DNA from: an uncultured Thermoleophilia bacterium | GTDB lineage: Bacteria > Actinomycetota > Thermoleophilia > UBA2241 | Direction of reading: 5' to 3' | NCBI GenBank assembly: GCA_963709845.1 | Contig: CAVPXV010000005.1 | Coordinates: forward strand, 439,032-503,031 | Length of the DNA: 64,000 bases | Shown here: positions 1 through 64,000 of the stretch, piece by piece | Layout of the letters: every line of letters starts with the position of its first letter | How positions within the stretch are numbered: the first letter of the stretch is position 1 | Notes under the pieces: model-generated | Database searches by the model: none | Told to the model about the DNA's origin: nothing | Seen by the model: the letters and a program-made list of their open reading frames with translations, nothing else | Made by a program: the position numbers and the translations under genes

Positions 1-1
1 G

Positions 2-1849
2 GCGGCCGGCAAAGCGGCGCGCAGCCAGGCCGGGGCGCTCGGCGCGCGCCGCCGCGACGCCGCCGCCACGCGTGTCGTCGAGCTCGACGAGTCGCGCACG
101 CGCGACGCGTCGGACCTCATGCGCACGTCGCTGACGCCGGCCATGGAGTACGGCCCGGCGGTGAGCACGCACACGCCGCGCCTCGTGGACGGCGAGGCGG
201 CCGCCCCGGAGATCTTCGGCGTGCCGTCGCCGCGGCCGTCGGCGCGGCCGCCCGAGCCGGTGGACGCCGCCGACGACGGCGAGCAGCTCTCGCTGGCGCA
301 GGCGGCGGCCGCAGTCCCCGGTGGGGAAGAGGTGGCGCTGGCCTTCGAAGACGCCGAGAAGCGCCACTGGGTGCTACCGGACCCGGGCGTGCTGGAACGG
401 CTCGGGGAGGGCAAGGGCGAGACCGCCGAGACCATCGGGGCGGTCTCGCGACACCTGGTCGAGACGCTCGGCCACTTCGGCATCGAGGCGCACATCATCG
501 GCACCGTCTCGGGGCCTCGCGTGACCCGCTACGAGCTGCAACTGGCGCCGGGCATCAAGGTGAGTCGCGTCTCCGGCCTCAAGGACGACATCGCCTACGC
601 GCTGGCCGCTACCGACGTACGCGTCCAGGCGCCGATCCCGGGCAAGACGGCCGTCGGCGTCGAGGTGCCCAACATCCAGGCCAACTACGTGTCGCTGGGG
701 GACATCCACGGCCTCTTCCCGCCGCACGCCTCGCCCATGGCCTTCTGGCTGGGCAAGGACGTCACCGGCAAGGCGGTCCTCGCCGACCTCGTGAAGATGG
801 TGCACCTGCTCATCGCCGGCACCACCGGCTCGGGCAAGAGCGGCTGCCTGAACGCCCTCATCAGCTCGATCCTGCTGCGCGCCACGCCGGACCAGGTGCG
901 CATGATCATGATCGACCCCAAGAAGGTGGAGCTCTCCAACTTCGACGGCATCCCGCACCTGCTGGCGCCGGTCGTCACCAACATGAAGCAGGCCACCTAC
1001 GTGCTCGACAACATCTGCCGCGAGATGGACAGGCGCTACGACGTGCTCTCGCGCAACGGCTGCCAGGACATCCGCGCGCTCAACAAGAAGCTCGTGCGCG
1101 CCGGCGAGGAGCCGATGCCCTACATCATGGTGATCGTCGACGAGCTGGCCGACCTCATGATGGTCGCGCCCAGCGAAGTCGAGGACTCCATCATCCGGCT
1201 CGGCCAGCTGGGCCGCAGCTCGGGCGTGCACCTCGTGGTCGCCACGCAGCGGCCCTCGGTCGACGTCGTCACCGGGATGATCAAGACCAACATCCCCTCG
1301 CGCATCGCCTTCGCGGTGTCGTCGCAGACCGACTCGCGCATCATCCTCGACCAGGGCGGCGCCGAGAGCCTGCTCGGCATGGGCGACATGCTCTTCAGCC
1401 CGATGGGCAGCAACCGCCTGCTGCGCGTACAGGGCGCGCTGATCACCGCGCACGAGATGCGCCTGCTCACCGGGCACTGGCGGCGCCAGGCCAAGCCGGA
1501 CTTCCGCGAGGATCTCCTCGAGAACCCATCCGGACCCGATGCCGACCAGTCGCAGGCGGCGGCCGGGGGCGACGAGCTCCTTGGCGAGGCCATCAAGACC
1601 GTCGTGAACACCGGCGCCGCCTCCGTCGCCCTGCTGCAGCGCCGCCTGCGCGTGGGCTACGCGCGTGCCGGCCGGCTCATCGACATCATGGAGGAGATGG
1701 GGATCATCTCCGGCTATGACGGCAGCAAGGCGCGCGCCGTGCTCATCGACGAGGAACAGCTGCCGGCGACGCTGGCGCGGCTCGCGGGGGGCGAGCCACT
1801 GCTCGGCGCCGGGGAGGAGCCCGAGCCAGAAGACGTCGCGGGCTCCTGA
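2..1849 (+). CDS. ftsK: DNA translocase FtsK/SpoIIIE, motor + gamma domain (5' end outside window)
   Basis: Walker A GTTGSGKS and Walker B VIVDELADLM in ORF 119..1849. C-terminal winged-helix gamma domain (LLQRRLRVGYARAGRLIDIMEEMGII). Frame is open back to nt 2 with no stop, so the gene starts upstream of the window. Confidence 0.9.
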   Translation, partial: AAGKAARSQAGALGARRRDAAATRVVELDESRTRDASDLMRTSLTPAMEYGPAVSTHTPRLVDGEAAAPEIFGVPSPRPSARPPEPVDAADDGEQLSLAQAAAAVPGGEEVALAFEDAEKRHWVLPDPGVLERLGEGKGETAETIGAVSRHLVETLGHFGIEAHIIGTVSGPRVTRYELQLAPGIKVSRVSGLKDDIAYALAATDVRVQAPIPGKTAVGVEVPNIQANYVSLGDIHGLFPPHASPMAFWLGKDVTGKAVLADLVKMVHLLIAGTTGSGKSGCLNALISSILLRATPDQVRMIMIDPKKVELSNFDGIPHLLAPVVTNMKQATYVLDNICREMDRRYDVLSRNGCQDIRALNKKLVRAGEEPMPYIMVIVDELADLMMVAPSEVEDSIIRLGQLGRSSGVHLVVATQRPSVDVVTGMIKTNIPSRIAFAVSSQTDSRIILDQGGAESLLGMGDMLFSPMGSNRLLRVQGALITAHEMRLLTGHWRRQAKPDFREDLLENPSGPDADQSQAAAGGDELLGEAIKTVVNTGAASVALLQRRLRVGYARAGRLIDIMEEMGIISGYDGSKARAVLIDEEQLPATLARLAGGEPLLGAGEEPEPEDVAGS

Positions 1850-1959
1850 TCGCCGGGGCCGGGCGCGCCGCTCAGTTGTCTTAGCCTCAGCCGCTTACTA
1901 GACTGGACGATCGGATGCCCTGACCGGGGCCGGCGCCGACCGAGGAGACCTCACCCGCC

Positions 1960-2703
1960 GTGTTCGAGATAGGCAACACGCTGCGCGAGGCACGCGTACG
2001 GCGCAACCTCACGCTCCAGCAGGTCGAGGAGGACACGAAGATCCGTGTCAAGTACGTCCAGGCCATGGAGAACGAGGACTTCGACGTCATGCCCGGAGAC
2101 ACGTACGTCAAGGGCTTCCTGCGCACCTACGCGACGTATCTGGGTCTGGACCCCGCGCTCATCATCGATGAGTACCGCTCGCGCACCGGGGGCGCGCCCG
2201 TGCGCCTGGAGCCTTTCGGGGGCACCTCGACGCTCGGCAAGCCGCACAGCCACCGGGGTCGCAACACGCTCGCATTCGTCGCCGTCATCTGCCTGCTCGT
2301 GCTGGCTGTGATCTGGATCCTGGGATCTCACGGTGGCCAGCCGAAGACCCCGGTGACCAAGCCGAGCGCGCTCGGCATCCAGAGCGGGTCGCCCTCGCCG
2401 ACGGCGTCGCCCACCAGGTCGGCCACGCCGGCGCCCGTGCTGGCCAACGTCCTCAAGGTCGCCGCCGTCAACGGTGACTGCTGGGTCCAGGTGAAACGCG
2501 GCTCCGCCCAGGGAACGACCCTCTACACCGGGACGATCACCAAGGGACAGGCGAAGCGGTTCAAGGGCGCGACGCTCTGGATGCGGCTGGGCAGCCCCAC
2601 GATGGTCAAGCTGACTGTCGCGGGTAGACCCCAGCCGCCGCTGACCGGCGCCAACCCGGCCGACTACATCGTGAGCCACGGAAAGGTGAAGAGGACGACC
2701 TGA
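1960..2703 (+). CDS. RodZ-like cytoskeleton protein (N-terminal XRE-type HTH, TM segment, Ser/Pro-rich linker, DUF4115-like C-terminus)
   Basis: GTG start. N-terminus LREARVRRNLTLQQVEEDTKIRVKYVQAMENEDFD is typical of RodZ. Hydrophobic stretch LAFVAVICLLVLAVIWIL, then Pro/Ser/Thr linker and a beta-rich C-terminal domain. Confidence 0.7.
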   Translation: MFEIGNTLREARVRRNLTLQQVEEDTKIRVKYVQAMENEDFDVMPGDTYVKGFLRTYATYLGLDPALIIDEYRSRTGGAPVRLEPFGGTSTLGKPHSHRGRNTLAFVAVICLLVLAVIWILGSHGGQPKTPVTKPSALGIQSGSPSPTASPTRSATPAPVLANVLKVAAVNGDCWVQVKRGSAQGTTLYTGTITKGQAKRFKGATLWMRLGSPTMVKLTVAGRPQPPLTGANPADYIVSHGKVKRTT

Positions 2704-2704
2704 C

Positions 2705-3196
2705 ATGAGCAAGGAATCGTCGTTCGACATCGTCTCCCGGGCGGACCTCAACGAGGTGCGCAACGCGGTCAACATGACGCAGAAGGAGATCGCCACCAGG
2801 TACGACTTCAAGAAGAGCGCCAGCGCCGTGACGCTGGAGGGCGACGCCCTCGTGCTCGTCTCCGACAACGAGGGCAAGCTCAAGCAGGTCGTCGACGTCC
2901 TCGAGGACAAGCTGGTGCGCCGCAAGGTGCCGCTCAAGGCCCTGCAGTACGGCCGGATCGAGGAGGCACTGGGGGGCACGGTGCGCCAGCGCGTACCGAT
3001 CGCCCAGGGCATCCCCGATGAGAAGGCGAAGGCGATGAACAAGCTCCTGCGCCAGCGCTTCAAGAAGGTGAAGGTGCAGATCCAGGGCGACACCGTGCGC
3101 GTGTTCTCGTCGAGCAAAGACGAGCTCCAGGCCGCGATGGCGGCGCTGCGCGAAGAGGACTGGGGCATCCCCCTTCAGTTCGTCAACTATCGCTGA
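2705..3196 (+). CDS. yajQ: YajQ/UPF0234 family nucleotide-binding protein
   Basis: 163 aa with MSKESSFDIVSRADLNEV...DALVLVSDNEGKLKQV...GDTVRVFSSSKDELQ. Full-length match to the DUF520/YajQ fold pattern. Confidence 0.85.
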   Translation: MSKESSFDIVSRADLNEVRNAVNMTQKEIATRYDFKKSASAVTLEGDALVLVSDNEGKLKQVVDVLEDKLVRRKVPLKALQYGRIEEALGGTVRQRVPIAQGIPDEKAKAMNKLLRQRFKKVKVQIQGDTVRVFSSSKDELQAAMAALREEDWGIPLQFVNYR

Positions 3197-3197
3197 G

Positions 3198-4493
3198 GCG
3201 GCCACGGGCGCCGGGTTCTTCATCCAGACGCTCGGGTGCCCGAAGAACGAGGCGGACTCGGACGCGCTGGCGCGCCGGCTGCGTGCCGCCGGTCACCGGT
3301 CGGTCTCGCCGGCGGCGGCGTCCCTCGTCGTCGTCAACACCTGTGGCTTCATCGACGCCGCCAAGGAAGAGTCTATCGCCGCGATCCTCGAGGCCTCGGA
3401 GTACGCCCACGCGCGCGGCGCGAAGGTCGCCGTCGTCGGCTGCCTCGTGGAGCGCTACCGCGAACAGCTCGCGGCGGAGCTCCCCGAAGTCGACGTCTGG
3501 TGCGGTCTCGACTGGAGTCCGCTGCTCGCCCAGCTGGGGGCCGAGAGCGGCGAGGCGGCGCCCGGCGCCGTTGCCGTGCCGCGCCGCCCGCGCCCGGTGA
3601 GCGCGTTCATCAAGATCTCCGACGGCTGCGACCGGCGCTGCGCCTACTGCGCTATCCCGCTGATCAAAGGCGAGTACGAGACCGTGCCCGCGGTCGAGAT
3701 CGTCCGCGCCTCGCGCGCGGCCCTCGCCGCCGGCGCCCTCGAGCTGGTCCTCGTCGGCCAGGACACCTCACGCTGGGTGCAGCCCGGATGGGGCGGGCTC
3801 GGGCGCCTCCTCGCGGAGCTGACGGCGCTCGCGCCCGCCCCGGCGTGGCTGCGTCTCCTCTACCTGCAGCCGGACGGCGTCGATGACGGCCTTCTGGAGG
3901 CCCTGGGGCGCTACGCGACGCCCTACCTCGACATCCCCCTGCAGCACGCCTCTGGCGGCGTCCTGAGGCGCATGGGACGCGGCGGGGACGGCGCCGCCCA
4001 CCTCAGCCTTCTCTCACGCGTGCGGCGGGCGCTGCCGGGCGCGGCCGTGCGTTCGACGTTCATCACCGGCTTCCCCGGCGAGAGCGAGGAAGACGTGGAC
4101 GAGCTCGTGGCCTTCGTGCGCGCCGCCGGACTGAGCGCGGCCGGCGTCTTCGCCTTCGACGCGCAGGAGGGGACGCCGGCGGCGCGCCTGCCGGGCCAGG
4201 TGTGGCCGGAGGTGGCCTCTGAGCGCGCCGCCCGCGTCGGGCAGGCGATCGACGAGGTCGCCGAGGGCTTCTGGGCGGGGCTCATCGGGTGCGAGATCGA
4301 CGTCCTCGTCGAGCGCGGCACCTCGCGCGCGGACGGCGTGGCCGTGGGGCGCTGCGCCCTGCAGGCGCCGGACATCGACGGGCGCGTGCTGCTTGCCGGC
4401 GCCCCCATGCGCCGTGGACAGCTCGTGCGCGCGTCCGTGACCGGGAGCGTCGGGTATGATGTCGAGGCCGTAGCCGGGAGCACGAAGCCGTGA
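3198..4493 (+). CDS. rimO: Ribosomal protein S12 methylthiotransferase RimO (radical SAM MTTase with C-terminal TRAM); start codon unclear
   Basis: Conserved N-terminus FIQTLGCPKNEADSDAL...VVNTCGFI lies in frame upstream of the ORF-track start 3447. Radical SAM CDRRCAYC and a C-terminal TRAM domain are present. There is no ATG/GTG/TTG in frame between the yajQ stop and the conserved N-terminus. Confidence 0.8.
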   Translation, partial: AATGAGFFIQTLGCPKNEADSDALARRLRAAGHRSVSPAAASLVVVNTCGFIDAAKEESIAAILEASEYAHARGAKVAVVGCLVERYREQLAAELPEVDVWCGLDWSPLLAQLGAESGEAAPGAVAVPRRPRPVSAFIKISDGCDRRCAYCAIPLIKGEYETVPAVEIVRASRAALAAGALELVLVGQDTSRWVQPGWGGLGRLLAELTALAPAPAWLRLLYLQPDGVDDGLLEALGRYATPYLDIPLQHASGGVLRRMGRGGDGAAHLSLLSRVRRALPGAAVRSTFITGFPGESEEDVDELVAFVRAAGLSAAGVFAFDAQEGTPAARLPGQVWPEVASERAARVGQAIDEVAEGFWAGLIGCEIDVLVERGTSRADGVAVGRCALQAPDIDGRVLLAGAPMRRGQLVRASVTGSVGYDVEAVAGSTKP

Positions 4494-5083
4494 GCAGCCA
4501 GCTGAACCTCGCCAACGCCATCACCATCGCGCGGATCCTGCTCATCCCGGTGTTCCTGGTGCTGCTGCTGTCGGGCATCCCCGAGCCCTACGGGGACATC
4601 GCCGCCGCCGCCGTGTTCATACTGGCGGCGGCCACCGACAAGCTGGACGGCTACGTGGCGCGCCGCAGTAAGCAGATCACCACCCTAGGCCAGTTCCTCG
4701 ATCCGCTCGCCGACAAGCTCCTGATCGCGGCGGCGCTCATCGCCCTCGTCAGCCAGGGGAGGGTGGCGGCCTGGGTCGCCACGCTCATCATCGTCCGCGA
4801 GATCGCCGTCAGCGTCCTGCGCATCGTCGGCGTCTCGCAGGGCGTGTCGATCCCCGCCGACAAGTACGGCAAGCTCAAGACCGTCCTCCAGATCGTCTAC
4901 ATCGTGTACATCCTCGTGCCCACGGAACAGATCGCGCGCTTCATCCACGTGTCCACCGACGTCGCCATCGTGATCCAGTGGGTCCTCGCCGCGGTGGTGG
5001 TGGTGGTCACGCTCGCCAGCGGCGTGCGCTACTTCCTCAACGCCCGCGGCGTGATCCGCATGCCGGGCAGCGTGCCGCGATGA
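4490..5083 (+). CDS. pgsA: CDP-diacylglycerol--glycerol-3-phosphate 3-phosphatidyltransferase
   Basis: CDP-alcohol phosphatidyltransferase signature DKLDGYVARR...GQFLDPLADKLL with multi-TM hydrophobicity. Start overlaps the rimO stop. Confidence 0.85.
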   Translation: MSSQLNLANAITIARILLIPVFLVLLLSGIPEPYGDIAAAAVFILAAATDKLDGYVARRSKQITTLGQFLDPLADKLLIAAALIALVSQGRVAAWVATLIIVREIAVSVLRIVGVSQGVSIPADKYGKLKTVLQIVYIVYILVPTEQIARFIHVSTDVAIVIQWVLAAVVVVVTLASGVRYFLNARGVIRMPGSVPR

Positions 5084-6330
5084 ACCCGCGGGCGCCGCGG
5101 GCGGCCGTCGTGCTGAGCGGCAACGAGCTGCTCGACGGCCGCACGCAGGACACCAACGGCGCCTTCGTGAGCGCCGACCTCAGCGGCCGCGGCGCCAAAG
5201 TCACCAGCGTGCTCACGGTGGCGGACGACGCCGAGCGGCTCACGGCGGCGCTGCGCTTCTCCCTCGCCGCCGAACCCGATCTCCTCGTCGTCGGCGGCGG
5301 CCTGGGCACGACGCACGACGATCTCACCGCCGCCTGTCTGGCTACGGCGCTGGGGGCGGGCCTCGAAGAGCACGCCGAGGCGCTGCGCATGGTGGAGGAG
5401 CGCGTGCGCGTCGTCGCCGAGCGACGGCACCTGGACTTCGACGAGGTCTTCTCCCTCGCCCGCCGCCAAGCCCTGTTGCCGGCCGGGGCGGCGCCCGTGC
5501 CCCCGGCCGGCGTCGCCCCCGGGATCGCCGCGAGGCGCGGCCCCACTCGCATCTACGCCTTCCCCGGCGTGCCCTGGGAGTTCGAGGCCATGTGGGCGGC
5601 GGTCGCCGCGGGTCTCGCAGCCGCGGACTTCTTCCCCGACGCGGTCGTGCGCGTGGTGCGCGTCTTCGGCGTCGGCGAGCTGCAGGTGGGCCCGCTGCTG
5701 GAGCCGTTGCCGCGTGACCTCCTGGAGACGGGGATCAACGTGGGCAGGGGAGAGGTGACCGTCCGCCTGCGCTACCTGCGCGACGAGGCATCGGCGGCGC
5801 AGGCCGACGCCGTGGTCGCGGCGCTGCGCGCCGGGGCGCCGGTGTTCAGCAGCGACGGGCGCACGGTGGACGAGATGGTCGCCGATCTGCTGCGCGCCCG
5901 CGGCGAGACGGTGGCGCTGGCGGAATCGTGCACCGGCGGCATGCTCAGCGCCCGTCTCACCGAGCGTCCCGGCAGCTCGGACTACGTGCTCGGCGGGGTC
6001 GTCAGCTACGCCGACGCGGTCAAGACGAGCCTGCTGGGCGTGCCGCCGGCGTTGCTCGCCGGGTATGGCGCCGTGTCGGAGCAGGTCGCCGCCGCCATGG
6101 CCGAAGGCGCGCGCGAGGCCACCGGGGCGGATCACGCCCTCAGCGTCACCGGCATCGCCGGCCCGGACGGGGGATCGCCCGAGAAGCCGGTCGGCCTCGT
6201 CTACCTAGGCTGCTCCTCGGCGACCGGCACGAGAGTCGTGCGCGGGTCGTTCCCGGGCGACCGCGCGACCGTGCGCGAGTTCAGCGTCACCGCCGCGCTG
6301 CATCTGCTGCTCGCCGCGCTGACGCGATGA
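5080..6330 (+). CDS. cinA: Competence/damage-inducible protein CinA (MoCF-binding domain + C-terminal PncC-like amidase domain)
   Basis: MNPRAPRAAVVLSGNELLDGRTQDTNG N-terminus and C-terminal LAESCTGGMLSARLT CinA motif. ATG overlaps the pgsA stop (ATGA). Confidence 0.85.
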   Translation: MNPRAPRAAVVLSGNELLDGRTQDTNGAFVSADLSGRGAKVTSVLTVADDAERLTAALRFSLAAEPDLLVVGGGLGTTHDDLTAACLATALGAGLEEHAEALRMVEERVRVVAERRHLDFDEVFSLARRQALLPAGAAPVPPAGVAPGIAARRGPTRIYAFPGVPWEFEAMWAAVAAGLAAADFFPDAVVRVVRVFGVGELQVGPLLEPLPRDLLETGINVGRGEVTVRLRYLRDEASAAQADAVVAALRAGAPVFSSDGRTVDEMVADLLRARGETVALAESCTGGMLSARLTERPGSSDYVLGGVVSYADAVKTSLLGVPPALLAGYGAVSEQVAAAMAEGAREATGADHALSVTGIAGPDGGSPEKPVGLVYLGCSSATGTRVVRGSFPGDRATVREFSVTAALHLLLAALTR

Positions 6331-6881
6331 GCGCCCGCGGGCAGGCCGCGACGCTTCGCCTGTTCGTGGCCTGCGAGCTTCCCGCCGAGGTCGTCCGCGG
6401 CATCTCGGCTTGGCAGCGCACGGCGCTCGCCGGCCGCCCCGACGTGCGCGCCAATCACGCGCTGCACCTCACCCTGGTCTTCCTCGGCAGCCTGCCGGAG
6501 GAGCGCGTCCCCGAGATCGGCGCCGTGCTTGCGGCGATCCCTTTCCCGGCGGCGTCCGTCAGCGTCGAGGCGCCGGCCTTCCTGCCGGCGCGCGGCCTCA
6601 AGCGCGTGGTCGTTCTGCCGCTGCGCGAGAGCGGGGGAGAGCTGGCCGCCCTGCAGACGCGCGTCGGCGACGGGCTCGCGCGCGCCGGCCTGTACTCACC
6701 CTCGGCGCGCCCGTGGCTGCCACACGTCACGGTGGCCCGATTCCGCCGTCCGGGTCACCCGTTTCCCCTGCAAAACGTGAACATTCCGCGGTTTGGTGTC
6801 GTCCGGATGGTCTTGTATAGTAGCCTCCTGGAGCGGGCAGGCGCCGTGCACACCCCCCTGGCAGACTTCCACGCGTCCTGA
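6327..6881 (+). CDS. thpR: RNA 2',3'-cyclic phosphodiesterase (2H family, LigT/ThpR)
   Basis: Two H-x-T-x motifs (HLTLVFLG and HVTVARF) at the expected spacing. ATG overlaps the cinA stop. Confidence 0.8.
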
Positions 6882-6900
6882 GCGAGAGAGGAGCGCTACG

Positions 6901-7977
6901 TTGGACAAGGACAAAGCCCTCGAGGCGGCCGTCACGCAGATCGAGCGACAGTTCGGCAAGGGCAGCGTCATGCGTCTCGGCGACCACCCCGTGAGCGACG
7001 ACATGCTGTTCGTGCCGACGGGGTCTCTCGCGCTCGACATCGCCCTCGGCGTCGGCGGCATCCCGCGGGGCCGCATCATCGAGATCTACGGCCCCGAGTC
7101 GTCGGGCAAGACGACGATGGTCTATCACCTCATCGCCGAGGCCCAGCGTCTCGGTGGCCAGGCTGCGTTCATCGACGCCGAACACGCCATGGACCCCATC
7201 TACGCCAAAGCCATCGGCGTCGATGTGGACAATCTGCTGGTGTCGCAGCCCGACTACGGCGAGCAGGCGCTCGAGATCGCCGAGATGCTGGTGCGCAGCG
7301 GCGCGCTCGACATCGTCGCCATCGACTCCGTGGCGGCGCTCACCCCGAAGGCCGAGATCGAGGGGGAGATGGGCGACAGCTTCGTCGGCCTGCAGGCCCG
7401 ACTCATGAGCCAGGCACTGCGCAAGCTGGCGGGCTCGCTGAACCGTTCGGGCACCATCTGCTGCTTCACCAACCAGCTGCGCGAGAAGATCGGCGTGATG
7501 TTCGGCAACCCCGAAGTCACGACCGGTGGTAAAGCGCTCAAGTTCTACGCCACCATCCGCCTCGACATCCGCCGCATCGAGACGCTCAAGGACGGCACCG
7601 AGGCGGTCGGCAACCGCGTCCGCGTCAAGGTCGTCAAGAACAAGGTCGCGCCGCCGTTCAAGCAGGCGGAGTTCGACATCATGTACGGGCAGGGCATCTC
7701 GCGCGAGGGCACCCTGCTCGACCTCGGCGTGCTCCACGACGTCGTCGCCAAGAGCGGCGCCTTCTTCAGCTACAACGACGAGCGCCTCGGGCAGGGCCGC
7801 GCCAACGCCAAGGTGTTCCTCAAGGACAATCCGGACATCGCCGACGCCATCGAGGCCCAGATCCGCGAGAAGGCCGGGTTGCCGGTCGCGGCCGCCCCGG
7901 CCCCCGGCGCCGCTCCCGTGGAGCCGGCCGTGGCGGTGCCGGCGGGCGTCGATCCGGTCACCGGCGAGGTCCTCTAG
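6901..7977 (+). CDS. recA: Recombinase RecA
   Basis: [29 protein letters not shown]-terminus, Walker [10 protein letters not shown] and the full RecA core. TTG start preceded by GAGAGAGGAG. Confidence 0.95.
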
Positions 7978-7987
7978 AGGCCGGCCC

Positions 7988-8638
7988 GTGCCCGTCGTCA
8001 CCGCCCTGCGCGCCACGCGCCGGGGAGCGGTGGCGCTGCACGTCGACGGCGAGTATGTCTGCGTCATCGGCGAGGCGTTCGTGGCGCGCTGGCGCCTCTT
8101 CAAGGGGCGCGAGCTCGCCGCCGAGGACGTGGCCGCCATCCGCCGGCAGTCCTCCGCCGAGCGGGTCCTCGGCGACGCCTACCGGCTCCTCGGCCACCGG
8201 GCCCGGAGCCGTGCCGAGCTCCGGCGCCGCCTGCTGCAGAAGGAGCACGAGGAGAGCGTGGTCGACGAGGCCGTGGCGCGGCTCGTCGCCGAAGGCCTCC
8301 TCGACGACGCGCAGTTCGCGCGCAGCTACGTGGCCGACAAGCGTGCCCTGAGCGGCTGGGGCGAGCAGCGCATCCGCCGCGGGCTGGCCGAGCTGGGCGT
8401 CGACGCCGCCTCCGCCGACGCCGCCCTCGGCGCGGCCACGGAGGCGTCGGGCGACGAAGAGCTCGAACGCGCGTTGGCGCTGCTGCGCGGCAAGGGCGCG
8501 CCGCGGGCGCCGCTCGAGGCGGCGCGGCGGCGCGCCTACCAGGCGCTCCTGCGCCGCGGCTTCGCCGGCGGCGTGGCCTACGCCGCCGTCCGCCTGTGGA
8601 GCGGCGAGGCACAGGAGAGCGGTGGCGGGCAGGAGTGA
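7988..8638 (+). CDS. recX: Recombination regulator RecX
   Basis: Immediately downstream of recA, in frame with the ORF-track entry 7526..8638. Three-helix-repeat RecX pattern (ALRLLGHRARSRAELRRRL..., YVADKRALSGWGEQRIRRGL). Confidence 0.85.
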   Translation: MPVVTALRATRRGAVALHVDGEYVCVIGEAFVARWRLFKGRELAAEDVAAIRRQSSAERVLGDAYRLLGHRARSRAELRRRLLQKEHEESVVDEAVARLVAEGLLDDAQFARSYVADKRALSGWGEQRIRRGLAELGVDAASADAALGAATEASGDEELERALALLRGKGAPRAPLEAARRRAYQALLRRGFAGGVAYAAVRLWSGEAQESGGGQE

Positions 8639-8678
8639 CGCGGCCGGCGCCGGTGCGCGCGGCGCGCCGGCCGCCGAA

Positions 8679-8708
8679 TTGACTTTGGCGGAGCCAATCG
8701 CCTAACAT
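8679..8708 (+). promoter_or_regulatory. Candidate sigma-70-like promoter upstream of rny (TTGACT-N18-TAACAT)
   Basis: Near-consensus -35 and -10 hexamers sit in the 330-bp recX-rny gap, which is relatively AT-rich for this genome. Confidence 0.3.
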
Positions 8709-8971
8709 CGTCGTGCGCGACGTCTGCGCGTGCTTTGTGTATTTCACTCTCGCTCTTGCATAGCGATACACGCGGCGCTTCGGCGCCGATTGGCTGAGAT
8801 CGGACAGGGGTCGACCATGACAGCTCTGGGAGGTGGCGCCACCGCACACCCGTCCTGACCCCTGGACGCCGACCTAGCTGCAGACCCTGTATCACATGCA
8901 TGTGCGAGCGTGGCACCGGCCGGGCGCGTTGCCCGGCTTTTTGTGTGCCGCGCGACCTGTGAAGGGAATGA

Positions 8972-10513
8972 ATGATGACCGCTGTGTTGGTAGTCCTGAT
9001 CATCGTGGGGTTCGTGGTCGGCATCGGCCTCGGCTATGTGATCCGCCGCAACCTCGCCTCCACCAAGATGGCGAGCGCCGAGCGCGAGGCCGAGAAGCTG
9101 CTCCACGACGCCAAACGCGAGGCCGACGCTACGCTCAAAGAGGCGCGCCTCGAGGCCAAGGAAGAGGTCCACAGGGTCCGAGACGAGGTCGAGGCCGAGC
9201 TTCGCGAGCGGCGCGAGGAGCTGAGCAAGGCGGAGGCCCGGCAGCTGCAGCGCGACGAGCAGCTCGACGCACGCGCCGCCGAGCAGGAGCGCCGCGAGCA
9301 GTCGCTGCGCGACCGCGACGCCACCACGCAGAAGCAGGCCGACGAGGTGCGCCTCGCCCACGAGGAGATCACCATCCAGCTCGAGCGCATCTCAGGCATG
9401 AGCGCCGCCCAGGCCAAGGACATGCTGCTCAAGCAGACGGAGGACGAGGCCCGGCACGAGATGGCCAAGCTCGTGCGCCAGGTGGATGAAGAGGCGCGCC
9501 GCGAGGCCGACCGGCGCGCCAGGAACATCCTCTCGCTCAGCATCCAGCGCACGGCCGCCAATCACGTCGCCGAGACCACCGTCTCCGTGGTCAACCTGCC
9601 CTCGGACGACATGAAGGGTCGCATCATCGGCCGCGAGGGACGCAACATCCGCACCCTCGAGAACACCACCGGCATCGACTTCATCATCGACGACACGCCG
9701 GAGGCGGTGGTGCTCTCCGGATTCGACGGCGTGCGCCGCGAGACCGCCCGCCTCACGCTCACCAAGCTGATCGCCGACGGCCGCATCCACCCGGCACGCA
9801 TCGAGGAGATGTACCTTCAGGCCAAGGCCGAGGTGGAAGCGGCGATGGAAGAGGCCGGCGAGCAGGCCTGCTTCGACACCAACGTGCACGGCGTGGCGCC
9901 CGAGCTCGTCAGGGTCCTCGGGCGCCTCAAGTACCGCACGAGCTACGGCCAGAACGTGCTGAACCACTCGGTCGAGGTCGCGCACCTCGCCGGCGTCATG
10001 GCCGCCGAGCTGGGCGCCAACGTCAAGATCGCCAAGCGCGCCGGCCTCCTGCACGACATCGGCAAGGCGGTCGACCACGAGGTCGACGGCTCACACGCCG
10101 ACATCTCGCAGCAGCTCTGCAAGAAGTACCGCGAGTCGCAGAGCGTCTGCCACGCCATCCAGGCCCACCACCAGGACATCGAGCCGCAGACGGTCGAGGC
10201 CGTGCTGGTGCAGGCCGCCGACGCCATCTCGGCGGCGCGCCCGGGCGCCCGGCGCGAGTCGCTCGAGAACTACGTCAAGCGTCTCGAGTCGCTCGAGCAG
10301 ATCGCCGAGAGCAAGAAGGGCGTGGAGAAGTGCTTCGCCATGCAGGCGGGCCGCGAGGTGCGCGTGATGGTCAAGCCGGGCGAGATCGACGACGACGCCA
10401 CCGCGCTGCTGGCGCACGAGATCGCCAGGGACATCGAGAGCCAGCTCGACTACCCCGGCCAGATCCGCGTCACCGTGATCCGCGAGAGCCGCGCCGTCGA
10501 CATCGCCAAGTAG
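8972..10513 (+). CDS. rny: Ribonuclease Y
   Basis: N-terminal TM helix, coiled-coil, KH domain ([21 protein letters not shown]) and HD domain ([10 protein letters not shown]...LLHDIGK). Confidence 0.9.
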
Positions 10514-10539
10514 GCGACGGCGCGCGGCGCGCGCATCAG

Positions 10540-11862
10540 ATGCACACCTACTACCTGCGCTCGTTCGGCTGCCAGATGAACGAGCACGACGCCGAGCGCA
10601 TCAGGGCGCTGCTCGAAGGTCGTGGGCTGCGGCCGGTGAAGGTGCCCGACGAGGCCGACGTGCTCGTGTACAACACCTGCACCGTGCGCCACAGCGCCGA
10701 TGAACGGCTGGCGGGCCATCTGGGCACGGCGGCCCGCCTCAAGCGCCTCGACCCGGAGCGCATCGTGCTGGTCACGGGCTGCCTGCCGCAGGCCGAGCAG
10801 CGCGACTTCTTCCGCCGCTTCCCGTTCGTCGACGGCGCCCTCGGGCCCCAGAACCTCCACCGCCTGGCCGAGCTGCTCGAGGCTGCCGTGAAGCCGGTCG
10901 CCGCGGAGGCTCCCCCGGCGTTCCTCGACGACGGGCCGGCCATGAGCGGGGAGCTGCCCGGTCGCCGGGAACGGCCCTTCCAGGCGTGGGTGCAGATCAT
11001 GTCCGGCTGCACGAACTTCTGTACGTACTGCATCGTGCCGCGCGTGCGCGGGCCCGAGCGCAGCCGCGGCGCGTCGTCGATCGTCGCCGAGGTGCGCGAC
11101 CTGGTCGCGGACGGGGTGCGCGAGGTCACCCTGCTCGGCCAGAACGTCAACGCCTATGGGCGGGACCTGAGCGCCGCGGGGCGCGCCGGGGCGCCGGACT
11201 TCCCGGCGCTGCTGCGCGCCCTCGACGCGCTTCCGGGGCTGGAGCGCGTGCGCTTCATGACGTCGCACCCCGGGGATCTCACTGACGCCCTGATCGCCGC
11301 CGTCGCCGAGCTGCGCACCGTCTGCGAGCACGTGCATCTGCCGGCGCAGTCGGGGTCGGACGCCATCCTCGCGGCGATGGGTCGCGGCTACACCGCGAAC
11401 GGGTTCGTCGAGCGCGTGCGCTCGCTGCGCGCGGCCGTGCCCGACGTGAGCATCACCACGGACCTCATCGCCGGGTTCCCGGGGGAGAGCGACGCCGACT
11501 TCGAGCGCACCATGGACCTCGTGCGCACGGCGGCCTTCGACGCGGCGTTCACGTTCGTGTTCTCGCCGCGCCGCGGCACCGCCGCCGCGGACCTCCCAAA
11601 CCAGGTCCCCGACGAGGTCAAGCGGGCTCGGGTCGAGCGTCTCATCGGCCTCACCCAGGAGACGGCGCTGGCACGCCGCCGTGCCTGGATCGGCCGCCGC
11701 GCGGAGGTTCTCGTCGAAGGGCCCAGCCGCGACGCGTCGGGGTGGCGCGGGCGCACGCGGCAGAACGTGACGGTCAACGTGGCGGGGGCCGCCGAGCCCG
11801 GTGCTATAGTTCACGTGGAGGTCGTGGGCGCGACCTCGACCACCCTTCGCGGGCGGGTCTGA
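10540..11862 (+). CDS. miaB: tRNA-2-methylthio-N6-dimethylallyladenosine synthase MiaB
   Basis: MHTYYLRSFGCQMNEHDAE N-terminus (MTTase domain), radical SAM CTNFCTYC and a C-terminal TRAM domain. ATG sits in frame within the longer ORF-track entry. Confidence 0.9.
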   Translation: MHTYYLRSFGCQMNEHDAERIRALLEGRGLRPVKVPDEADVLVYNTCTVRHSADERLAGHLGTAARLKRLDPERIVLVTGCLPQAEQRDFFRRFPFVDGALGPQNLHRLAELLEAAVKPVAAEAPPAFLDDGPAMSGELPGRRERPFQAWVQIMSGCTNFCTYCIVPRVRGPERSRGASSIVAEVRDLVADGVREVTLLGQNVNAYGRDLSAAGRAGAPDFPALLRALDALPGLERVRFMTSHPGDLTDALIAAVAELRTVCEHVHLPAQSGSDAILAAMGRGYTANGFVERVRSLRAAVPDVSITTDLIAGFPGESDADFERTMDLVRTAAFDAAFTFVFSPRRGTAAADLPNQVPDEVKRARVERLIGLTQETALARRRAWIGRRAEVLVEGPSRDASGWRGRTRQNVTVNVAGAAEPGAIVHVEVVGATSTTLRGRV

Positions 11863-11888
11863 CCAGACGGACTCAGGAGGTGCCGGCC

Positions 11889-12695
11889 ATGCAAGGGTGC
11901 ATCTGCCCCCATCCTCCGCTCCTCATCCCCGAGGTGGGAGGGGCCTCGCGCGCCAAGGTGGCGAAGACCGTCCAGGGCATGCAGGAGCTCGCCGCCTCCG
12001 TCGGGGAGCCCGAGACCATCGTCGTCATCTCGCCGCACAGCGAGGGATACGGCACCTCGCACGTGGTCCGCACGGCGCGCCGCCTGCGCGGCGACTTCGG
12101 GCGCTTCCGTCACCCCGAGGCGTCGTTCGCCTACGACGCCGACGTGCCGTTCGCCGAGCTCCTGCTGGCGCTGGCCGGCGACTATCACAAGCTCCGCCTC
12201 GTGCCGGACGACAGTGAGATCCTCGACTGGGGCGTGCTCGTGCCCCTCAGCTTCCTGCCCAGCGTCCCCATCGTCTCCCTGTCGATCGTCAACGAGTACG
12301 CCGAACATCGCACCCTCGGACAGCTCGTGCGCCGCTGCGCCGAGGAGCTGGGCCGCGACACCCTGTTCGTCGCCTCCGGCGACCTCTCGCACGCCCTCAC
12401 GCACGAGGCTCCGGCGCCCTACGATCCTCGCGGCAAGCTGTTCGACGATGAGGTCGTGCAGCTGCTCGGGACCGGCGACTTCCTCGGCCTGACGCGCATG
12501 GACTCCATCCTTCTCGAGGGCGCGGCGGAGTGCGGTCTGCGCAGTTTCATCACCCTGGGCGGCTTCCTCGGCGACGACGCGCTCGTCGATCCGCGGGTCA
12601 TGAGCTACGAGGGCCCGTTCGGGGTGGGCTACATGGTGGCGCGTTTCGGTGCCGCGCGCCGCGCTCGCGATGAGGCCGGCGAGGCCGATGGCTGA
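11889..12695 (+). CDS. Memo/LigB-fold protein; candidate AmmeMemoRadiSam system protein B
   Basis: Sits directly upstream of an AMMECR1 gene and overlaps it. Shows the VVISPHSEG (aromatic-ring-opening dioxygenase / Memo-like) pattern. Assignment to the Memo rather than LigB clade is inferred from context. Confidence 0.55.
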   Translation: MQGCICPHPPLLIPEVGGASRAKVAKTVQGMQELAASVGEPETIVVISPHSEGYGTSHVVRTARRLRGDFGRFRHPEASFAYDADVPFAELLLALAGDYHKLRLVPDDSEILDWGVLVPLSFLPSVPIVSLSIVNEYAEHRTLGQLVRRCAEELGRDTLFVASGDLSHALTHEAPAPYDPRGKLFDDEVVQLLGTGDFLGLTRMDSILLEGAAECGLRSFITLGGFLGDDALVDPRVMSYEGPFGVGYMVARFGAARRARDEAGEADG

Positions 12696-13263
12696 GGCAC
12701 GTCACGGCGCGCCCGGGCCGGCCGACTACGCCCGCGCCTGCGTCGAGAACCTCGTCTGCGGCCGCCCGCTTCCCGAGCCCCCAGCCGGCGAGTTCTTCGC
12801 GCAGGCAGCTTCATGCTTCGTCTCGCTCAAGAAGCGGGGTGCGCTCCGCGGCTGCATCGGCACCCTCGAGCCGGCGGAGCGCGACCTCGCCGCCGAGATC
12901 GCGCGCAACGCCTGCTCGGCGGCCATGCGCGACCCGCGCTTTCACCGCGTGCGCGAGGACGAGCTCGAGGACTTGTCCTGTTCGGTGGACGTCCTCAGCG
13001 CCAGCGAGGCTTGCTCGCTCGAGGACCTCGACCCCTGCGAGTACGGTGTCATCGTGACCTGCGGCCTGCGCCGCGGCGTCCTGCTGCCGGACCTCGAGGG
13101 GATCGACACCGTGGGGCAGCAAGTGGGGGTCGCGCTCCAGAAGGCGGGGATCAGCCCGGACGAAGCCTTCGAGGTCGCCCGCTTCACGGTGTGCCGGTAC
13201 CGCGAAGGCGAGGCCCCGCGCGGCGCTGCTGCGGAGACGGAGCACCCAGAGCCGGATGGCTGA
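12688..13263 (+). CDS. AMMECR1 domain protein (AmmeMemoRadiSam system protein A)
   Basis: Conserved CFVSLKK.GALRGCIG core and C-terminal GVLLP motif. Start overlaps the upstream stop (ATGGCTGA). Confidence 0.8.
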   Translation: MAEARHGAPGPADYARACVENLVCGRPLPEPPAGEFFAQAASCFVSLKKRGALRGCIGTLEPAERDLAAEIARNACSAAMRDPRFHRVREDELEDLSCSVDVLSASEACSLEDLDPCEYGVIVTCGLRRGVLLPDLEGIDTVGQQVGVALQKAGISPDEAFEVARFTVCRYREGEAPRGAAAETEHPEPDG

Positions 13264-14179
13264 ACCGCTGTTCGCCCTGTTCGGGGCGACGGCGCTCGGC
13301 AAGACCGAGGTCGCCCTGGCGCTTGCCGAGACGCTCGGGGCCGAGATCGTCGTCGCCGACTCCATGCAGGTGTACCGCGGCCTGCCCATCGTCACCAATC
13401 AGCCCGACGAGGCGCAGCGGCGACGCGCGCCGCATCACCTTGTCGGCTTCGTCGATCCGCGCCGCGAGTTCACGGTCGCGGAGTACGCGCGCCGCGCACA
13501 CGAGGTCATCGACGGGTTGCTCGCGGCGGGCCGCCGGGTCGTCGTAGAGGGCGGCTCGGGACTCTACTTGCGCGCCGCGCTCGGCGACCTGCGCTTCGCT
13601 CCGGCGCCTTCCCCTGGCGCGCGAGAAGCGCTCGAGGCGCGCTGGGCGCGCGACGCGGACGGAGTCATAGCAGAGCTGCGGGCGCTGGACCCTGCGACCT
13701 GCGCCCGTCTCGACGTGCGCAACCCGCGGCGCGTGCTCCGCGCCCTCGAGGCGGTGCAGGCCGCGGGCCGGCCGCTCCAGGCCGCGGAGGCCGACCAGCT
13801 GTGGCGGCCGGCAGAACGCTACCCACACCGCCTCGTCGCCTTGCTGCCCGACGCCGATCGCGAGGCGCTGCGGGCGGCGATCGACCGCCGCGTCGATCGC
13901 ATGCTCGCCGCCGGCGCGCTCGAGGAGGTGGCGGCCTGTCGCGCCGCGGGCACGCTCTCGCGCACGGTGATGCAGGCGATCGGCGTGCGCGAGCTCTGCG
14001 CTTGCCTCGACGGCGAGCTCACGTCCGCCGAGGCGGCCGCGAGGATGAAGACGCGCACGCACGCTCTGGCCCGCCGCCAGCTGACCTGGATGCGCAAGCT
14101 GCCCGCCTCCGCGCTGGTGGCGGCGTCGGGGCGGCCGGCGGCGCAGGTCGCCGCCGACATCCTGCGCGGAGCGTCCTGA
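13256..14179 (+). CDS. miaA: tRNA dimethylallyltransferase MiaA
   Basis: P-loop FGATALGKTEVAL, DSMQVYRGLPIVTNQP and downstream IPP-transferase motifs. Confidence 0.9.
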   Translation: MAEPLFALFGATALGKTEVALALAETLGAEIVVADSMQVYRGLPIVTNQPDEAQRRRAPHHLVGFVDPRREFTVAEYARRAHEVIDGLLAAGRRVVVEGGSGLYLRAALGDLRFAPAPSPGAREALEARWARDADGVIAELRALDPATCARLDVRNPRRVLRALEAVQAAGRPLQAAEADQLWRPAERYPHRLVALLPDADREALRAAIDRRVDRMLAAGALEEVAACRAAGTLSRTVMQAIGVRELCACLDGELTSAEAAARMKTRTHALARRQLTWMRKLPASALVAASGRPAAQVAADILRGAS

Positions 14180-14250
14180 GGCCCATGGTACGATGTGCAC
14201 TTCAGTCGCGCGCAGCGGCCGACGTGTCGTCTCACAGGAGGTCGTGACGG

Positions 14251-15120
14251 GTGCAGTCCACGTGGCAGGGTCTCGGCAAGGTCCGCTTCTCCAAGTGGCA
14301 GGGCCTCGGCAACCACTACATCGTGCTCCACGCTGAGGAGCTCCCGTTCGCGCTCACCCCGGAGCGGGTCAAGCTGCTCTGCGACCGCAACCTCGGCATC
14401 GGCTCGGACGGGATCATGGTCATCGGCGCGCGCACCGGCGAGGACCGCTTCGAGGTGCGCATCTTCAACCCGGACGGCAGCGAGGCGGAGATGTGCGGCA
14501 ACGGGGTGCGCATGGTCGCGCGCAAGCTGCGCATGGAGGGATCGGTGCGCGGCGACTCCATGGTGCTCGAGACGCCGGCCGGCGAGATCGTGCCCAAGCT
14601 GGGCGACGGCTACATGGTCACCGTGGACATGGGCATCGCCCGGTTCGGCGGCGAGAAGCTCAGCGGCTTCGAGGGGGAGTGCGTCGAGGAATCGCTGCAC
14701 GCCGCCGGCCGCAGCTTCACGTTCACGTTCGTCGACGTGGGCAACCCGCACGCCGTCATCCAGTCGCCGTGGCCGCTCGAACTCGTGCCCCTGCATGAGG
14801 TCGGGCCCATGATCGAGGAACACCACTACTTCCCGCGCAAGGCCAACGTCGAGTTCGTCAAGGTCCTCGGCGAGCACGACGCCAAGTTGCGCGTGTGGGA
14901 GCGCGGCGTGGGGGAGACGAGGGCCTGCGGCACGGGGGCGGTGGCCACCGCCGTCGCGCTCGTGCGCACCGGCCAGTGCACCTCGCCGGTGTCCGTCGAG
15001 CTGCCCGGCGGCAAGCTCGTCGTGGACGTGGGGCCGGACTGGCGTGTGTTCATGACCGGTCCGGCGGAGGAGATCTACCACGGCGACCTCTCGCAGGAGT
15101 TCCTCGATCACCTCGAGTAG
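14251..15120 (+). CDS. dapF: Diaminopimelate epimerase
   Basis: GTG start after AGGAG. Both catalytic Cys regions (FNPDGSEAEMCGNG and GETRACGTGA) are present. Confidence 0.9.
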   Translation: MQSTWQGLGKVRFSKWQGLGNHYIVLHAEELPFALTPERVKLLCDRNLGIGSDGIMVIGARTGEDRFEVRIFNPDGSEAEMCGNGVRMVARKLRMEGSVRGDSMVLETPAGEIVPKLGDGYMVTVDMGIARFGGEKLSGFEGECVEESLHAAGRSFTFTFVDVGNPHAVIQSPWPLELVPLHEVGPMIEEHHYFPRKANVEFVKVLGEHDAKLRVWERGVGETRACGTGAVATAVALVRTGQCTSPVSVELPGGKLVVDVGPDWRVFMTGPAEEIYHGDLSQEFLDHLE

Positions 15121-15156
15121 CGCCCCCTCGCCCACGTCCAGCATCCCAGGAGAGCG

Positions 15157-16320
15157 ATGAGATTCTCACAGCGCGTGCAGAGCCTGCCGCCGTACCTGTT
15201 CGCCGGCATCGAGCGCAAGATCGCCGAACGGCGGGCGTCCGGCAGGGACGTCATCAGCCTCGGGATCGGCGATCCCGACCTGCCCACGCCAGCGCACATC
15301 GTGGCGGCGCTGGCCGAGGCGGCCGCCGACCCGGCGACGCACCAGTATCCGAGCAACCAGGGCGAGCCCGCGTTCCGCGAGGCTGTGGCCGGGTTCTACT
15401 CCACGCGCTTCGGCGTGGAGCTCGACCCGGCCTCCGAGATCATCCCGCTCCTCGGGGCGAAGGAGGGCGTCGCGCACATCTGCCTCGCCCTCCTCGACCA
15501 GTGCGACGTCGCCCTCGCCGCCGACCCGGGCTATCCCGTGTACACCACGGGGCCCCTGCTCGCCGACGGCACCGCCGTCGCCCTGCCGCTCCTGCCCGAG
15601 CTCGGCTTCCAGCCCGACCTCGAAGCCATCGAGCCGAGCGTGCTCGCCAAGGCCAAGATGGTCTTCGTCAGCTACCCGAACAACCCGACGGGCGCCGTCA
15701 TCGAGGACGATTTCTTCGCTCGCCTCGTCGCCTTCGCGCGCGAGTACGACCTGGTGGTGGTGCACGACAACGCCTACGCCGACATCACCTACGACGGCTA
15801 CGTGGCGCCGAGCTTCCTCGGGACGCCCGGCGCCAAGGACGTCGGCGTCGAGATGTTCAGCCTCTCCAAGAGCTACAACATGACCGGCTGGCGCTCCGGC
15901 GCCGTCGTCGGCAACCGCGACGTCGTGGACGCCTTCTGGCGCCTCAAGACCAACATGGACTCCGGCATGTTCGCGGCCGTGCAGCGCGCCAGCGTCGCGG
16001 CCCTCAGCGGCTCGCAGGAGTGCGTCGCCGAGATGTGCCGCGTGTACCGCCGCCGCCGCGACCTCCTCGTGGAGGCGCTGCGCGCGGTCGGCGTGCAGGT
16101 CACGCCTCCCAAGGGCACCATCTATCTATGGGTGCCGGTGCCGCAGGGATACACGTCCGCCGGCTTCACCGAGCAGGTGCTCGAACAGGCGGACGTCGTG
16201 GTGACGCCGGGCGCCGCCTACGGCGCCTGCGGCGAGGGCTACGTGCGCCTCTCGCTCACGGTGCCCGACGACCGCCTGCGGGAGGCCGTGCGGCGCATCG
16301 AGGAGCGCGTACGCCTGTAG
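15157..16320 (+). CDS. dapL: Class I/II PLP aminotransferase, probable LL-diaminopimelate aminotransferase (DapL-type)
   Basis: N-terminal LPPYLFAGIERKI motif characteristic of DapL. PLP lysine region SLSKSYNMTGWRSG. Adjacent to dapF. Confidence 0.7.
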   Translation: MRFSQRVQSLPPYLFAGIERKIAERRASGRDVISLGIGDPDLPTPAHIVAALAEAAADPATHQYPSNQGEPAFREAVAGFYSTRFGVELDPASEIIPLLGAKEGVAHICLALLDQCDVALAADPGYPVYTTGPLLADGTAVALPLLPELGFQPDLEAIEPSVLAKAKMVFVSYPNNPTGAVIEDDFFARLVAFAREYDLVVVHDNAYADITYDGYVAPSFLGTPGAKDVGVEMFSLSKSYNMTGWRSGAVVGNRDVVDAFWRLKTNMDSGMFAAVQRASVAALSGSQECVAEMCRVYRRRRDLLVEALRAVGVQVTPPKGTIYLWVPVPQGYTSAGFTEQVLEQADVVVTPGAAYGACGEGYVRLSLTVPDDRLREAVRRIEERVRL

Positions 16321-16330
16321 AGGCCTCACC

Positions 16331-17665
16331 GTGACGCCCGTCGAGGCACAGGGCGCGGAGAACGGCGCGACGACGCCGCGCCCGCGCGCCGTGGTCTTCG
16401 CCGTGATGCGCGGCGGTCACGGCGGACCCGGCGAGGACGAGCCGCTCAACGAGATCAAGGAGCTGCTGCGCTCGGCCGAGATGGACTGGGCCGCCGACGT
16501 GATCCAGCACCGTGACCTGCCCGATCGCCATACCTACCTGGGCAAGGGCAAGATGACGGACCTCAAGGCGGCGGTCGTCGACAGCGGGGCGACCGTAGCC
16601 GTCTGCGAGGACGATCTCAGCCCGGCGCAGGTGGGGGCGGTGCTCGATGCGGTCGACGTAGACGTCCTCGACCGCACCGAGCTCATCCTCAGCGTGTTCA
16701 GCAAGCACGCGCACACCCTCGAGGGCACGTTGCAGGTGCACCTGGCACAGCTCGAATACGAGCTCACGCGCATGCGCGGCAAGGGTCTCGTGTTGTCGCG
16801 TCTCGGCGCCGGCGTGGACATGCGCGGCCCCGGCGAGACCAAGATGGAGGTCGACCGGCGTGTGGTGCGCAAGCGCATCCAGACTCTGCGCCGGCGCATC
16901 GACCAGATGGCGCGGACGCGGCGCACGCAGCGTGCCCGCCGCGTCCGCTCGGCCGTGCCCCTGATCGCGCTCGCCGGCTACACCAACGCCGGCAAGTCGA
17001 CCTTGCTGAACGCGCTCACCGACGCCCACGTGTCGGTCAACGACCGTCTGTTCGAGACGCTCGACCCCACGTCGCGCTCGTACCGCTTCCGCGATCGCGA
17101 CTACGTCGTCACCGATACGGTCGGGTTCATCCGCAAGCTGCCGCACACGCTCGTCGACGCCTTCGCCTCGACGCTCGAGGAGACCACGCTTGCCGACGTG
17201 GTACTCGTGGTCGCCGACGCCAGCCTCGAGCCCTCCGAGATCGCCGTGCGCGAGGAGACCGTAGCCGAGGTGCTCGACATGATCGGCTCCCGGGCGCCGC
17301 GCGTGGTCGTGTTCAACAAGATCGACCGTGTCGACGCGGGCAGGCTGATGCGCCTGCATGCCTTGTACCCGGAGGCGGAGTTCGTCTCCGCGGCCCGAGG
17401 CGAAGGTCTCGGCGCCCTCCAGACGCGCCTCGCCGACTTCTTCGACCGCGCTCTGCGGCCGGTCCGCCTGCTGTTCCCCTATACGGAGACCGCCGCCATG
17501 CATCGCCTGCGCGGCATCGCCAGCGACGTCCGCGAAGAGCACAGGGAGGACGGCGTGATCTTCGAGGCGCGCCTGCCGGTCGCCGAAGCGGGCCGCTACG
17601 CCCGCTTCGTCACGGACATCGACTCGGAAGACGCCGACGTCGAAGGGAGCGCCGGTGAGCGCTGA
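16331..17665 (+). CDS. hflX: GTPase HflX
   Basis: HflX N-terminal domain plus G-domain (G1 GYTNAGKSTLLNALT, DTVGFI, NKID). Confidence 0.9.
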   Translation: MTPVEAQGAENGATTPRPRAVVFAVMRGGHGGPGEDEPLNEIKELLRSAEMDWAADVIQHRDLPDRHTYLGKGKMTDLKAAVVDSGATVAVCEDDLSPAQVGAVLDAVDVDVLDRTELILSVFSKHAHTLEGTLQVHLAQLEYELTRMRGKGLVLSRLGAGVDMRGPGETKMEVDRRVVRKRIQTLRRRIDQMARTRRTQRARRVRSAVPLIALAGYTNAGKSTLLNALTDAHVSVNDRLFETLDPTSRSYRFRDRDYVVTDTVGFIRKLPHTLVDAFASTLEETTLADVVLVVADASLEPSEIAVREETVAEVLDMIGSRAPRVVVFNKIDRVDAGRLMRLHALYPEAEFVSAARGEGLGALQTRLADFFDRALRPVRLLFPYTETAAMHRLRGIASDVREEHREDGVIFEARLPVAEAGRYARFVTDIDSEDADVEGSAGER

Positions 17666-17706
17666 GTTCCTGAGCTGCGACGACTGCGGCCGCGCGAGGG
17701 ATCATC

Positions 17707-18144
17707 GTGCCGGTCAAGCTGCTCACGCCGCAGGCGCGGTCACCCGAGCGCGCCTACGAGCACGACGCCGCGTTCGACCTGTACGCGGCGGAGGCGGCGC
17801 GACTCGCGCCGCTCGCGCGCGCCGTCGTGGGCACGGGCATCGCACTGGGCTTGCCCCCGGGCCTCGCGGCCCTCACGCTCCCGCGCTCCGGGCTCGCCGC
17901 GCGCCATGGCGTCTCGATCGTCAACGCTCCCGGCCTCATCGATCCCGGGTATCGTGGCGAGGTCCGTATCATCCTGCTCAACACCGACCACCAGACGCCC
18001 TTCGAGGTCGCCGTGGGAGATCGCCTCGCGCAGTTGCTCTTCCTGGCGTTGACCGATGTATCCTTGATGACCACGCAGGCGCTGGACGATACGCACCGCG
18101 GCGAGCAGGGCTTCGGCTCGAGCGGCAAGGGGGAGAGGGCATGA
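17707..18144 (+). CDS. dut: dUTP diphosphatase
   Basis: dUTPase motifs (AAFDLYA, RSGLAARHGVSIVNAPGLIDPGYRGEV, GDRLAQLLF). GTG start. Confidence 0.85.
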   Translation: MPVKLLTPQARSPERAYEHDAAFDLYAAEAARLAPLARAVVGTGIALGLPPGLAALTLPRSGLAARHGVSIVNAPGLIDPGYRGEVRIILLNTDHQTPFEVAVGDRLAQLLFLALTDVSLMTTQALDDTHRGEQGFGSSGKGERA

Positions 18145-18659
18145 CTACGGGGTACGAAGGCGACACCAGCATGACGACATCGGTGGGGCGCGACCCGGCG
18201 CCCGACGTCGCGCCCGCCGCCGACAAGCCTACGATACGTGTAGCAGGCATGCTCGTCGACGAGGGTCGTATTTTGATGGTAGAGCAGGCCCGCGGGGAGG
18301 AGAGGTACTGGCTCCTGCCGGGAGGCGGCGTCCAGTTCGGCGAGACGCTCACCGACGCGCTGCGCCGCGAGTTCCTCGAGGAACTCGGCCTGCGCGTCGG
18401 CGTCTCGAAGCTCCTGGCGATCGTCGAGTCGATCTCACCGGACCCGGACTACGCGAAGCACGTCGTGCACCTGGTGTTCGAAGTATCGGCGCCGCACGAC
18501 TCGACGCCGGAGCCCGGCGAGGAGAAGGTCATCAGCGCCGCCTATCTCGACGAGAGCACGTTGCAGCGCCTCGACGTGCGCCCGCCGATCACGGAATTCC
18601 TCGCCGCCTGCGTGCGCGAGCTGCCCTCGTCGCCGCAGTATCTCGGCCGGCGCTGGTGA
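18141..18659 (+). CDS. NUDIX hydrolase
   Basis: Nudix box GGGVQFGETLTDALRREFLEELGL. ATG overlaps the dut stop; shares a frame with ORF 17655..18659. Confidence 0.75.
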   Translation: MTTGYEGDTSMTTSVGRDPAPDVAPAADKPTIRVAGMLVDEGRILMVEQARGEERYWLLPGGGVQFGETLTDALRREFLEELGLRVGVSKLLAIVESISPDPDYAKHVVHLVFEVSAPHDSTPEPGEEKVISAAYLDESTLQRLDVRPPITEFLAACVRELPSSPQYLGRRW

Positions 18660-18781
18660 CGGCCTGGCGCGTCAGTCGACGGCGCGGGGACTCGCGGGGA
18701 GGCTCGACGGCTCCTCTCACAGCCCGGACCGCAGCCTGAGAGCGCCGCCTCGAGCACCTCAGTGGCCGCGGTGCGCCTCGA

Positions 18782-18810
18782 TTGCAGCGCACGATAATCT
18801 CCGTTATGTA
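18782..18810 (+). promoter_or_regulatory. Candidate promoter (TTGCAG-N17-TATGTA) in a 620-bp gene-free gap; possible sRNA or orphan promoter
   Basis: The only AT-rich patch in the 18660-19280 gap (cgataatctccgttatgtaaag). No protein-like ORF lies downstream on the + strand before the convergent apt gene. Confidence 0.2.
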
Positions 18811-19280
18811 AAGCTGGCCAGTGAGAGGCGCCGATGCCCGCCTCAGGCCGCGCGGCTTGGCCGTCTCCCCTCCCGACTCTGCCACCGGATGCAGTGGCGG
18901 CTGTATCGACTCGTCCCTGCGGGCGTGCGGGCTTCTTCGCGCGGAGCGCGTGCGTTGCTCCGGGTCCTTACGGCCGCGAGCCACCGGAGCTGCGCGCGCC
19001 ACGTCGCCGGACTTCCGCGTCGTCTCAGGCGGCGCGCATCCATCTCGCCCCCGCGTTGATCCCCCAGCGTCGGCCGGCGGTTACGTGCGCCTCGGATCCG
19101 ACAATCTTGCGGGAGATCGTCCAGGGCAGCGGCGGATGCTGGGACGGCGGTCCCAGGGTGACTGAGCACGCACTCGCCGTCGACGACCCGGCGGGTAGGC
19201 GCTGCGCGGCCGCGAGACGAACAGGTGTTCGCCTCTGGATCGGACGGACGGCTGCTCGCCGGCGCCGCGCGGCGCCGCGA

Positions 19281-19808
19281 TCAGTACGTGATCAGGCTGA
19301 AGACGTCGTAGCCCTTGATCTTCTCGCGGCCGTTGAGGTCGGCGAGCTCGATCAGGAAGGCACAGCCGACGACCGTGCCTCCGAGCTGCTCGACGAGGTC
19401 GATCTTCGCCTTGGCGGTGCCGCCGGTGGCCAGGAGATCGTCGTGGACGAGCACGTTCTGCCCCGGCTTGATGGCGTCCGCGTGGATCTCGAGGCGATCG
19501 GTGCCGTACTCGAGGTCGTATTCCGCCGCGATCGTGCGGTACGGCAGCTTGCCCGGCTTGCGCGCGCAGACGAAGCCGGCGCCGAGGCCGTAGGCGACCG
19601 CGGCGCCGAGGATGAAGCCACGCGCCTCCGCCCCGAGCACGACGTCGACGTGCTTGCCGGTGCCGTACTCGATGATGCGGTCGACGGCCTCACGCAAGGC
19701 TACGGGGTCCTGCAGCAGCGGCATGATGTCGCGGAAGAGGATGCCCTCCTTGGGGAAATCCGGGATGTCGCGTACGTGCTTGCCGAGGTCGATGCGGCCG
19801 TCGGTCAT
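19281..19808 (-). CDS. apt: Adenine phosphoribosyltransferase
   Basis: 175 aa with the PRPP-binding VLVHDDLLATGGTA motif and an Apt-type N-terminus. Confidence 0.9.
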   Translation of the reverse strand: MTDGRIDLGKHVRDIPDFPKEGILFRDIMPLLQDPVALREAVDRIIEYGTGKHVDVVLGAEARGFILGAAVAYGLGAGFVCARKPGKLPYRTIAAEYDLEYGTDRLEIHADAIKPGQNVLVHDDLLATGGTAKAKIDLVEQLGGTVVGCAFLIELADLNGREKIKGYDVFSLITY

Positions 19809-19823
19809 GGAGTCTCTCCTTGG

Positions 19824-20522
19824 TCAGCGGCCGTCGCGGCCGCCGCTGAGGCGCCGCACGCCGCGCGCGAGCAGCAGCTGGCGCAGCTGCGTGGTCGCCT
19901 GGACGATGTCGTCGAGCTGCTCGAGGCCCTCACGCCGGCGCTCCGGCCGGTTCGACTTGAGCGCCGGCAAGAGCACCTGCTCGATGAGCCCGACCTCACG
20001 GTCGATGGCGCTCTTGAGGACGCGCAGGTTCTTGGGGCGCAGGCCGAGCGGCGCCAGCTGAGCCGCGGCGCCGACGATGCCGGCGTCGGTCTCCGTGTAG
20101 CGCCGCACGCCGCTCACCTGGCGCGCGCGCACCAGCTCGTACTCCTCGAGCTCGCCGAGCAGCGCCTGGTCGGCGCCGGTCATCTGCACGATCTCCTCGG
20201 CGGTGTACTCGCGCTCCTCGCCCACGCTGAGGAGCGCCGTCTTGCGCAGGCTCTGGCGCGCCGCCGGCGGGCTCGCCGGGCTGCGCTCGAGCTCCCGGCG
20301 GATGACCTTGAGCGGCAGGTACTCGTCGCGCTGCATGGCGAGCACGCGCACCAGCCGGCTGAAGTCGTCCTGCGAGTAGAGGCGGTACCCTGACTTGGTG
20401 CGGCGCGGCGTCACCAGGCCCTGTTCCTCGAGATAGCGGAGCTTGCTGACGCTGATGTCCGGGAACTCGCCGTGCAGGCGCTCCACGACGGCGCCGATGG
20501 TGAGCAGTTTCTCGTCGCCCAC
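19824..20522 (-). CDS. MerR-family transcriptional regulator
   Basis: N-terminal MerR HTH (LLTIGAVVERLHGEFPDISVSKLRYLEEQGLVTPRRTKSGYRLY). Sits downstream of an FHA gene, as in the actinobacterial GarA-FtsR arrangement. Confidence 0.8.
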   Translation of the reverse strand: MGDEKLLTIGAVVERLHGEFPDISVSKLRYLEEQGLVTPRRTKSGYRLYSQDDFSRLVRVLAMQRDEYLPLKVIRRELERSPASPPAARQSLRKTALLSVGEEREYTAEEIVQMTGADQALLGELEEYELVRARQVSGVRRYTETDAGIVGAAAQLAPLGLRPKNLRVLKSAIDREVGLIEQVLLPALKSNRPERRREGLEQLDDIVQATTQLRQLLLARGVRRLSGGRDGR

Positions 20523-20549
20523 GTCGAACAGGAGTTCGGCGGTGTCGCG

Positions 20550-21005
20550 TCATGGCGCGAGGTAGGTGAGCTTGTACTTGCCGATCTGGATCTCGTCGCC
20601 GTCGCTCAGCACGGTGCGCTCGCCGCGGCGGCGATTCACGTACGTGCCGTTGAGGCTGCCCTCGTCGACGATGACCCACTCCCCGCCCTCGCGCTTCACG
20701 ATCGCGTGATTGCGTGAGACGGTGACGTCGTCGAGGAAGATGGTGGCGTCCGGGTGGCGCCCGATGGTCACCTGCTCGCCGCGCAGCGGGAAGGTCTCGC
20801 CGGCGCGGCCGCCGCCGCTGCGGAAGACGAGGCACGCCTCGTCCCCGGCGGTCGCGGTGAAGGCGTTGGCTTCGGCGTCCTCGTCGCCGGGCTGGTAGCT
20901 CATCGTCGTCGCGGAGTCGGGCTGGCCGCCGATGAGGCTGGCGCCACAGCGCACGCAGAAGCTGGCGCCCTCGGAGTTCCGCAGGCCGCACTCGGGGCAG
21001 AACAC
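20550..21005 (-). CDS. FHA-domain protein with N-terminal zinc ribbon
   Basis: GTG start after GGAGGA. CPECG...CVRCG zinc ribbon, then FHA core (GRHPDATIFLDDVTVSRNHAIV...GSLNGTYVN). The upstream ORF-track extension is spurious. Confidence 0.8.
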   Translation of the reverse strand: MFCPECGLRNSEGASFCVRCGASLIGGQPDSATTMSYQPGDEDAEANAFTATAGDEACLVFRSGGGRAGETFPLRGEQVTIGRHPDATIFLDDVTVSRNHAIVKREGGEWVIVDEGSLNGTYVNRRRGERTVLSDGDEIQIGKYKLTYLAP

Positions 21006-21006
21006 C

Positions 21007-21303
21007 TCAGTCCTCCGTGGAGCCCTCGGGGGCCGGCGAGCCCTCGCCGGCCGTCTCCCCCGTCTCCGGCATCTGGCCGGCCAGGATGCGCGACAGCCCG
21101 CGCACATCGTCGGCCGAGATCACCGACTCGCCCTCCGCGTGCTTGCGCTGCAGGCGCATCACGAGCTCGGCGCGCAGGATGTCAAGCTTGCCTTGAAGGA
21201 TGCGCCGCTGGCGCGAGATCTCGCGCTCTTCCGCCTCGAGCTCGGCGACCAGCGCGCGGAGCTCGTCGTCAGACCGTGAGACCAGGTCCACGATATCGTC
21301 CAT
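21007..21303 (-). CDS. Small acidic coiled-coil protein (hypothetical), translationally coupled to the FHA gene
   Basis: 98 aa with heptad-like LRALVAELEAEEREISRQRRILQGKLDIL. Its stop is 1 nt from the FHA gene GTG start. Confidence 0.5.
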   Translation of the reverse strand: MDDIVDLVSRSDDELRALVAELEAEEREISRQRRILQGKLDILRAELVMRLQRKHAEGESVISADDVRGLSRILAGQMPETGETAGEGSPAPEGSTED

Positions 21304-21360
21304 GGCGCATCTCCTCTTGGTAGGTCGAGGGCTGGGCTCAGAAGCGTATCGCAGCGGGCG

Positions 21361-21957
21361 TCAAGGTTCAAGCTCAGGTTGAGGCCGCTCCTCGGCGACC
21401 TCTGGGCCCGCCGCAGGCGCCTCCACACGCACGATGCCGCGTGCCACGAGCCTCTCCATGGCCTCGAGGGCGACGCGCTCGTCCAGCGAGCCGCCGCCGC
21501 TGACGGCCGCGACGACTTCGCCGAGGTTCTGAGGGCCAAGGCCGAGGCGGGCGACGAGCGCGGCCTCGGCCTCACCCTCAGGGTGACCGCCGATGAGGGT
21601 CACGTTCGCCCCGGAGGGCAGCTCCCGGCGAAGCTGCTGCAGCTCGTCGAGGCGGCGCATGCCCTCGATCAGCAGGGACTCGAGCGGGAGGGCCTCGTCG
21701 TCGGCCGCCTCCCCCACCTCTCCCTGCGGATCGAAGTCGAACGTGCCCGTCGAGACCGCGAGGACGGCCAGGAAGGCGGACGCGCCGCTGAGGTGCCCAC
21801 AGGACGCGCCCACGAGGAGGCCGGCGCGGAAGACGAGCGCGCCGGCGAGCGCGCCGCCGGCGTCGCAGACCGTGAGGAGTCCCGTCTTGCCGCCGAGCGC
21901 CGTCATCTGCACGAGGTCCGGCAGCGGGAGCTCGGAGAGGCTGCCCTTCAGGCCCAT
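21361..21957 (-). CDS. DUF4388-domain protein
   Basis: MGLKGSLSELPLPDLVQM N-terminus matches the DUF4388 pattern. Divergently oriented from mglB/mglA. The TTG-extended ORF to 22005 is less likely. Confidence 0.65.
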   Translation of the reverse strand: MGLKGSLSELPLPDLVQMTALGGKTGLLTVCDAGGALAGALVFRAGLLVGASCGHLSGASAFLAVLAVSTGTFDFDPQGEVGEAADDEALPLESLLIEGMRRLDELQQLRRELPSGANVTLIGGHPEGEAEAALVARLGLGPQNLGEVVAAVSGGGSLDERVALEAMERLVARGIVRVEAPAAGPEVAEERPQPELEP

Positions 21958-22159
21958 GGCGGCCGCGGGCGTGCGTTGCGTGTCAGAGGCGTCATGTGCT
22001 ACCAAGCTTCGCAGCGCGGCGCCGGCTTCCTGCCGCCGGCGCCGGCCTCGCGACCAGGGCGGCCGCAGGTCTCATGCTTTCGCGCCCAAAAGTCGATACA
22101 GGGGACGCAGGGCGGGCTGGTATACTTCGCTGGCAACGCACGTGTATTGGAGGGCGTAC

Positions 22160-22645
22160 GTGGCGCGACGCAAAGGACTCGTCATCAACGATCGGCAGCT
22201 CGACCGCTGCGACGAGCTCCTGCAGAAGCTCAAGGACGTCTCCGGGTCCAGCTTCCTGGCGCTGATCAGCACGTCCGGGCAGCCGATCACCACGGCCGCC
22301 GACGCCTACCACCCAGAGACGCTGTCTCTCGCCTCGCTCGCGGCGAGCTCGTTCGCGGCCACGCAGCAGCTCGCCAAGATCCTCGACGAGAGCGAGTTCA
22401 CGCTCCTCTTCCACGAAGGCAAGGCCCTCAATCTGCACGTCTCCCAGGTCAACGAGCAGGTGCTGCTCATCGTCACCTTCGGGCGCGACACGCAGGTCGG
22501 CAAGGTGCGCCTCTACACGCAGCGCGCCATCGAAGTGCTGCGCCAGATCTTCGAAGGTCCTGACGACGGCACCACGCCGACGATGGACGCCGATTTCGAG
22601 GCCACCGCCGGCGACGCCATCGACGACCTGTTCAAAGACGTCTGA
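22160..22645 (+). CDS. mglB: Roadblock/LC7-domain protein, MglB-like GTPase-activating partner
   Basis: GTG start after GGAGGG. Roadblock fold pattern (LQKLKDVSGSSFLALISTSGQPI...LLIVTFGRDTQVGKVRLY). Immediately upstream of mglA. The long 5' ORF-track extension is a GC artefact. Confidence 0.7.
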   Translation: MARRKGLVINDRQLDRCDELLQKLKDVSGSSFLALISTSGQPITTAADAYHPETLSLASLAASSFAATQQLAKILDESEFTLLFHEGKALNLHVSQVNEQVLLIVTFGRDTQVGKVRLYTQRAIEVLRQIFEGPDDGTTPTMDADFEATAGDAIDDLFKDV

Positions 22646-22655
22646 GAGCCTGCCG

Positions 22656-23234
22656 ATGCCGCTGATCAATTTCGCCGCCCGCGAGATCAACTACAAGATC
22701 GTCTACTACGGCTGCGGGCTCTGTGGGAAGACCACGAACCTGCAGTACGTGCACCGCAAGATCAACCCCGACGCGCGCGGCAAGCTGGTGAGCATCGCCA
22801 CCGAGGAGGAACGCACCCTCTACTTCGACTTCCTCCCGCTCACGCTCGGCACCGTCAAGGGCATGCAGACGCGCTTCCATCTCTACACCGTGCCCGGCCA
22901 GAGCTACTACAACGCCAGCCGCAAGCTCGTGCTGCAGGGCGTCGACGGCGTCGTCTTCGTGGCCGACTCGCAGATCACACGCCTGGACGAGAACGTCGAG
23001 AGCTACCTCAACCTCTGGGACAACCTCCTGGGCCAGGGCGACGACCTCACCAAGCTGGGGTTCGTCGTGCAGATGAACAAACGGGACCTCACCGACATCT
23101 TCTCGGTGGAGGACCTCAACGAGCTGCTCAACCACACCCAGTCGCCCGTCGTCGAGTCGAGCGCGGTCAGCGGCGAGGGCGTGTTCGAGACGCTCAAAGT
23201 CGTCTGCAAGCAGGTCATCGCCAAGACCGGCTGA
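22656..23234 (+). CDS. mglA: Ras-like small GTPase MglA
   Basis: End-to-end similarity to Myxococcus/Thermus MglA (INYKIVYYGCGLCGKTTNLQYV, FHLYTVPGQSYYNASRKLVLQGVDGVVFVADSQ, NKRDL). Confidence 0.9.
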   Translation: MPLINFAAREINYKIVYYGCGLCGKTTNLQYVHRKINPDARGKLVSIATEEERTLYFDFLPLTLGTVKGMQTRFHLYTVPGQSYYNASRKLVLQGVDGVVFVADSQITRLDENVESYLNLWDNLLGQGDDLTKLGFVVQMNKRDLTDIFSVEDLNELLNHTQSPVVESSAVSGEGVFETLKVVCKQVIAKTG

Positions 23235-23278
23235 GGGCGGCCGCGGCGTCAGCCGCACCGGCCGCCCGGGGCGGGCAT

Positions 23279-25078
23279 TCACGTCCCGACGCGCTTCACC
23301 CAGTCCATGGGCGCGTAGTGCGACACGAACGCGTCGCGGAACAGCAGCGCGCCGGCGGCGCTGCGCACCGTCCGCTCCACCCTGATGCTGCGTCCGTCGA
23401 TGCCCTGCTGCCAGCGTACGAGGCCCCGCCCCAGGTCGCTGTCGTAGATCACGCGCGGGTGGGCCTTGCCGTAGGCGGGTTTGCGCACGTCGTAGAAGGC
23501 GCCCGTGACGTAGGTCACCTTGCGGCCTGTCCTGCCGATGATCGCCACGGTGACGTGGTCGCCCTGCACCCAGCTGCGGATGGTCAGCGGCCTTGCGGTG
23601 TCGTTGCGGAACCTGAAGTCGGCGCTGCCCCAGGAGACCGTCGCGTCGCGCCCGATCGGGTAGTGCGAGATGTACAGCGAATGCGCGTGCCGCTCGACCA
23701 CGGGCAGCCCCGCGAAGAAGACGGCGTTGAACAGCGTCGTCGCGTACTGGCAGATGCCGCCCCCCACCCCCTGCCGCAGCACGTTGTCGGCGGCGATCAC
23801 CGGCGCGTAGTCGAAGCCCCGGTTGGTGGTGCGCGGCCCGAGCGCCGCGTTGAGCGAGAACGTCGCGCCGGGGCGCACCACGGTGCCATCGACGATGCCG
23901 GCGGCGAGCGCGATGTTCTTGACGCGCGTCGTGTTGCGCGGGTCGAAATAGGTCACGAACTGCGAGCCCTGTGAGGCAAAGCCGTCCGCCGCGAGGGCGC
24001 CGGCCGTGAGCGCAGGCACGGCGGGCTGGACGGCCACGAAGACGCTGCGCAGGCCGCCGCCCGTGACGGCGGCGTCGAGGTCGCCGAGCAGGACGGCCAT
24101 GTCGAGGACCTGCCCCTCGCGGCTCGGCGTGATCGTGACGCTGCCGTCCGAGTGCACGACGAGCCGGGCGTCGACCGGCTTCACCTCGGCCGCGGCCAAC
24201 AGCCGGTGGAGCGCGGCCCTCGCCCGGTCGTTGCGGAACGTGAGCGGGTACTCCGAGGCGTCGGCGCCGGTGTTGACGCTCAGCATCGCCGCCATCTGCG
24301 CCGGGCCGAGGACCACGGACGTGCCTCGGTAGCGCAGCGTCACCGGGCGAGAAAGGTAGGAGGCCGCCGCCGCGGCCCGCGACTGCGCGACGGCCGTGCT
24401 CACCTGCGGCGGCACGGCCTTGAGCGGCAGCGGCCCCGAGTAGCTCCGGCCGGCGGCGACGCTGGCGCGGATGGCGCGCTCGAGCGCGAGCGCGTCCACC
24501 GTGCTGCCCGCCGCCGAGGGCACGACGTCGACGACGCCGCCGCGCACGGTGAGGCGCGCGTCCCGGGCGGGCACGTCCACCTGCTTGCGCACCGCCTCGA
24601 GGGCGGCGTCGTAGGCGCCGGCCGAGACGTCGAGCGCGGGCGCCAGCACGGCGCCGCTCCCGGGCAGCCACACGCTGACGCCGAGCGGCAGCCGGTGACG
24701 GCCGGCGGCGAGGGCGGCACGCACGGTCGCCGCGGTATCGAGCTTCATGCCCAGCGTGCCGAGGGTGAACGAGACCGGCGCGCTGCCCGCGCGCTGCAGG
24801 CGCACCGCGTCGACGCGCGGCGCCAGCTCGCGCGCCAAGGTCGCCCGCGCTTGCGCGGCGCTCTGCCCCTGCAGGCTCACGCCGGCCACCGTGACCCCGT
24901 CGCCGACGCGGCCGTGCATCGCCACCTGGACGGCCGCGAACCCGCTCAGCACGACGAGGAACACGAGGCCGAGCGTCAGCGTCCAAGCGTGCCGTCGGTA
25001 CCAGCCTGCGAACCGGCGTAGGCGACCCGGTGCGGCGGCCTGCACCTCAGGAGTCATGCGATCGTCCATGGCGCTCAT
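23279..25078 (-). CDS. VanW-family protein (N-terminal TM plus repeated peptidoglycan-binding-like domains, C-terminal VanW domain)
   Basis: VanW core GGGICQYATTLFNAVFFAGLPVVERHAHS and FSLNAALGPRTTNRGF. TM helix LTLGLVFLVVLSGFAAV. The ORF-track 1515-aa readthrough is an artefact. Confidence 0.8.
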   Translation of the reverse strand: MSAMDDRMTPEVQAAAPGRLRRFAGWYRRHAWTLTLGLVFLVVLSGFAAVQVAMHGRVGDGVTVAGVSLQGQSAAQARATLARELAPRVDAVRLQRAGSAPVSFTLGTLGMKLDTAATVRAALAAGRHRLPLGVSVWLPGSGAVLAPALDVSAGAYDAALEAVRKQVDVPARDARLTVRGGVVDVVPSAAGSTVDALALERAIRASVAAGRSYSGPLPLKAVPPQVSTAVAQSRAAAAASYLSRPVTLRYRGTSVVLGPAQMAAMLSVNTGADASEYPLTFRNDRARAALHRLLAAAEVKPVDARLVVHSDGSVTITPSREGQVLDMAVLLGDLDAAVTGGGLRSVFVAVQPAVPALTAGALAADGFASQGSQFVTYFDPRNTTRVKNIALAAGIVDGTVVRPGATFSLNAALGPRTTNRGFDYAPVIAADNVLRQGVGGGICQYATTLFNAVFFAGLPVVERHAHSLYISHYPIGRDATVSWGSADFRFRNDTARPLTIRSWVQGDHVTVAIIGRTGRKVTYVTGAFYDVRKPAYGKAHPRVIYDSDLGRGLVRWQQGIDGRSIRVERTVRSAAGALLFRDAFVSHYAPMDWVKRVGT

Positions 25079-25134
25079 TGTACGGCACGGGTTCGCGCAC
25101 GGCGGCCCGCCACCTGCACCGGCGCCCGCTGCGC

Positions 25135-27657
25135 CTAGTCGTTCTCCGCGATCACGTCGCGCACCACCGCGAGCAGGTCCTCGGCCAGGCGCTCCGACTC
25201 GGCGTGGTCCGCGCCCTCGGCGTAGACGTGGAAGACGGGCTCGTCGGCGTCCGGCAGGAGCTGGACCCAGCTGCCGTCGTGCCGCATCCTGATCCCGTCC
25301 AAAAGGCTGATCTCGGCGCCGGCGGCGGCGCGCTGCTGCAGACCCTCCGTCGCCGTGCGCATCACCGTGCCCTTGAGCGACCAGGGGCAGGCCACGGTCT
25401 TGTGTACCAGGGTGCTGGCGGGGATGTCGGCGACCTGCGCGCTGAGGGGCCGCGCCTGCGGCGCCAGCAGCTCCAGCAGCTTGCCCAGGCTCATGACGGC
25501 GTCGAAGGCGGGCAGGAACTGCGGGAAGATGTAGCCGCCGCCGAGCGCCCCGGCGAACACGACGCCGTCCTCGAGTGACGCCTTGGCGAGCTCCGGCAGC
25601 GAGACTTTGGTGCGCACGATCTCGACGCCGAACTCGCCGGCGAGCTGCTCGGCGAGGTGCGTGATGGTGAGCGGCAGCACGATCTTCTCGCCCCTGCCCG
25701 CCTGCTGCGCCACGAGCTTCACGAACAGGAGGAGCGCCTTCTCGAGAGGCACCTCGGCGCCCGAGTCGTCGATGATGTAGATGCGCTCGGCGCCCGGGCC
25801 GATGACCACGCCGAGGTCCGCCTCCATGGTACGCACCAGGCGCTGCACCTCGGCGATGTTGGCGCCGAGCTGCTCCGCGTCGAGGCTCACGTGGCGCTGA
25901 TCGTTGAAGGCGCGCACCGAGAGGACCTCGGCGTCGAGGTCGCCGAGGATGTTGGGCAGCGAGAGCGAAGCGGGTGAGTGCGAGTAGTCGATCACGAGGC
26001 GGTAGGCGCGGCTGCGGATGCGCTCCCCGTCCCACGAGCCTTTGAGGCCGCGCACGTAGGTCTCCATCGCCCTGTCGGGGAACTGGAGCTCGCCGAACTC
26101 GCTGTAGAAGGCGCGGCGGAAGTCCTCGCGCCCGTAGTACTTCTCGATGTCCTTCTGGCGTTTCTCGCTGAGGTTGAGGCCGGGGGGCTCGAACACCTGG
26201 ATCTGGATCATCTCCGGGTCCCAGCTCGAGATGCGCACGTGCATGCCGCCGTCGGCGCTCCCCGTCCTGGCCTCGTACCTGTTGATGGCGCTGCTGGCGA
26301 CGCGCAGATCGCGCACGATGACGCCGGTGGAGTTGAGGCCGCAGATGAGGGCGCGCTTGATGACCCGCGAGGCCGGATGGGCGTCGCGGCTCGTGGTGAC
26401 GCTGGCGCCCTTCTTGAGCGCCGTGCCGTAGGCCATCGCCAGCTTGAGCGCGAGCTCGGCGGTGATGTCGACGTTGATCAGGCCGGTGACGCCGTCCTTG
26501 CCGAAGAGCTGCGCCGTGCCGCGTGACTCCCAGATGATGCTCGAGTTGACCTGCGCGCCGGCCTCGACCGTCTTGAACGGGTAGACCTTGACGTCCGGGG
26601 CGATGTAGGCCTGCTCGCCGATCACGCACTCGTCGCCGATGGCGACGCCCTCGCTGAAGGTGGCGCCGGCCTTGACGTCGCAGTTCTTGCCGACGATGGT
26701 GCCGTACACCTTGGCCGACGAGCCGATGTACGTGTTGGCGCCGATGACGCTGTTGCGCGTCTCGGCGTGCCCTTTGACCACGACGTTGCTGCCCAGGACG
26801 GAGTACCTGCCGATGGACGCCGTGGCGTCGATCTTGGCGTAGTTGCCGATGAACGCCGGACCGCTCATGTTCTCGAGCGAGTCGAGGTTGATGCCGTCGC
26901 CGAGGAAGATGCGGTCGTGAAGCTCGATGCCGGGGATCTCGGCCTCGACCTTGCCGTCGAGGAGGTCGCGGTTGGCGGCGAGGTACTGCGGCAGGCTGCC
27001 GATGTCCTGCCAGTAGCCCTCCGCGACGTAGCCGAAGAGGGGCGCGCCCATCTCGAAGAGCTTCGGAAACAGGTCCTGGCTGAAGTCGTACTGGGTGTCG
27101 GCCGGGATGTGGTCGAAGACCTCGGGCTCGAGCACGTAGATGCCGGTGTTGACCGTGTCGCTGAACACCTGGCCCCAGGTGGGCTTCTCGAGGAAGCGCT
27201 CGATGCGGCCTTCCTCGTCGACGACGACGACGCCGAAGTCGAGGGGGTTCTCGACGCGCTTGAGCGCGATGGTGACCATGGCGCCGCGGCGCTTGTGGAA
27301 GGCGACGATCTCGCTGAGGTCGAAGTCGGTGAGCGCGTCCCCCGAGATGACGATGAAGGTGTCGTCGCGCAGGTGGTCCTCGGCCAGCTTCACGCTCCCG
27401 GCGGTGCCGGCCGGCGCCTGCTCCACGGAGTAGTTCATGCTCACGCCCAGCGACGAGCCGTCGCCGAAGTAGTCGCGGATGACCTTGGGCAGGAACATCA
27501 GCGTGACCACGGTCTCGTCGATGCCGTGCCGCTTGATGAGCTCGACGATGTACTCCATGCAGGGCTTGCCGCAGAGCGTCACCATCGGCTTGGGCTGGTT
27601 GCTGGTGAGCGGGCGCAGCCTGGTGCCCTCGCCGCCTGCCATGACGACCGCACGCAT
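25135..27657 (-). CDS. Sugar-phosphate nucleotidyltransferase (left-handed beta-helix C-terminus) fused to a phosphomannomutase/phosphoglucomutase-like domain
   Basis: ATG after [26 protein letters not shown] nucleotidyltransferase motif with hexapeptide repeats. The C-terminal alpha/beta PGM/PMM-like domain lacks a canonical TASHNP phosphoserine loop ([13 protein letters not shown] instead). Confidence 0.8.
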
Positions 27658-27773
27658 GGGCCTCACCTGTGCTTTCGCTCGAGAGGACTGGACGTCGTGC
27701 GGCAATCGTACCAGAGCGCGGCGAGCGCGGGCCACGTTGCCGCGGGGGGCTCGCCGGAGAGGCGGCGCGGGGC

Positions 27774-28334
27774 TCAGGCGGCAGCGCCGCCCCCTCCCCG
27801 CGCCCGGCGCACGAAGGCGACGGCACGGTGCAGGTACAGAAGACCGCTGGCCACGTAGAGCGTCGCGCCCACGGCGAAGAACGACCAGCCCACGACGCGG
27901 AAGTCGATGATGAACCACTGGATGGCGCAGATCAGGATGAAGTTGCCGGCCTTGCCCCAGCGGCTGATCTGTGGCCCCTGCCGCGTGTAGCGCCGCGTCG
28001 GCGCCACCAGCACCAGGATGACGCCGTCGCGGACCAGGAGCGGAAGCACGGCCCACCAGGGCAGTGTGCCGAAGTACCAGAGCATCGCCACAAGTGTGAA
28101 GAAGAAGAGCCGGTCGACGATGGGGTCCAGCCAGCGCCCGAACTCGCTCTGCAGGTGGTAGCGCCGCGCGATGATCCCATCGGCGACGTCGCTGAGCGCC
28201 GCGAAGAGGACGATCCAGGCCGTCGTCCAGCTGGCGCCGGGCGCGTAGAGGCCGTAGGTCCAGACGACGAAAGGCAGGGCCACGAGGCGCGCGACGGTGA
28301 GGACGTTGGGCACGTGGCGCAGGAGGCGTTCCAT
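27774..28334 (-). CDS. CDP-alcohol phosphatidyltransferase family protein
   Basis: Signature [10 protein letters not shown]...G...DPIVDR with 5-6 TM segments. Confidence 0.8.
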
Positions 28335-28446
28335 TGGCGGGCAGTCTAGCAGGCCGCTGTGGAAGCCGCCGCGCGGCCCCTCACCGGCCCCTCTCCCCCA
28401 CGCCGACGCCTCCGCGTGCCTATGCTAGAATACGGCGCTGTACGGT

Positions 28447-28524
28447 CGGCGTGTGGCGCAGCCTGGTTAGCGCACTAGTCTGGGGGACTAGGGGTCGCCG
28501 GTTCAAATCCGGCCACGCCGACCA
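28447..28524 (+). tRNA. tRNA-Pro (anticodon GGG)
   Basis: Manually folded cloverleaf: 7-bp acceptor CGGCGTG/CACGCCG, D-arm GCGC/GCGC, anticodon stem CTAGT/ACTAG with loop CTGGGGG, T-arm GCCGG-TTCAAAT-CCGGC, encoded CCA. Confidence 0.85.
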
Positions 28525-28932
28525 TCTTCTTTCTCCTGCAAAACCCACACTTTCACGTTACGCTGACCGCAGATTTCTGCCTGCCTAGGTATTCGTAGAG
28601 ACGATCTCTGTCCCGATTTCGGCCGTTTGTCTGGAGTGGCCGCCGACCGTGCGCCGGCGGTCGGCGCGCATCGAGGCCGCGGCACCCCGCACGGCCGAGG
28701 TCGTTGAGATGCGTGTGAGGTCGGCGTGGCCGAGCTGGTCGGCGATCGCCGCAGCCGACGTCGTTGAGTGCCGACGGGGCCAGGAGTGCCGCTGCCGTGA
28801 TGTCGGAGCTGCGGCAGCCCTGCCCCATGCGCAACCTTCTGGAATGTGGGCATTCGGTCATTCGACTCCGGTGAGTACGAGCGGGTGCTCCGCGGCCGCT
28901 GCAGGGAATGATCTCCCTGCTGGACTGCGGCT

Positions 28933-29487
28933 ATGAGGACTCGACGCACAGTGGTCGTGATGACGGTGGCGGTGCTGGCGCTCGCCGGCTTCACCGCGAC
29001 CTACCTGACGAGGTTCACCTTCGGCGACCCGTTCTCGGGAACGTGGACGCTGTCCCCGGACGTCCCCTACGCCGTGGTGATCAAGCTCGCGAGGGGCGGG
29101 TACTGGGTCGCCGTTGCGGACGGACAGACCGACAGTGGTTGGGTCGCCGCCAGGCGCAGCGGATGGGTGTTGACACCCAGAGGTGTGGTCTTGACGACCA
29201 CGCCGGTGTTCCGCTTGTGGAACGGCCATCTGATCGAGACCGACAATGGCCTGAACACGCTCCTCACGAAGATGAGTGGCAGCACTTCGCTACCGCCACG
29301 GCAGTCCCCGGCGGTCTATGGGATCCTCAACGGCATGCGGAAAGAAGTCGGTCACGACCTGGCAGCGCTGCCGGTCGCCGGCATGCAGCGGAAGGCTGAG
29401 CGGCTGGCCGCCATGAGTGCGAGTCCCAGTGTGCGCCGGCACATAGGGCGTTTCGCTACGCCAAACGGCCCGCCGGGGGCAACGTGA
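28933..29487 (+). CDS. Hypothetical secreted/lipoprotein-like protein
   Basis: N-terminal hydrophobic segment VVVMTVAVLALAGF and protein-like composition. Its 3' end runs into the direct repeat at 29442. Confidence 0.4.
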   Translation: MRTRRTVVVMTVAVLALAGFTATYLTRFTFGDPFSGTWTLSPDVPYAVVIKLARGGYWVAVADGQTDSGWVAARRSGWVLTPRGVVLTTTPVFRLWNGHLIETDNGLNTLLTKMSGSTSLPPRQSPAVYGILNGMRKEVGHDLAALPVAGMQRKAERLAAMSASPSVRRHIGRFATPNGPPGAT

Positions 29488-29501
29488 GAGCGGCGGGCCG
29501 C
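29442..29501 (+). repeat. Direct repeat copy A (CATAGGGCGTTTCGCTACGC..GGCCCGCCG-loop-CGGCGGGCC hairpin)
   Basis: Near-identical to 38793..38849, including an identical 9-bp stem and a GGGGCAACG(T)GAGA loop. Confidence 0.6.
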
Positions 29502-30153
29502 AGCGGGTAACAGCGGGGAGTCCCCTCCCTCTCACCGCTATGGCGACGATACAGCACCGGTGACGTGTTGACAGCGATGTCGCCGCTGCGGACAACGCTT
29601 TCGGCGGCCGGCGGTTTGCGCGCTGGATGAGACGCATAGAGAGCCGTCGCACGAGTGTGGAGAAGCAGGGTAGTTCCCCGACGCGGAACGGCCCGTCGCG
29701 CCGGCTAATGGAGGCCAAGCGTGACGGGCCTACGACGCCACTCCTCTCTCCAGACGGTGACGCCGTGCACCATACGTTCCCGCAGCGTGGATGCAGGACA
29801 CGCGAACGGACGTCTCGATGTTGTCCGGTCAGGCTACGTCCGGCCGCGGGTGCGCCGTAGCGCCTGGCAGCCGCCGCGAGGGGTGACGACGAGGCGGACA
29901 CGGTGACAATGCCCCAGGACGCAAAGCGGGCCTGAGGTCGCTCCAGACTCCCAGGCCCGACGCCGTGCCCCCGTAGACTCGGCAATCTCCGATTGTTCCC
30001 CGTTTCGCGGGCGCCAGCCACGCTGCGACCATCGCCGCGCAGGTCTCCTCCTCATGGCGAGGCGCGGCCGGACGGGTCAGGGCCCTTTATTACGTCGCTG
30101 CGCCCACCTAGTATCTGACTGCACCTGCTCAGGCCGGCACGAGGACGGGGGAC

Positions 30154-30441
30154 ATGGCACTGCTCATCATCCAGCACAAGGTGGGGGACTACGCGACGTT
30201 CGTGCAGGTCTTCATGGACGACCAGGAACGCCGCAGAAGGGCGGGCTGCCTGGGCGCGCGGGTCCATCGCCGTGCCGACGACCCTAACGACGTCTGGGTG
30301 GTCCTCGAGTTCGACACGGCCGAGCACGCTCGCGAGCATGCCGAGGGGCTGGAACTGCGCGAGGCCATCAACTGGGCCACGAGCAACGTGTCGATGCCCA
30401 GCTTCGTAGTGCTCGAACAGCAGATGGAGACCGACGCCTAG
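30154..30441 (+). CDS. ABM-domain (antibiotic biosynthesis monooxygenase-like) small protein
   Basis: 95 aa following the ABM pattern (..GCLGARVHRRADDPNDVWVVLEFDTAEHAREH..). Confidence 0.55.
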   Translation: MALLIIQHKVGDYATFVQVFMDDQERRRRAGCLGARVHRRADDPNDVWVVLEFDTAEHAREHAEGLELREAINWATSNVSMPSFVVLEQQMETDA

Positions 30442-30482
30442 CTGGCGCAGACGTTTGACTCGCGTAGGCGGCAGTCACTTTT

Positions 30483-30508
30483 GGCGGCCGAGCCTCCGCT
30501 CGGCGGCC
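30483..30508. terminator. GC-rich hairpin between convergent genes (candidate bidirectional terminator)
   Basis: GGCGGCCGAGC-ctcc-GCTCGGCGGCC stem-loop between the ABM gene (+) and a hypothetical gene (-). Confidence 0.3.
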
Positions 30509-30581
30509 GGTGGAAGACCGCCAGCTCCGACGGTGGCCGCCCGACCCAAGAGGGCGGCGGGCCTCTGCTCGGCGCGAGACT

Positions 30582-30848
30582 CTAGGCGATCCGCACCGCG
30601 CCTTGGGCGCAGAGCTGCCCGCCGATCGCTTCCTCCTCGAGCAGCTGCAGCCGCTCGCGGAGCGCGTTCAGGATGTCGACGCAGAGCGCGAGCTGCTCGC
30701 TCGCTCGACCGATGCCCGCGGCGTTGCCGTCCTTCGCGTCCTGCAGCAGGTCACCCGCCGCCGCCAGCAGGTCGTTGACCGTCGCCGCCACCGTGCCCGG
30801 CACGTCGATCTCGAGGTCAGCGATCCTCTCGTCCAATGCCGTGGTCAT
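30582..30848 (-). CDS. Hypothetical protein (about 88 aa, helical)
   Basis: Start MTTALDERIADLEIDVPG. The upstream part of the ORF-track entry is Arg-rich artefact. Confidence 0.35.
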   Translation of the reverse strand: MTTALDERIADLEIDVPGTVAATVNDLLAAAGDLLQDAKDGNAAGIGRASEQLALCVDILNALRERLQLLEEEAIGGQLCAQGAVRIA

Positions 30849-31188
30849 GCCCGCCCCCCACTCGAATGCTCCGGCGCACCGCCACGTGCGCCGAGGCTCT
30901 GGGCGGCCCGCCGCGCCGTCAAGATGGCGGAGTGCGATGGGCCTGCGCAAACGCTACACCACGCGCAACGGGCGCAGCCCCAACGTAGCCGTCGCCGACA
31001 ACGCCTTTGGCGGCGCGGAGGCGGCGGCGCAGGCGCATCGGCCCTTCCGCCGGCGCTGAAGAGGATTCGCCTGGACTCCGGCCCGTCGGATCCCGTAAAC
31101 GGAGAGCGTCCGCACGGAATCGGATACGTTAGCGGTGCCGACGTCACGCCGTGACGAGGCTCATCACAGGCTCGGGCAGGGGGACACG

Positions 31189-32766
31189 ATGGAGGAGCGC
31201 GTAGCGGGCAAGGGCGATCTGCGGGACGGCCAGATGACGACCGTGCTCGTCGGCGGCAAGAAGGTCCTGCTGGCCAAGGTCGACGGTCGCTTCTACGCGA
31301 CCTCGGCGCGCTGCCCGCACTGGGGCGGGCCGCTGCCCGAGGGTACCCTGAACGGCCCGCGCCTCCTCTGCCCCTGGCACAAGGCCACCTACGACGTGCG
31401 CCGCGGCGACCTCCTGGAGCCGCCGTCCCTCGACGGCATCGCCGCCTTTCGCGTACGCGTCGAGGGCGAAGACGTGTTCGTCGACCGCTCCGAGGAGCCG
31501 CGCCGCGGGCGCACGATGCCCATGTACGCCTGCGACCTCGCGGCCGACGCGCGCGTCGTGGCCGTGATCGGCGGCGGCGGCGGCGCGGCCGCGGCCGTCG
31601 AGGCGCTGCGCCAGGAGTGCTTCATCGGCCGCATCGTGATGATCAGCCCCGAAGAGGAGTGGCCCTACGACCGCCCCAACCTGAGCAAGGACTTCCTCGC
31701 CGGAGAGCTGGACGCGAAGTGGCTGCCGCTGCGCTCGCCGGAGTTCTACGACGAGCACACCATCGAGCATCTCGTGGCGCGCGTGACGGAGCTCGACGTC
31801 GGCACGCGCCGGCTCACGCTCGAGGACGGGAGCACCATGACGCCCGACGCCGTGCTCATCGCCGGCGGTGCGCGGCCTCGCCGCCTGGACGTGCCGGGCG
31901 CGGATCTGGCGGGCGTCTTCACTCTGCGCTCGCAGGCGGACGCCGTGGCCCTCGGCGCCGCCGCCGCCGGCGCCCGGCGCGCCGTCGTCGTCGGCGCTAG
32001 CTTCATCGGCATGGAGGCCGCGGCCAGTCTCGCGCGGCGCGGCCTCGAGGTGATCGTGACCGGTCCCGAGTCGACGCCGTTCGAGCGCATCCTCGGCGAG
32101 GACGTCGGCCGCGTCGTGCAGGCGTGCCACGCCGAGCACGGCGTGCGTTTCGCGCTCGGGCGCGGCGTCGCACGCTTCGTGGGGGAGGGCACAGTCCGCG
32201 CCGTCGAGCTCGACGACGGGACGGCGCTCGACGCCGACCTCGTCGTGGTCGGCGTCGGCGTGCGCCCGGCGACCGAGTTCGTGCGCGGCGTCGAGCTCGA
32301 CGCCGACGGCGGTCTGCCCGTGGACGAGCGCCTGCGCGTCGCGCCGGGCGTGTGGGCGGCCGGTGACGTAGCCCGCTACCGCGAGCCCCACACCGGCCGC
32401 GACGTGCGCATCGAGCACTGGCGCCTCGCCGAGCAGCACGGCCGCGCCGCCGCCGCCGACATCGCCGGCAGGGGCGGGCCGTTCGCCGGCGTCCCCTTCT
32501 TCTGGACGCAGCACTTCGACCTCGAGCTCGGCTACGCCGGCGTCGGCCAGGGCTGGTCGGAGGTCATCCTCACCGGCGAGCCTGAGCAGCGCGACTTCAC
32601 CGCGTTCTACGCCGACGGTGACCGGCTCGTGGCCGCCTGCGGCACCCAGCGCGCCGAGATCGGCGCCTTCGTCGAGCTCATGCGCGAGGGTCGCCTGCCC
32701 GGACCGGGCGACATGCGCGGGCGCCGGCGGGCCGGCCTCGCGGAGCTTCTCGCGCGCCGCGCCTGA
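31189..32766 (+). CDS. Rieske [2Fe-2S] domain fused to an FAD-dependent pyridine nucleotide-disulfide oxidoreductase (AIF/ferredoxin-reductase-like)
   Basis: Rieske CPHWGGPL...CPWHKATYD, then FAD/NAD Rossmann motifs VIGGGGGAAAAVEAL and VVVGASFIGMEAA. ATG after GGGGGA. Confidence 0.85.
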   Translation: MEERVAGKGDLRDGQMTTVLVGGKKVLLAKVDGRFYATSARCPHWGGPLPEGTLNGPRLLCPWHKATYDVRRGDLLEPPSLDGIAAFRVRVEGEDVFVDRSEEPRRGRTMPMYACDLAADARVVAVIGGGGGAAAAVEALRQECFIGRIVMISPEEEWPYDRPNLSKDFLAGELDAKWLPLRSPEFYDEHTIEHLVARVTELDVGTRRLTLEDGSTMTPDAVLIAGGARPRRLDVPGADLAGVFTLRSQADAVALGAAAAGARRAVVVGASFIGMEAAASLARRGLEVIVTGPESTPFERILGEDVGRVVQACHAEHGVRFALGRGVARFVGEGTVRAVELDDGTALDADLVVVGVGVRPATEFVRGVELDADGGLPVDERLRVAPGVWAAGDVARYREPHTGRDVRIEHWRLAEQHGRAAAADIAGRGGPFAGVPFFWTQHFDLELGYAGVGQGWSEVILTGEPEQRDFTAFYADGDRLVAACGTQRAEIGAFVELMREGRLPGPGDMRGRRRAGLAELLARRA

Positions 32767-32961
32767 GCCTCAGACCAGCGCGCGGCCGCCTCAGGCACGG
32801 CCGCCCTGGATCGACGTCTGCCCGGGCGGCGCGCCGGCGTCCCCCCGGCGCGGCCACACAACGCGCCCGCGTTACTCACCCTCGTGCGCGGGGCAAGTGA
32901 AACCTGCGAGACGGCCTGCGAGGCCCTACGGACACGTCGGCGACACAGGAAATGAGCGATC

Positions 32962-33786
32962 ATGGCACGCCCACTCTGGAAGGGAAGCATCAGTTTCGGA
33001 CTCGTCTCCATCCCCGTCCACGTGTACTCGGCGACCCGCGCGCGAGCGCTGCGCTTTCGTCAGCTCGATCGTCGCGACAAGTCCCCGATCCGCGAACAGC
33101 GGATCAACGAGACGACCGGCCGCGAGGTGCTCTGGGAGGACATCGTCAAGGGCTACGAGTACGAGAAGGACTCCTTCGTGATCGTCGAGCCCGAGGATTT
33201 CGAACGCGCCAACGTCAAGGCGACCGAGACCATCGAGATCATGCAGGCCGTGCCGCGCGACGCGCTGGCGCCTGAGTACCTCGAGACTCCGCTGTTCGTG
33301 GTGCCGACCAAGGCCGGCATCAAGGCCTACCACCTGCTGCGCGAGACCCTGCGCCACAGCGACCGGCTGGCGATCGCGACGATCGTCATGCGCGGGCATC
33401 AGCACCTGGCCGCGCTGATCCCCCACGAGGACGTCATGATGCTGGAGCTCCTGCGCTTCGCTCACGAGCTCAAGGCGCTCTCCGATCTCGACCTCGACTA
33501 CGACATCTCGGCGCCGGAGACGAGGCCCGCCGAGATCGAGATGGCGGAACAGCTGGTCGCGGCGCTCGACGCACCGTGGCAGCCCAAGCAGTACCGCGAC
33601 GAGTACCGCGACGACCTGCTGGCGTTCATCGAGCGCAAGGCGAAGAGCGGCGAGAAGCCGGTGCGCAGCGCCGGCCGCGCCGACCGCGGCGAGCCCGCCG
33701 AAGTGGTGGACATCATGGAGCTGCTCAAGCAGAGCGTCGGCGAGGCGCGCGGCCGCGGCCGCTCGCGCCAGCGCAAGGCGAGCTGA
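32962..33786 (+). CDS. ku: Non-homologous end joining protein Ku
   Basis: MARPLWKGSISFGLVSIPVHVYSAT N-terminus and full Ku core. Confidence 0.9.
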   Translation: MARPLWKGSISFGLVSIPVHVYSATRARALRFRQLDRRDKSPIREQRINETTGREVLWEDIVKGYEYEKDSFVIVEPEDFERANVKATETIEIMQAVPRDALAPEYLETPLFVVPTKAGIKAYHLLRETLRHSDRLAIATIVMRGHQHLAALIPHEDVMMLELLRFAHELKALSDLDLDYDISAPETRPAEIEMAEQLVAALDAPWQPKQYRDEYRDDLLAFIERKAKSGEKPVRSAGRADRGEPAEVVDIMELLKQSVGEARGRGRSRQRKAS

Positions 33787-33801
33787 CGAGCAGGCTCAGG
33801 G

Positions 33802-36372
33802 ATGAGCCCGCTCGAGACATACCGCGACAAGCGCGACTTCGAGAAGACGGCGGAACCCGAGGGCCGTGCGTCGCGGCGGCGCTCGCGCGCCGCCGAAGCG
33901 GGCGGCGCCTTCGTCATCCACAAGCACGCGGCGCGCCGGTTGCACTACGACCTGCGCCTGCAGATGGACGGCGTGCTGCGCAGCTGGGCGGTGCCCAAAG
34001 GGCCCAGCCTGGACCCCGCGGTGAAGCGCCTCGCCGTCCACGTCGAGGACCATCCCCTGGAGTACGGCGCGTTCGAGGGGGTGATCCCCAAGGGCGAATA
34101 CGGCGGAGGGACGGTCATGATCTGGGACGCCGGCCTCTGGGAGGCGATCGGCGACGCGCCGGCCGGCTACCTCCGCGGCGAGCTCAAGTTCCGTCTCGAC
34201 GGTCAGCGCCTGCACGGCGCCTGGGTGCTCGTGCGCCTCAAGGGCCGCTCGGAGTCGGGAGAGGGCGCCGGAGACGGCCGCGACTGGCTGCTGATCAAGG
34301 AACGCGACGCCGAGGCGCAGCCGGGCGGCGCCGACCCGTGGGGCGACGAGGACCGCAGCGTGACGAGCCGGCGCACGATGAGCGAGATCGCGGCGGCCAG
34401 TCCACCGCCGGCGGCGCGCGGGCAGGCGTCGCGCACCGCCTCGCGCCGGCCGCGCACCGGTGGGCGGTCCTCCCCACCGCCCGCCGCGGCGAGCGTCACG
34501 CTGGCCACGCTCGTCGACGGTCCGCCCGACGGTGACGACTGGCTGCACGAGATCAAGTTCGACGGCTACCGCATCCTGGCGCGCCTGGACCACGGCCACG
34601 TGACGCTGCTTTCGCGCAACGGCCTCGACTGGACGCACCGCTTTCCGACGCTGGCCAAGGAGGTGGCGGAGCTGGAGACGGACGGCGCCCTGCTCGACGG
34701 CGAAGTCGTCGCCTACCGGGCGGACGGCGTCAGCGATTTCGGCGCCCTGCAGCGCGCCTTGAGCGAGGCCGACGACCGCAGCCTGACCTACATGGCGTTC
34801 GACCTCCTGCACGCCGACGGCGCCGACCTGCGGCGGCTGCCGCTGGCGAGGCGCAAGGCGCGCCTCGCCGAGTTGCTGCGAGCGGGAGAGGCCGGCGGCT
34901 CGGGCATCATCCGCGTCAGCGACCACGTCGCCGGCCACGGGGCGGCCTTCTACGCGGAGGCCTGCCGCCTCGGGCTCGAGGGCGTCGTCTCCAAGCGCGC
35001 CGACAGCGCCTACGCCGGCCGGCGCTCGCGCTCCTGGCTCAAGAGCAAGTGCGGCAAGCGTCAGGAGTTCGTCGTCGGCGGCTTCACGGACCCTGCCGGC
35101 AGCAGGACCGGGTTCGGCGCCCTCCTCGTCGGCGCCCGCGAGGCCGACGGCAGCCTGCGCTTCGCCGGCAAGGTCGGCTCCGGCTTCAGCGACGCCGACC
35201 TTCGGCGCCTGGCGCCGCGCCTGAAGGCCGCGGCGCGCCGGTCCTCGCCGTTCGCCGCGGCCGCCACGGTGCGCGGCGCGCACTGGGTCACGCCGAGACT
35301 GGTGGTCGAGGTCGCGTTCGCGGGCTGGACGAACGAGGGACGCCTGCGCCAGCCCGTGTTCAAGGGCGTGCGCGAGGACAAGCCGGCCGCGGCCGTGCGC
35401 CGCGAAGGCGCGGCCGCCAAGGCGTCCGCGCCCGCGAAGCCGCCGGCGGACCCGGACGCGGGTGCCGGCAAGCGCCCGAAGGCCGGCGCCCCTGTCTCCG
35501 TGGCCGGCGTGAGGATCTCGCACCCCGAGCGCCTCGTGTATCCCGACGTCGGGATGACCAAGCTCGAGGTCGTCAGCTACTACGAGGCGGTCGCGGAGCG
35601 CATGGTCCCGCAGCTCGACGGCCGGCCGCTCACCGTCGTGCGCTGCCCCGAGGGCGCCGCCGAGGAGTGCTTCTTCCAGAAGCGCGCGGCCGCGTCGATC
35701 CCCGACCGGGTCGAGAGGGTGACCGTCGCGCCGGGGCGCGGCAACCGCGGCACCATGGTCTACCCCGCCGTCACGAGCACGGCGGCGCTGATCACGATGG
35801 TGCAGATGGGCGCCCTCGAGTTCCACATCTGGGGATCGCGCGAGGCCACGCTCGAGGCTCCGGACAGGGTGGTGTTCGACCTCGACCCCGCCCCGGAGGT
35901 GAGGTGGGCCGAGGTGCGCACGGCGGCCCTGCGCCTGCGCGACGATCTGCGCGAGCGGGGGCTCGAGAGCCTGGTGATGACGTCCGGCGGCAAGGGGCTG
36001 CACGTCGTCGTCCCGCTGCGGCCGCAGGCCGGCTGGGATGCCGTCGCCGGCTTCGCCCGCGAGGTCGCCGAGGGTCTCGTGGCGCAGTATCCGCAGCAGT
36101 ACGTCGCCACCATGTCGAAGGCAAAGCGCGCCGGCAAGGTGTTCATCGACCACTTCCGCAACGGTCGCGGCGCGACGGCGATAGCGCCGTACTCACTGCG
36201 CGCCCGCGACGGCGCGGCGGTGGCCACGCCTCTGGCGTGGGACGAGCTCGCGAGGACCGCGGGAGGGGCCGTCTGGACGGCGCCGCGGGTGCTCCGCCGG
36301 CTGCGCTCCCGCGAGGATCCGTGGGCTGAGGCGGGCTCGCTCGGCCGGCAGACCTGGAGGCAGCGGCGATGA
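33802..36372 (+). CDS. ligD: Multidomain ATP-dependent DNA ligase LigD (phosphoesterase-ligase-polymerase order)
   Basis: N-terminal PE domain (FVIHKHAARRLHYDLRL), ligase motif I EIKFDGYR, C-terminal primase-polymerase domain (SHPERLVYPDVGMTKLEVVSYYEAVAERM). Confidence 0.9.
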   Translation: MSPLETYRDKRDFEKTAEPEGRASRRRSRAAEAGGAFVIHKHAARRLHYDLRLQMDGVLRSWAVPKGPSLDPAVKRLAVHVEDHPLEYGAFEGVIPKGEYGGGTVMIWDAGLWEAIGDAPAGYLRGELKFRLDGQRLHGAWVLVRLKGRSESGEGAGDGRDWLLIKERDAEAQPGGADPWGDEDRSVTSRRTMSEIAAASPPPAARGQASRTASRRPRTGGRSSPPPAAASVTLATLVDGPPDGDDWLHEIKFDGYRILARLDHGHVTLLSRNGLDWTHRFPTLAKEVAELETDGALLDGEVVAYRADGVSDFGALQRALSEADDRSLTYMAFDLLHADGADLRRLPLARRKARLAELLRAGEAGGSGIIRVSDHVAGHGAAFYAEACRLGLEGVVSKRADSAYAGRRSRSWLKSKCGKRQEFVVGGFTDPAGSRTGFGALLVGAREADGSLRFAGKVGSGFSDADLRRLAPRLKAAARRSSPFAAAATVRGAHWVTPRLVVEVAFAGWTNEGRLRQPVFKGVREDKPAAAVRREGAAAKASAPAKPPADPDAGAGKRPKAGAPVSVAGVRISHPERLVYPDVGMTKLEVVSYYEAVAERMVPQLDGRPLTVVRCPEGAAEECFFQKRAAASIPDRVERVTVAPGRGNRGTMVYPAVTSTAALITMVQMGALEFHIWGSREATLEAPDRVVFDLDPAPEVRWAEVRTAALRLRDDLRERGLESLVMTSGGKGLHVVVPLRPQAGWDAVAGFAREVAEGLVAQYPQQYVATMSKAKRAGKVFIDHFRNGRGATAIAPYSLRARDGAAVATPLAWDELARTAGGAVWTAPRVLRRLRSREDPWAEAGSLGRQTWRQRR

Positions 36373-36408
36373 TCGCCTGCCCCGCGGAGTTCCGGCCGGA
36401 GTAGATGC

Positions 36409-37374
36409 CTAGGGCGCCGTCCGCACGATCTGGTGCAGCGTCCAGCTGTCGCCGAGGTGCTTCTTCCAGCCGTCGCTCGACCTCATCCAGAACATGCGGC
36501 CCGTGACGACCCCGGTCGCGCTCATCGTCACCGTGACGTACCCGTACCGGGGTGAACTGGTGGTCGAGGCGAGGGTCTTGACGTCGCGCGCGTCGAGGGC
36601 CGCGGCGGAGGCGGCGTAGGGCGGCGCGCCCGCCATGCCCTCGGTCACGTAGTCGGTGCCGTCCGCCTGATGATGGCGGCGGTAGTTGTGGATGTCGCCT
36701 TGGGCGACGAGGTCGACGCCGTAGGCGCGGAAGAGCCTCACGAGTGCGTTGCGCTCACTCTTCGCGGTGGTCGCGAAGGCGGCGCCCTGCTTGGGGTCGA
36801 GCAGGGGGTGATGCAGCGCCACGACGATCCAGGCGCGCTTGTCGGCGATGGCGCGCAGCGTGCGCACGAGCCAAGCCGCCTGGGCGCTGTTGCGCGAATC
36901 GCCGACCCCGTAGAACCCGATGCGGCCCGAGTAGCCGGGCTCGTTTGTGTTGAGGACGATGACGTGGAACGGCCCGTCCGTGACCGCGTAGTAGCCCGGC
37001 GCGGCGTGGACCCGGCTGGCGTAAGCCGCGCGCGCAGCGGCGCTGACCGCCTCGTGGTTGCCCATGACGTAGTCGGTCTTCACGCCGACGCTGCCGTAGG
37101 CGGCGAAGAAGGCGTCGTACTTGGCGGCGATCGTCGCTCGCGAATCGCCGCTGCCGAGACAGACGTAGTCGCCGCCCGCGATCGCGTGGTCGGCGCCTTC
37201 GGCGCGCATCGCCCTCGAGACGACCTTCAGCCCGCTCGAGACCGTGGCTCCCGAGGTCGTCCATGGCCGGCAGTCGCCCCAGACCAGGAGCTTGTAGGGC
37301 GTCGCGCCGAGCGCGGTGCCGGGCAGGAGCAGGAAGGGAAGCAGGATCAGGCCGGCCGCCAGCAGACGTCTCAA
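36409..37374 (-). CDS. Secreted calcineurin-like metallophosphoesterase
   Basis: Signal peptide MRRLLAAGLILLPFLLLPGTALG. Metallophosphoesterase motifs (GDxxY..., GNHE, GDIHNYRR). Confidence 0.8.
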   Translation of the reverse strand: MRRLLAAGLILLPFLLLPGTALGATPYKLLVWGDCRPWTTSGATVSSGLKVVSRAMRAEGADHAIAGGDYVCLGSGDSRATIAAKYDAFFAAYGSVGVKTDYVMGNHEAVSAAARAAYASRVHAAPGYYAVTDGPFHVIVLNTNEPGYSGRIGFYGVGDSRNSAQAAWLVRTLRAIADKRAWIVVALHHPLLDPKQGAAFATTAKSERNALVRLFRAYGVDLVAQGDIHNYRRHHQADGTDYVTEGMAGAPPYAASAAALDARDVKTLASTTSSPRYGYVTVTMSATGVVTGRMFWMRSSDGWKKHLGDSWTLHQIVRTAP

Positions 37375-37482
37375 GGAACCTCCTCGTACCGGGGTCCCAT
37401 GATGCGGCGCACGCGCGCGACGCGCAACCCCTCGCGGCGCACTGCGGGCCTTGAGGCGACCACCGACTGGAGGCAGGCCCGG

Positions 37483-38595
37483 CTAGCGCTCCGCTCCGGC
37501 GGCGGCCTGCATCGCTCGCCTGAGGTTCCTCAGCGACTCGTGGAAGAGCGTGAGGACCTGCCGCCAGGCAAGGTCCCAGCTGTCTGGCGGGTAGCGGAGG
37601 CCGAGGTCGGCGAAGACCCGCGTCTCGTCCGCTTGGCCGTGCAGCGGGTGCAGGTTCCGGAGCTTCTGGATGCTGCGCAGTCGCTCCGCGTCGTCGACCA
37701 CGCTGCCGTACTTCTCCGTCACCAGTGCGACCAGGCGAGGCACCGCGCCGTCGCCCGCGTTCCCGTTGGTCGCCGGCACCACGAGCTTGTCCAGCAGGTC
37801 CGCGACCGCCGCCGCGCGCAGACTGAAGTCCTTGTAGTCGACGCAGGGCCCGAAGAGCGCCGCAGCGCTGCGTGCCCGCGGGATCGGCCACGGCCTGCGC
37901 TTGCCCGTGGCCAAGCGAAAGGCGACCGTGAAGAAGTCGATCTCGTCGACCACGCGATCGCCGATGTCCGCCGAGGGTTCGGCCGGGACCCTCTCGACCT
38001 GGACCCTGCGCTTCCAGCAAGAGCGCAGCTTCAAGTCGGGGTTGCAGTCCGGGCCAGGGTGGCGTTCGCCGGAATCGCAGAGCACGCCGGCCAGATTCCG
38101 GCCGAAGGCGCCGCCCTTCACCGCCTGCGTGACGGGATGCACGAAATCCGCGCAACGCAGGCGGTCGTCGGCGACCGCGCAGGTGCGGCAGGCGAAGGCC
38201 GTGGTCATCGCCGGTCCCTCGTCGCCGCAGGCCCGGCACTCCGGCCCGGATCGGCCCGCCTCCACCCAGCGGCAGCGCTTGTGGTCTCCGGCCGTCGCGC
38301 GGAGCTCGTCCACGTTCTCGGCCGAGATGAACAGGTGGATGGGGTCCGAGCCCTCGCACGACAATGCGCCGTCGCGGAACGCCGATTCGATCCCGGGAAG
38401 CGCGTAGCGCAGCATGGTCGGTGTCGCCAGACTCACGCCGCCAGGCGCAAAGCAGCTGTACACCTCGTAGGGAAGGTGTATCTGCACGGCGCGACGGCCA
38501 CCGCCATCACGAGCCACCAGCTGAAGGATCCAGTCGCCGTGAGAGTAGTCGTCGCGAATGAGCCCGGCGCATTGGATCTCGACATCGGCCCGCAT
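37483..38595 (-). CDS. Hypothetical Cys-rich protein (370 aa)
   Basis: Protein-like composition with clustered Cys (CRWVEAGRSGPECRACGDEG, CRTC...C). I recognise no family. The ORF-track extension above 38595 is an artefact. Confidence 0.55.
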   Translation of the reverse strand: MRADVEIQCAGLIRDDYSHGDWILQLVARDGGGRRAVQIHLPYEVYSCFAPGGVSLATPTMLRYALPGIESAFRDGALSCEGSDPIHLFISAENVDELRATAGDHKRCRWVEAGRSGPECRACGDEGPAMTTAFACRTCAVADDRLRCADFVHPVTQAVKGGAFGRNLAGVLCDSGERHPGPDCNPDLKLRSCWKRRVQVERVPAEPSADIGDRVVDEIDFFTVAFRLATGKRRPWPIPRARSAAALFGPCVDYKDFSLRAAAVADLLDKLVVPATNGNAGDGAVPRLVALVTEKYGSVVDDAERLRSIQKLRNLHPLHGQADETRVFADLGLRYPPDSWDLAWRQVLTLFHESLRNLRRAMQAAAGAER

Positions 38596-38792
38596 AGTCC
38601 CCCCGTTCGACCTCGCAAGCCTATCCCGACCATGAGGCACCAACAATGGGAGGAAGACGTAACCTCGGCTGCCCGGACGCGGCGCGGCCAGTCGCCGGCA
38701 CCTGGCAGAGGACGTTCCGCCATGCAAAAAGCGACCCGCCGTTGCCCTGCGGGTCGCTTCGATACATCCTTCGGCCGGAGCGGTGCCCGCTC

Positions 38793-38849
38793 CATAGAAC
38801 GTTCCGCTACGCGGGGCGGCCCGCCGGGGGCAACGAGACGGCGGGCCGC
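38793..38849 (+). repeat. Direct repeat copy B (matches 29442..29501)
   Basis: CATAGAACGTTCCGCTACGC..GGCCCGCCGGGGGCAACGAGACGGCGGGCCGC, lying 9351 bp downstream of copy A in the same orientation. Confidence 0.6.
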
Positions 38850-39011
38850 GGGTGCAGCCGGGACTACCCCAGCCGCGCCTTAGCGGCAAGGATACGACAG
38901 CGACGACCGCTTCAAGGCTTTGTAGCCGCCGCCGACAACGCTTCCTCGAAGCGAGCAGGTGACGGCAAGATCCCCCTGCTTGCCATCACCGCCTCCCGGC
39001 GCGGGTCCTGC

Positions 39012-39200
39012 TCAGCGCTCGCGCGCCTTCCGCTTCACCTGCCTGCGGTCCAGGTAGAAGCGACCGCCGATCGTCTTCCCCCACAAGTCCCCGGCCACGA
39101 CCATGCGCCGGATCTCGAAGACGTCGATGCAGAGCAACTCGGCGGCCTCTCTCGTGGTCATCACCGGACATTCGGCTTGCGATCGCTGCTCCAGGGCCAT
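39012..39200 (-). CDS. xis: Excisionase/Xis-like HTH DNA-binding protein
   Basis: 62 aa with TTREAAELLCIDVFEIRRMVVAGDLWGKTIGGRFYLDRRQV (excisionase-family HTH pattern). Strong RBS GAGGAGGGA. Confidence 0.55.
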   Translation of the reverse strand: MALEQRSQAECPVMTTREAAELLCIDVFEIRRMVVAGDLWGKTIGGRFYLDRRQVKRKARER

Positions 39201-39844
39201 GTCCGTCCCTCCTCGCGGTCAAGCGCCGGCCACGACCATGCATTCAACCCGATCCGGGATTCACCTCTAGCGAGACGCCCCTTGCGCCGGAACGTGGAGG
39301 GTCAGCGGCTTGACGAGAAAGGCGACGGCCACGCGGTGGCGGCCATGCCGGCCCCGAGCAGGGGCCTGCGCGTGCCGCCGGTCGGGATCGTCCCACGGAA
39401 GAGGCCCGGCGCGCCGGTAAGGCTTCGCGGCTTCGCAACGGGCCTGTACGGACCCTATACCACGCGATCCCGAATGCAGCCACATCGTCGTCGTTGCCGA
39501 CAACGCTTTGGGTCGTCGGTGAGACGCGGGGGTGACGAAACGCAGAGGCGACCCGTCTGCCCCGGGACGGGTCGCCTCGATAGATACATCGACCCTGGCG
39601 CCAGGCTGCTGCATAGGACGTTTGGCCATGCCGAGCGGCTCGGGGGCGCGGGGCGGGCACGCGCGACCCGCCCCGCGATGGGGGTGTACGTCGGGGGGCG
39701 CGGGGGCGGGCAGGTCCTTGGCCCCCCGACGCAAGCGCTGCTTCGCCGCTGCCGGCCTCCCTCCTGCACAGCGAAGTAGTATGCAGCGTGAGGGCGCCGC
39801 CCGAGCGCCAGACTGTCCCCGGTCGTTCCCGAAGGAGGCGAGCG

Positions 39845-40143
39845 ATGATGACTACCGACCCCGCAGCTGCGGATCTGGTGGGTCTGCAGTTCTCCGTCTA
39901 CCCCCTACGCCAGGCGCACGTGCGCCCGGCCATCCAGGCCGCCGTCGGCGCCGCGGCAGCGGCCGGCGTGAACGTCAACGTGGGCCGCCTCAGCACCTTC
40001 GGCCCGGGCGACGAGGACTCCGTCTTCGCCGCGGTGCGGGCGGCGTTCGACGCGGCCCGTTCGTTCGGACCCGCGGTGATGGTGGTGACCCTGTCCAGCG
40101 GCCTCCCGAGCGAGCGAGACCGTCGGGGAGATCGAGCGAGCCG
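39845..40143 (+). CDS. MTH1187/YkoF-family small ligand-binding protein; 3' end uncertain (possible frameshift)
   Basis: MMTTDPAAADLVGLQFSVYPL...GRLSTFGPGDEDSVFAAVRAAFDAA...AVMVVTLSSG fits the family. The annotated ORF continues as Arg/Ala-rich junk to 40426. Confidence 0.45.
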
Positions 40144-40781
40144 CGCACGACTGAGCCGGCGGGACCGACCTCATCGTGCAGGCCGCGCGTCTCACCCCGT
40201 CAGCTTGGCCTTGAAGGCCGCGAGCTCCACGTCGGTCATGGCGACGGCGGCGGCGGGGGCGACGAGAAGCTCGCCCTGCTCCGCCGGGGCCATCGCGGCG
40301 CCTCAAGCAGGCCCCGCCGGCAGCCCTGCCAGTCTTGCGGCCACGCGCGTGAGCAGGGCCAGCCCGGCTGCCCGCCGGGCGCCGCTGTCGTTTGGCCCGG
40401 CCGCGAACGGGTCGCTGTGCCAGTAGCGCTCGGCGCGGCCCTGCGCCCAGCCCACGCCGATGAACTCGAGGCGCAGCGTGGAGCGCGGCTCGAGGGGGCG
40501 CTCCCGGGCTGCGCTCGAGGCGTCGCGCTCGGCTGGGTCGTCAGCGTGAACGGCTGTGCGCCGAACGCCAGCCAGCGCTCGCCGGACGCGGCGAAACAGC
40601 GCGCGTGGCCGGCGTCGCGCCTCTCCTCGGGATCGTTCAGCCAGCGCCACTCCATCGCGACACCCCGCATCTCGGGCTTGTGGCCAGCGTGCCGTCTGGG
40701 GAAGCCGCGTCGGTCTGACCCTGTAGAGTCTACCCGTCCTCGCGTGGCGCCGCCGGGCCGGGCGTTGCGGAGCCGCACGCT

Positions 40782-41066
40782 TCACTCCGGCAGCGGCTCC
40801 GCATCGTCCTCGGAGGTCTCGGCGTGGCGCAGGGCCTCGATCTCGCGGAGCCGGTCCTCGAGGCCCTCCAGCAGCGCGATCGCGACCGTGACCTGCTCCG
40901 CGGCGCGGTCCTCGCGCCCTTCCTGCAGGCGCGCGTAGGCCGCGTCGAGCGTCGCGTCCAGCGCCACGCGCACGTGCCCGACCGCCCCGCCGCCGGGGAC
41001 GAGAGCGGGGCGCAGATCCCCCATGCGATCGGCCAGGAGAGCCTTGATCCTCTCGACGTCGTCCAT
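40782..41066 (-). CDS. Hypothetical small acidic protein
   Basis: 94 aa, helical and acidic (MDDVERIKALLADRMGDL...), with non-artefactual composition. Confidence 0.35.
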   Translation of the reverse strand: MDDVERIKALLADRMGDLRPALVPGGGAVGHVRVALDATLDAAYARLQEGREDRAAEQVTVAIALLEGLEDRLREIEALRHAETSEDDAEPLPE

Positions 41067-41592
41067 CGACCCTCTTCCCTTGCGCGTGTGTCCCGAGCGG
41101 AGTCCAGCTTACGGGAAAGACCGCGCCGCGCATCGCACGCTGACGAGCGCCGCTTGCGGCAGTACGCGGCGGCCAGTACGACACCGGCGCGACTCTTGAC
41201 GGCTGCTCGGCGCCGACGTAGGGTTGATAGTGCCGCTCCAGGCAGCCTGCCGCCGCGGCCCAGCGCGTGCGTGACCGGGGATCACGCGCGCCTCGTGAAA
41301 GGGTGCTCGTGGGCACACAGCCCGGCAGTCGCTCTCGCTCTGACCGACTCGCGATCGGGTCGCACCGTCCCACGACGCGCCGACGCCTCTTCCCCATCGC
41401 CCACCACGGGCGCGCCGCGGCGCGCCCGACGCTGTCCGTCATCGCCGAGAGCGCGCCGCGGCGCCCGCGTCCGGACCAGCCGGACGGGAGGTGAGTGCCT
41501 GCCACGCGTGAGTACAGCGCGCCCGGGCGTGACCCAGCCGCTACTCGCGGCTCCGCGCCCACGCGCGAGGGGAACAAAGGGGGAATCGCACG

Positions 41593-43014
41593 ATGAGAAG
41601 GTCACTCGCTCTACTCTGCGTCGTCGCGTGCCTGGCGGTGCTGGCGCTCATGCTCACCGCCGGCTTGGCGTCGGCACAAGACCGCAGCCGCCCGCCCCGC
41701 CGGCGGTCGACTGGACGCAGATGCTCAACTACGACCAGATGTCGCAGATGCTCCAGGACCTGAACACCGCCTACCCGAAGACGACCAAGCTGTTCTCCAT
41801 CGGGCACTCGTGGCAGGAGCGCCAGCTCTGGTGCCTCGAGCTCTCGGCGCCGATCGCGGCCGCCAAGCACAAGACCGGCGTCGCCTTGTTCGGCAACATC
41901 CACGGCGGCGAGCAGCAGGGCGGCATGGGCGCCGCCTACACCGCCTGGTGGCTCGCCACCCGGTACGGCAAGGACGCCACGGCGACCAAGATCCTCGGCA
42001 AGTACAACGTGTACATCGTGCCGCTGATCAACCCCGACGGCTATCAGCGGTCCTTCCTCGTCTCGACGCGCCAGAACATGCGCCCCACCGACGAGAACGG
42101 CGTCGCGGGGCCGTTCAGCGACCCGCGCTTCGACACCAACGGGGACGGCATCATCGCGCAGATCTACCAGCAGAACACGGGGACCCCGCCGGCCGTGGGC
42201 ACGATCGTGACGGGCGCCAACCCCGATCCCACGAACATCACGCCGCTTCAACTCTCCCGCGCAGTCCACGGTGTATGAGAGCCTGAGGCCGTGGCGGCAA
42301 CGGCGTGTGGATGGACCTCGACCGCAACGGCCTCTGGGGCGACGACGACTTCGGCAGCCTCGTCGACATGAACCGCAACTTCGACTACCTGTGGAACTAC
42401 CACGACGTGTCGGTGGTCCCGAACCTGGGCGCCAACGCCTGGACGAGCGCCGGCCCCGACGCGGCCTCCGAGCCCGAGGTCAAGGCCGTCCAGAACTTCC
42501 TCATCAGCCACCCGGTGGCGGCGCTCTCGACGCTGCACACCGGCGAGCAGTCGGTGCTGTGGCCGTGGTGCTACACTCCTGCGCCGACCACCGACGACGC
42601 CTTCATGGGCGCCACGTCCGCGCCATGGCCGCGGCGTGGTCCACGACGACCGGTCGTGGCATGTACACCATGACGTCCTACAACGACTACCCCACCTCCG
42701 CCGAGCTGATCGACTGGGCCTGGGGACGCCTGCACATCCACGCCTACACGCAGGAGGTCTACCAGGGCTACAGCGCCAGCAACCCGGACACCTGGTATCC
42801 GCGCACGACGCCGCCGGACCAGTGGATCTACATGGGCGACTGGCAGGGCCTGCACGAACATCTGGTTCCGCAACACCGGCTCCGCCCAGTTGCAGGGCAA
42901 GGCCTGCCGTTCCAGGACAAGCTGGTGGCCGGCGTCAAGGACAGCTTCGTCGTGATGGCCCTCAGCGAGCCGAACGGGATGGGCGCGATCGTCCCGGACT
43001 GGATCGTCTGGTGA
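41593..43014 (+). pseudogene. Secreted M14-family zinc carboxypeptidase, interrupted by three -1 frame changes
   Basis: Signal peptide in one frame (MRRSLALLCVVACLAVLALMLTAGLASAQ). M14 motifs in three other frames (LFSIGHSWQERQLWCLELS, GNIHGGEQQG, YIVPLINPDGY, DMNRNFDY, later NDYPTSAELIDWAW). Confidence 0.75.
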
Positions 43015-43111
43015 AGTGAGGCGACGCCAAGCGTTCGATTGACACTCTGACAGCCTGACGACGACGACGAGGCCGGGGCCCGGGTACTGGGGCCCCGGCC
43101 TCGTCACGTGA

Positions 43112-43282
43112 CTAGCGGTAGAGGCGCACGAGGACGCTGTAGCCGCACAGCCACACGACGAAGAAGAGGGCGAGGAACAGCGGGATCGCGACGCCGCGGG
43201 TGAACCACAGGGCGACCCCCGCGCTGACGATCAGCCAGATGATGTGCGCGCCGCGGCGCGTCGGCTTGCGTAGTCTCGGCAT
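43112..43282 (-). CDS. Small membrane protein (57 aa), not in ORF track
   Basis: MPRLRKPTRRGAHIIWLIVSAGVALWFTRGVAIPLFLALFFVVWLCGYSVLVRLYR with two predicted TM helices, upstream of the Mth938-like gene. Confidence 0.3.
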   Translation of the reverse strand: MPRLRKPTRRGAHIIWLIVSAGVALWFTRGVAIPLFLALFFVVWLCGYSVLVRLYR

Positions 43283-43358
43283 CCTCGGCGCAGTGTACAG
43301 GAGCGCGGCCGGCCGTGCCCCCGGCGGCGGCCGCGCGTGCGCCCGGCTCCTGCACGGG

Positions 43359-43712
43359 TCAGCAGGTGACGTGGAGGACGGCGTGGACGTCCTTGTCCCG
43401 CGCCTCGGTCACCAGGCGCAGCGCCGCCTCGGTGGGCAGGGCGACCAGCTCGATGCCGCGCCGCTTCGCCTCCTCCCCCACCTCCGGCATGACCGGCAGG
43501 CTGCCGGTCTCCCCGGTGCCCACGATGAGCGTGGCGCCGCCCCACGGGATGTCCTCGGCGAGGGACAGCGGGGTGTGGCCGTAGCGGCCGCGGTAGGGCT
43601 TGGAGGGCTTCTTGACGCGCTTGCGCACCGCGCCGGCGTCGATCACCACGTCGTGCGCGTACCGCCGGCCGTCGATCTCGATCTCGCCGAACTCGATCCA
43701 GCGCGCCTTCAC
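43359..43712 (-). CDS. Mth938-like domain protein (DUF498)
   Basis: 117 aa with MKARWIEFGEIEIDGRRYAHDVVID...TLIVGTGETG pattern. Confidence 0.7.
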   Translation of the reverse strand: MKARWIEFGEIEIDGRRYAHDVVIDAGAVRKRVKKPSKPYRGRYGHTPLSLAEDIPWGGATLIVGTGETGSLPVMPEVGEEAKRRGIELVALPTEAALRLVTEARDKDVHAVLHVTC

Positions 43713-43933
43713 GCTCCACCTCCCGCTGCGTTGCGTCCCCGGAACGAGAAACGGCCCCGGTGGGGGCTACCGCTCCGGGGCCAAGTCCCAGCAAGGGTAA
43801 GACAAGGGACGGCCTGACTCTACAACGAGGCCGCGCGGACGCAAGTGTCTTGCCGTTGACCGCGGCCGGGAGCGGGGCGAAAGACAGTCCGACCGTCCTC
43901 GGGGCGATAGACCGAAGCGCGGGCCGGCCGCCG

Positions 43934-44725
43934 TCAGGGGCAGCCGGCCCGCGTGCTGGCGCTCCGGGCCTGATGCAGGCGCCGGCTCACCAGTGGTCGT
44001 ACTGGTAGCGGTGCAGCTTGCTGAGGAGCTCGTGGGGACGGTCGCCGAGCGGCTTCCCGAGGGACTCCAGCGTCTTCAACAGGCCACGCACGTGGCCGCG
44101 GAACGCAGTCGTGTCGTTCGTGTCCATAGATGCCCTTTCGTTGCTGGCCCCTGATGGTTCCCGCAGGCGGCGCCGCGAAACCCCGACCGCGGCGGCAAGC
44201 TCGGTTCGCACGCACGCGCCAGGACCGGCACCGTACGCGCGACGACCGGCCCCTCGACCGGTCGTGGTGTTGTTCCCGAGTGAGCGCGAGACTACAGGTC
44301 AGAAGCCCACGGCGTCCGACTCCGAGCGTCCGGCCGCCACCGTTCCCGCCGTTGCCGGGGCGGGGACGAGACAGCGACTCGACGAAGTCGTCCGGGACCG
44401 GCAGCTGGCGCAGGAGGATGCCGTAGAGCTTGTCGGCGAGCTCGGGGGCGCAGTTGAGCACCTCCGTCACCTTGCGCAGGCGGAACTCGAGGAAGAAGTC
44501 CGGTTCCACGAGGAGCGCCGCGGCGATCACCGCGAGCACGTTGTCGGCCGGCACCGGCCGGGTCCCCTTGGTGAGGTGGTTGAGGTACCCGGCCGACAGC
44601 TTGGTCTTGTAGGCGAGCTGCCGGTAGCTCAGATGGCGCTCCTCCATCAGCCCCTTGAGGGCCTCCGGAAAGCGCTCCTGCGAGAAGCGGTTCTTGGCGA
44701 TCGGCGTGGTGTACATCGTGTTCAT
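43934..44725 (-). CDS. XRE-family HTH transcriptional regulator; 3' half of the ORF probably non-coding
   Basis: N-terminal Cro/C1 HTH (FPEALKGLMEERHLSYRQLAYKTKLSAGYLNHLTKGTRPV). Beyond about aa 120 the ORF is Arg/Gly-rich and overlaps a better small ORF. Confidence 0.6.
   Translation of the reverse strand: MNTMYTTPIAKNRFSQERFPEALKGLMEERHLSYRQLAYKTKLSAGYLNHLTKGTRPVPADNVLAVIAAALLVEPDFFLEFRLRKVTEVLNCAPELADKLYGILLRQLPVPDDFVESLSRPRPGNGGNGGGRTLGVGRRGLLTCSLALTREQHHDRSRGRSSRVRCRSWRVRANRACRRGRGFAAPPAGTIRGQQRKGIYGHERHDCVPRPRAWPVEDAGVPREAARRPSPRAPQQAAPLPVRPLVSRRLHQARSASTRAGCP
43987..44127 (-). CDS. Small protein (46 aa), possibly DUF397-like partner of the upstream XRE regulator
   Basis: MDTNDTTAFRGHVRGLLKTLESLGKPLGDRPHELLSKLHRYQYDHW with RBS AAAGGG. 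Sits directly downstream of an XRE-family HTH gene. Confidence 0.35.
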   Translation of the reverse strand: MDTNDTTAFRGHVRGLLKTLESLGKPLGDRPHELLSKLHRYQYDHW

Positions 44726-44859
44726 GACACTAAGAGATATCGCCCGCGGCGCCCGGATACTTGAGTGGCAACGCCGCGTGCGTTGTCACAGCGGACAACG
44801 CGAGGAGCTCTCCCCCAGCCTCGAAGGCGGCGTTGCCGCGCCGCGAGGCGGCCCTGGGG

Positions 44860-46565
44860 TCAGCGGTCGAGCAGCTCCCGCAGAGCGGCGGCGAGCTCGG
44901 CCACGGGCACGTCGCGGCGCTCGCCGCCGGCGCGGTCCTTGAGCTCGACGACGCCCTCGGGCGCGCGTTTGCCGACGACCACCTGCGCCGGGCAGCCGAG
45001 CAGGTCGGCGTCCTTGAACTTGATGCCCGGGGCTCAGGTCGCGGTCGTCGTAGAGCACCTCGAAGCCGGCGGCGGCGAGCTCGGCGTAGAGCCGCTCGGC
45101 GAGCGCCGCCTGCGTCTCGTCGGAGGCGCGCACGAGCACGAGGTGCACGTGGAACGGCGCGATCGCCGCCGGCCAGACGATGCCGTTGCCGTCGTGGTGC
45201 TGCTCGATGGCGGCGGCGGCGATGCGCGCCAGGCCGATGCCGTAGCTGCCCATGACGATGTCCTGCTCCTTGCCGTCCTCGTCGAGGTAGGTGGCGCCCA
45301 TGGGGTGCGAGTACTTGGTGCCGAGCTGGAAGATGTTGCCGACCTCGATCACCCGGGCGCCCTCGAGCTGCGTGGGCGCAGCGCGCGCAGGGGTCGCCCG
45401 GGCGCGCCTGGCGCAGGTCGCGGAACTCGGCCTGCGGGATCTGCGCCGGCGAGACGCCGCCGCGGTGGTAGTCGGGCTTGTTGGCGCCGGCGACGTAGGA
45501 GCCCCGGCGCAGCGCCTCGTCGGCGATCACCGGCAGCGAGGTCGGCACGGGGCCGACGAAGCCCGGCTCGATGCCCTGGGCAGCGAGCACCTCGTCGGCC
45601 GTCGCCATGCGCAACTCGGCGCCGAGCGCCTTGCGCAGCTTGAGCTCGCTGAGCTCGTGGTCGCCGCGCAGCAGGACCATGACGGCGCGGCCCTCGCCGC
45701 CCTCCGCGTCCTCGGCGATCACCACGAGCGCCTTCACGAAGCCGCGCGCCGGCACGCCGAGGAAGGCGCTCACCTCGGCGATGGTGCGCGCCCCGGGCGT
45801 GTGCAGCTCGCCCTCGCCGGGCACCTCGGCCGGCGCCTCCGCATCGGCGCCGGCGACGGCCGTCTCCACGTTGGCCGCGTAGCCGCACTCGCGGCAGTAG
45901 ACGATCTCGTCCTCGCCGGCCTCGGCGAAGGCCATGTACTCGTGCGAGACGTCGCCGCCCATCATCCCCGAGTCGCCCTCGACCATCATCACCGCGAGGC
46001 CGCAGCGCGCGTAGATGCGCTCGTAGGCGCCGATGTGCTTGCGGTAGCTCTCCTGGAGGGCCTCGAAGCTCACGTCGAGGCTGTAGGAGTCCTTCATGAT
46101 GAACTCGCGCGTGCGCAGCACGCCGCTCTTGGGCCGCGCCTCGTCGCGCTCCTTGGTCTGGATGTGGTACCAGAGCTGCGGCAGCTGCTTGTAGCTGTGG
46201 ACCTCGCGCGCCGCCAGCCAGGTGATGACCTCTTCGTGGGTCATCGCCAGCGCCATGTCGGCGCCCTTGCGGTCCTTGAGGCGGAAGAGCTCCTCGTCGA
46301 TGGCGTCCCAGCGGCCCGACTGCTGCCAGATCTCGGCCGGGTTGATGACCGGCATGAGCATCTCCTGGCAGCCGATGGCGTCCATCTCCTCGCGGATGAT
46401 GGCGGCGATCTTCTGCATCACGCGCCAGCCGGCCGGCAGGTACACGTAGACGCCGGCGGCGAGCTGGCGCACGAGGCCGGCGCGCACCATCAGCTTGTGG
46501 CTGATGGCCTCGGCGCCGGCCGGATCCTCTTTGACGGTGGGCAGGAGCAGCTGACTGGCGCGCAT
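44860..46565 (-). pseudogene. proS: Proline--tRNA ligase (bacterial type), two frame changes near the 3' end
   Basis: N-terminal 400 aa intact in ORF 44730..46565 (MRASQLLLPTVKEDP..., class II motifs). The anticodon-binding domain continues in ORF 44786..45352 ([18 protein letters not shown]...). The last about 55 aa ([10 protein letters not shown]...LLDR) are in a third frame. Confidence 0.8.
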
Positions 46566-46609
46566 GTGACCTCGCGATGGTGTGGTGTGGCGGGCGAGGC
46601 CCTATGCTA

Positions 46610-48856
<2,247 letters not shown>

Positions 48857-48913
48857 GCCGGCGATTGTATCAGCCGGCGCCGCCCGCCCGATGTCGGGGA
48901 CTGGCGACCGTTG

Positions 48914-50067
48914 TCAGGCTCGCACGAGCCTTCGCGCGTACTTCGTCGCCAGACGCAACGGCCTGTAGGGCCAGTACAGTGCCGTGAAGGCCGGCTTCAG
49001 ATCGAGCGCCACCCAATCCCCGGGGCCGGGCGTAAAGAGCCTTCGCAGCACGGATTCTGCCGCCGCCAGCGCCGAATCCTCGCTGAGCGCCATCCTGGCC
49101 AGGCTGCGCAGCTCGGCGCCGACCCCGGAAGAGCGGCCTTCGTGAAGCTGGAGAAGAGCCGCGCGAGCCAGCGACTCCGCGAGTGGGTCGCCGGAGAGCT
49201 CGGCCTGGACCTCCAGCGGCAGTGGCAGGTCGAGGGCCACACTCACGACGCGCGCGCCGATCAGACCACGGCGCAAGCAGCGCCAGCGGCGGGCGTCATC
49301 GAGGAAGATCCGCCACTGCGTCGGTGTCATCATGCGCATGACTCTCCCCGCGACCACCACTAGTTCAAGCCGGTCCCACTCGTGCCTTGCGCCGTGCACG
49401 CAGAGCATGAGCAGCGTGTCGTCCAGGCTCGGAGCGGCCACCGACCTGTCAAGTAGGTCAATCGAGTCGAGCGTTCGATGAGATGGTCCGCCGGGATAGA
49501 TGTGGCCTTCAGTAGCGTGCCGACGCGCTCGTGCACCTCCAGCAGGCAGTCGAGGGCTGGGCTGTCGAAGGCCAGCTCCCCGCCCTGCGCGAGATGCGAC
49601 GCGTCGTGCTCCGGTGGCCAGCCGCCGCGACGCGTGAACCCTTCCCGCAGCAGCGCTTCCGTCGCGAGCGGCACCTGCTCGTGAGGGACCAGCACGTCGA
49701 GGTCGGCCGGGGCTCTCAAGCCCGGGTCACCGAACGCTTGCACACTCAGCACGGGGCCCTTGTACGGCAGCGCCGTGATGCCGGCGGCAGACAGTAGGTC
49801 GAGCACGCGGCACAGTCGTGAGGACATGAAGAGGCCGCGCTGCACGGAAGATCGGTAGAGGCTCTGCAGGGTGTCCTTGGCGTCGGCCGGGCACAGGGAC
49901 GGATCCAGCGAGAGCACCTGCTTGTAGAGGAGCGCGCTGAGCCGGTGGTCGATGCTCTGCTGGATTACGGTGGGCCAGTCGACGGTGGCCCGAGCCGCCC
50001 GCTCGAGGTCGCTCGTCGAGGCCGCGCCGACCGCGACGCGCGCGCACGCCACCAGGAGCGGCGACAA
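48914..50067 (-). pseudogene. Nucleotidyltransferase-family protein (PF14907-like, RiPP-cluster associated), one frame change near 49400
   Basis: N-terminal part ...ITALPYKGPVLSVQAFGDPGLRAPADLDVLV; C-terminal part LLMLCVHGARHEWDRLEL in the adjacent frame. Confidence 0.65.
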
Positions 50068-50077
50068 GCCGGGCGCG

Positions 50078-51223
50078 TCAGCCAGTGTCCTCTCTCCTAT
50101 CGCCCGAGGATGGGCCGGGCGCCGGCGCCGCCAGTCGCCCGGCCGGGAACAGGCCGTCCTGCTCGGCGAGCTCGCAGAACCAGTAGGCGCCGAGCACGTC
50201 GCCGGAGCGGTAGTAGTTCTGGGCGATGCAGGAGCCGAGGCAGGCGGCGCGCATCAGGCAACGGCCACACACACCGCCGAGGCCGTCGGGCAGACCCTCG
50301 CGGATGCGCACGAGCACCGGGTGCTCGCGCCAAACGTGCGCCAGCTCGCCCTCGCCGGCGCGACCGAATACCAGCTCCGGCACGTGCTCGCCGATGCCGC
50401 ACAGCGCGTAGCTGCCATCGGCCAGCAGGCCCAGGATCCCACGGATGCCGCAGATGCCGCAGCCGTCGCCGCCGAGGTACTCCCCGAGGGGGCGGAAGGC
50501 CGCGGGGACGTCGACGTAGATCGGCAGGGAGAACCGCTGCCGGAGGTCGTCGCGCACCCGCGAGTGAAGCTCCAGGTACTCGCCGATCGACAGCCCCTCC
50601 CCGCTGGCGTAGATGTCCTCGCCGCGCAGCGTCGGCTGGATGAAGTTGATCTTCACGGAGCCGACGCCCAGCTCCTCGGCGAGCTCCAGCACCGCCTCGA
50701 GCTCGCCGACGTTCGTGCGCATCGCGCTCGTGATGAACTGCGTGTCGAGCCCTGCGGCGACCAGGTTGCGCGTGCCCTCGAGCGTGCGCGCATGCGCCCC
50801 GCGCACGCCGCGGATGGCGTCGTGCACGTCCGCGGAAGCGCCGTCGAGGCTCACGGAGACGAAGTCCACGCCGGCCTCCAGGAGGTGCTCCGCCAAGGCG
50901 CTGGTGACCAGGAGGCCGTTGGTCTCCATGTGCCCGCCGAGCCCGTGATGTGCCTGGATGTCCAGCAGCTCGCCGAAGGCCGGGTGCAAGGTCGGCTCTC
51001 CGCCCGTCCACTTGAGCGTCGTCAGGCCGAGCGGCTTGGCCTCCTCGATGGCGGCGTCCAGGGCGGTAGGCGTGAGGAAGCGCGCGGCGCGGCCGCCGCC
51101 CGCCTTCTTGGCAGGTACGATCCAGCAGTGCCTGCAGGCGCAGTTGCAGCCGTCGGTCACGTACACGTAGAGCTGGCGCAGGGGCGGCGTGCTCACGCTC
51201 GCCGGCGACTCCGTCACTTCCAC
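50078..51223 (-). CDS. Radical SAM/SPASM-domain peptide-modifying enzyme
   Basis: Cx3Cx2C cluster DGCNCACRHCW and a Cys-rich C-terminal SPASM region (CGICGI...CGIGE...CGRCLMRAACLGSC). Confidence 0.85.
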   Translation of the reverse strand: MEVTESPASVSTPPLRQLYVYVTDGCNCACRHCWIVPAKKAGGGRAARFLTPTALDAAIEEAKPLGLTTLKWTGGEPTLHPAFGELLDIQAHHGLGGHMETNGLLVTSALAEHLLEAGVDFVSVSLDGASADVHDAIRGVRGAHARTLEGTRNLVAAGLDTQFITSAMRTNVGELEAVLELAEELGVGSVKINFIQPTLRGEDIYASGEGLSIGEYLELHSRVRDDLRQRFSLPIYVDVPAAFRPLGEYLGGDGCGICGIRGILGLLADGSYALCGIGEHVPELVFGRAGEGELAHVWREHPVLVRIREGLPDGLGGVCGRCLMRAACLGSCIAQNYYRSGDVLGAYWFCELAEQDGLFPAGRLAAPAPGPSSGDRREDTG

Positions 51224-52318
51224 CCCGCGATCCCCTCGGCCTCGAGCTCCGCCTCAAAGCGGCGCAGGCAGGCGTCGGGGCTCGGCCGATTGGCGTCGCC
51301 GAGCAGCGAAAGGGCTCCACCGGCGCAGTTGCCGGTGCACGACTCGATGTAGTCGCAGCCCGCGCACTCCTCGAACTCGGCCAGCGCTTTCTGCCGGCGC
51401 GCGCGCAGCTCCTGCAGCGCCGGCGCGCTCTGCCACACGTCCACAAGCCGGTCTTCGCCGATGTGGCCGAGTACGATCTGCGGCAGCGCCACGCACGGCA
51501 CGTAGGCGCCGTCGGCGCGCACCGCAAGTTGCTTCAGCATGCAGCCGCAGCCCACGAGTTTGCCATGCCCTGGGATGGGCTCTCCCGCCTCCCGCGCCAG
51601 CTCCAGGGCGCAGAACATGTGCCAGTCAGCGAGAGGGCCGGCCATGGCAGTCACGCGCCCCGGATAGCGTTCCTCGAGCTCGGCGAGCGTGTGCATGGCC
51701 TGCACCCGCTGCGCCGGCGTGAGGAACATCCCGAGCTCGTACTTCTCGTGGGTGCCCAGCGAGGTGATGGCGTTGGTGCTGAACGTCGGCAGGCCGAGGT
51801 CGTCGAGCAGGAGCGCCGCCAGCGCCGGCAGGTCGTCGAGGTTGGCGCGCGTTCACAGTCACGCGCACGGTCGTCGGCAGCCCGGCCGCCTGCAGCGTGC
51901 GGATCGCGCGCAGTGCAGGCTCGAAGGTGCCGGGGCCGCGCAGGCGCTCGTGCGCCGCTGCGGTGGAGCCGTCCAGGGAGACCTGGACGGACGAGCACCG
52001 CCGCGTCGCCGCCAGCGCCTGCGCGAGCTCAGCCGTGACGAACCACCCGTTGGTGAGCACGCGAAAGCGGATGTTGCGGCTGCCGAGCTCCTCGGCCAGC
52101 TCGACGAAGTCGGGCCGCATCAGCGGCTCTCCGCCCGCCAGCGTGGCTTCGAGGACCTTTGCCTCGGCGAGTTCGTCGAAGAAGGCGAGCCACGCCGACG
52201 TGGGCAGGTCCTCGTAGCGCACGCCCTCGTTCTTCAGGTAGTAGCAGTAGGCGCAGCGCGCGTTGCAGCGGCTGGTGAGCTCCAGGTCGACCTCGAGAGG
52301 CGTGCGCGGCAGCGAGGC
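51214..52318 (-). pseudogene. Second radical SAM/SPASM-domain enzyme, one frame change near 51680
   Basis: Radical SAM half LELTSRCNARCAYCYY...LAGGEPL in ORF 51626..52504. SPASM half (CGCMLKQLAVRADGAYVPCV...CAGCDYIESCTGNCAG) in ORF 51214..51729. Confidence 0.75.
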
Positions 52319-52323
52319 CAGCG

Positions 52324-52623
52324 TCACGAAGCCACCCTCAGCGCACCCGCGTCGGCCAGGGCGCCCAGCAGCTCCACCACCTCGCGGCTCCCCTCCTGGT
52401 CGAAGCCGTCGAAGCCGCGGCGGAGTTCCGCCAGCAGGTCTCCGACCGTGCGTTCGCCGACCACAAGCCTCCACACGGCAACCGTCGAGCGATTCGCGAC
52501 CCACACCTCGCCGGTGTCCGCGTCGAACAGGATCGCCTCGCCGCCATCTTCCTCCCTGAGCACCCAGCTCGGGTTGATGGTGACTCGCGCGCCCGCGTCC
52601 AAATCGGGTCGATCAGCTCGCAT
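52324..52623 (-). CDS. PqqD-family peptide chaperone (RiPP recognition element)
   Basis: 99 aa with WVLREEDGGEAILFDADTGEVWVANRSTVAVWRLVVGERTVGDLLAEL, the PqqD pattern. Confidence 0.7.
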   Translation of the reverse strand: MRADRPDLDAGARVTINPSWVLREEDGGEAILFDADTGEVWVANRSTVAVWRLVVGERTVGDLLAELRRGFDGFDQEGSREVVELLGALADAGALRVAS

Positions 52624-52676
52624 CGTGCCTCCACTCCCCGCGACTCCTCGACGTCTCGCGCCGGAGTCGCGCTACA

Positions 52677-53681
52677 ATGGCCCCGCTGACTTTCACCGCA
52701 ACGTCAGGCGGTGTCAACCGACCTCAGAGGCCATGTTGCCTTCTCATCCTGTCGACAAGAGGAACGCCTCGCGACCGCATCGGGCGCATCTCCTTCGGCC
52801 CACTGCAGTACGAGCTTGTCGCCGCCGACGACTGGGGCGATGCCACACTGGACGACGTACGTCGACACGTCGAGATGCAGACCTTCGAGGGCGCCTCGCT
52901 GCGGCGCGTGATCTACGCCGGTGTCGAGACTACACAAGCGGAACGGCGGATGGTGGATGGGGGCCGTTTGCCAGCCCCCCTCCAGGCTGCTCACGCCGGC
53001 GCCCTGCCGGCGGACGGGTGGCGGGTCACCGGTGACGACGCCGGCAGCATCCTTTGGCTGCACCCGGGTTCGCCCGTCACCTTCTTGACACCCAGCCCCC
53101 TGCCGCCGCCGCTGCGCGCGCGCATCCGCCTGCCCTGGCAGGCGATCGTGCAGGACGTCGTGGGCTACGGTGGCGCCGTCGTGCACGCAGCCCTCGTGAC
53201 GCACGCCGACAGGGCCTACCTGCTCACCGCTCCCCCTGGGGGCGGCAAGACGAGCACCGTCGCACGCCTGCCCAAGGGTTGGACGCTGCTGGGTGACGAC
53301 GGCTGCCTGCTGTGGGCTGGCAGCGGGCAGTTCTTCGCCAGCCCGCTGCCCACGTGGAGCCACGTGCTGGGCGTAGGCGCAGCGCCGGTCGGGGTCGTGA
53401 CATGGCGCGTCGCTGACGCAGTACCAGTGTACGGCCTTGTCCTGCTGACGAAGGCAGCGCGAGACTCGCTCGCAGAGCTGGACCCCCTCGGAGCCACGGT
53501 GGCGTTCTACCGCGCCTTCTCGGAGCACCCCGCTGTCGTTGGCGCGAGGACAGAGCTGCGTGCTCACCTACTCGAGACGGTCGGCGCTCTCGCGGATACT
53601 GTACCTTGCCACGAGGCACGATTGGCCCTCGCTGCGGCACCGCTCGACGATCTCTTCTGCGCACTGGCTGATGCTGGCTGA
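52677..53681 (+). CDS. HPr-kinase-like (HprK C-terminal-like) P-loop protein of RiPP clusters
   Basis: GGAVVHAALVTHADRAYLLTAPPGGGKTSTVARLPKGWTLLGDDGCLL matches the HprK-related kinase core. Confidence 0.65.
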   Translation: MAPLTFTATSGGVNRPQRPCCLLILSTRGTPRDRIGRISFGPLQYELVAADDWGDATLDDVRRHVEMQTFEGASLRRVIYAGVETTQAERRMVDGGRLPAPLQAAHAGALPADGWRVTGDDAGSILWLHPGSPVTFLTPSPLPPPLRARIRLPWQAIVQDVVGYGGAVVHAALVTHADRAYLLTAPPGGGKTSTVARLPKGWTLLGDDGCLLWAGSGQFFASPLPTWSHVLGVGAAPVGVVTWRVADAVPVYGLVLLTKAARDSLAELDPLGATVAFYRAFSEHPAVVGARTELRAHLLETVGALADTVPCHEARLALAAAPLDDLFCALADAG

Positions 53682-54306
53682 GCGCGCCGACAGGGACGTA
53701 CGACACTTCGTCTACCGCGGGCGAAGCATGTGGCCGCTGTTCCGGGACGGTGACGTCCTCATGGTGCGGCCGGTGCGTGGGCGATCGATACGCCTGGGGG
53801 ACTGCGTCGTGTTTTGCTCGCGACCCGGCCTGCCGCCGATAGTCCACCGTGTCGTTGGCCGCACGGGCGGTTACAGAACGAGAGGCGACGCGCACGCCGA
53901 GTACGACGATCAAGTACTGGGCTCGCTAGACGTGATCGGCGTCGTCTCTGCGCGAGTCCGGGCCGGAGCCGTCAGTAGGGTGTCAAGAGGTTGGAGGGGC
54001 CTCGGCGCGGCGAGCATCGCTCGCCAGGCCGCGAAGCTCGATCCTGCGCTCGACTCGCGAGGCGGCGCACTGGCTCGCGTGCTGAGGCGCACGCTGACGC
54101 GGGCGGCGGACAACCTGGGCCGCCGTGTGACCCACGTGCCTCAGCCTCAGGGTCAAGGAGATCGCGTGGTGCGGCTGGAACTGCTGGGGAAGGTCGTCGG
54201 CGTGCACACCATGCGGCACAGGCACATCGACGTCGACGTGTTCTGGCCGTGGACGCTGCTCTTCACAGCTGAAGCCCTCGAGGAGGGTATCTGCGGGCGA
54301 AGCTAG
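53671..54306 (+). CDS. S26/LexA-like signal-peptidase family protein (candidate leader peptidase)
   Basis: GRSMWPLFRDGDVLMV...GDCVVF...PIVHRVV...TRGDAHAEYDDQV...VIGVV, the SPase I / S24-S26 motif order. ATG overlaps the upstream stop. Confidence 0.65.
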   Translation: MLAERADRDVRHFVYRGRSMWPLFRDGDVLMVRPVRGRSIRLGDCVVFCSRPGLPPIVHRVVGRTGGYRTRGDAHAEYDDQVLGSLDVIGVVSARVRAGAVSRVSRGWRGLGAASIARQAAKLDPALDSRGGALARVLRRTLTRAADNLGRRVTHVPQPQGQGDRVVRLELLGKVVGVHTMRHRHIDVDVFWPWTLLFTAEALEEGICGRS

Positions 54307-54333
54307 GCTTCAGCGCCAGACCGCCGCTCAGGT

Positions 54334-54522
54334 CTACCTGCTGGAGCCGACCTGGCAGTTGCCCTGAAAGTGAGTCCCGCCGGTCTGACAGTGGTTGCCG
54401 GAGGCCGCGGTGCTGCCCGTCTCACAGACGCCGGTCGTCACTGTAGAACCGTTGCTGCACGCCCCAAAGACTTCGGGTAGGGACTCAAGTTTGACTAACT
54501 TTGGTGTCTCCCAACGCTCCAC
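54334..54522 (-). CDS. Candidate RiPP precursor peptide (62 aa, 4 Cys in 11-12-residue repeats)
   Basis: GTG start with RBS AAAGGGG. MERWETPKLVKLESLPEVFGA leader-like part, then CSNGSTVTTGV/CETGSTAASGNH/CQTGGTHFQGN/CQVGSSR. Codon usage is A/T-ending (tta, aaa, ttt, aca, tct, tgt), unlike the rest of the window. Confidence 0.6.
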   Translation of the reverse strand: MERWETPKLVKLESLPEVFGACSNGSTVTTGVCETGSTAASGNHCQTGGTHFQGNCQVGSSR

Positions 54523-54895
54523 AGTTCGGCCCCTTTGTGTGCGTTTCCCGCTCGGTTGCGCGCCATCCTACTTCGTTCGGGGTTCCGGACGCAAGAGTCA
54601 GGATGGTGTCAAGCATGCCTTTCGCGACCAGGTCCTCGACGAACGCGAGGAGGTCACCGAGCAAGTCGTCTGGCGCCGCGTCGAATCGCGTGGCCGCTCC
54701 GCCGACCACGTCGCGCAGCGGTCGAGAGCCGTCGATGAGCTCCCAGATCGCCTGCCCTGTCGCGTTGAGCGTGAACAGATCGTCGAGCGGGTCGCCGGCA
54801 TCCGCGTGCAGGGGCGCGAGGACGACGCGGCCGCCGACCAGGCGGGCCGCGACGTCCGGCGAGTGGATCAGGACGGTGTCGGGTGAGAGCGTCAC
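54485..54895 (-). CDS. Second PqqD-family protein
   Basis: GTG start. VLAPLHADAGDPLDDLFTLNATGQAIWELIDGSRPLRDVVGGAATRF pattern. The 3' end overlaps the precursor ORF start in another frame. Confidence 0.6.
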   Translation of the reverse strand: MTLSPDTVLIHSPDVAARLVGGRVVLAPLHADAGDPLDDLFTLNATGQAIWELIDGSRPLRDVVGGAATRFDAAPDDLLGDLLAFVEDLVAKGMLDTILTLASGTPNEVGWRATERETHTKGPNCGALGDTKVSQT

Positions 54896-55074
54896 GGTCG
54901 CGCCATTATGCCACGCCGCGCCCGCCCCTCCTCCCCCACCGGGCGCATTCTCTGTAGTATCTGGGCGGGCCGCGCCCGCCGCAGGGGGAGCGCGGCCCGG
55001 GCCCGAGGAGGCCGGCGCTGAGCGAGGAGCAACGCAAGCCCCAGATCCGCGACGCCCTGCACCTCGTCGACGCG

Positions 55075-56862
55075 GTGCGGCTGGTGTGGCGCGCCGCCCC
55101 GGGCTGGACCGTCCTCACCGTCTCCCTCGCCTTCGTCCAGGGCATCCTGCCGCTGTTCGCCGTCTACCTGATGAAGCTCATCGTCGACGCGGTGACGCAG
55201 GGCATCACGCAGGCCGACCACGCCGCCGCCTTCCGCACCGCCGCCTTCTACATCGCCCTGGCGGCGCTCGTCGGCCTCGCCACGGCGCTCCTGCGCTCGC
55301 TCGGCGCCGTCGCCAGCGAGGCCATGGGCCAGGTGGTCACCGACCACGTCAGCGACCTCATCCACGAGAAGTCCATCGCCGTCGACCTCGAGTACTACGA
55401 GAACGCCGAGTACTACGACACCCTGCAGCGCGCCCAGAACGAGGCGCCCTCGCGCCCCACGCAGATCGTCAACGACCTGCTGAGCACCGGCCAGAGCCTC
55501 ATCTCCGTGATCGCCATGGTCGGCCTGCTGCTCACGCTGCAGTGGTGGGTCGGCGCGATCGTCGTCGCTCACCGCCATCCCCGGCGCCCTCGTGCGCGTG
55601 CGCTACTCGCACCGCCTCTACGACTGGCAGCGCGGGCGCACCTCCACCGAGCGCCGCGCCTGGTACGCGCACTGGCTGCTCACCAGCGGGCCGCACGCCA
55701 AGGAGGTGCGCCTCTTCGGCCTCGGCGAGCTCTTCCGCGGCATGTACAGCGACCTGCGCCGCGTCCTGCGCACCGAGCGCATCGGCATCGCCAAGCGGCG
55801 CGCCGCCGCCGACTTCGCCGCCGGCGCCCTGGCCGTGCTCGCCATCTTCGGCACCTTCGCCTACATCGTCTGGGAGACGATCATCGGCGCCATCAGCCTG
55901 GGCTCCATGGTGATGTACTACCAGGCCTTCCAGACCGGCCTCACCTCGCTGCAGGCCGTGCTCGGCGGCATGGCCGGGCTCTACGAGGACAACCTCTTCC
56001 TCACCTACTACCACGAGTTCATGGCGCTGGAGCCGCGGGTGCTGCCGCCGGCGCAGCCGGCGCCGGTCCCGCGGCCGATGAGCGAGCGGCGTCCACTTCG
56101 AGGCCGTCGACTTCGCCTACCCGGACACGGAGCGCCAGGCGCTCGCCGACGTCACCCTCGACATCCGCCCCGGCGAGGTCGCCGCCCTGGTCGGCCCCAA
56201 CGGCTCCGGCAAGACCACGCTCGTCAAGCTCCTGTGCCGGCTCTACGACCCCACGGCCGGCGCCATCACCCTCGACGGCACCCCGACCGAGCGCCTTCGA
56301 CGTCAGCGAGCTGCGCCGCCAGATGAGCGTCATCTTCCAGGACTTCTCGCAGTACCAGTTCACGGCGCGCGAGAACATCCGCATCGGCAACGTGGAGCTG
56401 GCGGCGGGCGACGCCGGCGGCGGAGGCGGCGGTGGAGGCCGCCGCCCGCGAGGCCGGCGCCGACGAGGTCATCCGCAGCCTGCGCCACGGCTACGAGACG
56501 ATGCTCGGGCAAGCTGGTTCGAGGAGGGCGAGGAGCTGAGCGTGGGCGAGTGGCAGAAGGTGGCGCTCGCCCGCGCCTTCGTGCGCGACGCGCAGATCCT
56601 CGTCCTCGACGAGCCCACGAGCGCGCTCGACCCGGAGGCCGAGTGGCAGATCTTCCAGCACATCCGCGAGCTCGCGCGCGGCCGCGCCGTGGTGCTCATC
56701 AGCCACCGCTTCAGCACCGTGCGCACGGCCGACCGCATCCACATCCTCGACGGCGGCCGCATCGTCGAGAGCGGCAGCCACGACGAGCTCGTCGCCCTCG
56801 GCGGCCGCTACGCGCGCATGTACGAGGTGCAGGCGCGCGCATACACCACCGGCGACGGATAG
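55075..56862 (+). pseudogene. ABC exporter (fused TMD-NBD, MsbA/MdlB-like), at least 5 frame changes
   Basis: TMD in ORFs 55075.. and 55592..56326. NBD motifs split across frames (Walker A GPNGSGKTTLVKLL, Q-loop, signature LSVGEWQKVALARAF, Walker B ILVLDEPTSALD, H-loop ISHR). Confidence 0.8.
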
Positions 56863-56910
56863 TGCGGGTCGCGCCGCGCGGGGCGGCGTCGTTCGTATAG
56901 ACTCAGCACC

Positions 56911-58146
56911 GTGATCGACGCCGGCCCAACCACACGACCAGCATCGCGCCTCTGGAGGCGCTGCACGGCCGGCGCGGCGCCTCGCCGCGGTCGCCTCCGT
57001 CACGCCACCCGCCTGGCCGCCGTCGCGGCTCTCGTGCTCCTCGGGTTCGCCGGCTCGGCCGCCGCCCTGGCGGCGGCCCCGCCGCCCGCCTCAGCCCTCT
57101 CCAAGGGCCTCATCGAGCCCCGCTACGAGCAGTCCACGACGGACCTGGTTCGCGCCAGGCTCATCACGCAGATGGGGTCGCAACTCCACACCGGCTGGGT
57201 GCTCATCAACGTCGATTGGGCCAAGCCTGGAGCCCACGCGCGGCCTCTACGACCCGGTCGAGGTCGCGCGCCTCGACACACTCGTCAACGGCCTGCACAA
57301 GGCCGGCATCAAGGTCATGCTCTCTCCCTGCTACGTGCCGGCGTGGGCCTCGCAGACCTCGTGGTGGACGAAGCCGCCGCCGAGCTACGGCGTCGGGCTA
57401 CCAGCCCTTCTACCCCATCCGCTCGGACGCCCTGCCGGACCTCACCCGTCTGGGCAAGTTCCTTGCCACCCACTTCAGCGGCCGCGTGCAGGCGCTGCAG
57501 TGCTGGAACGAGCCCAACCTGTGGCCGTTCCTCTACCCGCAACGCACCAGCGACGACGCCTACTTCGGGGCGCGCACCTACCTGGGCATGCTCAAAGCGT
57601 TCCACGCCGGCGTCACGCAGGCGCACACCAAGGTCCAGGTCGTCGCCGGCGCCACGGCGCCGATCGGCCTCAACGACTCCATGCGCACCAGCCCTCAGCG
57701 CTTCGCCGGCTTCCTCGCCCGCAACCACGCGGGCAGCTACTTCGACGCCTACTCGCACCACCCGTACACGCCCGGCGGCACCATCTTCCAGCGCCCCGAC
57801 CAACCGCCCAACGACCCTTCGGTGACGGTCACGCTCTACAACCTGAGCACGCTGCTGCGCCTCTTCCCCACCAAGCCCTTCTACCTCACCGAGTACGGCT
57901 ACAACACGCACCCGTCGATGGCGTTCGGCTACTTCACGGTGAGCGCCGCCAAGCAGGCGGTGTACCTGCGGCTGGCGTACGCGCGGGCGCGCAAGTACCC
58001 GCAGGTCAAGGTGCTGTTCTGGTACCTGCTCTACGATTCGCGCCCGACGTCCGGGCCGGCCGAGCAGGGGCGTCTACACGGGCCTACGAGAGGGCAACGG
58101 GACGCGCAAGCCGGCCTGGTACTCGTTCCGCGACCTGCCCAGGTAA
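56911..58146 (+). pseudogene. Secreted GH5-like glycoside hydrolase, 3 frame changes
   Basis: Signal peptide, then WNEPNL (catalytic acid region) and TEYGYN (nucleophile region) split over ORFs 56911.., 57317.. and 57216.. Confidence 0.6.
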
Positions 58147-58208
58147 CGAAAGGGCGCCGCGCGGCGCAGACTCTGCGTCGGCGCGCGGCGCCCCGATCCA
58201 GAACCGTG

Positions 58209-58960
58209 CTACTTCTTGACGGTGAGCGTCGAGCTGTTGCCGGTGGTCGTGGCGGCGAGGTACGGAGCCGCCTTCGTTGCGTTGGTGTAGGCCTGGAAGC
58301 GGTACTTCCCAGCGGAGCCGAGCTGGAGCGTGAGCGAGTACTTGCTGTAGGCGCCGCTATTCGAGTTGGTCGCCGTGTAGGTCTTGTACGTGCTCCATTT
58401 GCCGTTCTTGTAGCGGAAAGCGCTGATGTGCACGGGATTGACGCCCGGCCCGGCCTGCGGCTTGAGCGTGCCGGTGATGGTGAAGTTCTTGTTGATCTTG
58501 ACGGAGGCCGGCACCTTGGGGACGGTCAGCGACGGCTTGACGTGGATGAGCAGCGAGTTGCTGAGGGACGGGATCGTACGGAGGGTTGCCGAGGAATACG
58601 AAGCGGTAGTAGGTGAGCTGCTGGGGGTACACCACGGCGGCGTATTGGCCGGTGGCGTACTGCCCCGGGTCGGTGGTGAGCGTGGCGAGGAGCGTCCACG
58701 GAGAGGGTGACCGGTGGGCGACCACTCCAGACGCACGAACTGGCCGCCGAGGGCCGTGAGCGTGACGTATCCATGAGGGTGCCGGTGACGATCTTGTAGC
58801 CGCCCCAGGTGATGGTCGAGTTGGTCGGGACGGCCGTGAGGCTCGTCGTGTCGGCGGCGGCGATGGCCGGGACGACGAGCATCACCAGCATCGCCGCGAC
58901 GACGACGAGCAACACCGGCACCTTCATCCGGGCGGGCTTGATCGCGGACCTTGCGTTCAT
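58209..58960 (-). pseudogene. Secreted beta-sandwich (Ig-like) protein, 2 frame changes
   Basis: Signal peptide MKVPVLLVVVAAMLVMLVVPAIAAA in ORF 58526..58960. Beta-rich Thr/Ser domain in ORF 58209..58736. Confidence 0.45.
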
Positions 58961-59015
58961 GACATGGCCTCCAATGTCGTCACGGCGTGGCGTGCCTCAA
59001 TCTACGGACGCAAGT

Positions 59016-60698
59016 CTATGCGAGTGGCGCGGCGGAACAAAGGGGGACGACGCTTCTGGCCGCCGCCGTGGGCGGCGCCGAGGAGGCCGTCAGGCGATCG
59101 GCGCTGCCGGCTTGCTCGTCTTGGCCTCGTACTTCTTGCCGCTCCGGCTGTACGAGTAGCCGGACGAATAGGAGGAGTAGTAGCGCCCCTGCCGGTGCTC
59201 GCCGTCGGTGCGCACGATGATGCCGAGCGCGGCGCACGGGAGCTTGCCGAGCTGCTCGGCCGCGCGCTCCAGCATCGGCCTCGTCGCGACGTGCATGTCG
59301 ACCAGGAACACGAGTCCGTCCACCGTCGAGGCCAGCGCCGCCGTGTCGCCCACGGCAAGCAGCGCCGGCGAATCCACGAGCACGATGTCGGCCGTTGAGA
59401 CAAGCGTCTCGATCATGCCGGCGAACCGCCGGGACGCGACGATCTCGCCCGGGTTCGGCGGCAGCGGCCCGCTGGTGAGCACGTAGAGGGAAGTGACGCC
59501 CTCGCTGCCGGCCGCCCATCCCTCGAAGTCCACACCGTTGGCCCCGTTGCCGCTCGAGGTCACCACGACCTTCTGCAGCGCCGAGTCCAGCGGGCCCTTC
59601 CCGGTCGTGACGGTGCTCACGCCGTGTTCGTTGTCGAGCCCGAAGTACTGATGCTGGCGCGGGCGCCGCAGGTCCCCGTCCACGACGATGACCTTCTTGC
59701 CGGCGAGCGCCATGGCCACCGCCAGGTTGGCGACGGTGACGCTCTTGCCCTCGCCCTGGATGCCGCTCGTCACGAGCAGCGAGTGCACGTGGGCATCGAC
59801 GCTCATGAAGTCGAGATTCGTGCGCACGAGGCGGAACGCCTCGGCGGCGTGCCCGTCGGGGTCGCTCAGAGTCGCGACGGTGTGCTCGCCCAAGAGCCGC
59901 TTGGAGATGCGCGGGATGCGACCGAGGACGGGCTGACGAAGGACCTGGGCCACTTCCTCGGAGCGCCGTACGCGCGTGTCGAACTGCTCGAGGAGGAAGG
60001 CCAGGCCGATCGCCAGCGAGGAGCCCGACGCCGAAGCCGAGCACGGCGCTGCGCAGCGGCTTTGGCGAGACCGGCGCTGCGGGCGGCGTCGCCGGCACCA
60101 GCACGCGGAAGTTGCCCGTGGCGGTCGCCTTGAGGATCCTGAGGTCCTGCAGGCGCTGTGCGAGGACGAGGTAGTCGGTGCTCTGCTGGGCCGCTCCCTG
60201 ATAGGACTTGAGCTGCGTCTTGGTCGCGTGCGATGGCCCGCTGGATCTGCGTGGCGGTCTGCTCGCGTGCGCCAGCGCGACGAACGCCACCGCGTAGGCG
60301 TTGGCGGCCGCGGCCGCCAGCCTGGGGCTCGAGCTCGTGGCGGTGATGCGCACCACGTTGCTCGTCGTCGTCGTGGCCGCCGCCCCGGTGTCGGTGACGG
60401 GCTGCGACGAGACCGTGAAGCCGGTGACCGCGACGCCCTTGTCGCGCAGCACTCGAGCGGCTCGCCGCGTCATGTCCGGGCTCGCCAGCACGCTCCCTAC
60501 GCTGGCCAGCTCGAGGTTGCGCGCGGTGGGGTCGGTGTACGTCTGCCCGGTCAGCGGATTGGAGAGGTCCAGCTGCTGCTCGTAGATGAGGTCGGCGCTG
60601 GCCTCATACTGTTTGGTCTGGCGCGCCGAGAAGAAGTAGGCCGAGCCCGTGGCCACAGCGACCACCAGCAGGATGATCCACTTGCGGCGCCAGAGCAC
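59016..60698 (-). pseudogene. Fused Wzz-type chain-length determinant + BY-kinase (polysaccharide tyrosine autokinase), one frame change near 60020
   Basis: N-terminal TM/Wzz part LWRRKWIILLVVAVATG. Kinase part with Walker A GIQGEGKS, VVDGDLRRP and a Tyr cluster YYSSYSSGYSYS in ORF 59090..59953. Confidence 0.8.
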
Positions 60699-61074
60699 GG
60701 CCAGGTAGTCGCCAAGCGTGATGGCTCGGCCCTCGCCAAGTTCGCTCGCCGCGCTGGGCGGAGCCGCCTGGCTGGTGGGCGGGGGAATCGTTTGTGGGGG
60801 TCACTTGATCCCTTCGATCAATCGCGGCGCCACGACCGGCCGCTGGGCACACATGCAGACAGTAGCAGGACGAGACTCCCAGTCCAACCGCGGCGAAGCG
60901 AGGGCTGCCGTGCCGGCAGGACGCATGGCGGGCCACCATCGAGGTGTGACCCTGCTTGTGAACGGAAATTGCGAGCGTCGTCAGCCACTTCACAGTAAGA
61001 TGTGCCCCTGAGGCCGCTAACGGGGGTCCGCGGGCAATGACCGTCACGAGAGGTCGCGCTCAATCGAGACATGC

Positions 61075-62528
61075 GTGCGCCACGGCTGCTGCCGTCGCGC
61101 AGCCGGGCTGCTGCGCGCGCATTCGCTGCGACGTGGCCTCAGCGTCCTCGCCCTCATGGCGACTGACGTCGGGGCGTTCGCTCTGTCGTACGCACTCGTA
61201 TCGCTGGCATCGGGACTCGCGCGACTCGCGGCGTGGCACGGCGTGTCTCGTCGCGGGTTCTTCACCGCCGAGCGTGGCCATCGTGGTGCACATGCGCTGC
61301 TGAAGGGGCTCTACGGTCGCCTCCACGCTCGCCACTCCGCCAGAACGGATCCTCTCTGCGTGGGGCATCGCCGCGTTGGTGACGACGCTGGTGCTCGTCG
61401 TCATCGATGGTGACAGCATCGGGCTCCGGCTTCTCGTCGTGTGGTGTCTCGCCACGGCGATTTCGCTGGCGGCAGGTGGGCCTACGACACGTGCGTGTGG
61501 CTCGCTACGGGCAGGAGGCAGAGCACCCGCCCTGCCCTGCTCCTCGGCAGCCTGGACTCGTGCCAGCGGGCCCTGCCCGTGCTTCCGGCGCTTCCGCCCG
61601 AGAGTCCGGGTCTCGGTCGTCGGCTTCGTCGTGCCGTCGAGAAGAGAGTGGCTCGACCGTGGCACACGGAGGGCCACCCCCGTCGTCGGCACTCTCGACC
61701 AGCTGGCAGGGTCGGCGAGGAGTACGGGAGCGACGAGGTCGTCATAGCGGATCGCGACTCGGTCAACGGGCAGCTGAGCGGCGTCATGGACGCGTGCCGC
61801 ACCCACGGCGTCGGCGCTCAAAATGATGGCGACGGGCTCTCAATCTGAATGGCGACCGCGTGACCTACGTGCCGGGATTCGACTGCCCGATCTTCGTCGA
61901 TGCAGACGAAGCCAGGCCGGGCACGCGAGCTTCCTCGCCAAGCAGGTCCTGGATCGAGTACTCGCTGCGCGTCCTTGCTCCTCCTCCTGAGTCCACTGCT
62001 GGCGGGGCTTGCCCTGGCGATCAAGCTGACGTCAGCAGGGCCTGTGTTCTTCGTCGATGAGCGGGTGGGCATCGGGCAGCAGCCGTTTCGCCTGTACAAG
62101 TTCCGCACGATGGTCGCAGACGCCCGAGAGACGCAAGCCGCTCTCGAGTCCGAGAACGAGGCAGGCGAACGTGCTGTTCAAGATCCAGGAGGACCCCAGG
62201 GTGACGCCGCTGGGTCGCGTCCTGCGGCGGTTCAGCCTCGACGAGCTGCCGCAGCTCGTCGAACGTTCTCAAGGGCGACATGAGCCTCGTGGGTCCCCGC
62301 CCGCTGCCGCTGCGCGATTGCGCGCTGATGGAGGACTGGCAGCGACAGCGGCACGTCGTCCTCCCGGGCATCACCGGGCTGTGGCAGGTGAGCGGCCGCA
62401 GCTGTCTCGACTTCGACGATATGATGGACCTCGATCTGCGCTACATCGAGACGTGGTCGCTGACCAGCGACCTGCACATACTCTGGAGGACTGCCGACGC
62501 AGTCGTCCGTTCGCGTGGCGCCTGCTGA
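61075..62528 (+). pseudogene. Polyprenyl-phosphate glycosyl-1-phosphate transferase (WbaP-like sugar transferase), about 4 frame changes
   Basis: Bac_transf motifs LLLLLSPLLAGLALAIKLTSAGPVFFVDERVGIGQQPFRLYKFRTM, VLFKIQEDPRVTPLGRVLRRFSLDELPQL and MSLVGPRPL...PGITGLWQVSGRS in successive frames. Confidence 0.7.
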
Positions 62529-62563
62529 ATTCCCGCCGGTCGCTCTGTCGAAAGGGATCGCCA

Positions 62564-63501
62564 ATGCCCACATCTGTCGTGACCGGCGGCGCCGGATTCC
62601 TCGGGTCACACCTTTGCGAGTACCTGCTGAAGAAGGGCTCACCGAGTCATCTGCCTGGACAATCTCGATACTGGCACCCTCGAGAACATCGAGCACATGC
62701 GCGACGACGGCTTCGAGTTTCGTGCCGTGGACGTCAGCGAGCTATATCGCCATCGACGAGCCCGTGGACTTCGTCTTTCATCTCGCGAGCCCCGCGAGCC
62801 CGATCGACTACCTGCGACTGCCTCTTCACACGCTGAAGGTGGGCTCCTACGGTACACACAACGCGCTCGGTCTCGCCAAGTTCAAACGCGCGCGGTTTCT
62901 GCTTGCCTCAACTTCCGAGGTCTACGGCGACCCGCTGGAGCACCCCCAGAAGGAGACCTACTGGGGCAACGTGAATCCCATCGGTCCCCGAGGCGTCTAC
63001 GACGAGGCGAAGAGGTATGGTGAGGCGCTGACGATGGCCTACCATCGCCAGCAAGGTGTGGACACGTGCATCGCACGAATCTTCAACACCTACGGACCTC
63101 GCATGCGGGCAAACGACGGTCGGGCAGTGCCGACATTCATTACGCAGGCTCTCAATCATCAGCCTCTCACGGTGTTTGGCAACGGCTCTCAGACACGGTC
63201 ATTCTGCTACGTCGACGACCTCGTCGAAGGCCTCTTCCGGCTCGCGAGCCATGACGTCCACGAGCCCGTCAACCTAGGCAATCCCGACGAGTACACGCTG
63301 ACGGAACTGGCCGAAATCGTGCTCCGAGCTACCGGAAGCTCCAGCCGAGTCGTCTACGAGGCTTTGCCGACGGATGACCCCAAGGTGCGACGCCCGGACA
63401 TCACTCGCGCCACCAAGCTGCTCGGCTGGGCTCCGGGTGTGCCGCTAACTGAGGGGATGACCCACACCGTCGAGTTCGAGCGGCAACGCCGAACTGGCTA
63501 G
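62564..63501 (+). pseudogene. UDP-glucuronate decarboxylase / NAD-dependent epimerase (UXS-like), 2-3 frame changes
   Basis: [25 protein letters not shown] (Rossmann), then [18 protein letters not shown]-type segment and the intact 3' two thirds ([11 protein letters not shown]...). Confidence 0.75.
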
Positions 63502-63633
63502 CTGAATGTCGCCCTCCCGTAATCGCCCCTCGGGCCAGACAGTATCTTCGCCCGGCCCCGCGGAGCGTCCACTCGCTCTTGCGTGCGATTGGCCGAAGCC
63601 AGTCACCTCACGCGATGGAGAAGCCTGGTCTCA

Positions 63634-64000
63634 TCACGCAGTAAGTGCCTCTTCAAGCGCCTTCTCGAATGCCGCCAAGACCGCCCCGCGAGAAAGGTGC
63701 TTCTGCGCGTAGGCGAGAGCGTTTGCGCCAAAGCGGGTCCTGAGATCCTTGTCGTCTGCCAGCGTGAGAATGGCTCGCACCAGGGCCTCCGAATCGTCCG
63801 GCGGAACAACTATGCCACGGTCCTGAACCACGAGAGCGAGCTCGGTGTTCTCGGCGCAGGTCGCCACCACCGGGGCACCACTGGCCAGCATTCCGGTGAG
63901 TTTGGAGGGCATGACGAGATCGGCCGCGCCAGCCTGCTGAGGCAAGAGGTGAATGTCCGCCATATTCAGGAGTTCCGCGAGACGCTCCACCGGTTGGAGA
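63634..64000 (-). CDS. Glycosyltransferase family 1 (GT4-like), C-terminal part; N-terminus beyond window end
   Basis: ADIHLLPQ...PSKLTGMLASGAPVVAT, the C-terminal GT1 nucleotide-sugar binding pattern. Confidence 0.55.
   Translation of the reverse strand, partial: LQPVERLAELLNMADIHLLPQQAGAADLVMPSKLTGMLASGAPVVATCAENTELALVVQDRGIVVPPDDSEALVRAILTLADDKDLRTRFGANALAYAQKHLSRGAVLAAFEKALEEALTA

What the first reader, a model, noticed from the sequence alone, without database searches (positions are those of the whole stretch)
11889..13263. AmmeMemoRadiSam A/B pair wedged between miaB and miaA without the cognate radical SAM partner
An AMMECR1 protein with the CFVSLKK-GALRGCIG core and a Memo/LigB-fold protein overlap by 8 nt. 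They are inserted between the two enzymes that jointly make ms2i6A37 on tRNA. The third member of the three-gene system (a PFL-activase-like rSAM) is not here. The only rSAM nearby is MiaB. Conserved placement inside a tRNA-modification operon would be a functional clue for this still-uncharacterised system.
Basis: partly seen in the sequence, partly recalled or inferred. Interest (0 to 1): 0.5.

Follow-up and report, generated by a model that had tools for sequence, protein, structure and literature searches.

The report
LigB-like/AMMECR1 pair inside miaB–miaA operon
Two overlapping genes of a widespread but still uncharacterised enzyme system (an AMMECR1 protein and its dioxygenase-fold partner) sit between the two tRNA-modification genes miaB and miaA in one lineage of Actinomycetota, without the radical SAM gene that normally sits beside them; this hints at a function but does not prove one.

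Summary
Window 11889-12695 encodes a 268-aa class III extradiol-dioxygenase-fold protein and 12688-13263 a 191-aa AMMECR1 protein. They overlap by 8 nt and lie between true miaB (10540-11862) and miaA (13256-14179).

The upstream protein is LigB-type, not Memo-type. It hits Pfam LigB at 104 bits with no Memo hit, its fold matches Memo1 at only TM 0.50, and TIGR04336 scores 22.1 against a cutoff of 26. Even so, it is the usual AMMECR1 partner. In 57 loci from other lineages, its orthologues are fused to or adjacent to AMMECR1, and the TIGR04337 radical SAM gene sits immediately beside them.

The miaB-[pair]-miaA order recurs in 18-19 loci, nearly all Actinomycetota (Thermoleophilia, Ca. Aquicultoria, allied MAGs). 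None of these loci has TIGR04337 within 10 kb. These loci form one clade, so this is one insertion into an old syntenic backbone, inherited vertically.

All conserved catalytic residues are kept. The link to ms2i6A37 is a fair, testable hypothesis, but it rests on a single evolutionary event. I could not test whether the radical SAM gene lies elsewhere in the genome. I rate this a new context variant of a known, uncharacterised system, of moderate interest.

The parts
10540..11862 (+). miaB, the tRNA i6A37 methylthiotransferase (radical SAM), directly upstream with a 26-nt gap
   Evidence: TIGR01574 at 440.5 bits, cutoff 355.3; Pfam UPF0004 + Radical_SAM + TRAM
11876..11880 (+). GGAGG Shine-Dalgarno sequence, 8 nt before ATG 11889
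   Evidence: read directly from the sequence
11889..12695 (+). LigB-like protein (class III extradiol dioxygenase fold, TK2203-like), 268 aa. This is the 'B'-type partner of AMMECR1. Conserved residues: H8, H50, D113, H168, E214, C215, R218, Y240, E241.
   Evidence: PF02900 at 104 bits. AF2 pLDDT 95.5. Foldseek 7txy_B and 5hee_A at TM 0.77-0.81. Conservation. TIGR04336 only 22.1, below 26.
12688..12695 (+). 8-nt overlap ATGGCTGA between the LigB-like stop and the AMMECR1 start (translational coupling)
12688..13263 (+). AMMECR1-domain protein, 191 aa, with the RGCIG motif (Cys56) and DPRF motif (D82, R84, F85)
   Evidence: PF01871 at 140.5 bits; TIGR04335 at 120.3, cutoff 99. PDB 1zq7 at E 1.8e-13. 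Conservation.
13256..13263 (+). second 8-nt overlap ATGGCTGA, between the AMMECR1 stop and the miaA start
13256..14179 (+). miaA, the tRNA A37 dimethylallyltransferase, translationally coupled to AMMECR1
   Evidence: TIGR00174 at 203.2 bits, cutoff 148.65; Pfam IPPT
8972..10513 (+). rny (RNase Y), the upstream member of the conserved backbone
   Evidence: TIGR03319 at 731.7 bits. No terminator-like site between here and about 18300.
14251..17665 (+). dapF, dapL and hflX, the downstream members of the conserved backbone
   Evidence: TIGR00652, NF006756 and TIGR03156. The same order appears in the related loci.

Best explanation
The two ORFs are an intact, co-translated copy of the LigB-like + AMMECR1 module. 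Elsewhere in bacteria this module is usually a single fused polypeptide encoded beside the PFL-activase-like radical SAM enzyme TIGR04337. In other words, it is the LigB-type version of the 'AmmeMemoRadiSam' system.

In an ancestor of one Actinomycetota lineage (Thermoleophilia, Ca. Aquicultoria, allied MAGs) the module was inserted once. The site was the ancient recA-rny-miaB-[ ]-miaA-dapF-dapL-hflX backbone. The radical SAM gene is no longer adjacent, and the module has since been inherited vertically as part of the miaA transcription unit.

Shown: gene identities, the overlaps, the synteny, monophyly of the clade, retention of every family-wide conserved residue, and mutual exclusivity of the radical SAM and mia contexts.

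Inferred mechanism: the LigB-like subunit keeps the His/His/Glu metal site, the catalytic His, and an invariant Cys215. It probably carries out metal-dependent redox chemistry together with the Cys56 thiol of AMMECR1 (RGCIG). The substrate would be the same as in the radical-SAM-linked systems. The literature predicts an RNA base.

Co-expression with MiaB and MiaA fits a tRNA/translation-related role. It does not by itself show action on ms2i6A37.
For: Identity.

Fusions: about half of the distant representatives (35-46% identity) are 430-520 aa, and nine of the ten long ones scanned are LigB+AMMECR1 fusions. A fused 467-aa form lies between miaB and miaA in L014.

Radical SAM context: in 57 loci a 275-350 aa radical SAM gene abuts the pair. 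Four that I tested score 255-341 bits on TIGR04337, cutoff 220.

mia context: 18-19 loci, GC 45-72%, LigB identity down to 40%. Gaps between AMMECR1 and miaA are at most 74 nt or the genes overlap.

Mutual exclusivity of the two contexts.

Single clade in an NJ tree of LigB+AMMECR1.

No loss of residues that are conserved in the radical-SAM-linked group.

Operon: no terminator-like site between rny and dut.

The prediction of an RNA base modification by AMMECR1 + ring-opening dioxygenase + radical SAM comes from Balaji & Aravind 2007 (PMC2034487).
Against: - The substrate is unknown, and no member of this system has been characterised biochemically in the literature I could search.
- I could not determine whether the mia-type genomes encode TIGR04337 elsewhere.
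- The NJ tree is a quick distance tree without support values.
- Loci were selected for presence of the LigB-like gene. I did not see how many related Actinomycetota have an empty miaB-miaA interval.
Confidence: 0.7

Rival explanations
1. Direct functional link. The pair acts in the i6A/ms2i6A37 pathway, for example by further modifying the isopentenyl or methylthio adenine, or by servicing MiaB. In this lineage MiaB may have taken the place of TIGR04337 as the radical SAM partner.
For: - Tight, translationally coupled operon with miaA. Both junctions overlap by 8 nt in the window, and related loci show 4-11 nt overlaps or short gaps.
- L016 keeps pair+miaA even though miaB has been replaced upstream.
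- MiaB occupies the position immediately upstream of the LigB gene. TIGR04337 occupies that same position in the sister Chloroflexota loci: offsets about -1340 and about -1100.
- The two contexts are mutually exclusive.
- The RNA-base-modification prediction (PMC2034487).
- From memory only: the abstract of Burroughs et al. 2019 (JBC 294:10211) links Memo-AMMECR1 contexts to 'nucleotide base and aliphatic isoprenoid modification'. The paper is not held.
Against: - There is one evolutionary event only.
- No miaA or miaB lies within 10 kb of the pair in about 60 loci from other lineages.
- Own knowledge: the miaB-miaA interval in other Actinomycetota, e.g. M. tuberculosis Rv2733c..Rv2727c, holds unrelated lineage-specific genes, so it looks like a permissive slot.
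- Own knowledge: AMMECR1 is near-universal in Archaea, which lack MiaA and i6A.
- No residue changes distinguish the mia clade from radical-SAM-linked copies. One might expect such changes if the partner had changed.
Confidence: 0.2
2. Catabolic enzyme. The upstream protein is an ordinary aromatic ring-cleavage (LigB/aminophenol/HpaD-type) dioxygenase, unrelated to AMMECR1 function.
For: Pfam LigB hit, and the best fold matches are ring-cleaving dioxygenases.
Against: - Scores are far below every catabolic equivalog cutoff, e.g. HpaD 31.8 against 315.95.
- The protein is fused or coupled to AMMECR1 in almost all of the 84 loci.
- It is present in small-genome Patescibacteria and Dehalococcoidia.
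- No aromatic-catabolism genes are nearby.
Confidence: 0.03
3. Reduced system. The lineage has lost TIGR04337 altogether, and the LigB-like/AMMECR1 pair works without any radical SAM enzyme, as AMMECR1 and Memo presumably do in eukaryotes. The mia position would be neutral.
For: - No TIGR04337 in the 64-kb window or within 10 kb in any mia-type locus.
- Dehalococcoidia loci L018, L072 and L080 also lack an adjacent radical SAM gene.
Against: Absence from a neighbourhood is not absence from a genome. Full retention of all residues shared with radical-SAM-linked copies fits an unchanged pathway equally well.
Confidence: 0.3

Closest known systems
AmmeMemoRadiSam three-gene system (NCBIfam TIGR04335 / TIGR04336 / TIGR04337)
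   Same: The AMMECR1 protein passes TIGR04335. Its partner belongs to the same LigB/Memo superfamily and is adjacent and translationally coupled. Orthologues of both, in other lineages, sit next to TIGR04337.
   Different: The partner scores 22.1 on TIGR04336 (cutoff 26) and is LigB-type rather than Memo-type. No TIGR04337 gene is in the window or in any mia-type locus. The pair is embedded between miaB and miaA.
LigB-like-AMMECR1 fusion proteins: the 'ring-opening dioxygenase' fusions of Balaji & Aravind 2007 (PMC2034487)
   Same: The two domains occur in the same order. Identity is 35-46% in the LigB part, and all invariant residues are shared. A fused form also occurs within the mia-type clade (L014).
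   Different: Here the domains are split into two ORFs with an 8-nt overlap.
TK2203 of Thermococcus kodakarensis (PDB 5hee) and aminophenol 1,6-dioxygenase beta subunit (7txy, 3vsh)
   Same: Closest solved sequences and folds. Profile score 101 bits to TK2203; TM 0.77-0.81. The first two metal-ligand His and the catalytic His align.
   Different: Only 20-22% identity. Those proteins are not reported with AMMECR1 partners in my results. A catabolic role is unlikely here.
MEMO1 (PDB 3bcz, 7kq8)
   Same: Same superfamily, and AMMECR1 is a frequent genomic partner of Memo-type proteins.
   Different: TM only 0.50, profile E 0.9, and no Pfam Memo hit.
MiaE (ms2i6A37 hydroxylase)
   Same: The only established 'third enzyme' acting after MiaA and MiaB on A37 (PMC5699536). 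It is a functional analogy for the rival hypothesis.
   Different: Own knowledge: MiaE is an unrelated diiron monooxygenase. No homology, and no evidence here for hydroxylation.

Membership tests
AmmeMemoRadiSam system | Component A: AMMECR1-domain protein above the TIGR04335 cutoff | tested here: met
   120.3 bits against cutoff 99; PF01871 at 140.5 bits; RGCIG and DPRF motifs present
AmmeMemoRadiSam system | Component B: Memo-like protein above the TIGR04336 cutoff | tested here: not met
   22.1 bits against cutoff 26, a local match only, and no Pfam Memo hit. Two other mia-type copies tested score 23.2-23.6. Orthologous domains in four radical-SAM-linked fusions tested, and in fused L018, score 28.7-38.7.
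AmmeMemoRadiSam system | A and B genes adjacent or fused | tested here: met
   8-nt overlap here; adjacent or fused in nearly all loci with enough sequence
AmmeMemoRadiSam system | TIGR04337 radical SAM gene in the same neighbourhood | tested here: not met
   The profile of 53 TIGR04337-type proteins has no hit at E<=1e-3 in the 64-kb window or in any mia-type locus
AmmeMemoRadiSam system | TIGR04337 radical SAM gene anywhere in the genome | not testable with these tools
   Only 64 kb of a contig of about 683 kb is available.
Class III extradiol dioxygenase (LigB, PF02900) | Sequence family and fold | tested here: met
   104 bits against cutoff 26.3. AF2 pLDDT 95.5. TM 0.77-0.81 to 7txy_B and 5hee_A.
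Class III extradiol dioxygenase (LigB, PF02900) | Metal ligands (2 His + Glu) and catalytic His conserved | tested here: met
   H8, H50 and H168 align with the PHPP, APH and LSH histidines of 7txy_B. H8, H50, H168 and E241 are >=90% conserved in both groups. The equivalence of E241 is inferred.
Class III extradiol dioxygenase (LigB, PF02900) | Aromatic ring-cleavage activity | not testable with these tools
   Needs an enzyme assay. Scores are far below all catabolic equivalog cutoffs.
Memo (PF01875) | Pfam or profile match and Memo-like fold | tested here: not met
   No Pfam hit at E<=0.01. Profile E 0.9 against MEMO1. TM 0.50.
MiaB / MiaA (flanking genes) | Equivalog-level match | tested here: met
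   TIGR01574 at 440.5, above 355.3; TIGR00174 at 203.2, above 148.65

The most novel reading that the evidence does not exclude
In this Actinomycetota lineage the LigB-like/AMMECR1 module works with MiaB and MiaA rather than with TIGR04337. It would act on i6A/ms2i6A37 of tRNA, or on MiaB itself. This would give the first biochemical handle on the AMMECR1 family, which includes a human disease gene.
Probability: 0.12. Interest if true: 0.8.

Novelty: new variant of a known kind. Interest (0 to 1): 0.4.

Why it matters
AMMECR1 is conserved from archaea to humans and is mutated in an X-linked syndrome, yet I found no demonstrated biochemical activity in the literature I could search. The bacterial three-gene system has been an annotated mystery since TIGRFAMs named it.

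This lineage offers a cheap, specific experiment. The module has been kept for a long time inside the miaB-miaA operon and lacks its usual radical SAM neighbour. One can express the pair in E. coli and look for miaA- or miaB-dependent changes in tRNA nucleosides.

A negative result would also help. It would show that this synteny is hitch-hiking in a conserved backbone, a useful caution when inferring function from gene order in Actinomycetota.

Tried and rejected
1. A script suggested an AMMECR1-MiaA fusion in L013. The ORF listing shows a stop at 11360 and miaA starting at 11367, so there is no fusion.
2. The long or odd homologues P0035 (457 aa), P0102 (413 aa), P0124 and P0125 carry only a LigB domain, or a stray radical SAM fragment. 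They look like frameshift or merge artefacts, not informative fusions.
3. I looked for a TIGR04337 gene by CX3CX2C motif and by a custom HMM across the window. The motif scan turned up only RimO, an ScmF-type protein and a GDP-mannose dehydratase fragment; MiaB's stop-to-stop ORF did not pass the script's codon-bias filter, and its radical SAM domain is known from Pfam instead. The HMM found nothing.
4. I could not locate the radical SAM gene elsewhere in the genome. I therefore did not spend a search on it.
5. Literature: nothing in the held library links AMMECR1 with MiaA or MiaB, and I found no biochemical characterisation of AMMECR1. Burroughs et al. 2019 (JBC; PMC6664185) is not held, so its content is cited from memory only.
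6. I looked for independent tRNA-related neighbours in other lineages:
- The truA-rplM-rpsI-cwlD block lies upstream in at least 8 Bacillota-type loci.
- hflX follows the radical SAM gene in two loci.
- A SelA-like ORF, identified by eye and not scanned, lies upstream in two Dehalococcoidia loci.
All of these are themselves conserved backbone positions, so they are weak evidence.
7. Rfam and tRNA scans of the window found nothing near the locus.

Full report
**1. What is in the sequence**

The window is about 71% GC. On the + strand, around the finding, the gene order is:
- recA, recX
- rny (8972-10513)
- miaB (10540-11862)
- a 268-aa ORF (11889-12695)
- a 191-aa ORF (12688-13263)
- miaA (13256-14179)
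- dapF, dapL, hflX, dut

The 268-aa ORF has a GGAGG 8 nt before its ATG. It overlaps the next ORF by 8 nt, and that ORF overlaps miaA by 8 nt. Both junctions read GATGGCTGA. A simple scan finds no terminator-like site between the rny leader and about 18300. One long transcription unit is therefore plausible, though this is an inference.

MiaB and MiaA pass their NCBIfam equivalog cutoffs, at 440.5 vs 355.3 and 203.2 vs 148.65.

**2. Identity of the two proteins**

The downstream protein is an AMMECR1-domain protein.
- PF01871 scores 140.5 bits, and TIGR04335 ('AmmeMemoRadiSam system protein A') scores 120.3 against a cutoff of 99.
- Its closest solved relative is MM0484, PDB 1zq7.
- It carries the RGCIG (Cys56) and DPRF motifs. 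Balaji & Aravind proposed these as the active site (PMC2034487).

The upstream protein is a class III extradiol-dioxygenase-fold protein.
- Pfam LigB scores 104 bits, and there is no Pfam Memo hit.
- The AlphaFold model has pLDDT 95.5.
- The best Foldseek matches are aminophenol 1,6-dioxygenase beta (7txy_B) and TK2203 (5hee_A), at TM 0.77-0.81. MEMO1 reaches only TM 0.50.
- A family profile gives 101 bits to TK2203 and E 0.9 to MEMO1.
- TIGR04336 ('system protein B') scores 22.1, just under its cutoff of 26.

The protein is therefore LigB-type, not Memo-type. The histidines H8, H50 and H168 align with the metal-ligand and catalytic histidines of 7txy_B. H8, H50, D113, H168, E214, C215, R218, Y240 and E241 are at least 90% conserved across the family.

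**3. This LigB-like family is the regular partner of AMMECR1**

An exhaustive search of 50%-identity representatives found 2116 relatives. About half of those at 35-46% identity are 430-520 aa long. Nine of the ten long ones I scanned are LigB+AMMECR1 fusions.

A scan of one genome per species returned 80 loci. In nearly all loci with enough sequence, AMMECR1 is fused to or directly downstream of the LigB-like gene.

In 57 of these loci, a 275-350 aa radical SAM gene abuts the pair. The loci come from Bacillota, Chloroflexota, Patescibacteria, Coriobacteriia and others. Four that I tested score 255-341 bits on TIGR04337, whose cutoff is 220. The LigB-like domains of four such radical-SAM-linked fusions tested, plus the fused protein of L018 (which has no adjacent radical SAM gene), just pass TIGR04336 at 28.7-38.7 bits.

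The association of AMMECR1 with a ring-opening dioxygenase (including fusions) and a radical SAM enzyme was published in 2007, together with the prediction of an RNA base modification (PMC2034487).

**4. Is the miaB-[pair]-miaA order conserved?**

Yes, but only within one lineage. The order miaB, LigB-like, AMMECR1, miaA, usually followed by dapF, dapL and hflX, appears in:
- the close relatives fetched by exact protein look-up;
- loci L005-L016, L032, L033 and L076.

These are Thermoleophilia MAGs, unclassified Actinomycetota MAGs, and Ca. Subteraquimicrobium, which belongs to the class Ca. Aquicultoria. One 3.2-kb contig (L011) is labelled Deltaproteobacteria and may be mis-binned.

Across these loci:
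- GC ranges from 45 to 72%, and LigB identity to the window falls to 40%.
- Gaps between AMMECR1 and miaA are at most 74 nt, or the genes overlap by 4-11 nt.
- L014 carries the pair as one fused 467-aa ORF between miaB and miaA.
- L016 keeps pair+miaA, but has sugar-nucleotide genes (my reading of the ORFs, not scanned) instead of miaB upstream.

None of these loci, nor the 64-kb window, contains a TIGR04337-type gene. Conversely, none of the roughly 60 non-mia loci has miaA or miaB within 10 kb. The two contexts are mutually exclusive.

**5. How much does this synteny say about function?**

In a neighbour-joining tree of concatenated LigB+AMMECR1, all mia-type copies form a single clade, sister to the Chloroflexota copies. 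The simplest history is one insertion followed by vertical inheritance.

From my own knowledge, the recA...miaB...miaA-dapF-hflX backbone is ancient in Actinomycetota. The miaB-miaA interval holds unrelated lineage-specific genes in other members, for example M. tuberculosis Rv2733c to Rv2727c. That weakens guilt-by-association here.

In other lineages the system also sits at conserved 'housekeeping' positions. In at least 8 Bacillota-type loci it lies after truA-rplM-rpsI-cwlD, and in two loci it lies before hflX. Blocks like these also carry functionally unrelated passengers such as cwlD.

The mia clade keeps every residue that is conserved in the radical-SAM-linked group. The only exception is a Gly-to-Ala/Ser change at AMMECR1 position 42. 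There is no sign of decay or of a changed partner interface.

Also from my own knowledge, AMMECR1 is near-universal in Archaea, which lack MiaA and i6A. The family as a whole cannot be dedicated to i6A.

**6. Best reading and rivals**

I give 0.7 to the following reading. This is the LigB-type AMMECR1 module, intact and probably performing the same still-unknown reaction as elsewhere. It was captured once into the miaA operon of this lineage.

I give about 0.2 to a direct role in the i6A/ms2i6A37 pathway, and about 0.12 to the stronger version in which MiaB replaces TIGR04337 as the partner. Points in favour:
- the translational coupling to miaA;
- retention of pair+miaA in L016;
- MiaB sitting exactly where TIGR04337 sits in the sister Chloroflexota loci (offsets about -1340 and about -1100).

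From memory only, the abstract of Burroughs et al. 2019 (JBC 294:10211) links Memo-AMMECR1 contexts to 'nucleotide base and aliphatic isoprenoid modification'. If that paper already lists the mia context, the novelty here falls further. It is not in the held library.

A catabolic ring-cleavage role is very unlikely, for three reasons:
- scores are far below every catabolic equivalog cutoff;
- the protein is coupled to AMMECR1 nearly everywhere;
- it occurs in small-genome Patescibacteria and Dehalococcoidia.

**7. What remains open**

I could not test whether the mia-type genomes carry TIGR04337 elsewhere. This is the single most informative missing computation. The single most informative experiment is tRNA nucleoside mass spectrometry after heterologous expression.

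**8. Verdict**

This is a new genomic-context variant of a known, uncharacterised system: split or fused LigB-like/AMMECR1, no adjacent radical SAM gene, embedded in miaB-miaA. Interest is moderate (0.4). The clue is real and cheaply testable, but it rests on one evolutionary event.

Noticed in passing
window 12687-12695 and 13255-13263: Both gene junctions (LigB-like/AMMECR1 and AMMECR1/miaA) use the identical 9-mer GATGGCTGA. Each upstream protein ends in Asp-Gly and each downstream protein starts Met-Ala-Glu.
   Followed up: partly
window 50078-51852 (- strand): A SynChlorMet-cassette radical SAM/SPASM pair. ScmF (50078-51253) scores 425 bits on TIGR04251, cutoff 400. The adjacent ORF matches only positions 151-351 of ScmE, so it appears truncated or frameshifted.
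   Followed up: partly
window 44730-48913 (- strand): Several housekeeping genes match only part of their family models: proS (1-395 of 559), gmd (1-213 of 342), fcl (2-174 of 308). This pattern suggests indel errors in a long-read assembly, or pseudogenes. The four genes of the finding are full length.
   Followed up: no
window 25135-28380 (- strand); L016 5816-9830: A 1081-aa stop-to-stop ORF combines a mannose-1-phosphate guanylyltransferase-like part and a phosphohexomutase-like part. By size and N-terminal sequence, two ORFs that look like the same two gene types occupy the place of miaB upstream of the pair in L016. I did not scan the L016 ORFs against family models.
   Followed up: no
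L031, L036, L041, L046, L048, L051, L066, L070: In these Bacillota-type loci the LigB-AMMECR1 + TIGR04337 cluster lies just downstream of the conserved (ecfA-ecfT-)truA-rplM-rpsI-cwlD block. This is a second lineage-specific housekeeping position for the system.
   Followed up: partly
L025 and L027 (Desulfovirgula, Desulfofundulus), about 10000-14000: The order is fused LigB-AMMECR1, then TIGR04337 radical SAM, then hflX. So hflX neighbours the system in a second phylum as well as in the Actinomycetota backbone.
   Followed up: no
L018, L072, L080 (Dehalococcoidia chromosomes): Fused LigB-AMMECR1 with no TIGR04337 within 10 kb. L072 and L080 have a SelA-like gene upstream and a RarA-like gene downstream (my reading of the ORFs, not scanned). 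These show that the radical SAM gene is not always adjacent outside the mia clade either.
   Followed up: no
L066 (record titled Chitinophagales MAG): This 70%-GC contig carries the Bacillota-type truA-rplM-rpsI-cwlD context, and its LigB/AMMECR1 clusters with Bacillota MAGs. The taxonomic label is probably a binning error.
   Followed up: no

What the first reader, a model, noticed from the sequence alone, without database searches (positions are those of the whole stretch)
21361..23234. MglA/MglB polarity GTPase module with a divergent DUF4388 gene in an actinobacterial-type genome
The mglA product aligns end to end with Myxococcus/Thermus MglA (P-loop GCGLCGKTT, switch regions). It is preceded by a Roadblock/LC7 MglB-like gene and faces a DUF4388 gene across a 200-bp divergent region. 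The module sits beside the FHA-MerR (GarA/FtsR-like) division-regulator trio and upstream of vanW. In a non-myxobacterial high-GC organism it may steer pili, division-site or cell-pole identity.
Basis: partly seen in the sequence, partly recalled or inferred. Interest (0 to 1): 0.6.

Follow-up and report, generated by a model that had tools for sequence, protein, structure and literature searches.

The report
MglA/MglB polarity switch in Thermoleophilia
An uncultured soil actinobacterium (class Thermoleophilia) carries the same small GTPase switch (MglA/MglB) that tells Myxococcus and Thermus which cell pole should carry type IV pili; it is under strong purifying selection, and in related species it lies next to the pilus motor genes and a c-di-GMP-sensing anti-sigma factor.

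Summary
Window 21361-23234 holds a PATAN/DUF4388 gene (-), a 202-bp divergent region, then mglB and mglA (+).

- **Identity.** MglA is 59% identical end to end to M. xanthus MglA. It has every group-1 hallmark: P-loop, intrinsic Arg53, TVPGQ and NKRD. MglB aligns end to end with solved MglBs, including the C-terminal helix.
- **Source.** The window comes from an uncultured Thermoleophilia genome. Published surveys report only conservon-type (group 2) and group 5 MglA-like GTPases in Actinobacteria.
- **Conservation.** The block apt-ftsR-FHA-rsiG-(PATAN)-mglB-mglA is kept in all 80 related species fetched. MglA dN/dS is about 0.1.
  - The third gene of the "trio" is a single-motif RsiG, a c-di-GMP anti-sigma factor.
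  - In at least 10 deeper-branching relatives, pilB-pilT-pilC lie 3.5-9.5 kb from mglBA.
  - One promoter-like motif, TCA(A/T)G-N15-G(T/A)CGATA, which resembles sigma28/WhiG promoters, precedes mglB in 50 sequences and pilB in 10 of 10 loci.
  - The PATAN protein carries a winged-helix domain and a conserved PQPELE tail. It evolves fast and is often lost.

**Verdict.** This is a canonical MglAB module in a new phylum, most likely steering type IV pili. No pil genes lie in this window, so the function is inferred.

The parts
22656..23234 (+). mglA: group-1 MglA small Ras-like GTPase, 192 aa
   Evidence: PDB phmmer hit to M. xanthus MglA, E 6e-72 over residues 1-189; Thermus MglA E 6e-65. 59% identity to M. 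xanthus MglA. Motifs: G19CGLCGKTT27, R53-T54, T78VPGQ82, N140KRD. 82-96% identical in 80 Thermoleophilia loci. dN/dS 0.06-0.14.
22160..22645 (+). mglB: Roadblock/LC7 GAP partner of MglA, 161 aa, 10 bp upstream of mglA
   Evidence: Pfam Robl_LC7 E 2e-10. PDB MglB 6h5b_B/6izw_B E 8e-19 and Thermus 3t1r E 1e-16, end to end. 32% identity to M. xanthus MglB, with the alpha-2 SLASL..AA..LAK segment and the C-terminal IDDLF helix kept. NCBIfam Thermus-type MglB model scores 81 bits, below its cutoff of 200.
21361..21957 (-). PATAN (DUF4388) plus winged-helix protein, 198 aa, divergent from mglB
22072..22099 (+). Conserved bipartite promoter-like element TCATG-N15-GTCGATAC, 61 nt upstream of the mglB start
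   Evidence: Phylogenetic footprint in the intergenic alignment. The motif T[CA]A[AT]G-N14-16-G[ATC]CGATA gives 66 hits in 1.44 Mb against 0-3 in shuffles. Of these, 50 lie upstream of mglB and 10 upstream of pilB. Its geometry and -10 half resemble the sigma28/WhiG consensus TAAA-N15-GCCGATAA.
22118..22126 (+). Extended -10 element TGGTATACT, the probable housekeeping promoter of mglBA
   Evidence: At least 90% conserved across the aligned loci. Kept as TTGTTATACT or TGTATAAT in the deep clades.
21007..21303 (-). [quoted passage not shown]
   Evidence: Pfam RsiG PF22802 E 5e-14, 52 bits against a cutoff of 27. PDB R. radiotolerans RsiG 7lq2/7lq3/7lq4 E 1e-8; S. venezuelae RsiG 6pfj E 6e-11. 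The motif E(X)3S(X)2R(X)3Q(X)3D is intact as EREISRQRRILQGKLD. The family is described in PMC8325347.
20550..21005 (-). Zinc-ribbon plus FHA protein, OdhI/GarA-like
   Evidence: Pfam FHA E 7e-21 and Zn_Ribbon_1. NCBIfam OdhI scores 119 bits, below its cutoff of 200.
19824..20522 (-). ftsR: MerR-family regulator FtsR
   Evidence: NCBIfam TF_FtsR_Actino equivalog, 206 bits against a cutoff of 150, over residues 7-223. Pfam MerR_1.
19281..19808 (-). apt: adenine phosphoribosyltransferase, the left end of the conserved block
   Evidence: Pfam Pribosyltran in the L001 gene calls. Syntenic in all loci with enough flank.
23279..25069 (-). vanW-domain/PG_binding_4 protein, convergent with mglA
   Evidence: Pfam VanW and PG_binding_4 in the L001 gene calls. 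Syntenic in the loci but absent in L082-L084. A TACAAT -10 lies 7 nt before an ATG in the window clade. Sigma28-like promoters precede it in other clades.

Best explanation
This is a canonical group-1 MglA/MglB G-protein polarity switch. It has been inherited vertically in a large, uncultured branch of the actinobacterial class Thermoleophilia.

**Proposed mechanism (inferred from the characterised orthologues).**
- MglA-GTP is the ON state that marks one cell pole.
- It hydrolyses GTP with its own Arg53 and Gln82 once a dimer of the Roadblock protein MglB positions them.
- The C-terminal helix of MglB gives a second, allosteric contact.

**Most likely output.** The switch decides at which pole the type IVa pilus motor (PilB/PilT/PilC) works, so it sets the direction of twitching.

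**Regulation.**
- mglBA has a housekeeping extended -10 promoter.
- Upstream of that lies a second promoter of the same sigma28/WhiG-like class found in front of pilB in related species.
- The neighbouring gene encodes RsiG, which in sister lineages sequesters sigma WhiG when c-di-GMP is high.
- I therefore propose that low c-di-GMP co-induces the pilus motor and its polarity switch.

**PATAN protein.** The divergent PATAN plus winged-helix protein is a dispensable, fast-evolving accessory. It is probably an adaptor between the switch and PilB/PilC, or a local transcription factor.

**What is shown.** Gene identities, catalytic motifs, synteny, purifying selection, pil-gene proximity in relatives, and the shared motif.

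**What is inferred.** GAP activity, polar localisation, the pilus output, and WhiG/RsiG control.
For: **Identity of MglA and MglB.**
- MglA: E 6e-72 to M. xanthus MglA and 6e-65 to Thermus MglA, end to end; 59% identity.
- R53-T54, TVPGQ and NKRD are kept in all 81 sequences. These are the group-1 hallmarks of Wuichet & Sogaard-Andersen 2014.
- MglB: E 8e-19 to solved MglBs, including the C-terminal helix.

**Selection.** dN/dS is 0.06-0.14 for mglA and 0.08-0.29 for mglB.

**Pilus link.**
- pilB (carrying an MshEN c-di-GMP domain), pilT and pilC lie 3.5-9.5 kb from mglBA.
- They sit in the same block, aroE-pilBTC-apt-ftsR-FHA-rsiG-gcvH-mglBA, in L068-70, L072, L073, L075, L079, L082, L083 and L084. 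MglA in these loci is 78-86% identical to the window's.
- L020, from the window's own clade, has a type IV pilin gene next to apt.

**Shared motif.** 66 hits against 0-3 in shuffles. Fifty precede mglB, and 10 of 10 loci holding pilB have it upstream of pilB.

**RsiG.** The c-di-GMP motif is intact. In Rubrobacter, RsiG-WhiG controls type IV pilus genes.

**Precedent from other organisms.**
- The PATAN domain binds PilB1 and PilC in Synechocystis.
- Thermus mglA/mglB mutants keep their pili but mislocalise them.
- M. xanthus MglA recruits PilB through SgmX.
Against: - No pil gene and no whiG lie in the 64-kb window.
- In the window's own clade, pilBTC are not within 10 kb of mglBA. I could not show that this genome has them.
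- The motif differs from the canonical WhiG consensus at about 5 of 12 positions. It fails the two-mismatch criterion used for Rubrobacter.
- The pilB copy of the motif lies inside the aroE coding sequence, so part of its conservation could come from coding constraint.
- The sigma factors found near pilC and alaS are SigF/SigB-like, not WhiG.
- The immediate neighbours (ftsR, FHA, vanW, and DUF881-sbp in relatives) are division and envelope genes.
- Synteny within one class reflects shared descent, so it is weak evidence of functional coupling.
- MglB has Gln where M. xanthus has interface residue Gly68.
Confidence: 0.6

Rival explanations
1. The switch marks cell poles or the division site for growth and division rather than for pili. 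MglA-GTP would recruit cell-wall or division factors, and the module would act together with FtsR, the GarA-like FHA protein and VanW.
For: - mglBA is embedded in the block that corresponds to the actinobacterial pgsA-DUF881-sbp-DUF881-gcvH-garA-ftsR cluster. The mycobacterial gene order is recalled from memory. DUF881-sbp-DUF881 and gcvH are seen in L065, L073 and L081.
- FtsR passes its equivalog cutoff.
- vanW (PG_binding_4) is the convergent neighbour.
- In the window clade, the pil genes are no longer adjacent.
- A rodZ-like gene lies in the window.
Against: - No characterised group-1 MglA acts in division.
- The block is a vertically inherited housekeeping region, so adjacency says little about function.
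- The shared motif links mglB to pilB, not to ftsR or vanW in this clade.
- vanW is missing next to mglBA in L082-L084.
Confidence: 0.2
2. The PATAN plus winged-helix protein is a DNA-binding regulator of the divergent mglBA promoter, with the conserved intergenic element as its operator. It would not be a pilus-motor adaptor.
For: - The divergent arrangement across a 202-bp spacer is typical of a local regulator.
- PATAN-HTH fusions were noted by Makarova 2006 (recalled from memory; the paper is cited).
Against: - The conserved element persists upstream of mglB in loci that have no PATAN gene there (L061, L067, and a variant in L026).
- The same motif precedes pilB in loci without a PATAN gene (L082-84).
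- The element is not palindromic.
- Winged-helix folds also mediate protein and peptide binding; RPA32C, cullin WHB and RRE domains appear in the same hit list.
- The winged-helix domain is the most degenerate part of the window's copy.
Confidence: 0.25
3. It is a conservon-like (Cvn/Mfp, group 2) actinobacterial G-protein system that signals to gene expression. It would have nothing to do with polarity.
For: The conservon is the only MglA-like system described so far in Actinomycetota. A Roadblock gene sits next to the GTPase gene.
Against: - No CvnA histidine kinase and no CvnC/DUF742 gene is nearby.
- G4 is NKRD, not the NxFD of group 2.
- The intrinsic Arg finger is present, and group 2 lacks it.
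- MglA is 59% identical to M. xanthus MglA.
Confidence: 0.03

Closest known systems
Myxococcus xanthus MglA/MglB front-rear polarity module (PDB 5ymx, 6izw, 6h5b)
   Same: - mglB-mglA operon order.
- MglA 59% identical with identical residue numbering of G21, T26/27, R53, T78 and Q82.
- MglB is a Roadblock protein with the C-terminal helix.
- Type IVa pilus genes occur in the same lineage.
   Different: - The host is an actinobacterium.
- RomR/RomX, SgmX, FrzS, MglC, RomY and the Frz system were not found or could not be tested.
- No gliding machinery is evident.
- MglB is only 32% identical, with Gln at the Gly68 position.
- The locus is linked to rsiG, ftsR and an FHA gene, and often to a PATAN gene.
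Thermus thermophilus MglA/MglB (PDB 3t12, 3t1q)
   Same: A compact MglAB pair in a non-myxobacterial organism that has type IV pili and no Frz system. Mutants keep their pili but lose polar localisation. MglA E 6e-65.
   Different: Different phylum. The Thermus-type MglB equivalog model is not reached (81 bits against 200). The genomic context differs.
Actinobacterial conservons (CvnA-D / Mfp; group 2 MglA family)
   Same: Same phylum. A small MglA-family GTPase sits next to a Roadblock protein.
   Different: Conservons have a histidine kinase and a DUF742 protein, lack the Arg finger, carry an NxFD G4 motif, and regulate gene expression or gyrase. None of these features applies here.
Rubrobacter radiotolerans (RsiG)2-(c-di-GMP)2-WhiG switch controlling type IV pilus genes (PMC8325347; PDB 7lq2-7lq4)
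   Same: A single-motif RsiG with the intact E(X)3S(X)2R(X)3Q(X)3D motif. It comes from the sister class of basal Actinobacteria. Sigma28-like promoters precede pil genes.
   Different: No MglAB was reported there. The promoter motif here deviates in the -35 half (TCAAG or TCATG instead of TAAA). WhiG itself was not located in the sequence available.
Cyanobacterial PatA-type PATAN regulators (PixG, PixE, LsiR)
   Same: A PATAN/DUF4388 domain, which in Synechocystis binds PilB1 and PilC and sets the direction of pilus-driven movement. PATAN genes are known to sit near group 1 and group 5 mglA genes occasionally.
   Different: No REC domain and no alpha-clip insertion. Instead there is a C-terminal winged helix and a conserved PPQPELER tail. 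No chemosensory genes are adjacent.

Membership tests
MglA family, group 1 (Wuichet & Sogaard-Andersen 2014) | G1 P-loop GxxxxGK[ST] | tested here: met
   G19CGLCGKTT27, at least 90% conserved in 81 sequences.
MglA family, group 1 (Wuichet & Sogaard-Andersen 2014) | Intrinsic arginine finger next to the G2 threonine | tested here: met
   E52-R53-T54 aligns with M. xanthus R53-T54.
MglA family, group 1 (Wuichet & Sogaard-Andersen 2014) | G3 motif TVPGQ in place of DxxGQ | tested here: met
   T78-V-P-G-Q82.
MglA family, group 1 (Wuichet & Sogaard-Andersen 2014) | G4 NKxD (not the NxFD of group 2) | tested here: met
   N140-K-R-D.
MglA family, group 1 (Wuichet & Sogaard-Andersen 2014) | Genetic coupling to a co-evolving mglB; single domain without the SofG-type extension | tested here: met
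   mglB ends 10 bp before mglA in the window and is adjacent in all 80 loci with enough flank. MglA is 192 aa and aligns over residues 1-189 of M. xanthus MglA. SofG itself was not compared, because no sequence was available.
MglA family, group 1 (Wuichet & Sogaard-Andersen 2014) | MglB-stimulated GTP hydrolysis and nucleotide-dependent polar localisation | not testable with these tools
   Needs biochemistry and microscopy.
MglB (Roadblock/LC7 GAP of MglA) | Roadblock/LC7 domain | tested here: met
   PF03259, 40.5 bits against a cutoff of 23.
MglB (Roadblock/LC7 GAP of MglA) | Full-length similarity to biochemically proven MglBs, including the C-terminal helix | tested here: met
   6h5b_B and 6izw_B E 8e-19 over residues 7-160. 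The C-terminal AIDDLF aligns with DIDNLF.
MglB (Roadblock/LC7 GAP of MglA) | MglA-contacting alpha-2 residues (M. xanthus A64 and G68) | tested here: inconclusive
   The A64 equivalent is kept. The G68 equivalent is Gln, in all Thermoleophilia sequences. The role of these residues is recalled from the literature, not read here.
MglB (Roadblock/LC7 GAP of MglA) | NCBIfam equivalog GTPaseActivMglBThm score at or above the cutoff | tested here: not met
   81.4 bits against a cutoff of 200. It is therefore not a Thermus-type equivalog by that model, but it still belongs to the wider MglB family.
PATAN / DUF4388 (PF14332) | PATAN domain | tested here: met
   64.4 bits against a cutoff of 25; profile positions 1-121 of 122.
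PatA-type response regulators | C-terminal REC receiver domain | tested here: not met
   No REC hit. The C-terminal domain folds as a winged helix.
RsiG anti-sigma factors, single-motif type | One E(X)3S(X)2R(X)3[Q/H](X)3D c-di-GMP motif on a coiled-coil helix in a small protein | tested here: met
   EREISRQRRILQGKLD in a 98-aa protein. PF22802, 52 bits against a cutoff of 27. Aligns with 7lq2-7lq4.
RsiG anti-sigma factors, single-motif type | Cognate sigma WhiG in the same genome | not testable with these tools
   No whiG lies in the window or the fetched flanks. The two sigma genes seen in relatives are SigF/SigB-like. The whole genome could not be searched.
Conservon (group 2 MglA system) | cvnA histidine kinase and cvnC (DUF742) adjacent; NxFD G4; no Arg finger | tested here: not met
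   None of these features is present.
Sigma28/FliA/WhiG-dependent promoter | TAAA-N15-GCCGATAA with at most 2 mismatches (criterion of PMC8325347) | tested here: not met
   The window element TCATG-N15-GTCGATAC has about 5 mismatches. Spacing and the CGATA core are kept, and the same variant precedes pilB. It therefore behaves like this promoter class, but membership is unproven.

The most novel reading that the evidence does not exclude
In Thermoleophilia the MglAB switch may be hard-wired into one ancient supercluster, aroE-pilBTC-apt-ftsR-garA-like-rsiG-gcvH-(PATAN)-mglBA. That arrangement would couple three things: c-di-GMP level (through RsiG/WhiG and the MshEN domain of PilB), cell-division control (FtsR and the FHA protein), and pole identity. 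The PATAN plus winged-helix protein, with its conserved PQPELE tail, would be a previously unknown MglA effector that turns the G-protein state into transcription or into pilus-motor docking.
Probability: 0.12. Interest if true: 0.75.

Novelty: new member of a known kind. Interest (0 to 1): 0.45.

Why it matters
**Phyletic range.** The 2014 census of 169 actinobacterial genomes found only group 2 (conservon) and group 5 MglA relatives in Actinobacteria. A 2026 paper still treats conservons as the phylum's G-protein system. No searchable paper links MglA with Thermoleophilia. This locus therefore extends the classical polarity switch to an abundant, uncultured soil and sediment lineage. It predicts that these bacteria twitch directionally on type IV pili.

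**A testable circuit.** The locus suggests a compact circuit: c-di-GMP, RsiG, a sigma28-like promoter, then pilB plus mglBA. It has far fewer parts than the Myxococcus network, and it could be rebuilt in vitro or in Thermus or Myxococcus.

**Annotation.** Pfam sees only 'Arf', and NCBIfam gives no MglA name. These genes will therefore be mislabelled in MAG annotations.

Tried and rejected
1. **Canonical WhiG promoter in the window.** TAAA-N13-18-GCCGATAA gives no match. Single-mismatch -10 hits are all inside coding sequence.
2. **Generic promoter and terminator scan of 20900-23400.** Nothing found. Rfam found only a tRNA at 28447-28521.
3. **pil or whiG genes in the 64-kb window.** About 45 ORFs were scanned with Pfam and by motif. 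None was found.
4. **The sigma genes next to pilC (L073) and alaS (L082) as WhiG candidates.** Rejected. Both are SigF/SigB-like.
6. **Matching PilB-bearing contigs to window-clade mglA contigs by contig length.** Matches came only for deep-clade contigs: L068, L070, L075, L079 and L081. Whether the window genome has pilB remains open.
7. **Reading the conserved element on the minus strand as a PATAN promoter.** Rejected. The element stays at a fixed position relative to mglB when the PATAN gene is absent. The pilB copy has no minus-strand gene to serve.
8. **The exact source of the window.** The ENA contig L001 is a close relative, 95-100% at the protein level, but not identical.
9. **The small ORF (96-98 aa) between the FHA gene and rsiG in deep clades as a second RsiG.** No similarity found.
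Full report
**1. What is in the sequence.**

ORF listing and profile searches confirm three genes at the stated coordinates.
- A PATAN/DUF4388 gene lies on the minus strand at 21361-21957. It encodes 198 aa starting MGLKGS (PF14332, E 1.3e-17).
- mglB lies at 22160-22645 (+) and encodes 161 aa (Robl_LC7, E 2e-10).
- mglA lies at 22656-23234 (+) and encodes 192 aa.

Against solved structures, MglA matches M. xanthus MglA over residues 1-189 (E 6e-72) and T. thermophilus MglA (E 6e-65). The next best hits, Arf1, have E about 2e-4. Identity to M. xanthus MglA is 111/189, or 59%.

MglB matches M. xanthus and Thermus MglB end to end (E 8e-19 to 1e-16). It is 32% identical to the M. xanthus protein and keeps the C-terminal IDDLF helix. 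The divergent spacer is 202 bp.

**2. Family hallmarks.**

MglA has G19CGLCGKTT27, R53-T54, T78VPGQ82 and N140KRD. These sit at the same residue numbers as in M. xanthus and are conserved in all 81 related sequences. Wuichet & Sogaard-Andersen use exactly these features to define group 1 of the MglA family: the intrinsic Arg finger and TVPGQ. Groups 2-5 lack them. Conservon features are absent: no adjacent histidine kinase, no DUF742 gene, no NxFD motif.

**3. Whose genome it is.**

A scan of one genome per GTDB species found 164 relatives. The best 80 are 82-96% identical and are all uncultured Thermoleophilia/Actinomycetota MAGs. An ENA contig of 554,667 bp (L001) is a very close but non-identical relative.

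The rest of the window is core chromosome:
- ftsK, a rodZ-like gene, pgsA, cinA, recA, rny, miaB, miaA, dapF, hflX and dut;
- then apt, ftsR, FHA, rsiG, PATAN, mglB, mglA, vanW, a GMPPB-PGM fusion and a CDP-alcohol phosphatidyltransferase;
- then Ku/LigD, proS, a RiPP-like cluster and an exopolysaccharide cluster.

**4. Conservation.**

The order apt-ftsR-FHA-rsiG-(PATAN)-mglB-mglA-vanW-GMPPB holds in every one of the 80 loci with enough flank.

| Gene | dN/dS, window against 12 loci |
|---|---|
| mglA | 0.06-0.14 |
| mglB | 0.08-0.29 |
| rsiG | 0.09-0.49 |
| PATAN | 0.43-0.72 |

The PATAN gene is missing between rsiG (or gcvH) and mglB in about ten loci. It is shortened to 110-136 aa in others. 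The window's copy deviates at 28 of the 98 columns that are at least 90% conserved among 29 homologues; those homologues deviate at 0-18. Fifteen of the 28 changes fall in the C-terminal domain. MglAB is therefore the constrained core, and the PATAN protein is an accessory.

**5. The third neighbour is RsiG.**

The 98-aa gene at 21007-21303 (-), 57 bp downstream of the PATAN gene, hits Pfam RsiG (52 bits against a cutoff of 27). It also hits the crystal structures of R. radiotolerans RsiG (E 1e-8) and S. venezuelae RsiG. Its sequence EREISRQRRILQGKLD is a complete E(X)3S(X)2R(X)3Q(X)3D c-di-GMP-binding motif.

Schumacher et al. (PMC8325347) showed three things about single-motif RsiGs. They occur only in Rubrobacteria and Thermoleophilia. 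They form homodimers that bind c-di-GMP and sigma WhiG. In Rubrobacter the switch controls type IV pilus genes through TAAA/GCCGATAA promoters.

The MerR gene is FtsR (NCBIfam equivalog, 206 bits against 150). The FHA protein is OdhI/GarA-like with an extra zinc ribbon.

**6. Link to type IV pili.**

The window has no pil genes. A motif scan of all fetched loci, followed by Pfam and NCBIfam searches, found the following in the deeper-branching loci L068-70, L072, L073, L075 and L079:
- pilB (TIGR02538, 655 bits, with an MshEN c-di-GMP-binding N-terminus);
- pilT (pilT_fam, 504 bits against a cutoff of 319);
- pilC;
- a SigF/B-like sigma gene.

These lie 4.5-9.5 kb upstream of mglA. I then started independently from PilB homologues. 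Three further contigs of 462-732 kb (L082-84) show alaS-ruvX-mltG-aroE-pilB-pilT-pilC, then apt-ftsR-FHA-(orf98)-rsiG-gcvH on the opposite strand, then mglB-mglA. Their MglA is 78-81% identical to the window's and keeps R53 and TVPGQ.

In L065, L073 and L081, DUF881-sbp-DUF881 lies beyond vanW. The whole region thus corresponds to the actinobacterial pgsA...DUF881-sbp-DUF881-gcvH-garA-ftsR cluster (mycobacterial order recalled from memory), with mglBA, PATAN, vanW and rsiG added.

L020, in the window's own clade, has a type IV pilin gene beside apt. At that position the window has a 620-bp stretch with no convincing ORF.

**7. Promoter architecture.**

An alignment of 61 intergenic regions shows two footprints.
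- The first is an extended -10, TGnTATACT (window 22118-22126). It is present in nearly all loci, including the deep clades.
- The second is a bipartite element, CTCATG-N15-G(A/T/C)CGATA(C), at window 22071-22099. Its internal spacing is fixed, but its distance to the -10 varies.

The pattern T[CA]A[AT]G-N14-16-G[ATC]CGATA occurs 66 times in 1.44 Mb, counting both strands. Twenty window-wise shuffles gave 0-3.
- Fifty hits lie 60-110 nt upstream of mglB.
- Ten lie 200-217 nt upstream of pilB, in all ten loci that hold pilB.
- One perfect TAAA-N16-GCCGATAA precedes vanW in L062.

The pilB copy lies inside the 3' end of aroE. It uses the minority codons CCT and GAT there (GAT makes up 25-39% of Asp codons). 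This hints at selection on the DNA itself.

Other clades have T(C/A)AA-N15/16-(G/T)CCGATA(A/G) directly upstream of vanW.

The geometry and the CGATA core are those of sigma28/FliA/WhiG promoters. The -35 half differs, and the Rubrobacter criterion of at most two mismatches is not met.

The element stays with mglB when the PATAN gene is absent, and the pilB copy has no minus-strand gene to serve. It is therefore best read as a plus-strand promoter.

**8. The PATAN protein.**

An AlphaFold model built from 30 homologues (pLDDT 86) has the following parts:
- an N-terminal alpha/beta PATAN domain ending in a long helix (residues 92-112);
- a C-terminal beta-alpha3-beta domain (residues 118-179);
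- a disordered linker;
- a short tail that is conserved as PPQPELER in homologues; the window has RPQPELEP.

**9. Most likely mechanism.**

*Shown here:* a complete, strongly constrained group-1 MglA/MglB pair; RsiG next door; pilBTC in the same block in relatives; and one promoter-like motif shared by mglB and pilB.

*Inferred from characterised orthologues:*
- The MglB dimer acts as a GAP that positions R53 and Q82.
- MglA-GTP accumulates at one pole and licenses the pilus extension motor there.

*Inferred from RsiG biology:* high c-di-GMP holds a WhiG-type sigma inactive, and low c-di-GMP co-expresses pilB and mglBA. The MshEN domain of PilB adds a second c-di-GMP input.

| Claim | My estimate |
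|---|---|
| Identity of the module | about 0.95 |
| Pilus-polarity output | about 0.6 |
| WhiG-type control | about 0.45 |

**10. Comparison with what is known, and novelty.**

The module works like, and by the tested features is a member of, the group-1 MglA/MglB family. It is not a conservon.

In the literature I could search, group-1 MglA has not been reported in Actinobacteria/Actinomycetota. Occasional adjacency of PATAN genes to mglA was already known.

The new points are the phylum, the conserved supercluster with rsiG, ftsR, the FHA gene and pilBTC, the shared promoter motif, and the PATAN-winged-helix-tail architecture. I rate this a new member of a known kind, of moderate interest.

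**11. Limits.**
- I could not search the whole genome of the window organism. Type IV pili, whiG and the Rom/Sgm partners are therefore untested for this genome.
- Synteny within one class is not independent evidence of functional coupling.
- The sigma factor that reads the motif is unidentified.
- No biochemical claim was tested.

Noticed in passing
window 18660-19280: A 620-bp stretch between a Nudix gene and apt has no ORF with a coding GC3 signature. It has an AT-rich patch near 18790-18830 (…CGCACGATAATCTCCGTTATGTAAAGC…). In the close relative L020, the same position (L020:1915-2454) holds a type IV pilin gene with an N-methylation motif. No other fetched locus has that gene.
   Followed up: partly
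window about 25069-25082 (-); L062:14704-14731; L030, L044, L045, L048, L050, L052, L053, L059, L060 and L067 upstream of vanW: The vanW promoter type switches between clades. In the window clade, TACAAT lies 7 nt before an ATG, which looks leaderless and suggests that vanW starts at MDDRMTPEV, 12 nt upstream of the shorter call. Other clades carry sigma28-like T(C/A)AA-N15/16-(G/T)CCGATA(A/G). L062 has a perfect TAAA-N16-GCCGATAA.
   Followed up: partly
L053:17008-17035, L059:16559-16586, L024:17687-17714, L044, L048; window 44430-44457 (weaker): A conserved sigma28-like element, TCAAGTT-N-GGGCGATAA, precedes a small XRE-type HTH gene next to proS. This gene is a possible further member of the same regulon.
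   Followed up: partly
L073:4690-5514; L082:4067-4819 (also L083, L084): Group-3 sigma factor genes sit next to pilC (L073 clade) and upstream of alaS (L082-84). Both are SigF/SigB-like by NCBIfam and PDB comparison, not WhiG.
   Followed up: yes
L073:7831-8121 (-), L082:16483-16779 (-), L083:16561-16857 (-): A conserved acidic ORF of 96-98 aa with no Pfam or NCBIfam hit lies between the FHA gene and rsiG in deep clades. It is not similar to RsiG and is absent from the window.
   Followed up: partly
window 21364-21387 (C-terminus of the PATAN protein): Homologues end in a conserved PPQPELER motif after a variable, disordered linker. This looks like a short docking motif. The window copy reads RPQPELEP.
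   Followed up: partly
window 48914-56862: A RiPP-like cluster holds NTP_transf_5, a radical SAM gene, SPASM, two PqqD-like genes and an ABC transporter. Several families are split over overlapping ORFs (48914-49441 with 49360-50067; 50078-51223 with 51214-51729). These may be frameshifts or unusual gene boundaries.
   Followed up: no
window 40824-42673: An M14 zinc carboxypeptidase is split into two consecutive ORFs (40824-42278 and 42305-42673). It may be a frameshift or a pseudogene.
   Followed up: no
window 32962-36372: A Ku gene and a full-length LigD gene (phosphoesterase, ligase and primase-polymerase domains) form an NHEJ pair.
   Followed up: no
window 1960-3196: A rodZ-like gene (HTH_25 plus RodZ_C) and a DUF520/YajQ gene follow ftsK. 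RodZ suggests MreB-type lateral wall growth, unlike polar-growing Actinomycetes.
   Followed up: no
window 59016-64000: A polysaccharide cluster (Wzz/BY-kinase-like gene, sugar transferase, epimerase/decarboxylase, glycosyltransferase) lies in the part of the window with the lowest G+C, 0.63 against about 0.71 elsewhere.
   Followed up: no
L001 (ENA ERZ25039488 contig_31907) against the window: The only contig that encodes exactly the window's MglA is not identical to the window elsewhere. PATAN and FHA are 98% identical at the protein level, and APRT is 95%. The true source record of the window was not recovered.
   Followed up: partly

Follow-up and report, generated by a model that had tools for sequence, protein, structure and literature searches.

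A nucleotidyltransferase fused to a phosphohexomutase-fold domain without catalytic loops, encoded beside a probable cardiolipin synthase gene in a Thermoleophilia bacterium

Background

The genes of KEGG families K08744 and K16881 are syntenic in Streptomyces, Frankia, Kitasatospora and Nocardiopsis (PMC13118837), and for the former the reference CAP-type (CMP-forming) cardiolipin synthase is Sco1389 (PMC8141893). Its neighbour SCO1388 belongs to K16881, a family which in JGI and KEGG is named "mannose-1-P guanylyltransferase/phosphomannomutase" or "bifunctional", and Howlett et al. took SCO1388 as bifunctional; in S. coelicolor, mutation of sco1388, whether by itself or together with either of the true GMP genes, produced no GDP-mannose phenotype (PMC5982138). 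Thousands of genes from no fewer than eight phyla bear the bifunctional label, among them genes of Streptomyces and cyanobacteria. Cardiolipin synthase is essential in Streptomyces. Full-text literature searches for a description of the SCO1388/K16881 family as a pseudoenzyme or as a fusion, and likewise for 8X7S and sll1496, gave nothing useful.

Here we describe a member of this family in an uncultured Thermoleophilia bacterium, based on a window (i.e. the whole stretch of DNA that was analysed) of 64,000 nt. Its gene shares with SCO1388/K16881 the ~830-aa architecture of nucleotidyltransferase, left-handed beta-helix (LbH) and PGM/PMM domains as well as the position beside K08744 that is seen in Actinomycetota. 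We report that the mutase half retains its fold while its catalytic loops are replaced throughout the fused family, and that the bifunctional label is very probably wrong for this half.

Results

Architecture of the fusion gene

The fusion gene (25135..27657, minus strand) encodes a protein of 840 aa; its stop codon occupies positions 25135-25137 and the start is preceded by an aggtgagg ribosome-binding site. The translation begins with a sugar-1-phosphate nucleotidyltransferase catalytic domain that is predicted to be active (aa 1-235; 26953..27657, minus strand; NTP_transferase, PF00483, at aa 3-233 with E 3e-57). It is followed by an LbH domain (aa 250-365; 26563..26910, minus strand) with matches to Hexapep, LbH_EIF2B and GMPPB_C, which appears as a short beta-strand ladder in the AlphaFold model, and by a pseudo-phosphohexomutase with four PGM/PMM subdomains (aa 383-840; 25138..26511, minus strand), where PGM_PMM_I, II and III match at aa 383-745 with E-values of 1e-17, 4e-10 and 5e-7. 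The initial annotation had proposed this order of domains at the right coordinates, and Pfam, the AlphaFold model and Foldseek all bear it out. A protein 99% identical to the fusion (P0001) is encoded on a 554-kb metagenome contig. Neither half has a second copy within the window, and a scan of positions 23000-28700 for promoters and terminators found none, which is a weak test at 71% GC in an actinobacterium.

The mutase domain keeps its fold and has lost its catalytic loops

The AlphaFold model, computed from an 84-sequence alignment, had a mean pLDDT of 92.6 and a pTM of 0.63, while only 15 close homologues gave an unusable model (pLDDT 57). Foldseek superimposed the mutase domain on the archaeal PGM/PMM structures 9du5 and 1wqa over ~460 columns with target-normalised TM-scores of 0.90-0.92 and an rmsd of 2.4-2.6 Å, i.e. 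the domain has the four-domain PGM/PMM fold. The Arch_GlmM model scores 242 bits against this half, under its cut-off of 439. Simple fusion of an archaeal glmU-glmM pair was considered as the origin of the gene; the archaeal operon order, glmM then glmU, is the reverse of that in the fusion.

Using HMMER alignments to PDB 1wqa and 9du5 together with the family comparison, we placed the four loops that carry out catalysis in canonical mutases (all on the minus strand). The former phosphoserine loop reads R475-I-S-S-W-D480 (26218..26235) where T-A-S-H-N-P is canonical, the former metal-binding loop G620-P-G-A-E-R625 (25783..25800) for D-G-D-A-D-R, the former sugar-binding loop G703-A-L-G-G-G708 (25534..25551) for G-E-E-N-G-G, and the former phosphate-binding loop L801-P-D-A-D-E-P807 (25237..25257) for R-A-S-G-T-E-P, with acidic residues in place of the phosphate-binding Ser and Thr. 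Moreover, the N-terminal Arg of the domain is gone (GVTG in place of GVRG) and the lysine that follows the phosphoserine loop is replaced by Q487. Thus, none of the sequence elements of an active mutase, i.e. the phosphoserine loop with its Lys, the D-x-D-x-D-R metal loop and the sugar and phosphate loops, is present, and with every catalytic element lost the C-terminal half is predicted to be inactive as a phosphoserine mutase.

This loss extends to 118 close homologues, to 79 genome loci (50-92% identity) and to all 64 fused representatives from several phyla (29-47% identity), where the metal triad is absent except in the P0152 type. The loops are degenerate as well in the fusions of Nonomuraea, a Streptomyces plasmid, a cyanobacterium, Eremiobacterota and Sulfuricurvum, and in the family comparison canonical loops were confined to free-standing mutases of 456-476 aa. 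The initial annotation had called the phosphoserine loop non-canonical and the module non-catalytic or re-purposed; the HMMER alignment, which sets RISSWD on TASHNP, agrees on the former, and the latter extends to the whole fused family. It had also expected the metal loop and the catalytic serine to be missing: the metal loop is indeed lost, whereas S477 of the fusion itself aligns with the catalytic serine, a position that is nevertheless unconserved across the fused family (A, T, P, V, H, K or G in relatives). R475, in the former phosphoserine loop, is a conserved residue specific to the family, and the fused-family arginines R460, R475 and R767 are candidates for lining what was the active-site cleft and for holding an anionic ligand there.

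The nucleotidyltransferase half and its substrate

The nucleotidyltransferase is the best-conserved domain of the fusion (55% vs 28-40%). It carries the G-x-G-x-R-x(n)-K and (F/V/L)EKP signatures and the Mg-binding Asp residues of active enzymes, and in 64 diverse fused representatives conservation is at least 85-90% at G8-G-x-G-x-R13..K23, GTAG at 84-87, D107, E157-K158-P159 and D218. The N-terminal half is therefore predicted to be an active hexose-1-phosphate nucleotidylyltransferase. The closest solved enzyme is the UTP-glucose-1-P uridylyltransferase tlr0611 (PDB 8x7s), with 46% identity over the core, compared to 37% for PDB 7whr. With respect to the substrate, no curated equivalog model passed its cut-off: the top NCBIfam match is the mycobacterial man1P_GTase_Rv (263 bits vs 440), which keeps mannose as a candidate and counts against our preferred reading, and the Arch_glmU (207 vs 292) and glgC (121 vs 425) models fall short as well. 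We infer UDP/ADP-glucose or GDP-mannose as the product and slightly prefer glucose over mannose as the sugar.

The neighbouring CDP-alcohol phosphatidyltransferase

Upstream of the fusion lies a gene (27774..28334, minus strand) for a CDP-alcohol phosphatidyltransferase of 186 aa (PF01066, E 2e-30, 106.6 bits), a small polytopic membrane protein with the family signature D-x2-D-G-x2-A-R-x8-G-x3-D-x3-D. As read from the sequence, this catalytic motif is complete (D49-VA-D-G-II-A-R-x8-G-x3-D-x3-D74; 28113..28190, minus strand). Its top NCBIfam match is ClsA (NF053678), at 97.7 bits far under the cut-off of 240; it scores 83.6 bits with the pgsA model (TIGR00560, cut-off 109.1) and 21.8 bits with the IPCT/DIPPS model (NF041135, cut-off 580). 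The closest solved relative is PgsA (7drj), and PDB 4mnd matches at E 0.11 only. These scores place the transferase in the PgsA/Cls clade, without a DIPPS-like phospho-alcohol role on the sequence evidence, and no IPCT family was found among the best 25 of the 63 NCBIfam matches for the fusion.

The Nonomuraea protein encoded at the orthologous position scores above the ClsA cut-off (279.9 bits vs 240). The window transferase is ~31% identical to this ClsA and scores higher against it than against the PgsA encoded in the window itself. That gene, a canonical pgsA (4490..5083, plus strand; TIGR00560, 144.3 bits vs 109.1), lies in a rimO-pgsA-cinA-recA setting, and its presence makes the fusion-linked transferase a second paralogue. 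Hence, the gene has positional orthology to ClsA/Sco1389 in a genome with a separate PgsA, and its product is most probably a CMP-forming cardiolipin synthase. Among fusion-linked transferases of different classes the identity is only 27-42%, and the Aquicultor equivalent scores slightly better as pgsA than as ClsA.

Gene order and distribution

In 77 of 80 related loci the transferase gene is the immediate neighbour of the fusion gene and has the same orientation; 47 of 76 pairs are at most 20 nt apart and most of these overlap by 4 nt. The pair is kept across four actinobacterial classes. Downstream on the minus strand, Pfam and NCBIfam identify genes for an RsiG-like protein (21007..21303), a zinc-ribbon FHA protein (20550..about 20990), an Rv1828-type MerR (19824..20522) and an adenine phosphoribosyltransferase (19281..19808), and this block (19281..21303) follows the fusion in 71 of the 80 loci and is also present in Rubrobacteraceae and Nonomuraea. 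The link between fusion and transferase suggested by the initial annotation is thus real and conserved, and the absence of a link in relatives, part of the case that it had set against itself (an ordinary PgsA/PssA), is not seen.

Outside Actinomycetota the fusion is found beside canonical PGM or glycogen genes. Specifically, a canonical PGM is encoded next to it in a deltaproteobacterial MAG, as also in Aquicultor-type actinobacteria, two other lineages have glycogen genes on its flanks, and in at least six other lineages it has no adjacent transferase. These contexts point to alpha-glucan metabolism, for which the fusion may accordingly provide a GlgC/GalU-like supply that has been overlooked. 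In Sulfuricurvum the genes on either side of the fusion encode a phospholipase A and a patatin-like phospholipase, which independently hints at a link to lipids left unexplained by our preferred reading. The neighbours of the Streptomyces plasmid copies are uninformative.

Discussion

The explanation that we favour, and regard as more probable than not, is an NDP-hexose pyrophosphorylase with a regulatory pseudo-mutase domain that is co-expressed with a cardiolipin synthase. The N-terminal half would convert NTP and hexose-1-P to NDP-hexose and PPi, with the LbH domain probably serving oligomerisation as in GMPP and CugP-type enzymes, while the C-terminal half would be a non-catalytic regulatory or scaffolding module. 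The upstream gene's enzyme would form cardiolipin and CMP from CDP-diacylglycerol and phosphatidylglycerol. Both genes would be co-transcribed, leading a conserved actinobacterial block that continues with the RsiG-like, FHA and MerR genes, and the pairing most likely reflects co-regulated envelope synthesis and not consecutive steps of one pathway. The 4-nt overlaps count against this reading in so far as they equally fit a functional coupling closer than co-regulation.

Such a coupling would exist if the pair acted directly on a glyco-phospholipid, so that the NDP-hexose glycosylates the lipid built by the transferase, or if the dead mutase docked on the membrane enzyme or sensed anionic lipid and tuned the sugar-nucleotide output to membrane growth. 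We consider this unlikely. In its favour, the genes are translationally coupled in Gaiellales and stay together in four actinobacterial classes, the phospholipase neighbours in Sulfuricurvum and the family-specific arginines conserved at the former active-site region would fit, and GlmM, which has the same fold, regulates CdaA by binding (PDB 7olh, 9g69). However, the conserved block has no glycosyltransferase gene, and outside Actinomycetota a lipid gene beside the fusion is the exception. To our knowledge, mycobacteria keep a cardiolipin synthase without the fusion, which also speaks against it.

To a similar, small degree it is conceivable that the transferase is a second PgsA (phosphatidylglycerophosphate synthase) or uses another acceptor, and that its adjacency to the fusion is inherited gene order without functional meaning. 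The closeness of its pgsA and ClsA scores, the slight preference of the Aquicultor orthologue for pgsA and the low identity between classes agree with this. On the other hand, the window already has a canonical pgsA, a bona fide ClsA gives the transferase a better score than the PgsA of the window does, and in Actinomycetes the positional orthology to ClsA holds.

A more specific proposal, for which we see a slim chance, is that the dead mutase has been re-purposed as a ligand sensor, with R460, R475 and R767 as the residues that hold an anionic metabolite or the head group of a lipid, and that in actinobacteria it forms a physical link between NDP-hexose synthesis and the membrane transferase; an undescribed glyco-phospholipid would then be made or regulated by the pair, or the sugar-nucleotide flux would be set by cardiolipin and membrane status.

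We consider it very improbable that the nucleotidyltransferase makes an NDP-alcohol (e.g. CDP-inositol or CDP-glycerol) from which the transferase passes on the phospho-alcohol to give a DIPPS-like compatible solute or an unusual polar head group, as the initial annotation had suggested. The tight, conserved and often overlapping gene pair and the precedent of IPCT/DIPPS, where both enzyme families are paired, speak for it, but the transferase falls in the PgsA/Cls clade, far from DIPPS in both model score and match to 4mnd, the Nonomuraea positional orthologue is a ClsA equivalog, pgsA is accounted for elsewhere in the window, the nucleotidyltransferase half has its best resemblance to hexose-1-P enzymes and shares their LbH tail, and the fusion is common without the transferase. 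The same annotation had also doubted a plain supply of GDP-mannose, which agrees with the S. coelicolor knockout data (PMC5982138).

Least probable of all is a true bifunctional mannose-1-phosphate guanylyltransferase/phosphomannomutase supplying GDP-mannose, for which the JGI/KEGG names, the assumption made for SCO1388 by Howlett et al., the four well-folded mutase subdomains and the alignment of S477 can be cited, against the replacement of every catalytic element, the absent metal-binding Asp triad, a Ser position that varies in the family, the acidic substitutions in the phosphate loop, the sco1388 knockout without a GDP-mannose phenotype (PMC5982138) and the canonical mutases encoded alongside the fusion in several genomes.

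A dead mutase half would mean that metabolic reconstructions which count on it to provide mannose-1-P or glucose-1-P are in error; it would raise the question of what a conserved domain of 460 residues really does, and it would explain the lack of a GDP-mannose phenotype in the sco1388 knockout. The fusion family would also provide a concrete pseudoenzyme case, and with it comes a phylum-wide operon link between the fusion and a probable cardiolipin synthase.

Comparison with known systems

Like the fusion, SCO1388/K16881 members have ~830-840 aa, combine a nucleotidyltransferase with PGM/PMM and are encoded beside the gene for a CMP-forming cardiolipin synthase (K08744) in Actinomycetes; those of Nonomuraea and Streptomyces plasmids show 41-46% full-length identity to the fusion and the same degeneration of the loops. 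SCO1388 was published as bifunctional, in contrast to the dead mutase half described here, and its loops are judged via Nonomuraea and the Streptomyces plasmid paralogue only. The nucleotidyltransferase and LbH half aligns end to end with CugP-type 8x7s (tlr0611) and with the GDP-mannose pyrophosphorylases 7whr, VTC1 (7x8j) and GMPPB (7d72), and the G-x-G-x-R..K and (F/V/L)EKP motifs are common to all, but the CugP/GMPP enzymes are ~360-400 aa long and lack a mutase-fold domain. The mutase half has the fold of archaeal PGM/PMM from Thermococcus kodakarensis (9du5) and Pyrococcus horikoshii (1wqa) with 27-29% identity, and differs in all four catalytic loops (phosphoserine, metal, sugar and phosphate), which are replaced, as is the N-terminal Arg.

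The 186-aa transferase shares family, motif and genomic position, heading the cls ... FHA, MerR (Rv1828-type) block, with Sco1389/ClsA (NF053678), a likeness known from sequence and position, the score being 97.7 bits vs the cut-off of 240. IPCT/DIPPS (4mnd) also joins a nucleotidyltransferase with a CDP-alcohol transferase; unlike the pair in the window, it is one fused protein that uses CTP and inositol-1-P and yields a soluble product, and the similarity here is negligible. Finally, GMPPA/GMPPB (7d72), KONJAC/VTC1 (8yre) and GlmM/CdaA (7olh, 9g69) are systems in which an inactive paralogue or a mutase-fold protein regulates by binding. The regulators GMPPA, KONJAC and GlmM are separate polypeptides, whereas the dead domain of the fusion is part of the same chain; moreover, in GMPPA and KONJAC the dead part is a nucleotidyltransferase paralogue, while in the fusion it is the mutase.

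The transferase-fusion gene pair

The window has a GC content of ~71% and its nearest relatives are Thermoleophilia MAGs (phylum Actinomycetota). The fusion gene (25135..27657, minus strand) encodes an 840-aa protein in which Pfam places NTP_transferase at residues 3-233 (E 3e-57), hexapeptide/LbH repeats at residues 250-365 and PGM_PMM domains I to III at residues 383-745. The gene located 116 nt upstream (27774..28334, minus strand) encodes a 186-aa CDP-alcohol phosphatidyltransferase, hereafter the transferase (CDP-OH_P_transf, Pfam E 2e-30), and its motif D-x2-D-G-x2-A-R-x8-G-x3-D-x3-D, read from the sequence, is complete from D49 to D74; a good ribosome-binding site precedes the fusion ATG. 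With respect to these domains and the motif, the initial annotation described the sequence correctly. A tRNA-Pro gene (anticodon GGG; 28447..28524, plus strand), the only tRNA gene in the window, sits shortly upstream of the transferase gene and points away from it. Further along, and named from their translations only, a fusion of a Rieske-type domain with a protein resembling FAD/NAD(P) disulfide reductases (31135..32766) is followed by Ku (32962..33786) and then by a large ligase resembling LigD (33802..36372).

The mutase half has probably lost catalysis and kept its fold

The register of the mutase half was set by HMMER alignments over ~440 residues to the archaeal PGM/PMM structures 9du5 (E 1e-59) and 1wqa (E 1e-56), and in these alignments all catalytic elements are substituted. 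Specifically, GVRG reads GVTG (T391), TASHNP reads RISSWD (475-480), the loop Lys is Q487, DGDADR reads GPGAER (620-625), GEENGG reads GALGGG (703-708) and RASGTEP reads LPDADEP (801-807); the suspicion that the phosphoserine loop is non-canonical is hence borne out and extends to the remaining elements. S477 occupies the phosphoserine position, which is not conserved, being Ala in close homologues, variable in Gaiellales, Thr in Nonomuraea, Val in a Streptomyces plasmid copy, His in a cyanobacterium and Lys in Sulfuricurvum. The AlphaFold model (84-sequence alignment; mean pLDDT 92.6) predicts that the phosphohexomutase fold is fully retained, and Foldseek superimposes the C-terminal half on 9du5 and 1wqa with a target-normalised TM of 0.90-0.92, an rmsd of 2.4-2.6 Å and 27-29% identity. 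Judged from its sequence, the mutase half would be a pseudoenzyme.

Searching exhaustively with the mutase half in HMMER gave 483 cluster representatives with an E-value no higher than 1e-30, and representatives of at least 430 aa among the best 150 were aligned. In this set the canonical loops are absent from 64 of 64 full-length fused proteins (~830 aa, 29-47% identity); among the aligned proteins listed, all four are present in only two, both free-standing mutases (456 and 458 aa). Loss of the catalytic loops thus appears to be a property of the whole fused family, not of the window gene alone. Its named members belong to Thermoleophilia, Gaiellales, Rubrobacteraceae, Ca. Aquicultor, Nonomuraea and Streptomyces plasmids within Actinomycetota, and beyond this phylum to Cyanobacteria, Chloroflexota, Omnitrophota, Elusimicrobia, Eremiobacterota, a deltaproteobacterial MAG and Sulfuricurvum. 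P0152, from an 830-aa cluster, still has DGDADR and GGENGG with the serine loop gone, and its type may represent an evolutionary intermediate.

Conservation is highest in the nucleotidyltransferase (mean identity to the window fusion 55% vs 28-40% for the mutase subdomains), with GGxGxR..K23, GTAG, D107, EKP and D218 at least 85-90% conserved across these fused proteins. The dead mutase domain also seems to remain under constraint, because the family has conserved positions of its own, not found in canonical mutases: R460, R475 (where TASHNP has its Thr), P662 and the motif G763-x-x-M-R767. Of these, R460, R475 and R767 could form a new anion-binding site in the mutase half (25138..26511).

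In the closest genome relative (L014, 6001..8518; 92% identity) the fusion gene matches residues 1-663 only in one frame, and its database counterpart (P0087, 851 aa) gives 78% query coverage; a frameshift or a fault in the assembly probably accounts for the break. Both halves have relatives that are not fused (26-29% identity) in an archaeal glmU-glmS-glmM-glmU operon on a Methanohalobium plasmid (L093, 1..5486), where the mutase precedes the nucleotidyltransferase, the opposite of the order in the fusion.

Conserved linkage

We compared 80 genome loci (50-92% identity) from Thermoleophilia, Gaiellales and Solirubrobacterales. The transferase gene lies directly upstream of the fusion gene on the same strand in 77 of the 80, and genes for RsiG-like, FHA and MerR (Rv1828-type) proteins continue after the fusion in 71, with apt in 68 of those 71; the loci are phylogenetically related, so these counts are not independent events, and the arrangement is common to four classes. 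The spacing is at most 20 nt in 47 of 76 measurable pairs, mostly a 4-nt overlap. The order is transferase, fusion, FHA, MerR in Nonomuraea gerenzanensis; cmk, plsC, der, transferase, fusion, FHA, MerR, apt in Rubrobacteraceae; transferase, (MBL), fusion, PGM, DUF881, DUF1290, DUF881, VanW in Aquicultor types; and transferase, fusion, gcvH, with FHA later on, in one further contig. The linkage is real. Gaiellales have the RsiG-like/FHA/MerR block directly after the fusion; in the window clade the two are separated by an insertion of VanW (23279..25078, minus strand) and an MglA/MglB-like module (21361..23234). The module consists of a small GTPase of the Ras/Arf type (22656..23234) and a Roadblock/LC7 protein (about 22223..22645), both on the plus strand, and of a DUF4388 protein on the minus strand (21361..22005).

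We take the cls-fusion block to be the counterpart of the mycobacterial pgsA2 ... gcvH, garA, Rv1828 region, which presumably lacks the fusion; cardiolipin synthase would therefore not need it.

The transferase is a probable cardiolipin synthase

The top NCBIfam matches of the transferase are ClsA (CMP-forming cardiolipin synthase), with 97.7 bits for a cut-off of 240, and pgsA, with 83.6 bits for a cut-off of 109; its nearest solved structure is S. aureus PgsA. Since a canonical pgsA is also present in the window (4490..5083; 144.3 bits), in the classic rimO-pgsA-cinA-recA setting, the transferase is a second PgsA-family paralogue. That block (3447..7977) reads rimO (3447..4493), pgsA, cinA (4978..6330), a 2'-5' RNA-ligase-like ORF and recA (6793..7977), where NCBIfam backs pgsA only and the other names come from the translations.

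We regard the transferase as a probable cardiolipin synthase because its counterpart in the same arrangement in N. gerenzanensis is above the ClsA equivalog cut-off (279.9 bits), because that ClsA matches it better (75-79 bits) than the window PgsA does (40-53 bits), because a Streptomyces synteny study placed K08744 (CMP-forming cardiolipin synthase) and K16881 together in Streptomyces, Frankia, Kitasatospora and Nocardiopsis (PMC13118837), and because the reference CAP-type cardiolipin synthase is Sco1389 (PMC8141893). In the deep-branching classes the transferase is about equally far from ClsA and PgsA. ClsA is reported to be essential in S. coelicolor (PMC8141893; PMC4686642).

Which sugar nucleotide

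The solved enzyme closest to the nucleotidyltransferase half is 8x7s (tlr0611; 46% identity in the catalytic core), deposited as UTP-glucose-1-phosphate uridylyltransferase; 7whr has 37% identity, and plant and human GDP-mannose pyrophosphorylases give weaker bit scores. The top NCBIfam match, mycobacterial mannose-1-P guanylyltransferase, is far under its cut-off. Outside Actinomycetota the gene context leans towards glucose as substrate: in Ca. Tumulicola (L083, 962..7487) the fusion follows CBM48/isoamylase and GH77, and a P0152-type member (L096, 3872..12493) lies between a GalT-like gene and glycogen synthase, GH57 and debranching enzyme genes, both being alpha-glucan gene sets. The same lean comes from a canonical PGM/PMM (468-476 aa) directly downstream of the fusion in a deltaproteobacterial MAG and in actinobacteria of the Aquicultor type (L081, 7520..8950; L091, 7547..8953; L084, 2667..4094; L075), with all four catalytic loops present in the L081 and L084 copies, as checked; an MBL-fold gene is often near these pairs. 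The Omnitrophota fusion adjoins a Wzy_C gene, which points to polysaccharide synthesis, and the neighbours in a cyanobacterium, Chloroflexota and an unclassified metagenome contig are uninformative on substrate.

Family label and function

JGI/KEGG names the family K16881, [quoted passage not shown]; the NCBI name "sugar phosphate nucleotidyltransferase" is safer. S. coelicolor SCO1388, which shares the architecture, has been presented in the literature as apparently bifunctional; disrupting it, by itself or together with one or the other genuine GMP gene, gave no change, and the authors concluded that it adds little to GDP-mannose pyrophosphorylase activity (PMC5982138). It is also among genes influencing actinorhodin production in a transposon screen (PMC6585502). 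A literature search with incomplete full-text coverage found no paper reporting the mutase half as inactive. The fusion is a member of a known, uncharacterised and probably mis-annotated family, and the useful results are that the pseudo-mutase call extends over the family and the cls linkage over the phylum.

The most economical reading combines a predicted active NDP-hexose pyrophosphorylase in the N-terminal half with a mutase fold that would have been converted to a non-catalytic module, probably binding a ligand or partner; in Actinomycetota the fusion would be co-transcribed with cardiolipin synthase within an envelope-related block. The fusion may instead have a direct link to lipids, consistent with the apparent translational coupling to the transferase gene through 4-nt overlaps and with the Sulfuricurvum kujiense plasmid pSULKU01 (L088, 4518..9290), where a homologue (33% identity, degenerate loops) is flanked by phospholipase A and patatin-like phospholipase genes, overlapping the latter by 4 nt. 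Coming from a distant phylum, this is an independent setting with lipid-related genes. The NDP-alcohol, DIPPS-like pathway proposed initially is unlikely, as the transferase reaches 21.8 bits against the NCBIfam IPCT/DIPPS model (cut-off 580) and matches the DIPPS structure only at E 0.11. For the preferred reading, an active pyrophosphorylase carrying a non-catalytic binding module, precedents are GMPPA with GMPPB, KONJAC with VTC1 and GlmM binding CdaA, structures of which are present among the structural matches of the fusion.

What the first reader, a model, noticed from the sequence alone, without database searches (positions are those of the whole stretch)
28447..39780. tRNA-Pro followed by a low-GC junction and an NHEJ-containing segment bracketed by about 60-nt direct repeats
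Immediately 3' of tRNA-Pro(GGG) the sequence drops to about 50% GC for 120 nt (tcttctttctcctgcaaaacccacactttcacgtt...), the usual look of an island junction. Then 29442..29501 and 38793..38849 are near-identical direct repeats (same 20-nt head, identical 9-bp stem, same loop) 9.35 kb apart. They enclose an ABM protein, Rieske-FAD oxidoreductase, Ku, LigD, a metallophosphoesterase and a Cys-rich unknown. An excisionase-like ORF lies just beyond copy B. No integrase is in the window. The repeats could be att-like ends of a mobilised repair island, or simply two members of a dispersed REP-like family.
Basis: seen in the sequence. Interest (0 to 1): 0.65.

Follow-up and report, generated by a model that had tools for sequence, protein, structure and literature searches.

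The report
Variable tRNA-Pro hotspot with hairpin repeats
The Ku-LigD DNA-repair genes sit in a strain-variable stretch next to a tRNA-Pro gene, but the two 60-nt repeats around them are not the ends of a mobile island; they belong to a small, undescribed family of hairpin-rich non-coding units scattered through that stretch.

Summary
The sequence features are real. The att-site reading is not supported. tRNA-Pro(GGG) is at 28447-28524. Four genus-level relatives lose homology 0-17 nt after it and regain it at 44223-44372, beside proS. Their intervals hold about 0.6, 6.2 and 8.2 kb of unrelated genes, against 15.7 kb here. This is an integrase-free chromosomal hotspot, and Ku-LigD is accessory cargo in it.

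A 97%-identical relative keeps repeat A but diverges at 30276-30279, inside the ABM gene. A second contig from the same sample starts exactly there and carries the NHEJ block as far as 42947. Other relatives share only the Ku-LigD operon, in four other neighbourhoods. No variation boundary falls on repeat A or B. No tRNA 3' end is duplicated.

The repeats are 83% identical. Each is part of a roughly 235-nt modular unit. There are three units here (A, B, C), plus two solo copies of a 22-nt motif I call mod3. Three more units lie beside a tRNA-Ser gene on an unrelated metagenome contig. Read on the minus strand, unit B looks like a promoter, a run of hairpins and an intrinsic terminator, which could make an sRNA of about 155 nt. 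A 565-nt indel carrying a small HTH gene is bounded by two mod3 copies. Rfam has no match. Interest is modest.

The parts
28447..28524 (+). tRNA-Pro(GGG). It marks the left anchor of the variable interval.
   Evidence: ARAGORN. Rfam RF00005, 62.5 bits.
28525..28644 (.). Low-GC (53%) tRNA trailer. Homology with genus-level relatives ends inside it or at its start: 28524 (L173), 28535 (L172), 28537 (L045), 28541 (L044).
28933..29487 (+). ORF of 184 aa with an N-terminal hydrophobic segment and no family match. Its 3' end runs into unit A. The L043 ortholog is called at only 155 aa.
29370..29607 (-). Unit A of the repeat family. It has a -10-like TATCGT but no clear terminator.
   Evidence: nhmmer E 9e-37. 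Alignment A3.. The orthologous copy is kept in L043.
30154..30441 (+). ABM-domain gene. It contains the fork at 30276-30279, where L043 diverges and contig_93812 (L051/L174) begins.
   Evidence: Pfam PF03992..
30582..30848 (-). 88-aa gene with no family match. It lies downstream, on the minus strand, of solo mod3-D and a TAGCGT hexamer.
30940..31040 (-). Solo mod3-D module (core 30985-31006). It is homologous over 103 nt to 39441-39542, the region upstream of the HTH gene.
   Evidence: blastn 69% identity, E 2e-8..
31189..32766 (+). Rieske [2Fe-2S] plus FAD/NAD(P) oxidoreductase fusion.
   Evidence: Pfam PF00355, PF07992, PF14759.
32962..36372 (+). Ku (32962-33786) and LigD (33802-36372; phosphoesterase-ligase-primase/polymerase). 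This is the only part shared at DNA level with L049, L295-L299 and L300.
   Evidence: Pfam. blastn boundaries 32845/32945 to 36350/36351.
36409..38595 (-). Metallophosphoesterase (36409-37374) and a Cys-rich 370-aa unknown (37483-38595).
   Evidence: Pfam PF00149. No NCBIfam or PADLOC hit. Same gene calls in L051.
38706..38950 (-). It is a candidate minus-strand transcript of about 155 nt, 38882 to 38726.
   Evidence: 80% identical over 222 nt to L145 2913-3133.
38945..39509 (-). 565-nt segment present here but absent from the colinear L145 arrangement. It is bounded by mod3-B and mod3-C' (39487-39508). It carries the 62-aa HTH_17 gene (39012-39200).
   Evidence: Alignment of window B+C against L145.. 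The protein has no relative in the 5.8-billion-protein set.
39535..39775 (-). Unit C. Components: T hairpin (39548-39575), head (39612-39631), GC hairpins, and a degenerate mod3 (about 39741-39768). No -10-like hexamer was seen.
   Evidence: nhmmer E 3e-21..
39845..43014 (+). Remaining cargo. YkoF-like gene starting at 39845. A 94-aa unknown at 40782-41066 on the minus strand. M14 carboxypeptidase at about 41.6-43.0 kb, split over frames. The break with L051 is at 42947, 22 codons before the natural stop.
   Evidence: Pfam..
43112..43766 (-). Small membrane protein gene and a DUF498 gene. Their homologues flank the Ku-LigD insertion in L300.
44223..46601 (-). Right anchor, where core homology resumes: 44223 (L044), 44231 (L173), 44372 (L172). 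It holds an HTH_31 gene and proS.

Best explanation
Window 28.5-44.2 kb is the variable filling of a chromosomal gene-exchange hotspot. The hotspot lies between two core anchors, tRNA-Pro(GGG) and proS. It carries no integrase.

Ku-LigD is accessory cargo there. The operon behaves as a two-gene module that turns up in different neighbourhoods in different relatives. The content of the interval turns over in two ways: by illegitimate recombination, with breakpoints inside genes, and by recombination between short direct repeats.

The two 60-nt repeats are not att sites. Each is the 'head plus GC hairpin' part of a modular non-coding unit of about 235 nt. All units are in one orientation and have been copied locally.

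Read on the minus strand, a unit consists of:
- an upstream 22-nt motif (mod3, AAGCGTTGTCGGCGRCGGCTAC);
- a TANNNT -10-like hexamer about 27-29 nt after the motif;
- two or three GC-rich hairpins;
- a conserved 20-mer (GCGTAGCGGAACGTYCTATG);
- a hairpin with the conserved stem GCGACCCG/CGGGTCGC, followed by a U-rich tail.

Inferred function: these are promoter, small-RNA and terminator modules. Unit B would make a transcript of about 155 nt. Solo mod3 promoters drive the HTH gene and the 88-aa gene. Units A and C are decayed copies.

Shown: the anatomy, the copy list, the boundaries of variation, and the absence of integrase and of a duplicated tRNA end.
Inferred: transcription of the units, promoter and terminator activity, and the recombination mechanism.
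For: Hotspot:
- Core synteny stops at 28524-28541 and resumes at 44223-44372 in L044, L172 and L173 (L045's contig ends just beyond the tRNA). The intervals hold about 6.2, 0.6 and 8.2 kb of unrelated genes, and no gene called there has an integrase Pfam hit on record.
- GC of the interval is 0.713, against 0.709 and 0.695 for the two flanks.

Polymorphism:
- L043 (97% identical) is colinear with window 15199-30279 and then differs.
- L051/L174, from the same sample, starts at 30276 and is colinear to 42947.

Ku-LigD as a module: homology is limited to the operon in L049, L295-L299 and L300, and the flanking genes differ in each.

Not att sites:
- The tRNA 3' end is not duplicated.
- No integrase was found.
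- The repeats are 83% identical over 60 nt and 69% over 170 nt.

Unit family:
- Three units and two solo mod3 copies lie here, and none lies elsewhere in the 64 kb.
- Three units lie on L145, next to tRNA-Ser. One of them is 80% identical to unit B, although the flanking genes are unrelated.

Promoter-like and terminator-like features:
- TANNNT sits at a fixed offset in 5 of 6 mod3 copies, and the hexamer sequence differs between copies.
- The T hairpin is followed by UUUUUGC in unit B and CUUUUGC in L145 U2.

Repeat-mediated change: the 565-nt HTH-gene indel is bounded by mod3 copies.

Published context:
- Many HGT hotspots lack recognisable mobile elements (PMC5635113).
- NHEJ has been gained and lost repeatedly in bacteria (PMC7719229).
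Against: - There are no expression data.
- Covariation in the hairpins is weak. The stems are conserved in sequence, and the RNAalifold covariation term is unfavourable.
- Folding energies do not tell the two strands apart.
- Units A and C lack a terminator or a promoter.
- The units have no consistent position relative to neighbouring genes on either strand.
- Genome-wide copy number is unknown.
- The L043 contig ends about 0.9 kb beyond the fetched locus. Ku-LigD could therefore lie further along, or elsewhere, in that strain.
- All comparison sequences are metagenome assemblies with visible frameshift errors.
Confidence: 0.55

Rival explanations
1. A 9.35-kb repair island (29.5-38.8 kb) was inserted by site-specific recombination. 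Repeats A and B are its attL and attR. The small HTH protein is its excisionase.
For: Two direct repeats flank the block. A weak excisionase-family HTH lies just outside copy B. The block is next to a tRNA gene and is absent from relatives.
Against: - No boundary of variation coincides with A or B. The fork is at 30276-30279 and the other break is at 42947.
- L043 keeps repeat A and the first 126 nt of the ABM gene but none of the block.
- Only Ku-LigD is shared with other relatives.
- The repeats are 83% identical, and 69% when extended.
- A third unit and solo modules exist.
- There is no integrase and no tRNA 3' duplication.
- mod3 and the head motif have no dyad symmetry of the kind recombinase core sites show (read directly from the sequence).
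Confidence: 0.04
2. The units are a dispersed REP/BIME-like structural repeat. They are DNA-level palindromic elements, possibly spread by a RAYT-type transposase, with many copies genome-wide and no RNA product of their own.
For: - The units are mosaics of GC-rich hairpins and conserved linkers in intergenic DNA.
- The stem sequences are conserved rather than covarying.
- A GTAG tetranucleotide lies next to the large hairpin. REPs end in GTAG (PMC3733652).
- The same unit occurs at an unrelated locus in another organism.
Against: - Only 3 units occur in 64 kb, all inside the variable interval, and none occurs in about 48 kb of core DNA or in L044, L045, L049, L172, L173 or L295-L300.
- All copies are in one orientation, whereas BIMEs alternate (PMC2817692 abstract).
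- GTAG lies 3' of the hairpin with a 6-nt gap, not at its 5' end.
- No Y1 transposase is in the window.
- The genome-collection scan with the head motif gave only chance hits.
Confidence: 0.2
3. The units, or their mod3 22-mers, are the crossover sites of a cassette-exchange system working at tRNA-adjacent hotspots. It would be integron-like, with an unknown recombinase acting in trans.
For: - The 565-nt HTH-gene segment is bounded exactly by two mod3 copies when compared with L145.
- Units sit between genes or gene groups in two different tRNA-adjacent variable regions, in the same orientation relative to the tRNA.
- mod3 plus about 60 nt is shared upstream of two unrelated genes.
Against: - The two breakpoints observed within the species (30276-30279 and 42947) lie inside genes and not at units.
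- The attC core motifs RYYYAAC and GTTRRRY are absent, and no recombinase was found.
- The 'cassettes' are heterogeneous in size and in strand.
- There is only one indel example, and it compares two different organisms.
- 13 identical bases are enough for slippage or RecA-independent deletion.
Confidence: 0.1
4. Assembly artefact. The apparent fork and mosaic are mis-joins in long-read metagenome assemblies.
For: Frameshift-like splits in proS, the M14 peptidase and L051's LigD show an error-prone assembly. Both variant junctions come from one sample.
Against: - Window 15199-30279 and 30276-42947 are each reproduced in independent contigs at 97% identity.
- The window's junctions leave the ABM and M14 reading frames intact.
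- contig_93812 begins exactly at the fork, as expected where an assembly graph branches between two co-occurring haplotypes.
- Four further relatives independently show different content in the same interval.
Confidence: 0.05

Closest known systems
Chromosomal HGT hotspots that lack mobile-element genes (Oliveira, Touchon, Cury and Rocha 2017, PMC5635113)
   Same: An interval between the same two core anchors (tRNA-Pro and proS) has unrelated, strain-specific content. It ranges from 0.6 to 15.7 kb across relatives. It has no integrase and no compositional signal, and it carries a repair system as cargo.
   Different: [quoted passage not shown] Two of the observed breakpoints lie inside cargo genes and not at the anchors.
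tRNA-integrated genomic islands and integrative elements
   Same: The left border lies within 17 nt of a tRNA 3' end. The cargo is accessory. A small excisionase-family-like HTH gene is present.
   Different: There is no integrase. The tRNA 3' end is not repeated at the far border. GC content is not atypical. The flanking repeats do not match the borders of variation.
REP / BIME extragenic palindromic repeats (PMC2817692, PMC3733652)
   Same: Intergenic mosaics of GC-rich hairpins with conserved stems and linkers. A GTAG lies next to one hairpin. One hairpin is terminator-like.
   Different: Few copies have been seen. All are in one orientation. The unit is about 235 nt, not 20-40 nt. The GTAG is on the 3' side. 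No RAYT gene was seen.
Putative mobile promoters (Matus-Garcia et al. 2012, PMC3488235)
   Same: About 100 nt of homologous upstream sequence (mod3 plus a -10-like hexamer) lies in front of unrelated genes (the HTH gene and the 88-aa gene) and of the non-coding units.
   Different: Promoter activity has not been shown. Here the module is joined to a hairpin array and a terminator.
Bacterial two-component NHEJ (Ku plus multidomain LigD), with its sporadic distribution (Sharda et al. 2020, PMC7719229)
   Same: A Ku gene immediately followed by a LigD with phosphoesterase, ligase and primase-polymerase domains. It is patchy among close relatives.
   Different: That survey found no chromosomal NHEJ in compositionally detected horizontally acquired regions. 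Here the operon lies in a hotspot identified by synteny, with no compositional signal.
Integron cassette arrays and CALINs (attC clusters lacking an integrase)
   Same: Structured repeats in one orientation lie between genes. One small gene is bounded by two copies of a repeat.
   Different: There are no RYYYAAC/GTTRRRY cores and no IntI. The gene blocks between repeats hold up to five genes on both strands. The repeat lies at the 5' side of the genes, not the 3' side.

Membership tests
tRNA-integrated genomic island (integrase-mediated) | Tyrosine or serine integrase gene at or near a border | tested here: not met
   No integrase or transposase domain in any ORF scanned across 28.5-64 kb. None among the Pfam hits on record for genes called in the intervals of L043, L044, L172 and L173.
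tRNA-integrated genomic island (integrase-mediated) | Direct repeat of the tRNA 3' end at the distal border | tested here: not met
   blastn-short with the tRNA plus 36 nt against the window. The best other hit is 14 nt, inverted, at 28719-28732.
tRNA-integrated genomic island (integrase-mediated) | Present or absent as one block, bounded by the repeats, among relatives | tested here: not met
   Boundaries lie at 28524-28541, 30276-30279, 32845/32945, 36351, 42947 and 44223-44372. None lies at 29442-29501 or 38793-38849.
HGT hotspot between conserved core genes | Same flanking core genes with different gene content in several related genomes | tested here: met
   The tRNA-Pro side and the proS side are conserved in L044, L172 and L173. 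Their fillings are 6.2, 0.6 and 8.2 kb of unrelated genes, against 15.7 kb here.
HGT hotspot between conserved core genes | Raised homologous recombination in the flanking core genes | not testable with these tools
   This needs a population of complete genomes.
REP / BIME | High copy number, typically more than 100 per genome | not testable with these tools
   The whole source genome was not available. In the 64 kb there are 3 units, all inside the variable interval. The head motif gave 42 single chance hits across 185,579 species genomes.
REP / BIME | Short palindrome ending in GTAG (or CGTC) at one end | tested here: inconclusive
   GTAG is present in the head motif of A, B, U1 and U2. It lies 6 nt 3' of the hairpin on the minus strand.
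REP / BIME | REPs in alternating orientation within a BIME | tested here: not met
   All units and modules are on the same strand, both in the window and on L145.
Integron / CALIN attC array | attC with RYYYAAC ... GTTRRRY cores pairing at the base of a long imperfect hairpin | tested here: not met
   Read directly from the unit sequences. There are no such cores. The hairpins are separate short stems.
Integron / CALIN attC array | IntI integrase, or at least single-ORF cassettes all in one orientation | tested here: not met
   No integrase was found. The blocks between repeats hold 1 to 5 genes on both strands.
Any curated RNA family (Rfam 15) | Match at the gathering score | tested here: not met
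   Only the tRNA matches. With the E-value threshold on 28400-31300 and 38400-39950, nothing scores better than E about 3.
Small RNA gene (generic) | -10 promoter element and intrinsic terminator on the same strand, a suitable distance apart | tested here: met
   This holds for unit B: TATCCT at about 38894-38889, then a hairpin at 38759-38731 followed by UUUUU. It also holds for L145 U2. It does not hold for A, C, U1 or U3.
Small RNA gene (generic) | Covariation supporting a conserved RNA structure, and evidence of expression | tested here: inconclusive
   RNAalifold on 6 units gave 28 pairs, 7 of them with a compensatory change, and a covariation term of +2.34. There are no expression data.
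Bacterial NHEJ (Ku + LigD) | Ku beta-barrel domain, plus LigD with ligase, primase-polymerase and phosphoesterase domains, encoded side by side | tested here: met
   PF02735 E 1.7e-45. PF21686, PF13298, PF01068 and PF04679.

The most novel reading that the evidence does not exclude
The roughly 235-nt units, together with their 22-nt mod3 cores, would be a previously undescribed mobile non-coding module. It could be a promoter, small-RNA and terminator cassette. It could instead be the crossover site of an integrase-less cassette-exchange system. Either way it would populate tRNA-adjacent hotspots in an uncultured high-GC actinobacterial lineage and would mediate gain and loss of neighbouring genes, as seen in the HTH-gene indel bounded by mod3 copies.
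Probability: 0.1. Interest if true: 0.7.

Novelty: new member of a known kind. Interest (0 to 1): 0.35.

Why it matters
A synteny comparison catches a chromosomal Ku-LigD operon as strain-variable cargo in an integrase-free hotspot. Two haplotypes apparently co-occur in one sample. A large survey based on base composition found no horizontally acquired chromosomal NHEJ (PMC7719229), so this locus is a concrete example of how NHEJ can be gained or lost without any compositional trace.

The repeat units are an unclassified non-coding family. One member pair is 80% identical between two unrelated tRNA-adjacent loci. If they are transcribed, or if they promote recombination, they would be a handle on how such hotspots are organised in uncultured Actinomycetota. 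As things stand, the finding mostly corrects an over-interpretation: direct repeats next to a tRNA gene do not make att sites.

Tried and rejected
- I scanned genome contigs with the head motif CATAGRRCGTTYSGCYAYGC. It gave 42 single hits in unrelated taxa. All were chance hits, mostly in coding sequence, and the source genome was not among them.
- I scanned viral contigs with the head, mod3 and T-hairpin patterns. Only chance hits came back, and none passed the unit HMMs.
- I ran blastn with window 38700-39800 against plasmids and phages. There was no match.
- I scanned metagenome contigs with mod3. Only L145 is a real relative. L054 and L110 look like coding-sequence hits (aconitase-family by eye).
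- Rfam gave nothing at either threshold.
- I spent the last protein search on the 62-aa HTH protein. It found only itself.
- I considered a PafBC/RecA-NDp-type promoter (TGTCGGTG-N8-TANNNT) inside mod3. I rejected it because the spacing to any TANNNT is wrong (5 nt or about 36 nt).
- I considered ECF-type GGAAC promoters in the head motif. There is no consistent -10 element.
- I considered a conserved small ORF in the units. I rejected it because an indel shifts the frame between unit B and L145 U2, so the peptides differ.
- I considered a riboswitch or attenuator leader for the Cys-rich operon. I rejected it because L145 U2 has no downstream gene on that strand.
- NCBIfam and PADLOC searches of the unknown proteins gave nothing.
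- The window's own Ku could not be found by exact look-up.

Full report

ARAGORN and Rfam both place tRNA-Pro(GGG) at 28447-28524 on the + strand. The next 120 nt are 53% GC, in a window that averages 70.6%. Pfam confirms the gene list:
- ABM, 30154-30441;
- Rieske plus FAD reductase, 31189-32766;
- Ku, 32962-33786;
- LigD with phosphoesterase, ligase and primase-polymerase domains, 33802-36372;
- a metallophosphoesterase and a 370-aa Cys-rich protein with no family, both on the minus strand.

The small ORF at 39012-39200 (minus strand) is only a weak excisionase-family HTH. It scores 19.5 bits against a cut-off of 27, and 21 bits against 28.8.

They are 50/60 aligned positions identical (83%), so they are not near-identical. 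The similarity also continues well beyond 60 nt: 29431-29600 matches 38783-38943 over 170 nt at 69% identity, E 2e-18.

**2. The repeats belong to a small modular family.**

Searches within the window turned up more pieces:
- The 20-nt 'head' motif CATAGRRCGTTYSGCYAYGC occurs three times (29442, 38793, 39612). A fourth copy with one mismatch lies at 38706.
- A 22-nt motif that I call mod3 (GTMGYCGYYGCSGACAACGCYT) occurs four times (29579, 30985, 38922, 39487).
- A hairpin with the stem GCGACCCG/CGGGTCGC occurs twice (38731, 39548) and nowhere else in the 64 kb.

A profile HMM built from the aligned units finds three full units: A (29370-29607), B (38715-38950) and C (39535-39775). It also finds two solo mod3 modules. 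All are on one strand and all lie inside 29.4-39.8 kb. None lies in the roughly 48 kb of flanking core DNA. The 'bracketing' of the NHEJ genes therefore comes from picking two members of a local family.

**3. What relatives show.**

I used the neighbouring ManC/PMM fusion protein as an anchor and fetched five related loci.

- L043 (ENA ERZ25039488 contig_31907) is 97% identical in DNA and colinear with window 15199-30279. That span includes the tRNA, the low-GC trailer and unit A. Homology stops inside the ABM gene, after ...CATCGCCGTGCCGAC, and an unrelated sequence follows. By eye it reads as a metallo-beta-lactamase-fold fragment.
- L044, L045, L172 and L173 are 76-83% identical in DNA. They lose homology at 28541, 28537, 28535 and 28524, which is 0-17 nt after the tRNA. 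L044, L172 and L173 regain it at 44223, 44372 and 44231, beside proS. L045's contig ends just beyond the tRNA.
- Their intervals hold about 6.2, 0.6 and 8.2 kb of unrelated genes, against 15.7 kb here. None of the genes called in them has an integrase-family Pfam hit on record.
- No integrase or transposase domain appears in the window ORFs I scanned across 28.5-64 kb.
- No copy of the tRNA 3' end lies anywhere in the window.
- GC of the interval (0.713) equals that of the flanks.

This is what Oliveira et al. describe as a hotspot without recognisable mobile elements (PMC5635113).

**4. The NHEJ block is polymorphic, but its borders are not the repeats.**

A cluster mate of the window's Ku led to L051/L174 (ERZ25039488 contig_93812, 20.5 kb). 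It comes from the same sample as L043. It begins exactly at window 30276 and is colinear at 97.3% identity to 42947. It carries Rieske, Ku, LigD, the phosphoesterase, the Cys-rich gene, units B and C, the HTH gene, the YkoF-like gene and the M14 peptidase. It then continues into unrelated genes, among them lgt and lspA.

The break at 42947 falls 22 codons before the natural stop of the M14 gene. So that one sample contains two paths leaving the same fork: one resembles the window and the other resembles L043. Both junctions cut genes in the variant contigs, while the window's versions are intact. That points to illegitimate recombination and not to a site-specific event. The fork lies 780 nt to the right of repeat A.

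**5. Ku-LigD behaves as a two-gene module.**

Relatives whose Ku is 76-89% identical carry the operon in four other neighbourhoods:
- between RibD_C/glyoxalase and BPSS1818/short-chain dehydrogenase (L049);
- between EamA/polyketide cyclase and a Pyr_redox_dim protein (L295-L299);
- between DUF488/rubredoxin and a DUF498 gene followed by CCG/LUD genes (L300).

DNA homology with the window is confined to 32845/32945-36351. None of these loci contains a unit. This fits the repeated gain and loss of NHEJ reported by Sharda et al. (PMC7719229).

**6. The units occur at a second, unrelated locus.**

All but one are chance or coding hits. The exception is L145 (JGI Ga0209048_10029359, 4.7 kb). It carries the 3' end of serS, tRNA-Ser(TGA), small ORFs and three units: U1 at 2100-2345, U2 at 2905-3142 and U3 at 3160-3480.

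L145 2913-3133 is 80% identical to window 38724-38941 (E 5e-48), although the flanking genes are unrelated. L145 U2 plus U3 aligns colinearly with window unit B plus unit C once window 38945-39509 is removed. That 565-nt segment holds the HTH gene and one mod3 copy, and it is bounded by the two mod3 copies. The HTH protein has no relative among 5.8 billion clusters.

**7. What the units might do.**

Aligned on the minus strand, a unit reads as follows:
- mod3, AAGCGTTGTCGGCGRCGGCTAC;
- about 27-29 nt further on, a TANNNT hexamer. It is present at the same offset in 5 of 6 mod3 copies, with different hexamer sequences: TATCGT, TAGCGT, TATCCT, TAGGGT, TATCCT;
- two GC-rich hairpins;
- the head motif, GCGTAGCGGAACGTYCTATG;
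- a variable small hairpin;
- GATGTATCGA;
- the GCGACCCG hairpin, followed by UUUUUGC in unit B and CUUUUGC in U2.

For B and U2 this has the shape of a promoter, a transcript of about 155 nt and an intrinsic terminator. The solo mod3 copies D and C' sit about 100-250 nt upstream of the 88-aa gene and the HTH gene, on the same strand as those genes.

The support is limited:
- Folding z-scores are about -2 to -3.5 on both strands.
- Covariation is weak and the stems are conserved in sequence.
- Units A and C lack one end or the other.
- Rfam has nothing.
- No small ORF is conserved. An indel shifts the frame between B and U2.

I therefore commit, with moderate confidence, to 'promoter, small-RNA and terminator modules copied locally'. 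REP/BIME-like structural DNA remains the main alternative for the nature of the units. A cassette-crossover role for mod3 is the long shot.

**8. Verdict.**

The sequence features are real, and the 'island junction' instinct was right. The Ku-LigD genes lie in accessory DNA beside tRNA-Pro, and they are absent from that position in every relative examined. The mechanistic reading, att-like repeats bounding a mobilised 9.35-kb repair island, fails every test I could apply. So far that family is small, local to variable intervals, and unclassified.

**Caveats.**
- All comparison sequences are metagenome assemblies with evident indel errors (split proS, M14 and LigD genes).
- The L043 contig ends about 0.9 kb beyond what I could read.
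- The whole source genome could not be scanned.

Noticed in passing
window 43112-43723; L300 9003-9229 and 13430-13797: The small membrane-protein gene and the DUF498 gene are adjacent in the window. In L300 their homologues are separated by DUF488, rubredoxin, Ku and LigD. In that relative the NHEJ operon therefore sits between two genes that lie 7 kb downstream of the window's own Ku-LigD.
   Followed up: partly
window 44730-46601 (proS), about 41600-43014 (M14 peptidase); L051 3524-6099 (LigD): Conserved genes are split over two or three reading frames. This looks like long-read indel error in the assemblies. Part of the 3% divergence between the window and L043/L051 may therefore be error.
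   Followed up: no
window 49360-52671: A RiPP-like cluster on the minus strand: an NTP_transf_5 protein, a radical SAM protein with a SPASM domain, and a PqqD-like protein. An ABC transporter follows at 54958-56862.
   Followed up: no
window 39689-39781; L145 3391-3481: A G-run/C-run hairpin (GGGGGGCGCGGGGGCGGGCA...GGCCCCCCGACGCA) and a following CTCCTGCACA..TAGTA motif are conserved at 74% identity between two loci whose downstream genes are unrelated. The motif could be a plus-strand -10 element in front of the YkoF-like gene.
   Followed up: partly
L145 3072-3085: Immediately after the -10-like TATCCT, L145 U2 has a perfect 14-bp palindrome, CCTTGGCGCCAAGG. The window's unit B has an imperfect version, CCTTGCCGCTAAGG. 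It may be an operator.
   Followed up: no
L044 4556-4651: ARAGORN predicts a tRNA-SeC(TCA) inside the variable interval of that relative. I did not check it.
   Followed up: no
L049 10339-10415: In the relative whose Ku is 89% identical, Ku-LigD lies 2.7 kb from a different proline tRNA, tRNA-Pro(CGG). This may be coincidence.
   Followed up: no
window 39012-39200: The 62-aa HTH protein matched only itself in the 5.8-billion-cluster protein search. That entry covers two contigs, one of 682,755 bp; the one place a look-up could read is contig_93812.
   Followed up: yes
L172 3003-3612 and 5174-5681: The relative with the smallest tRNA-Pro/proS interval has two toxin-antitoxin pairs (RelE/HTH and ParE/RHH) inserted between the epimerase genes on the far side of proS. 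The window lacks them.
   Followed up: no
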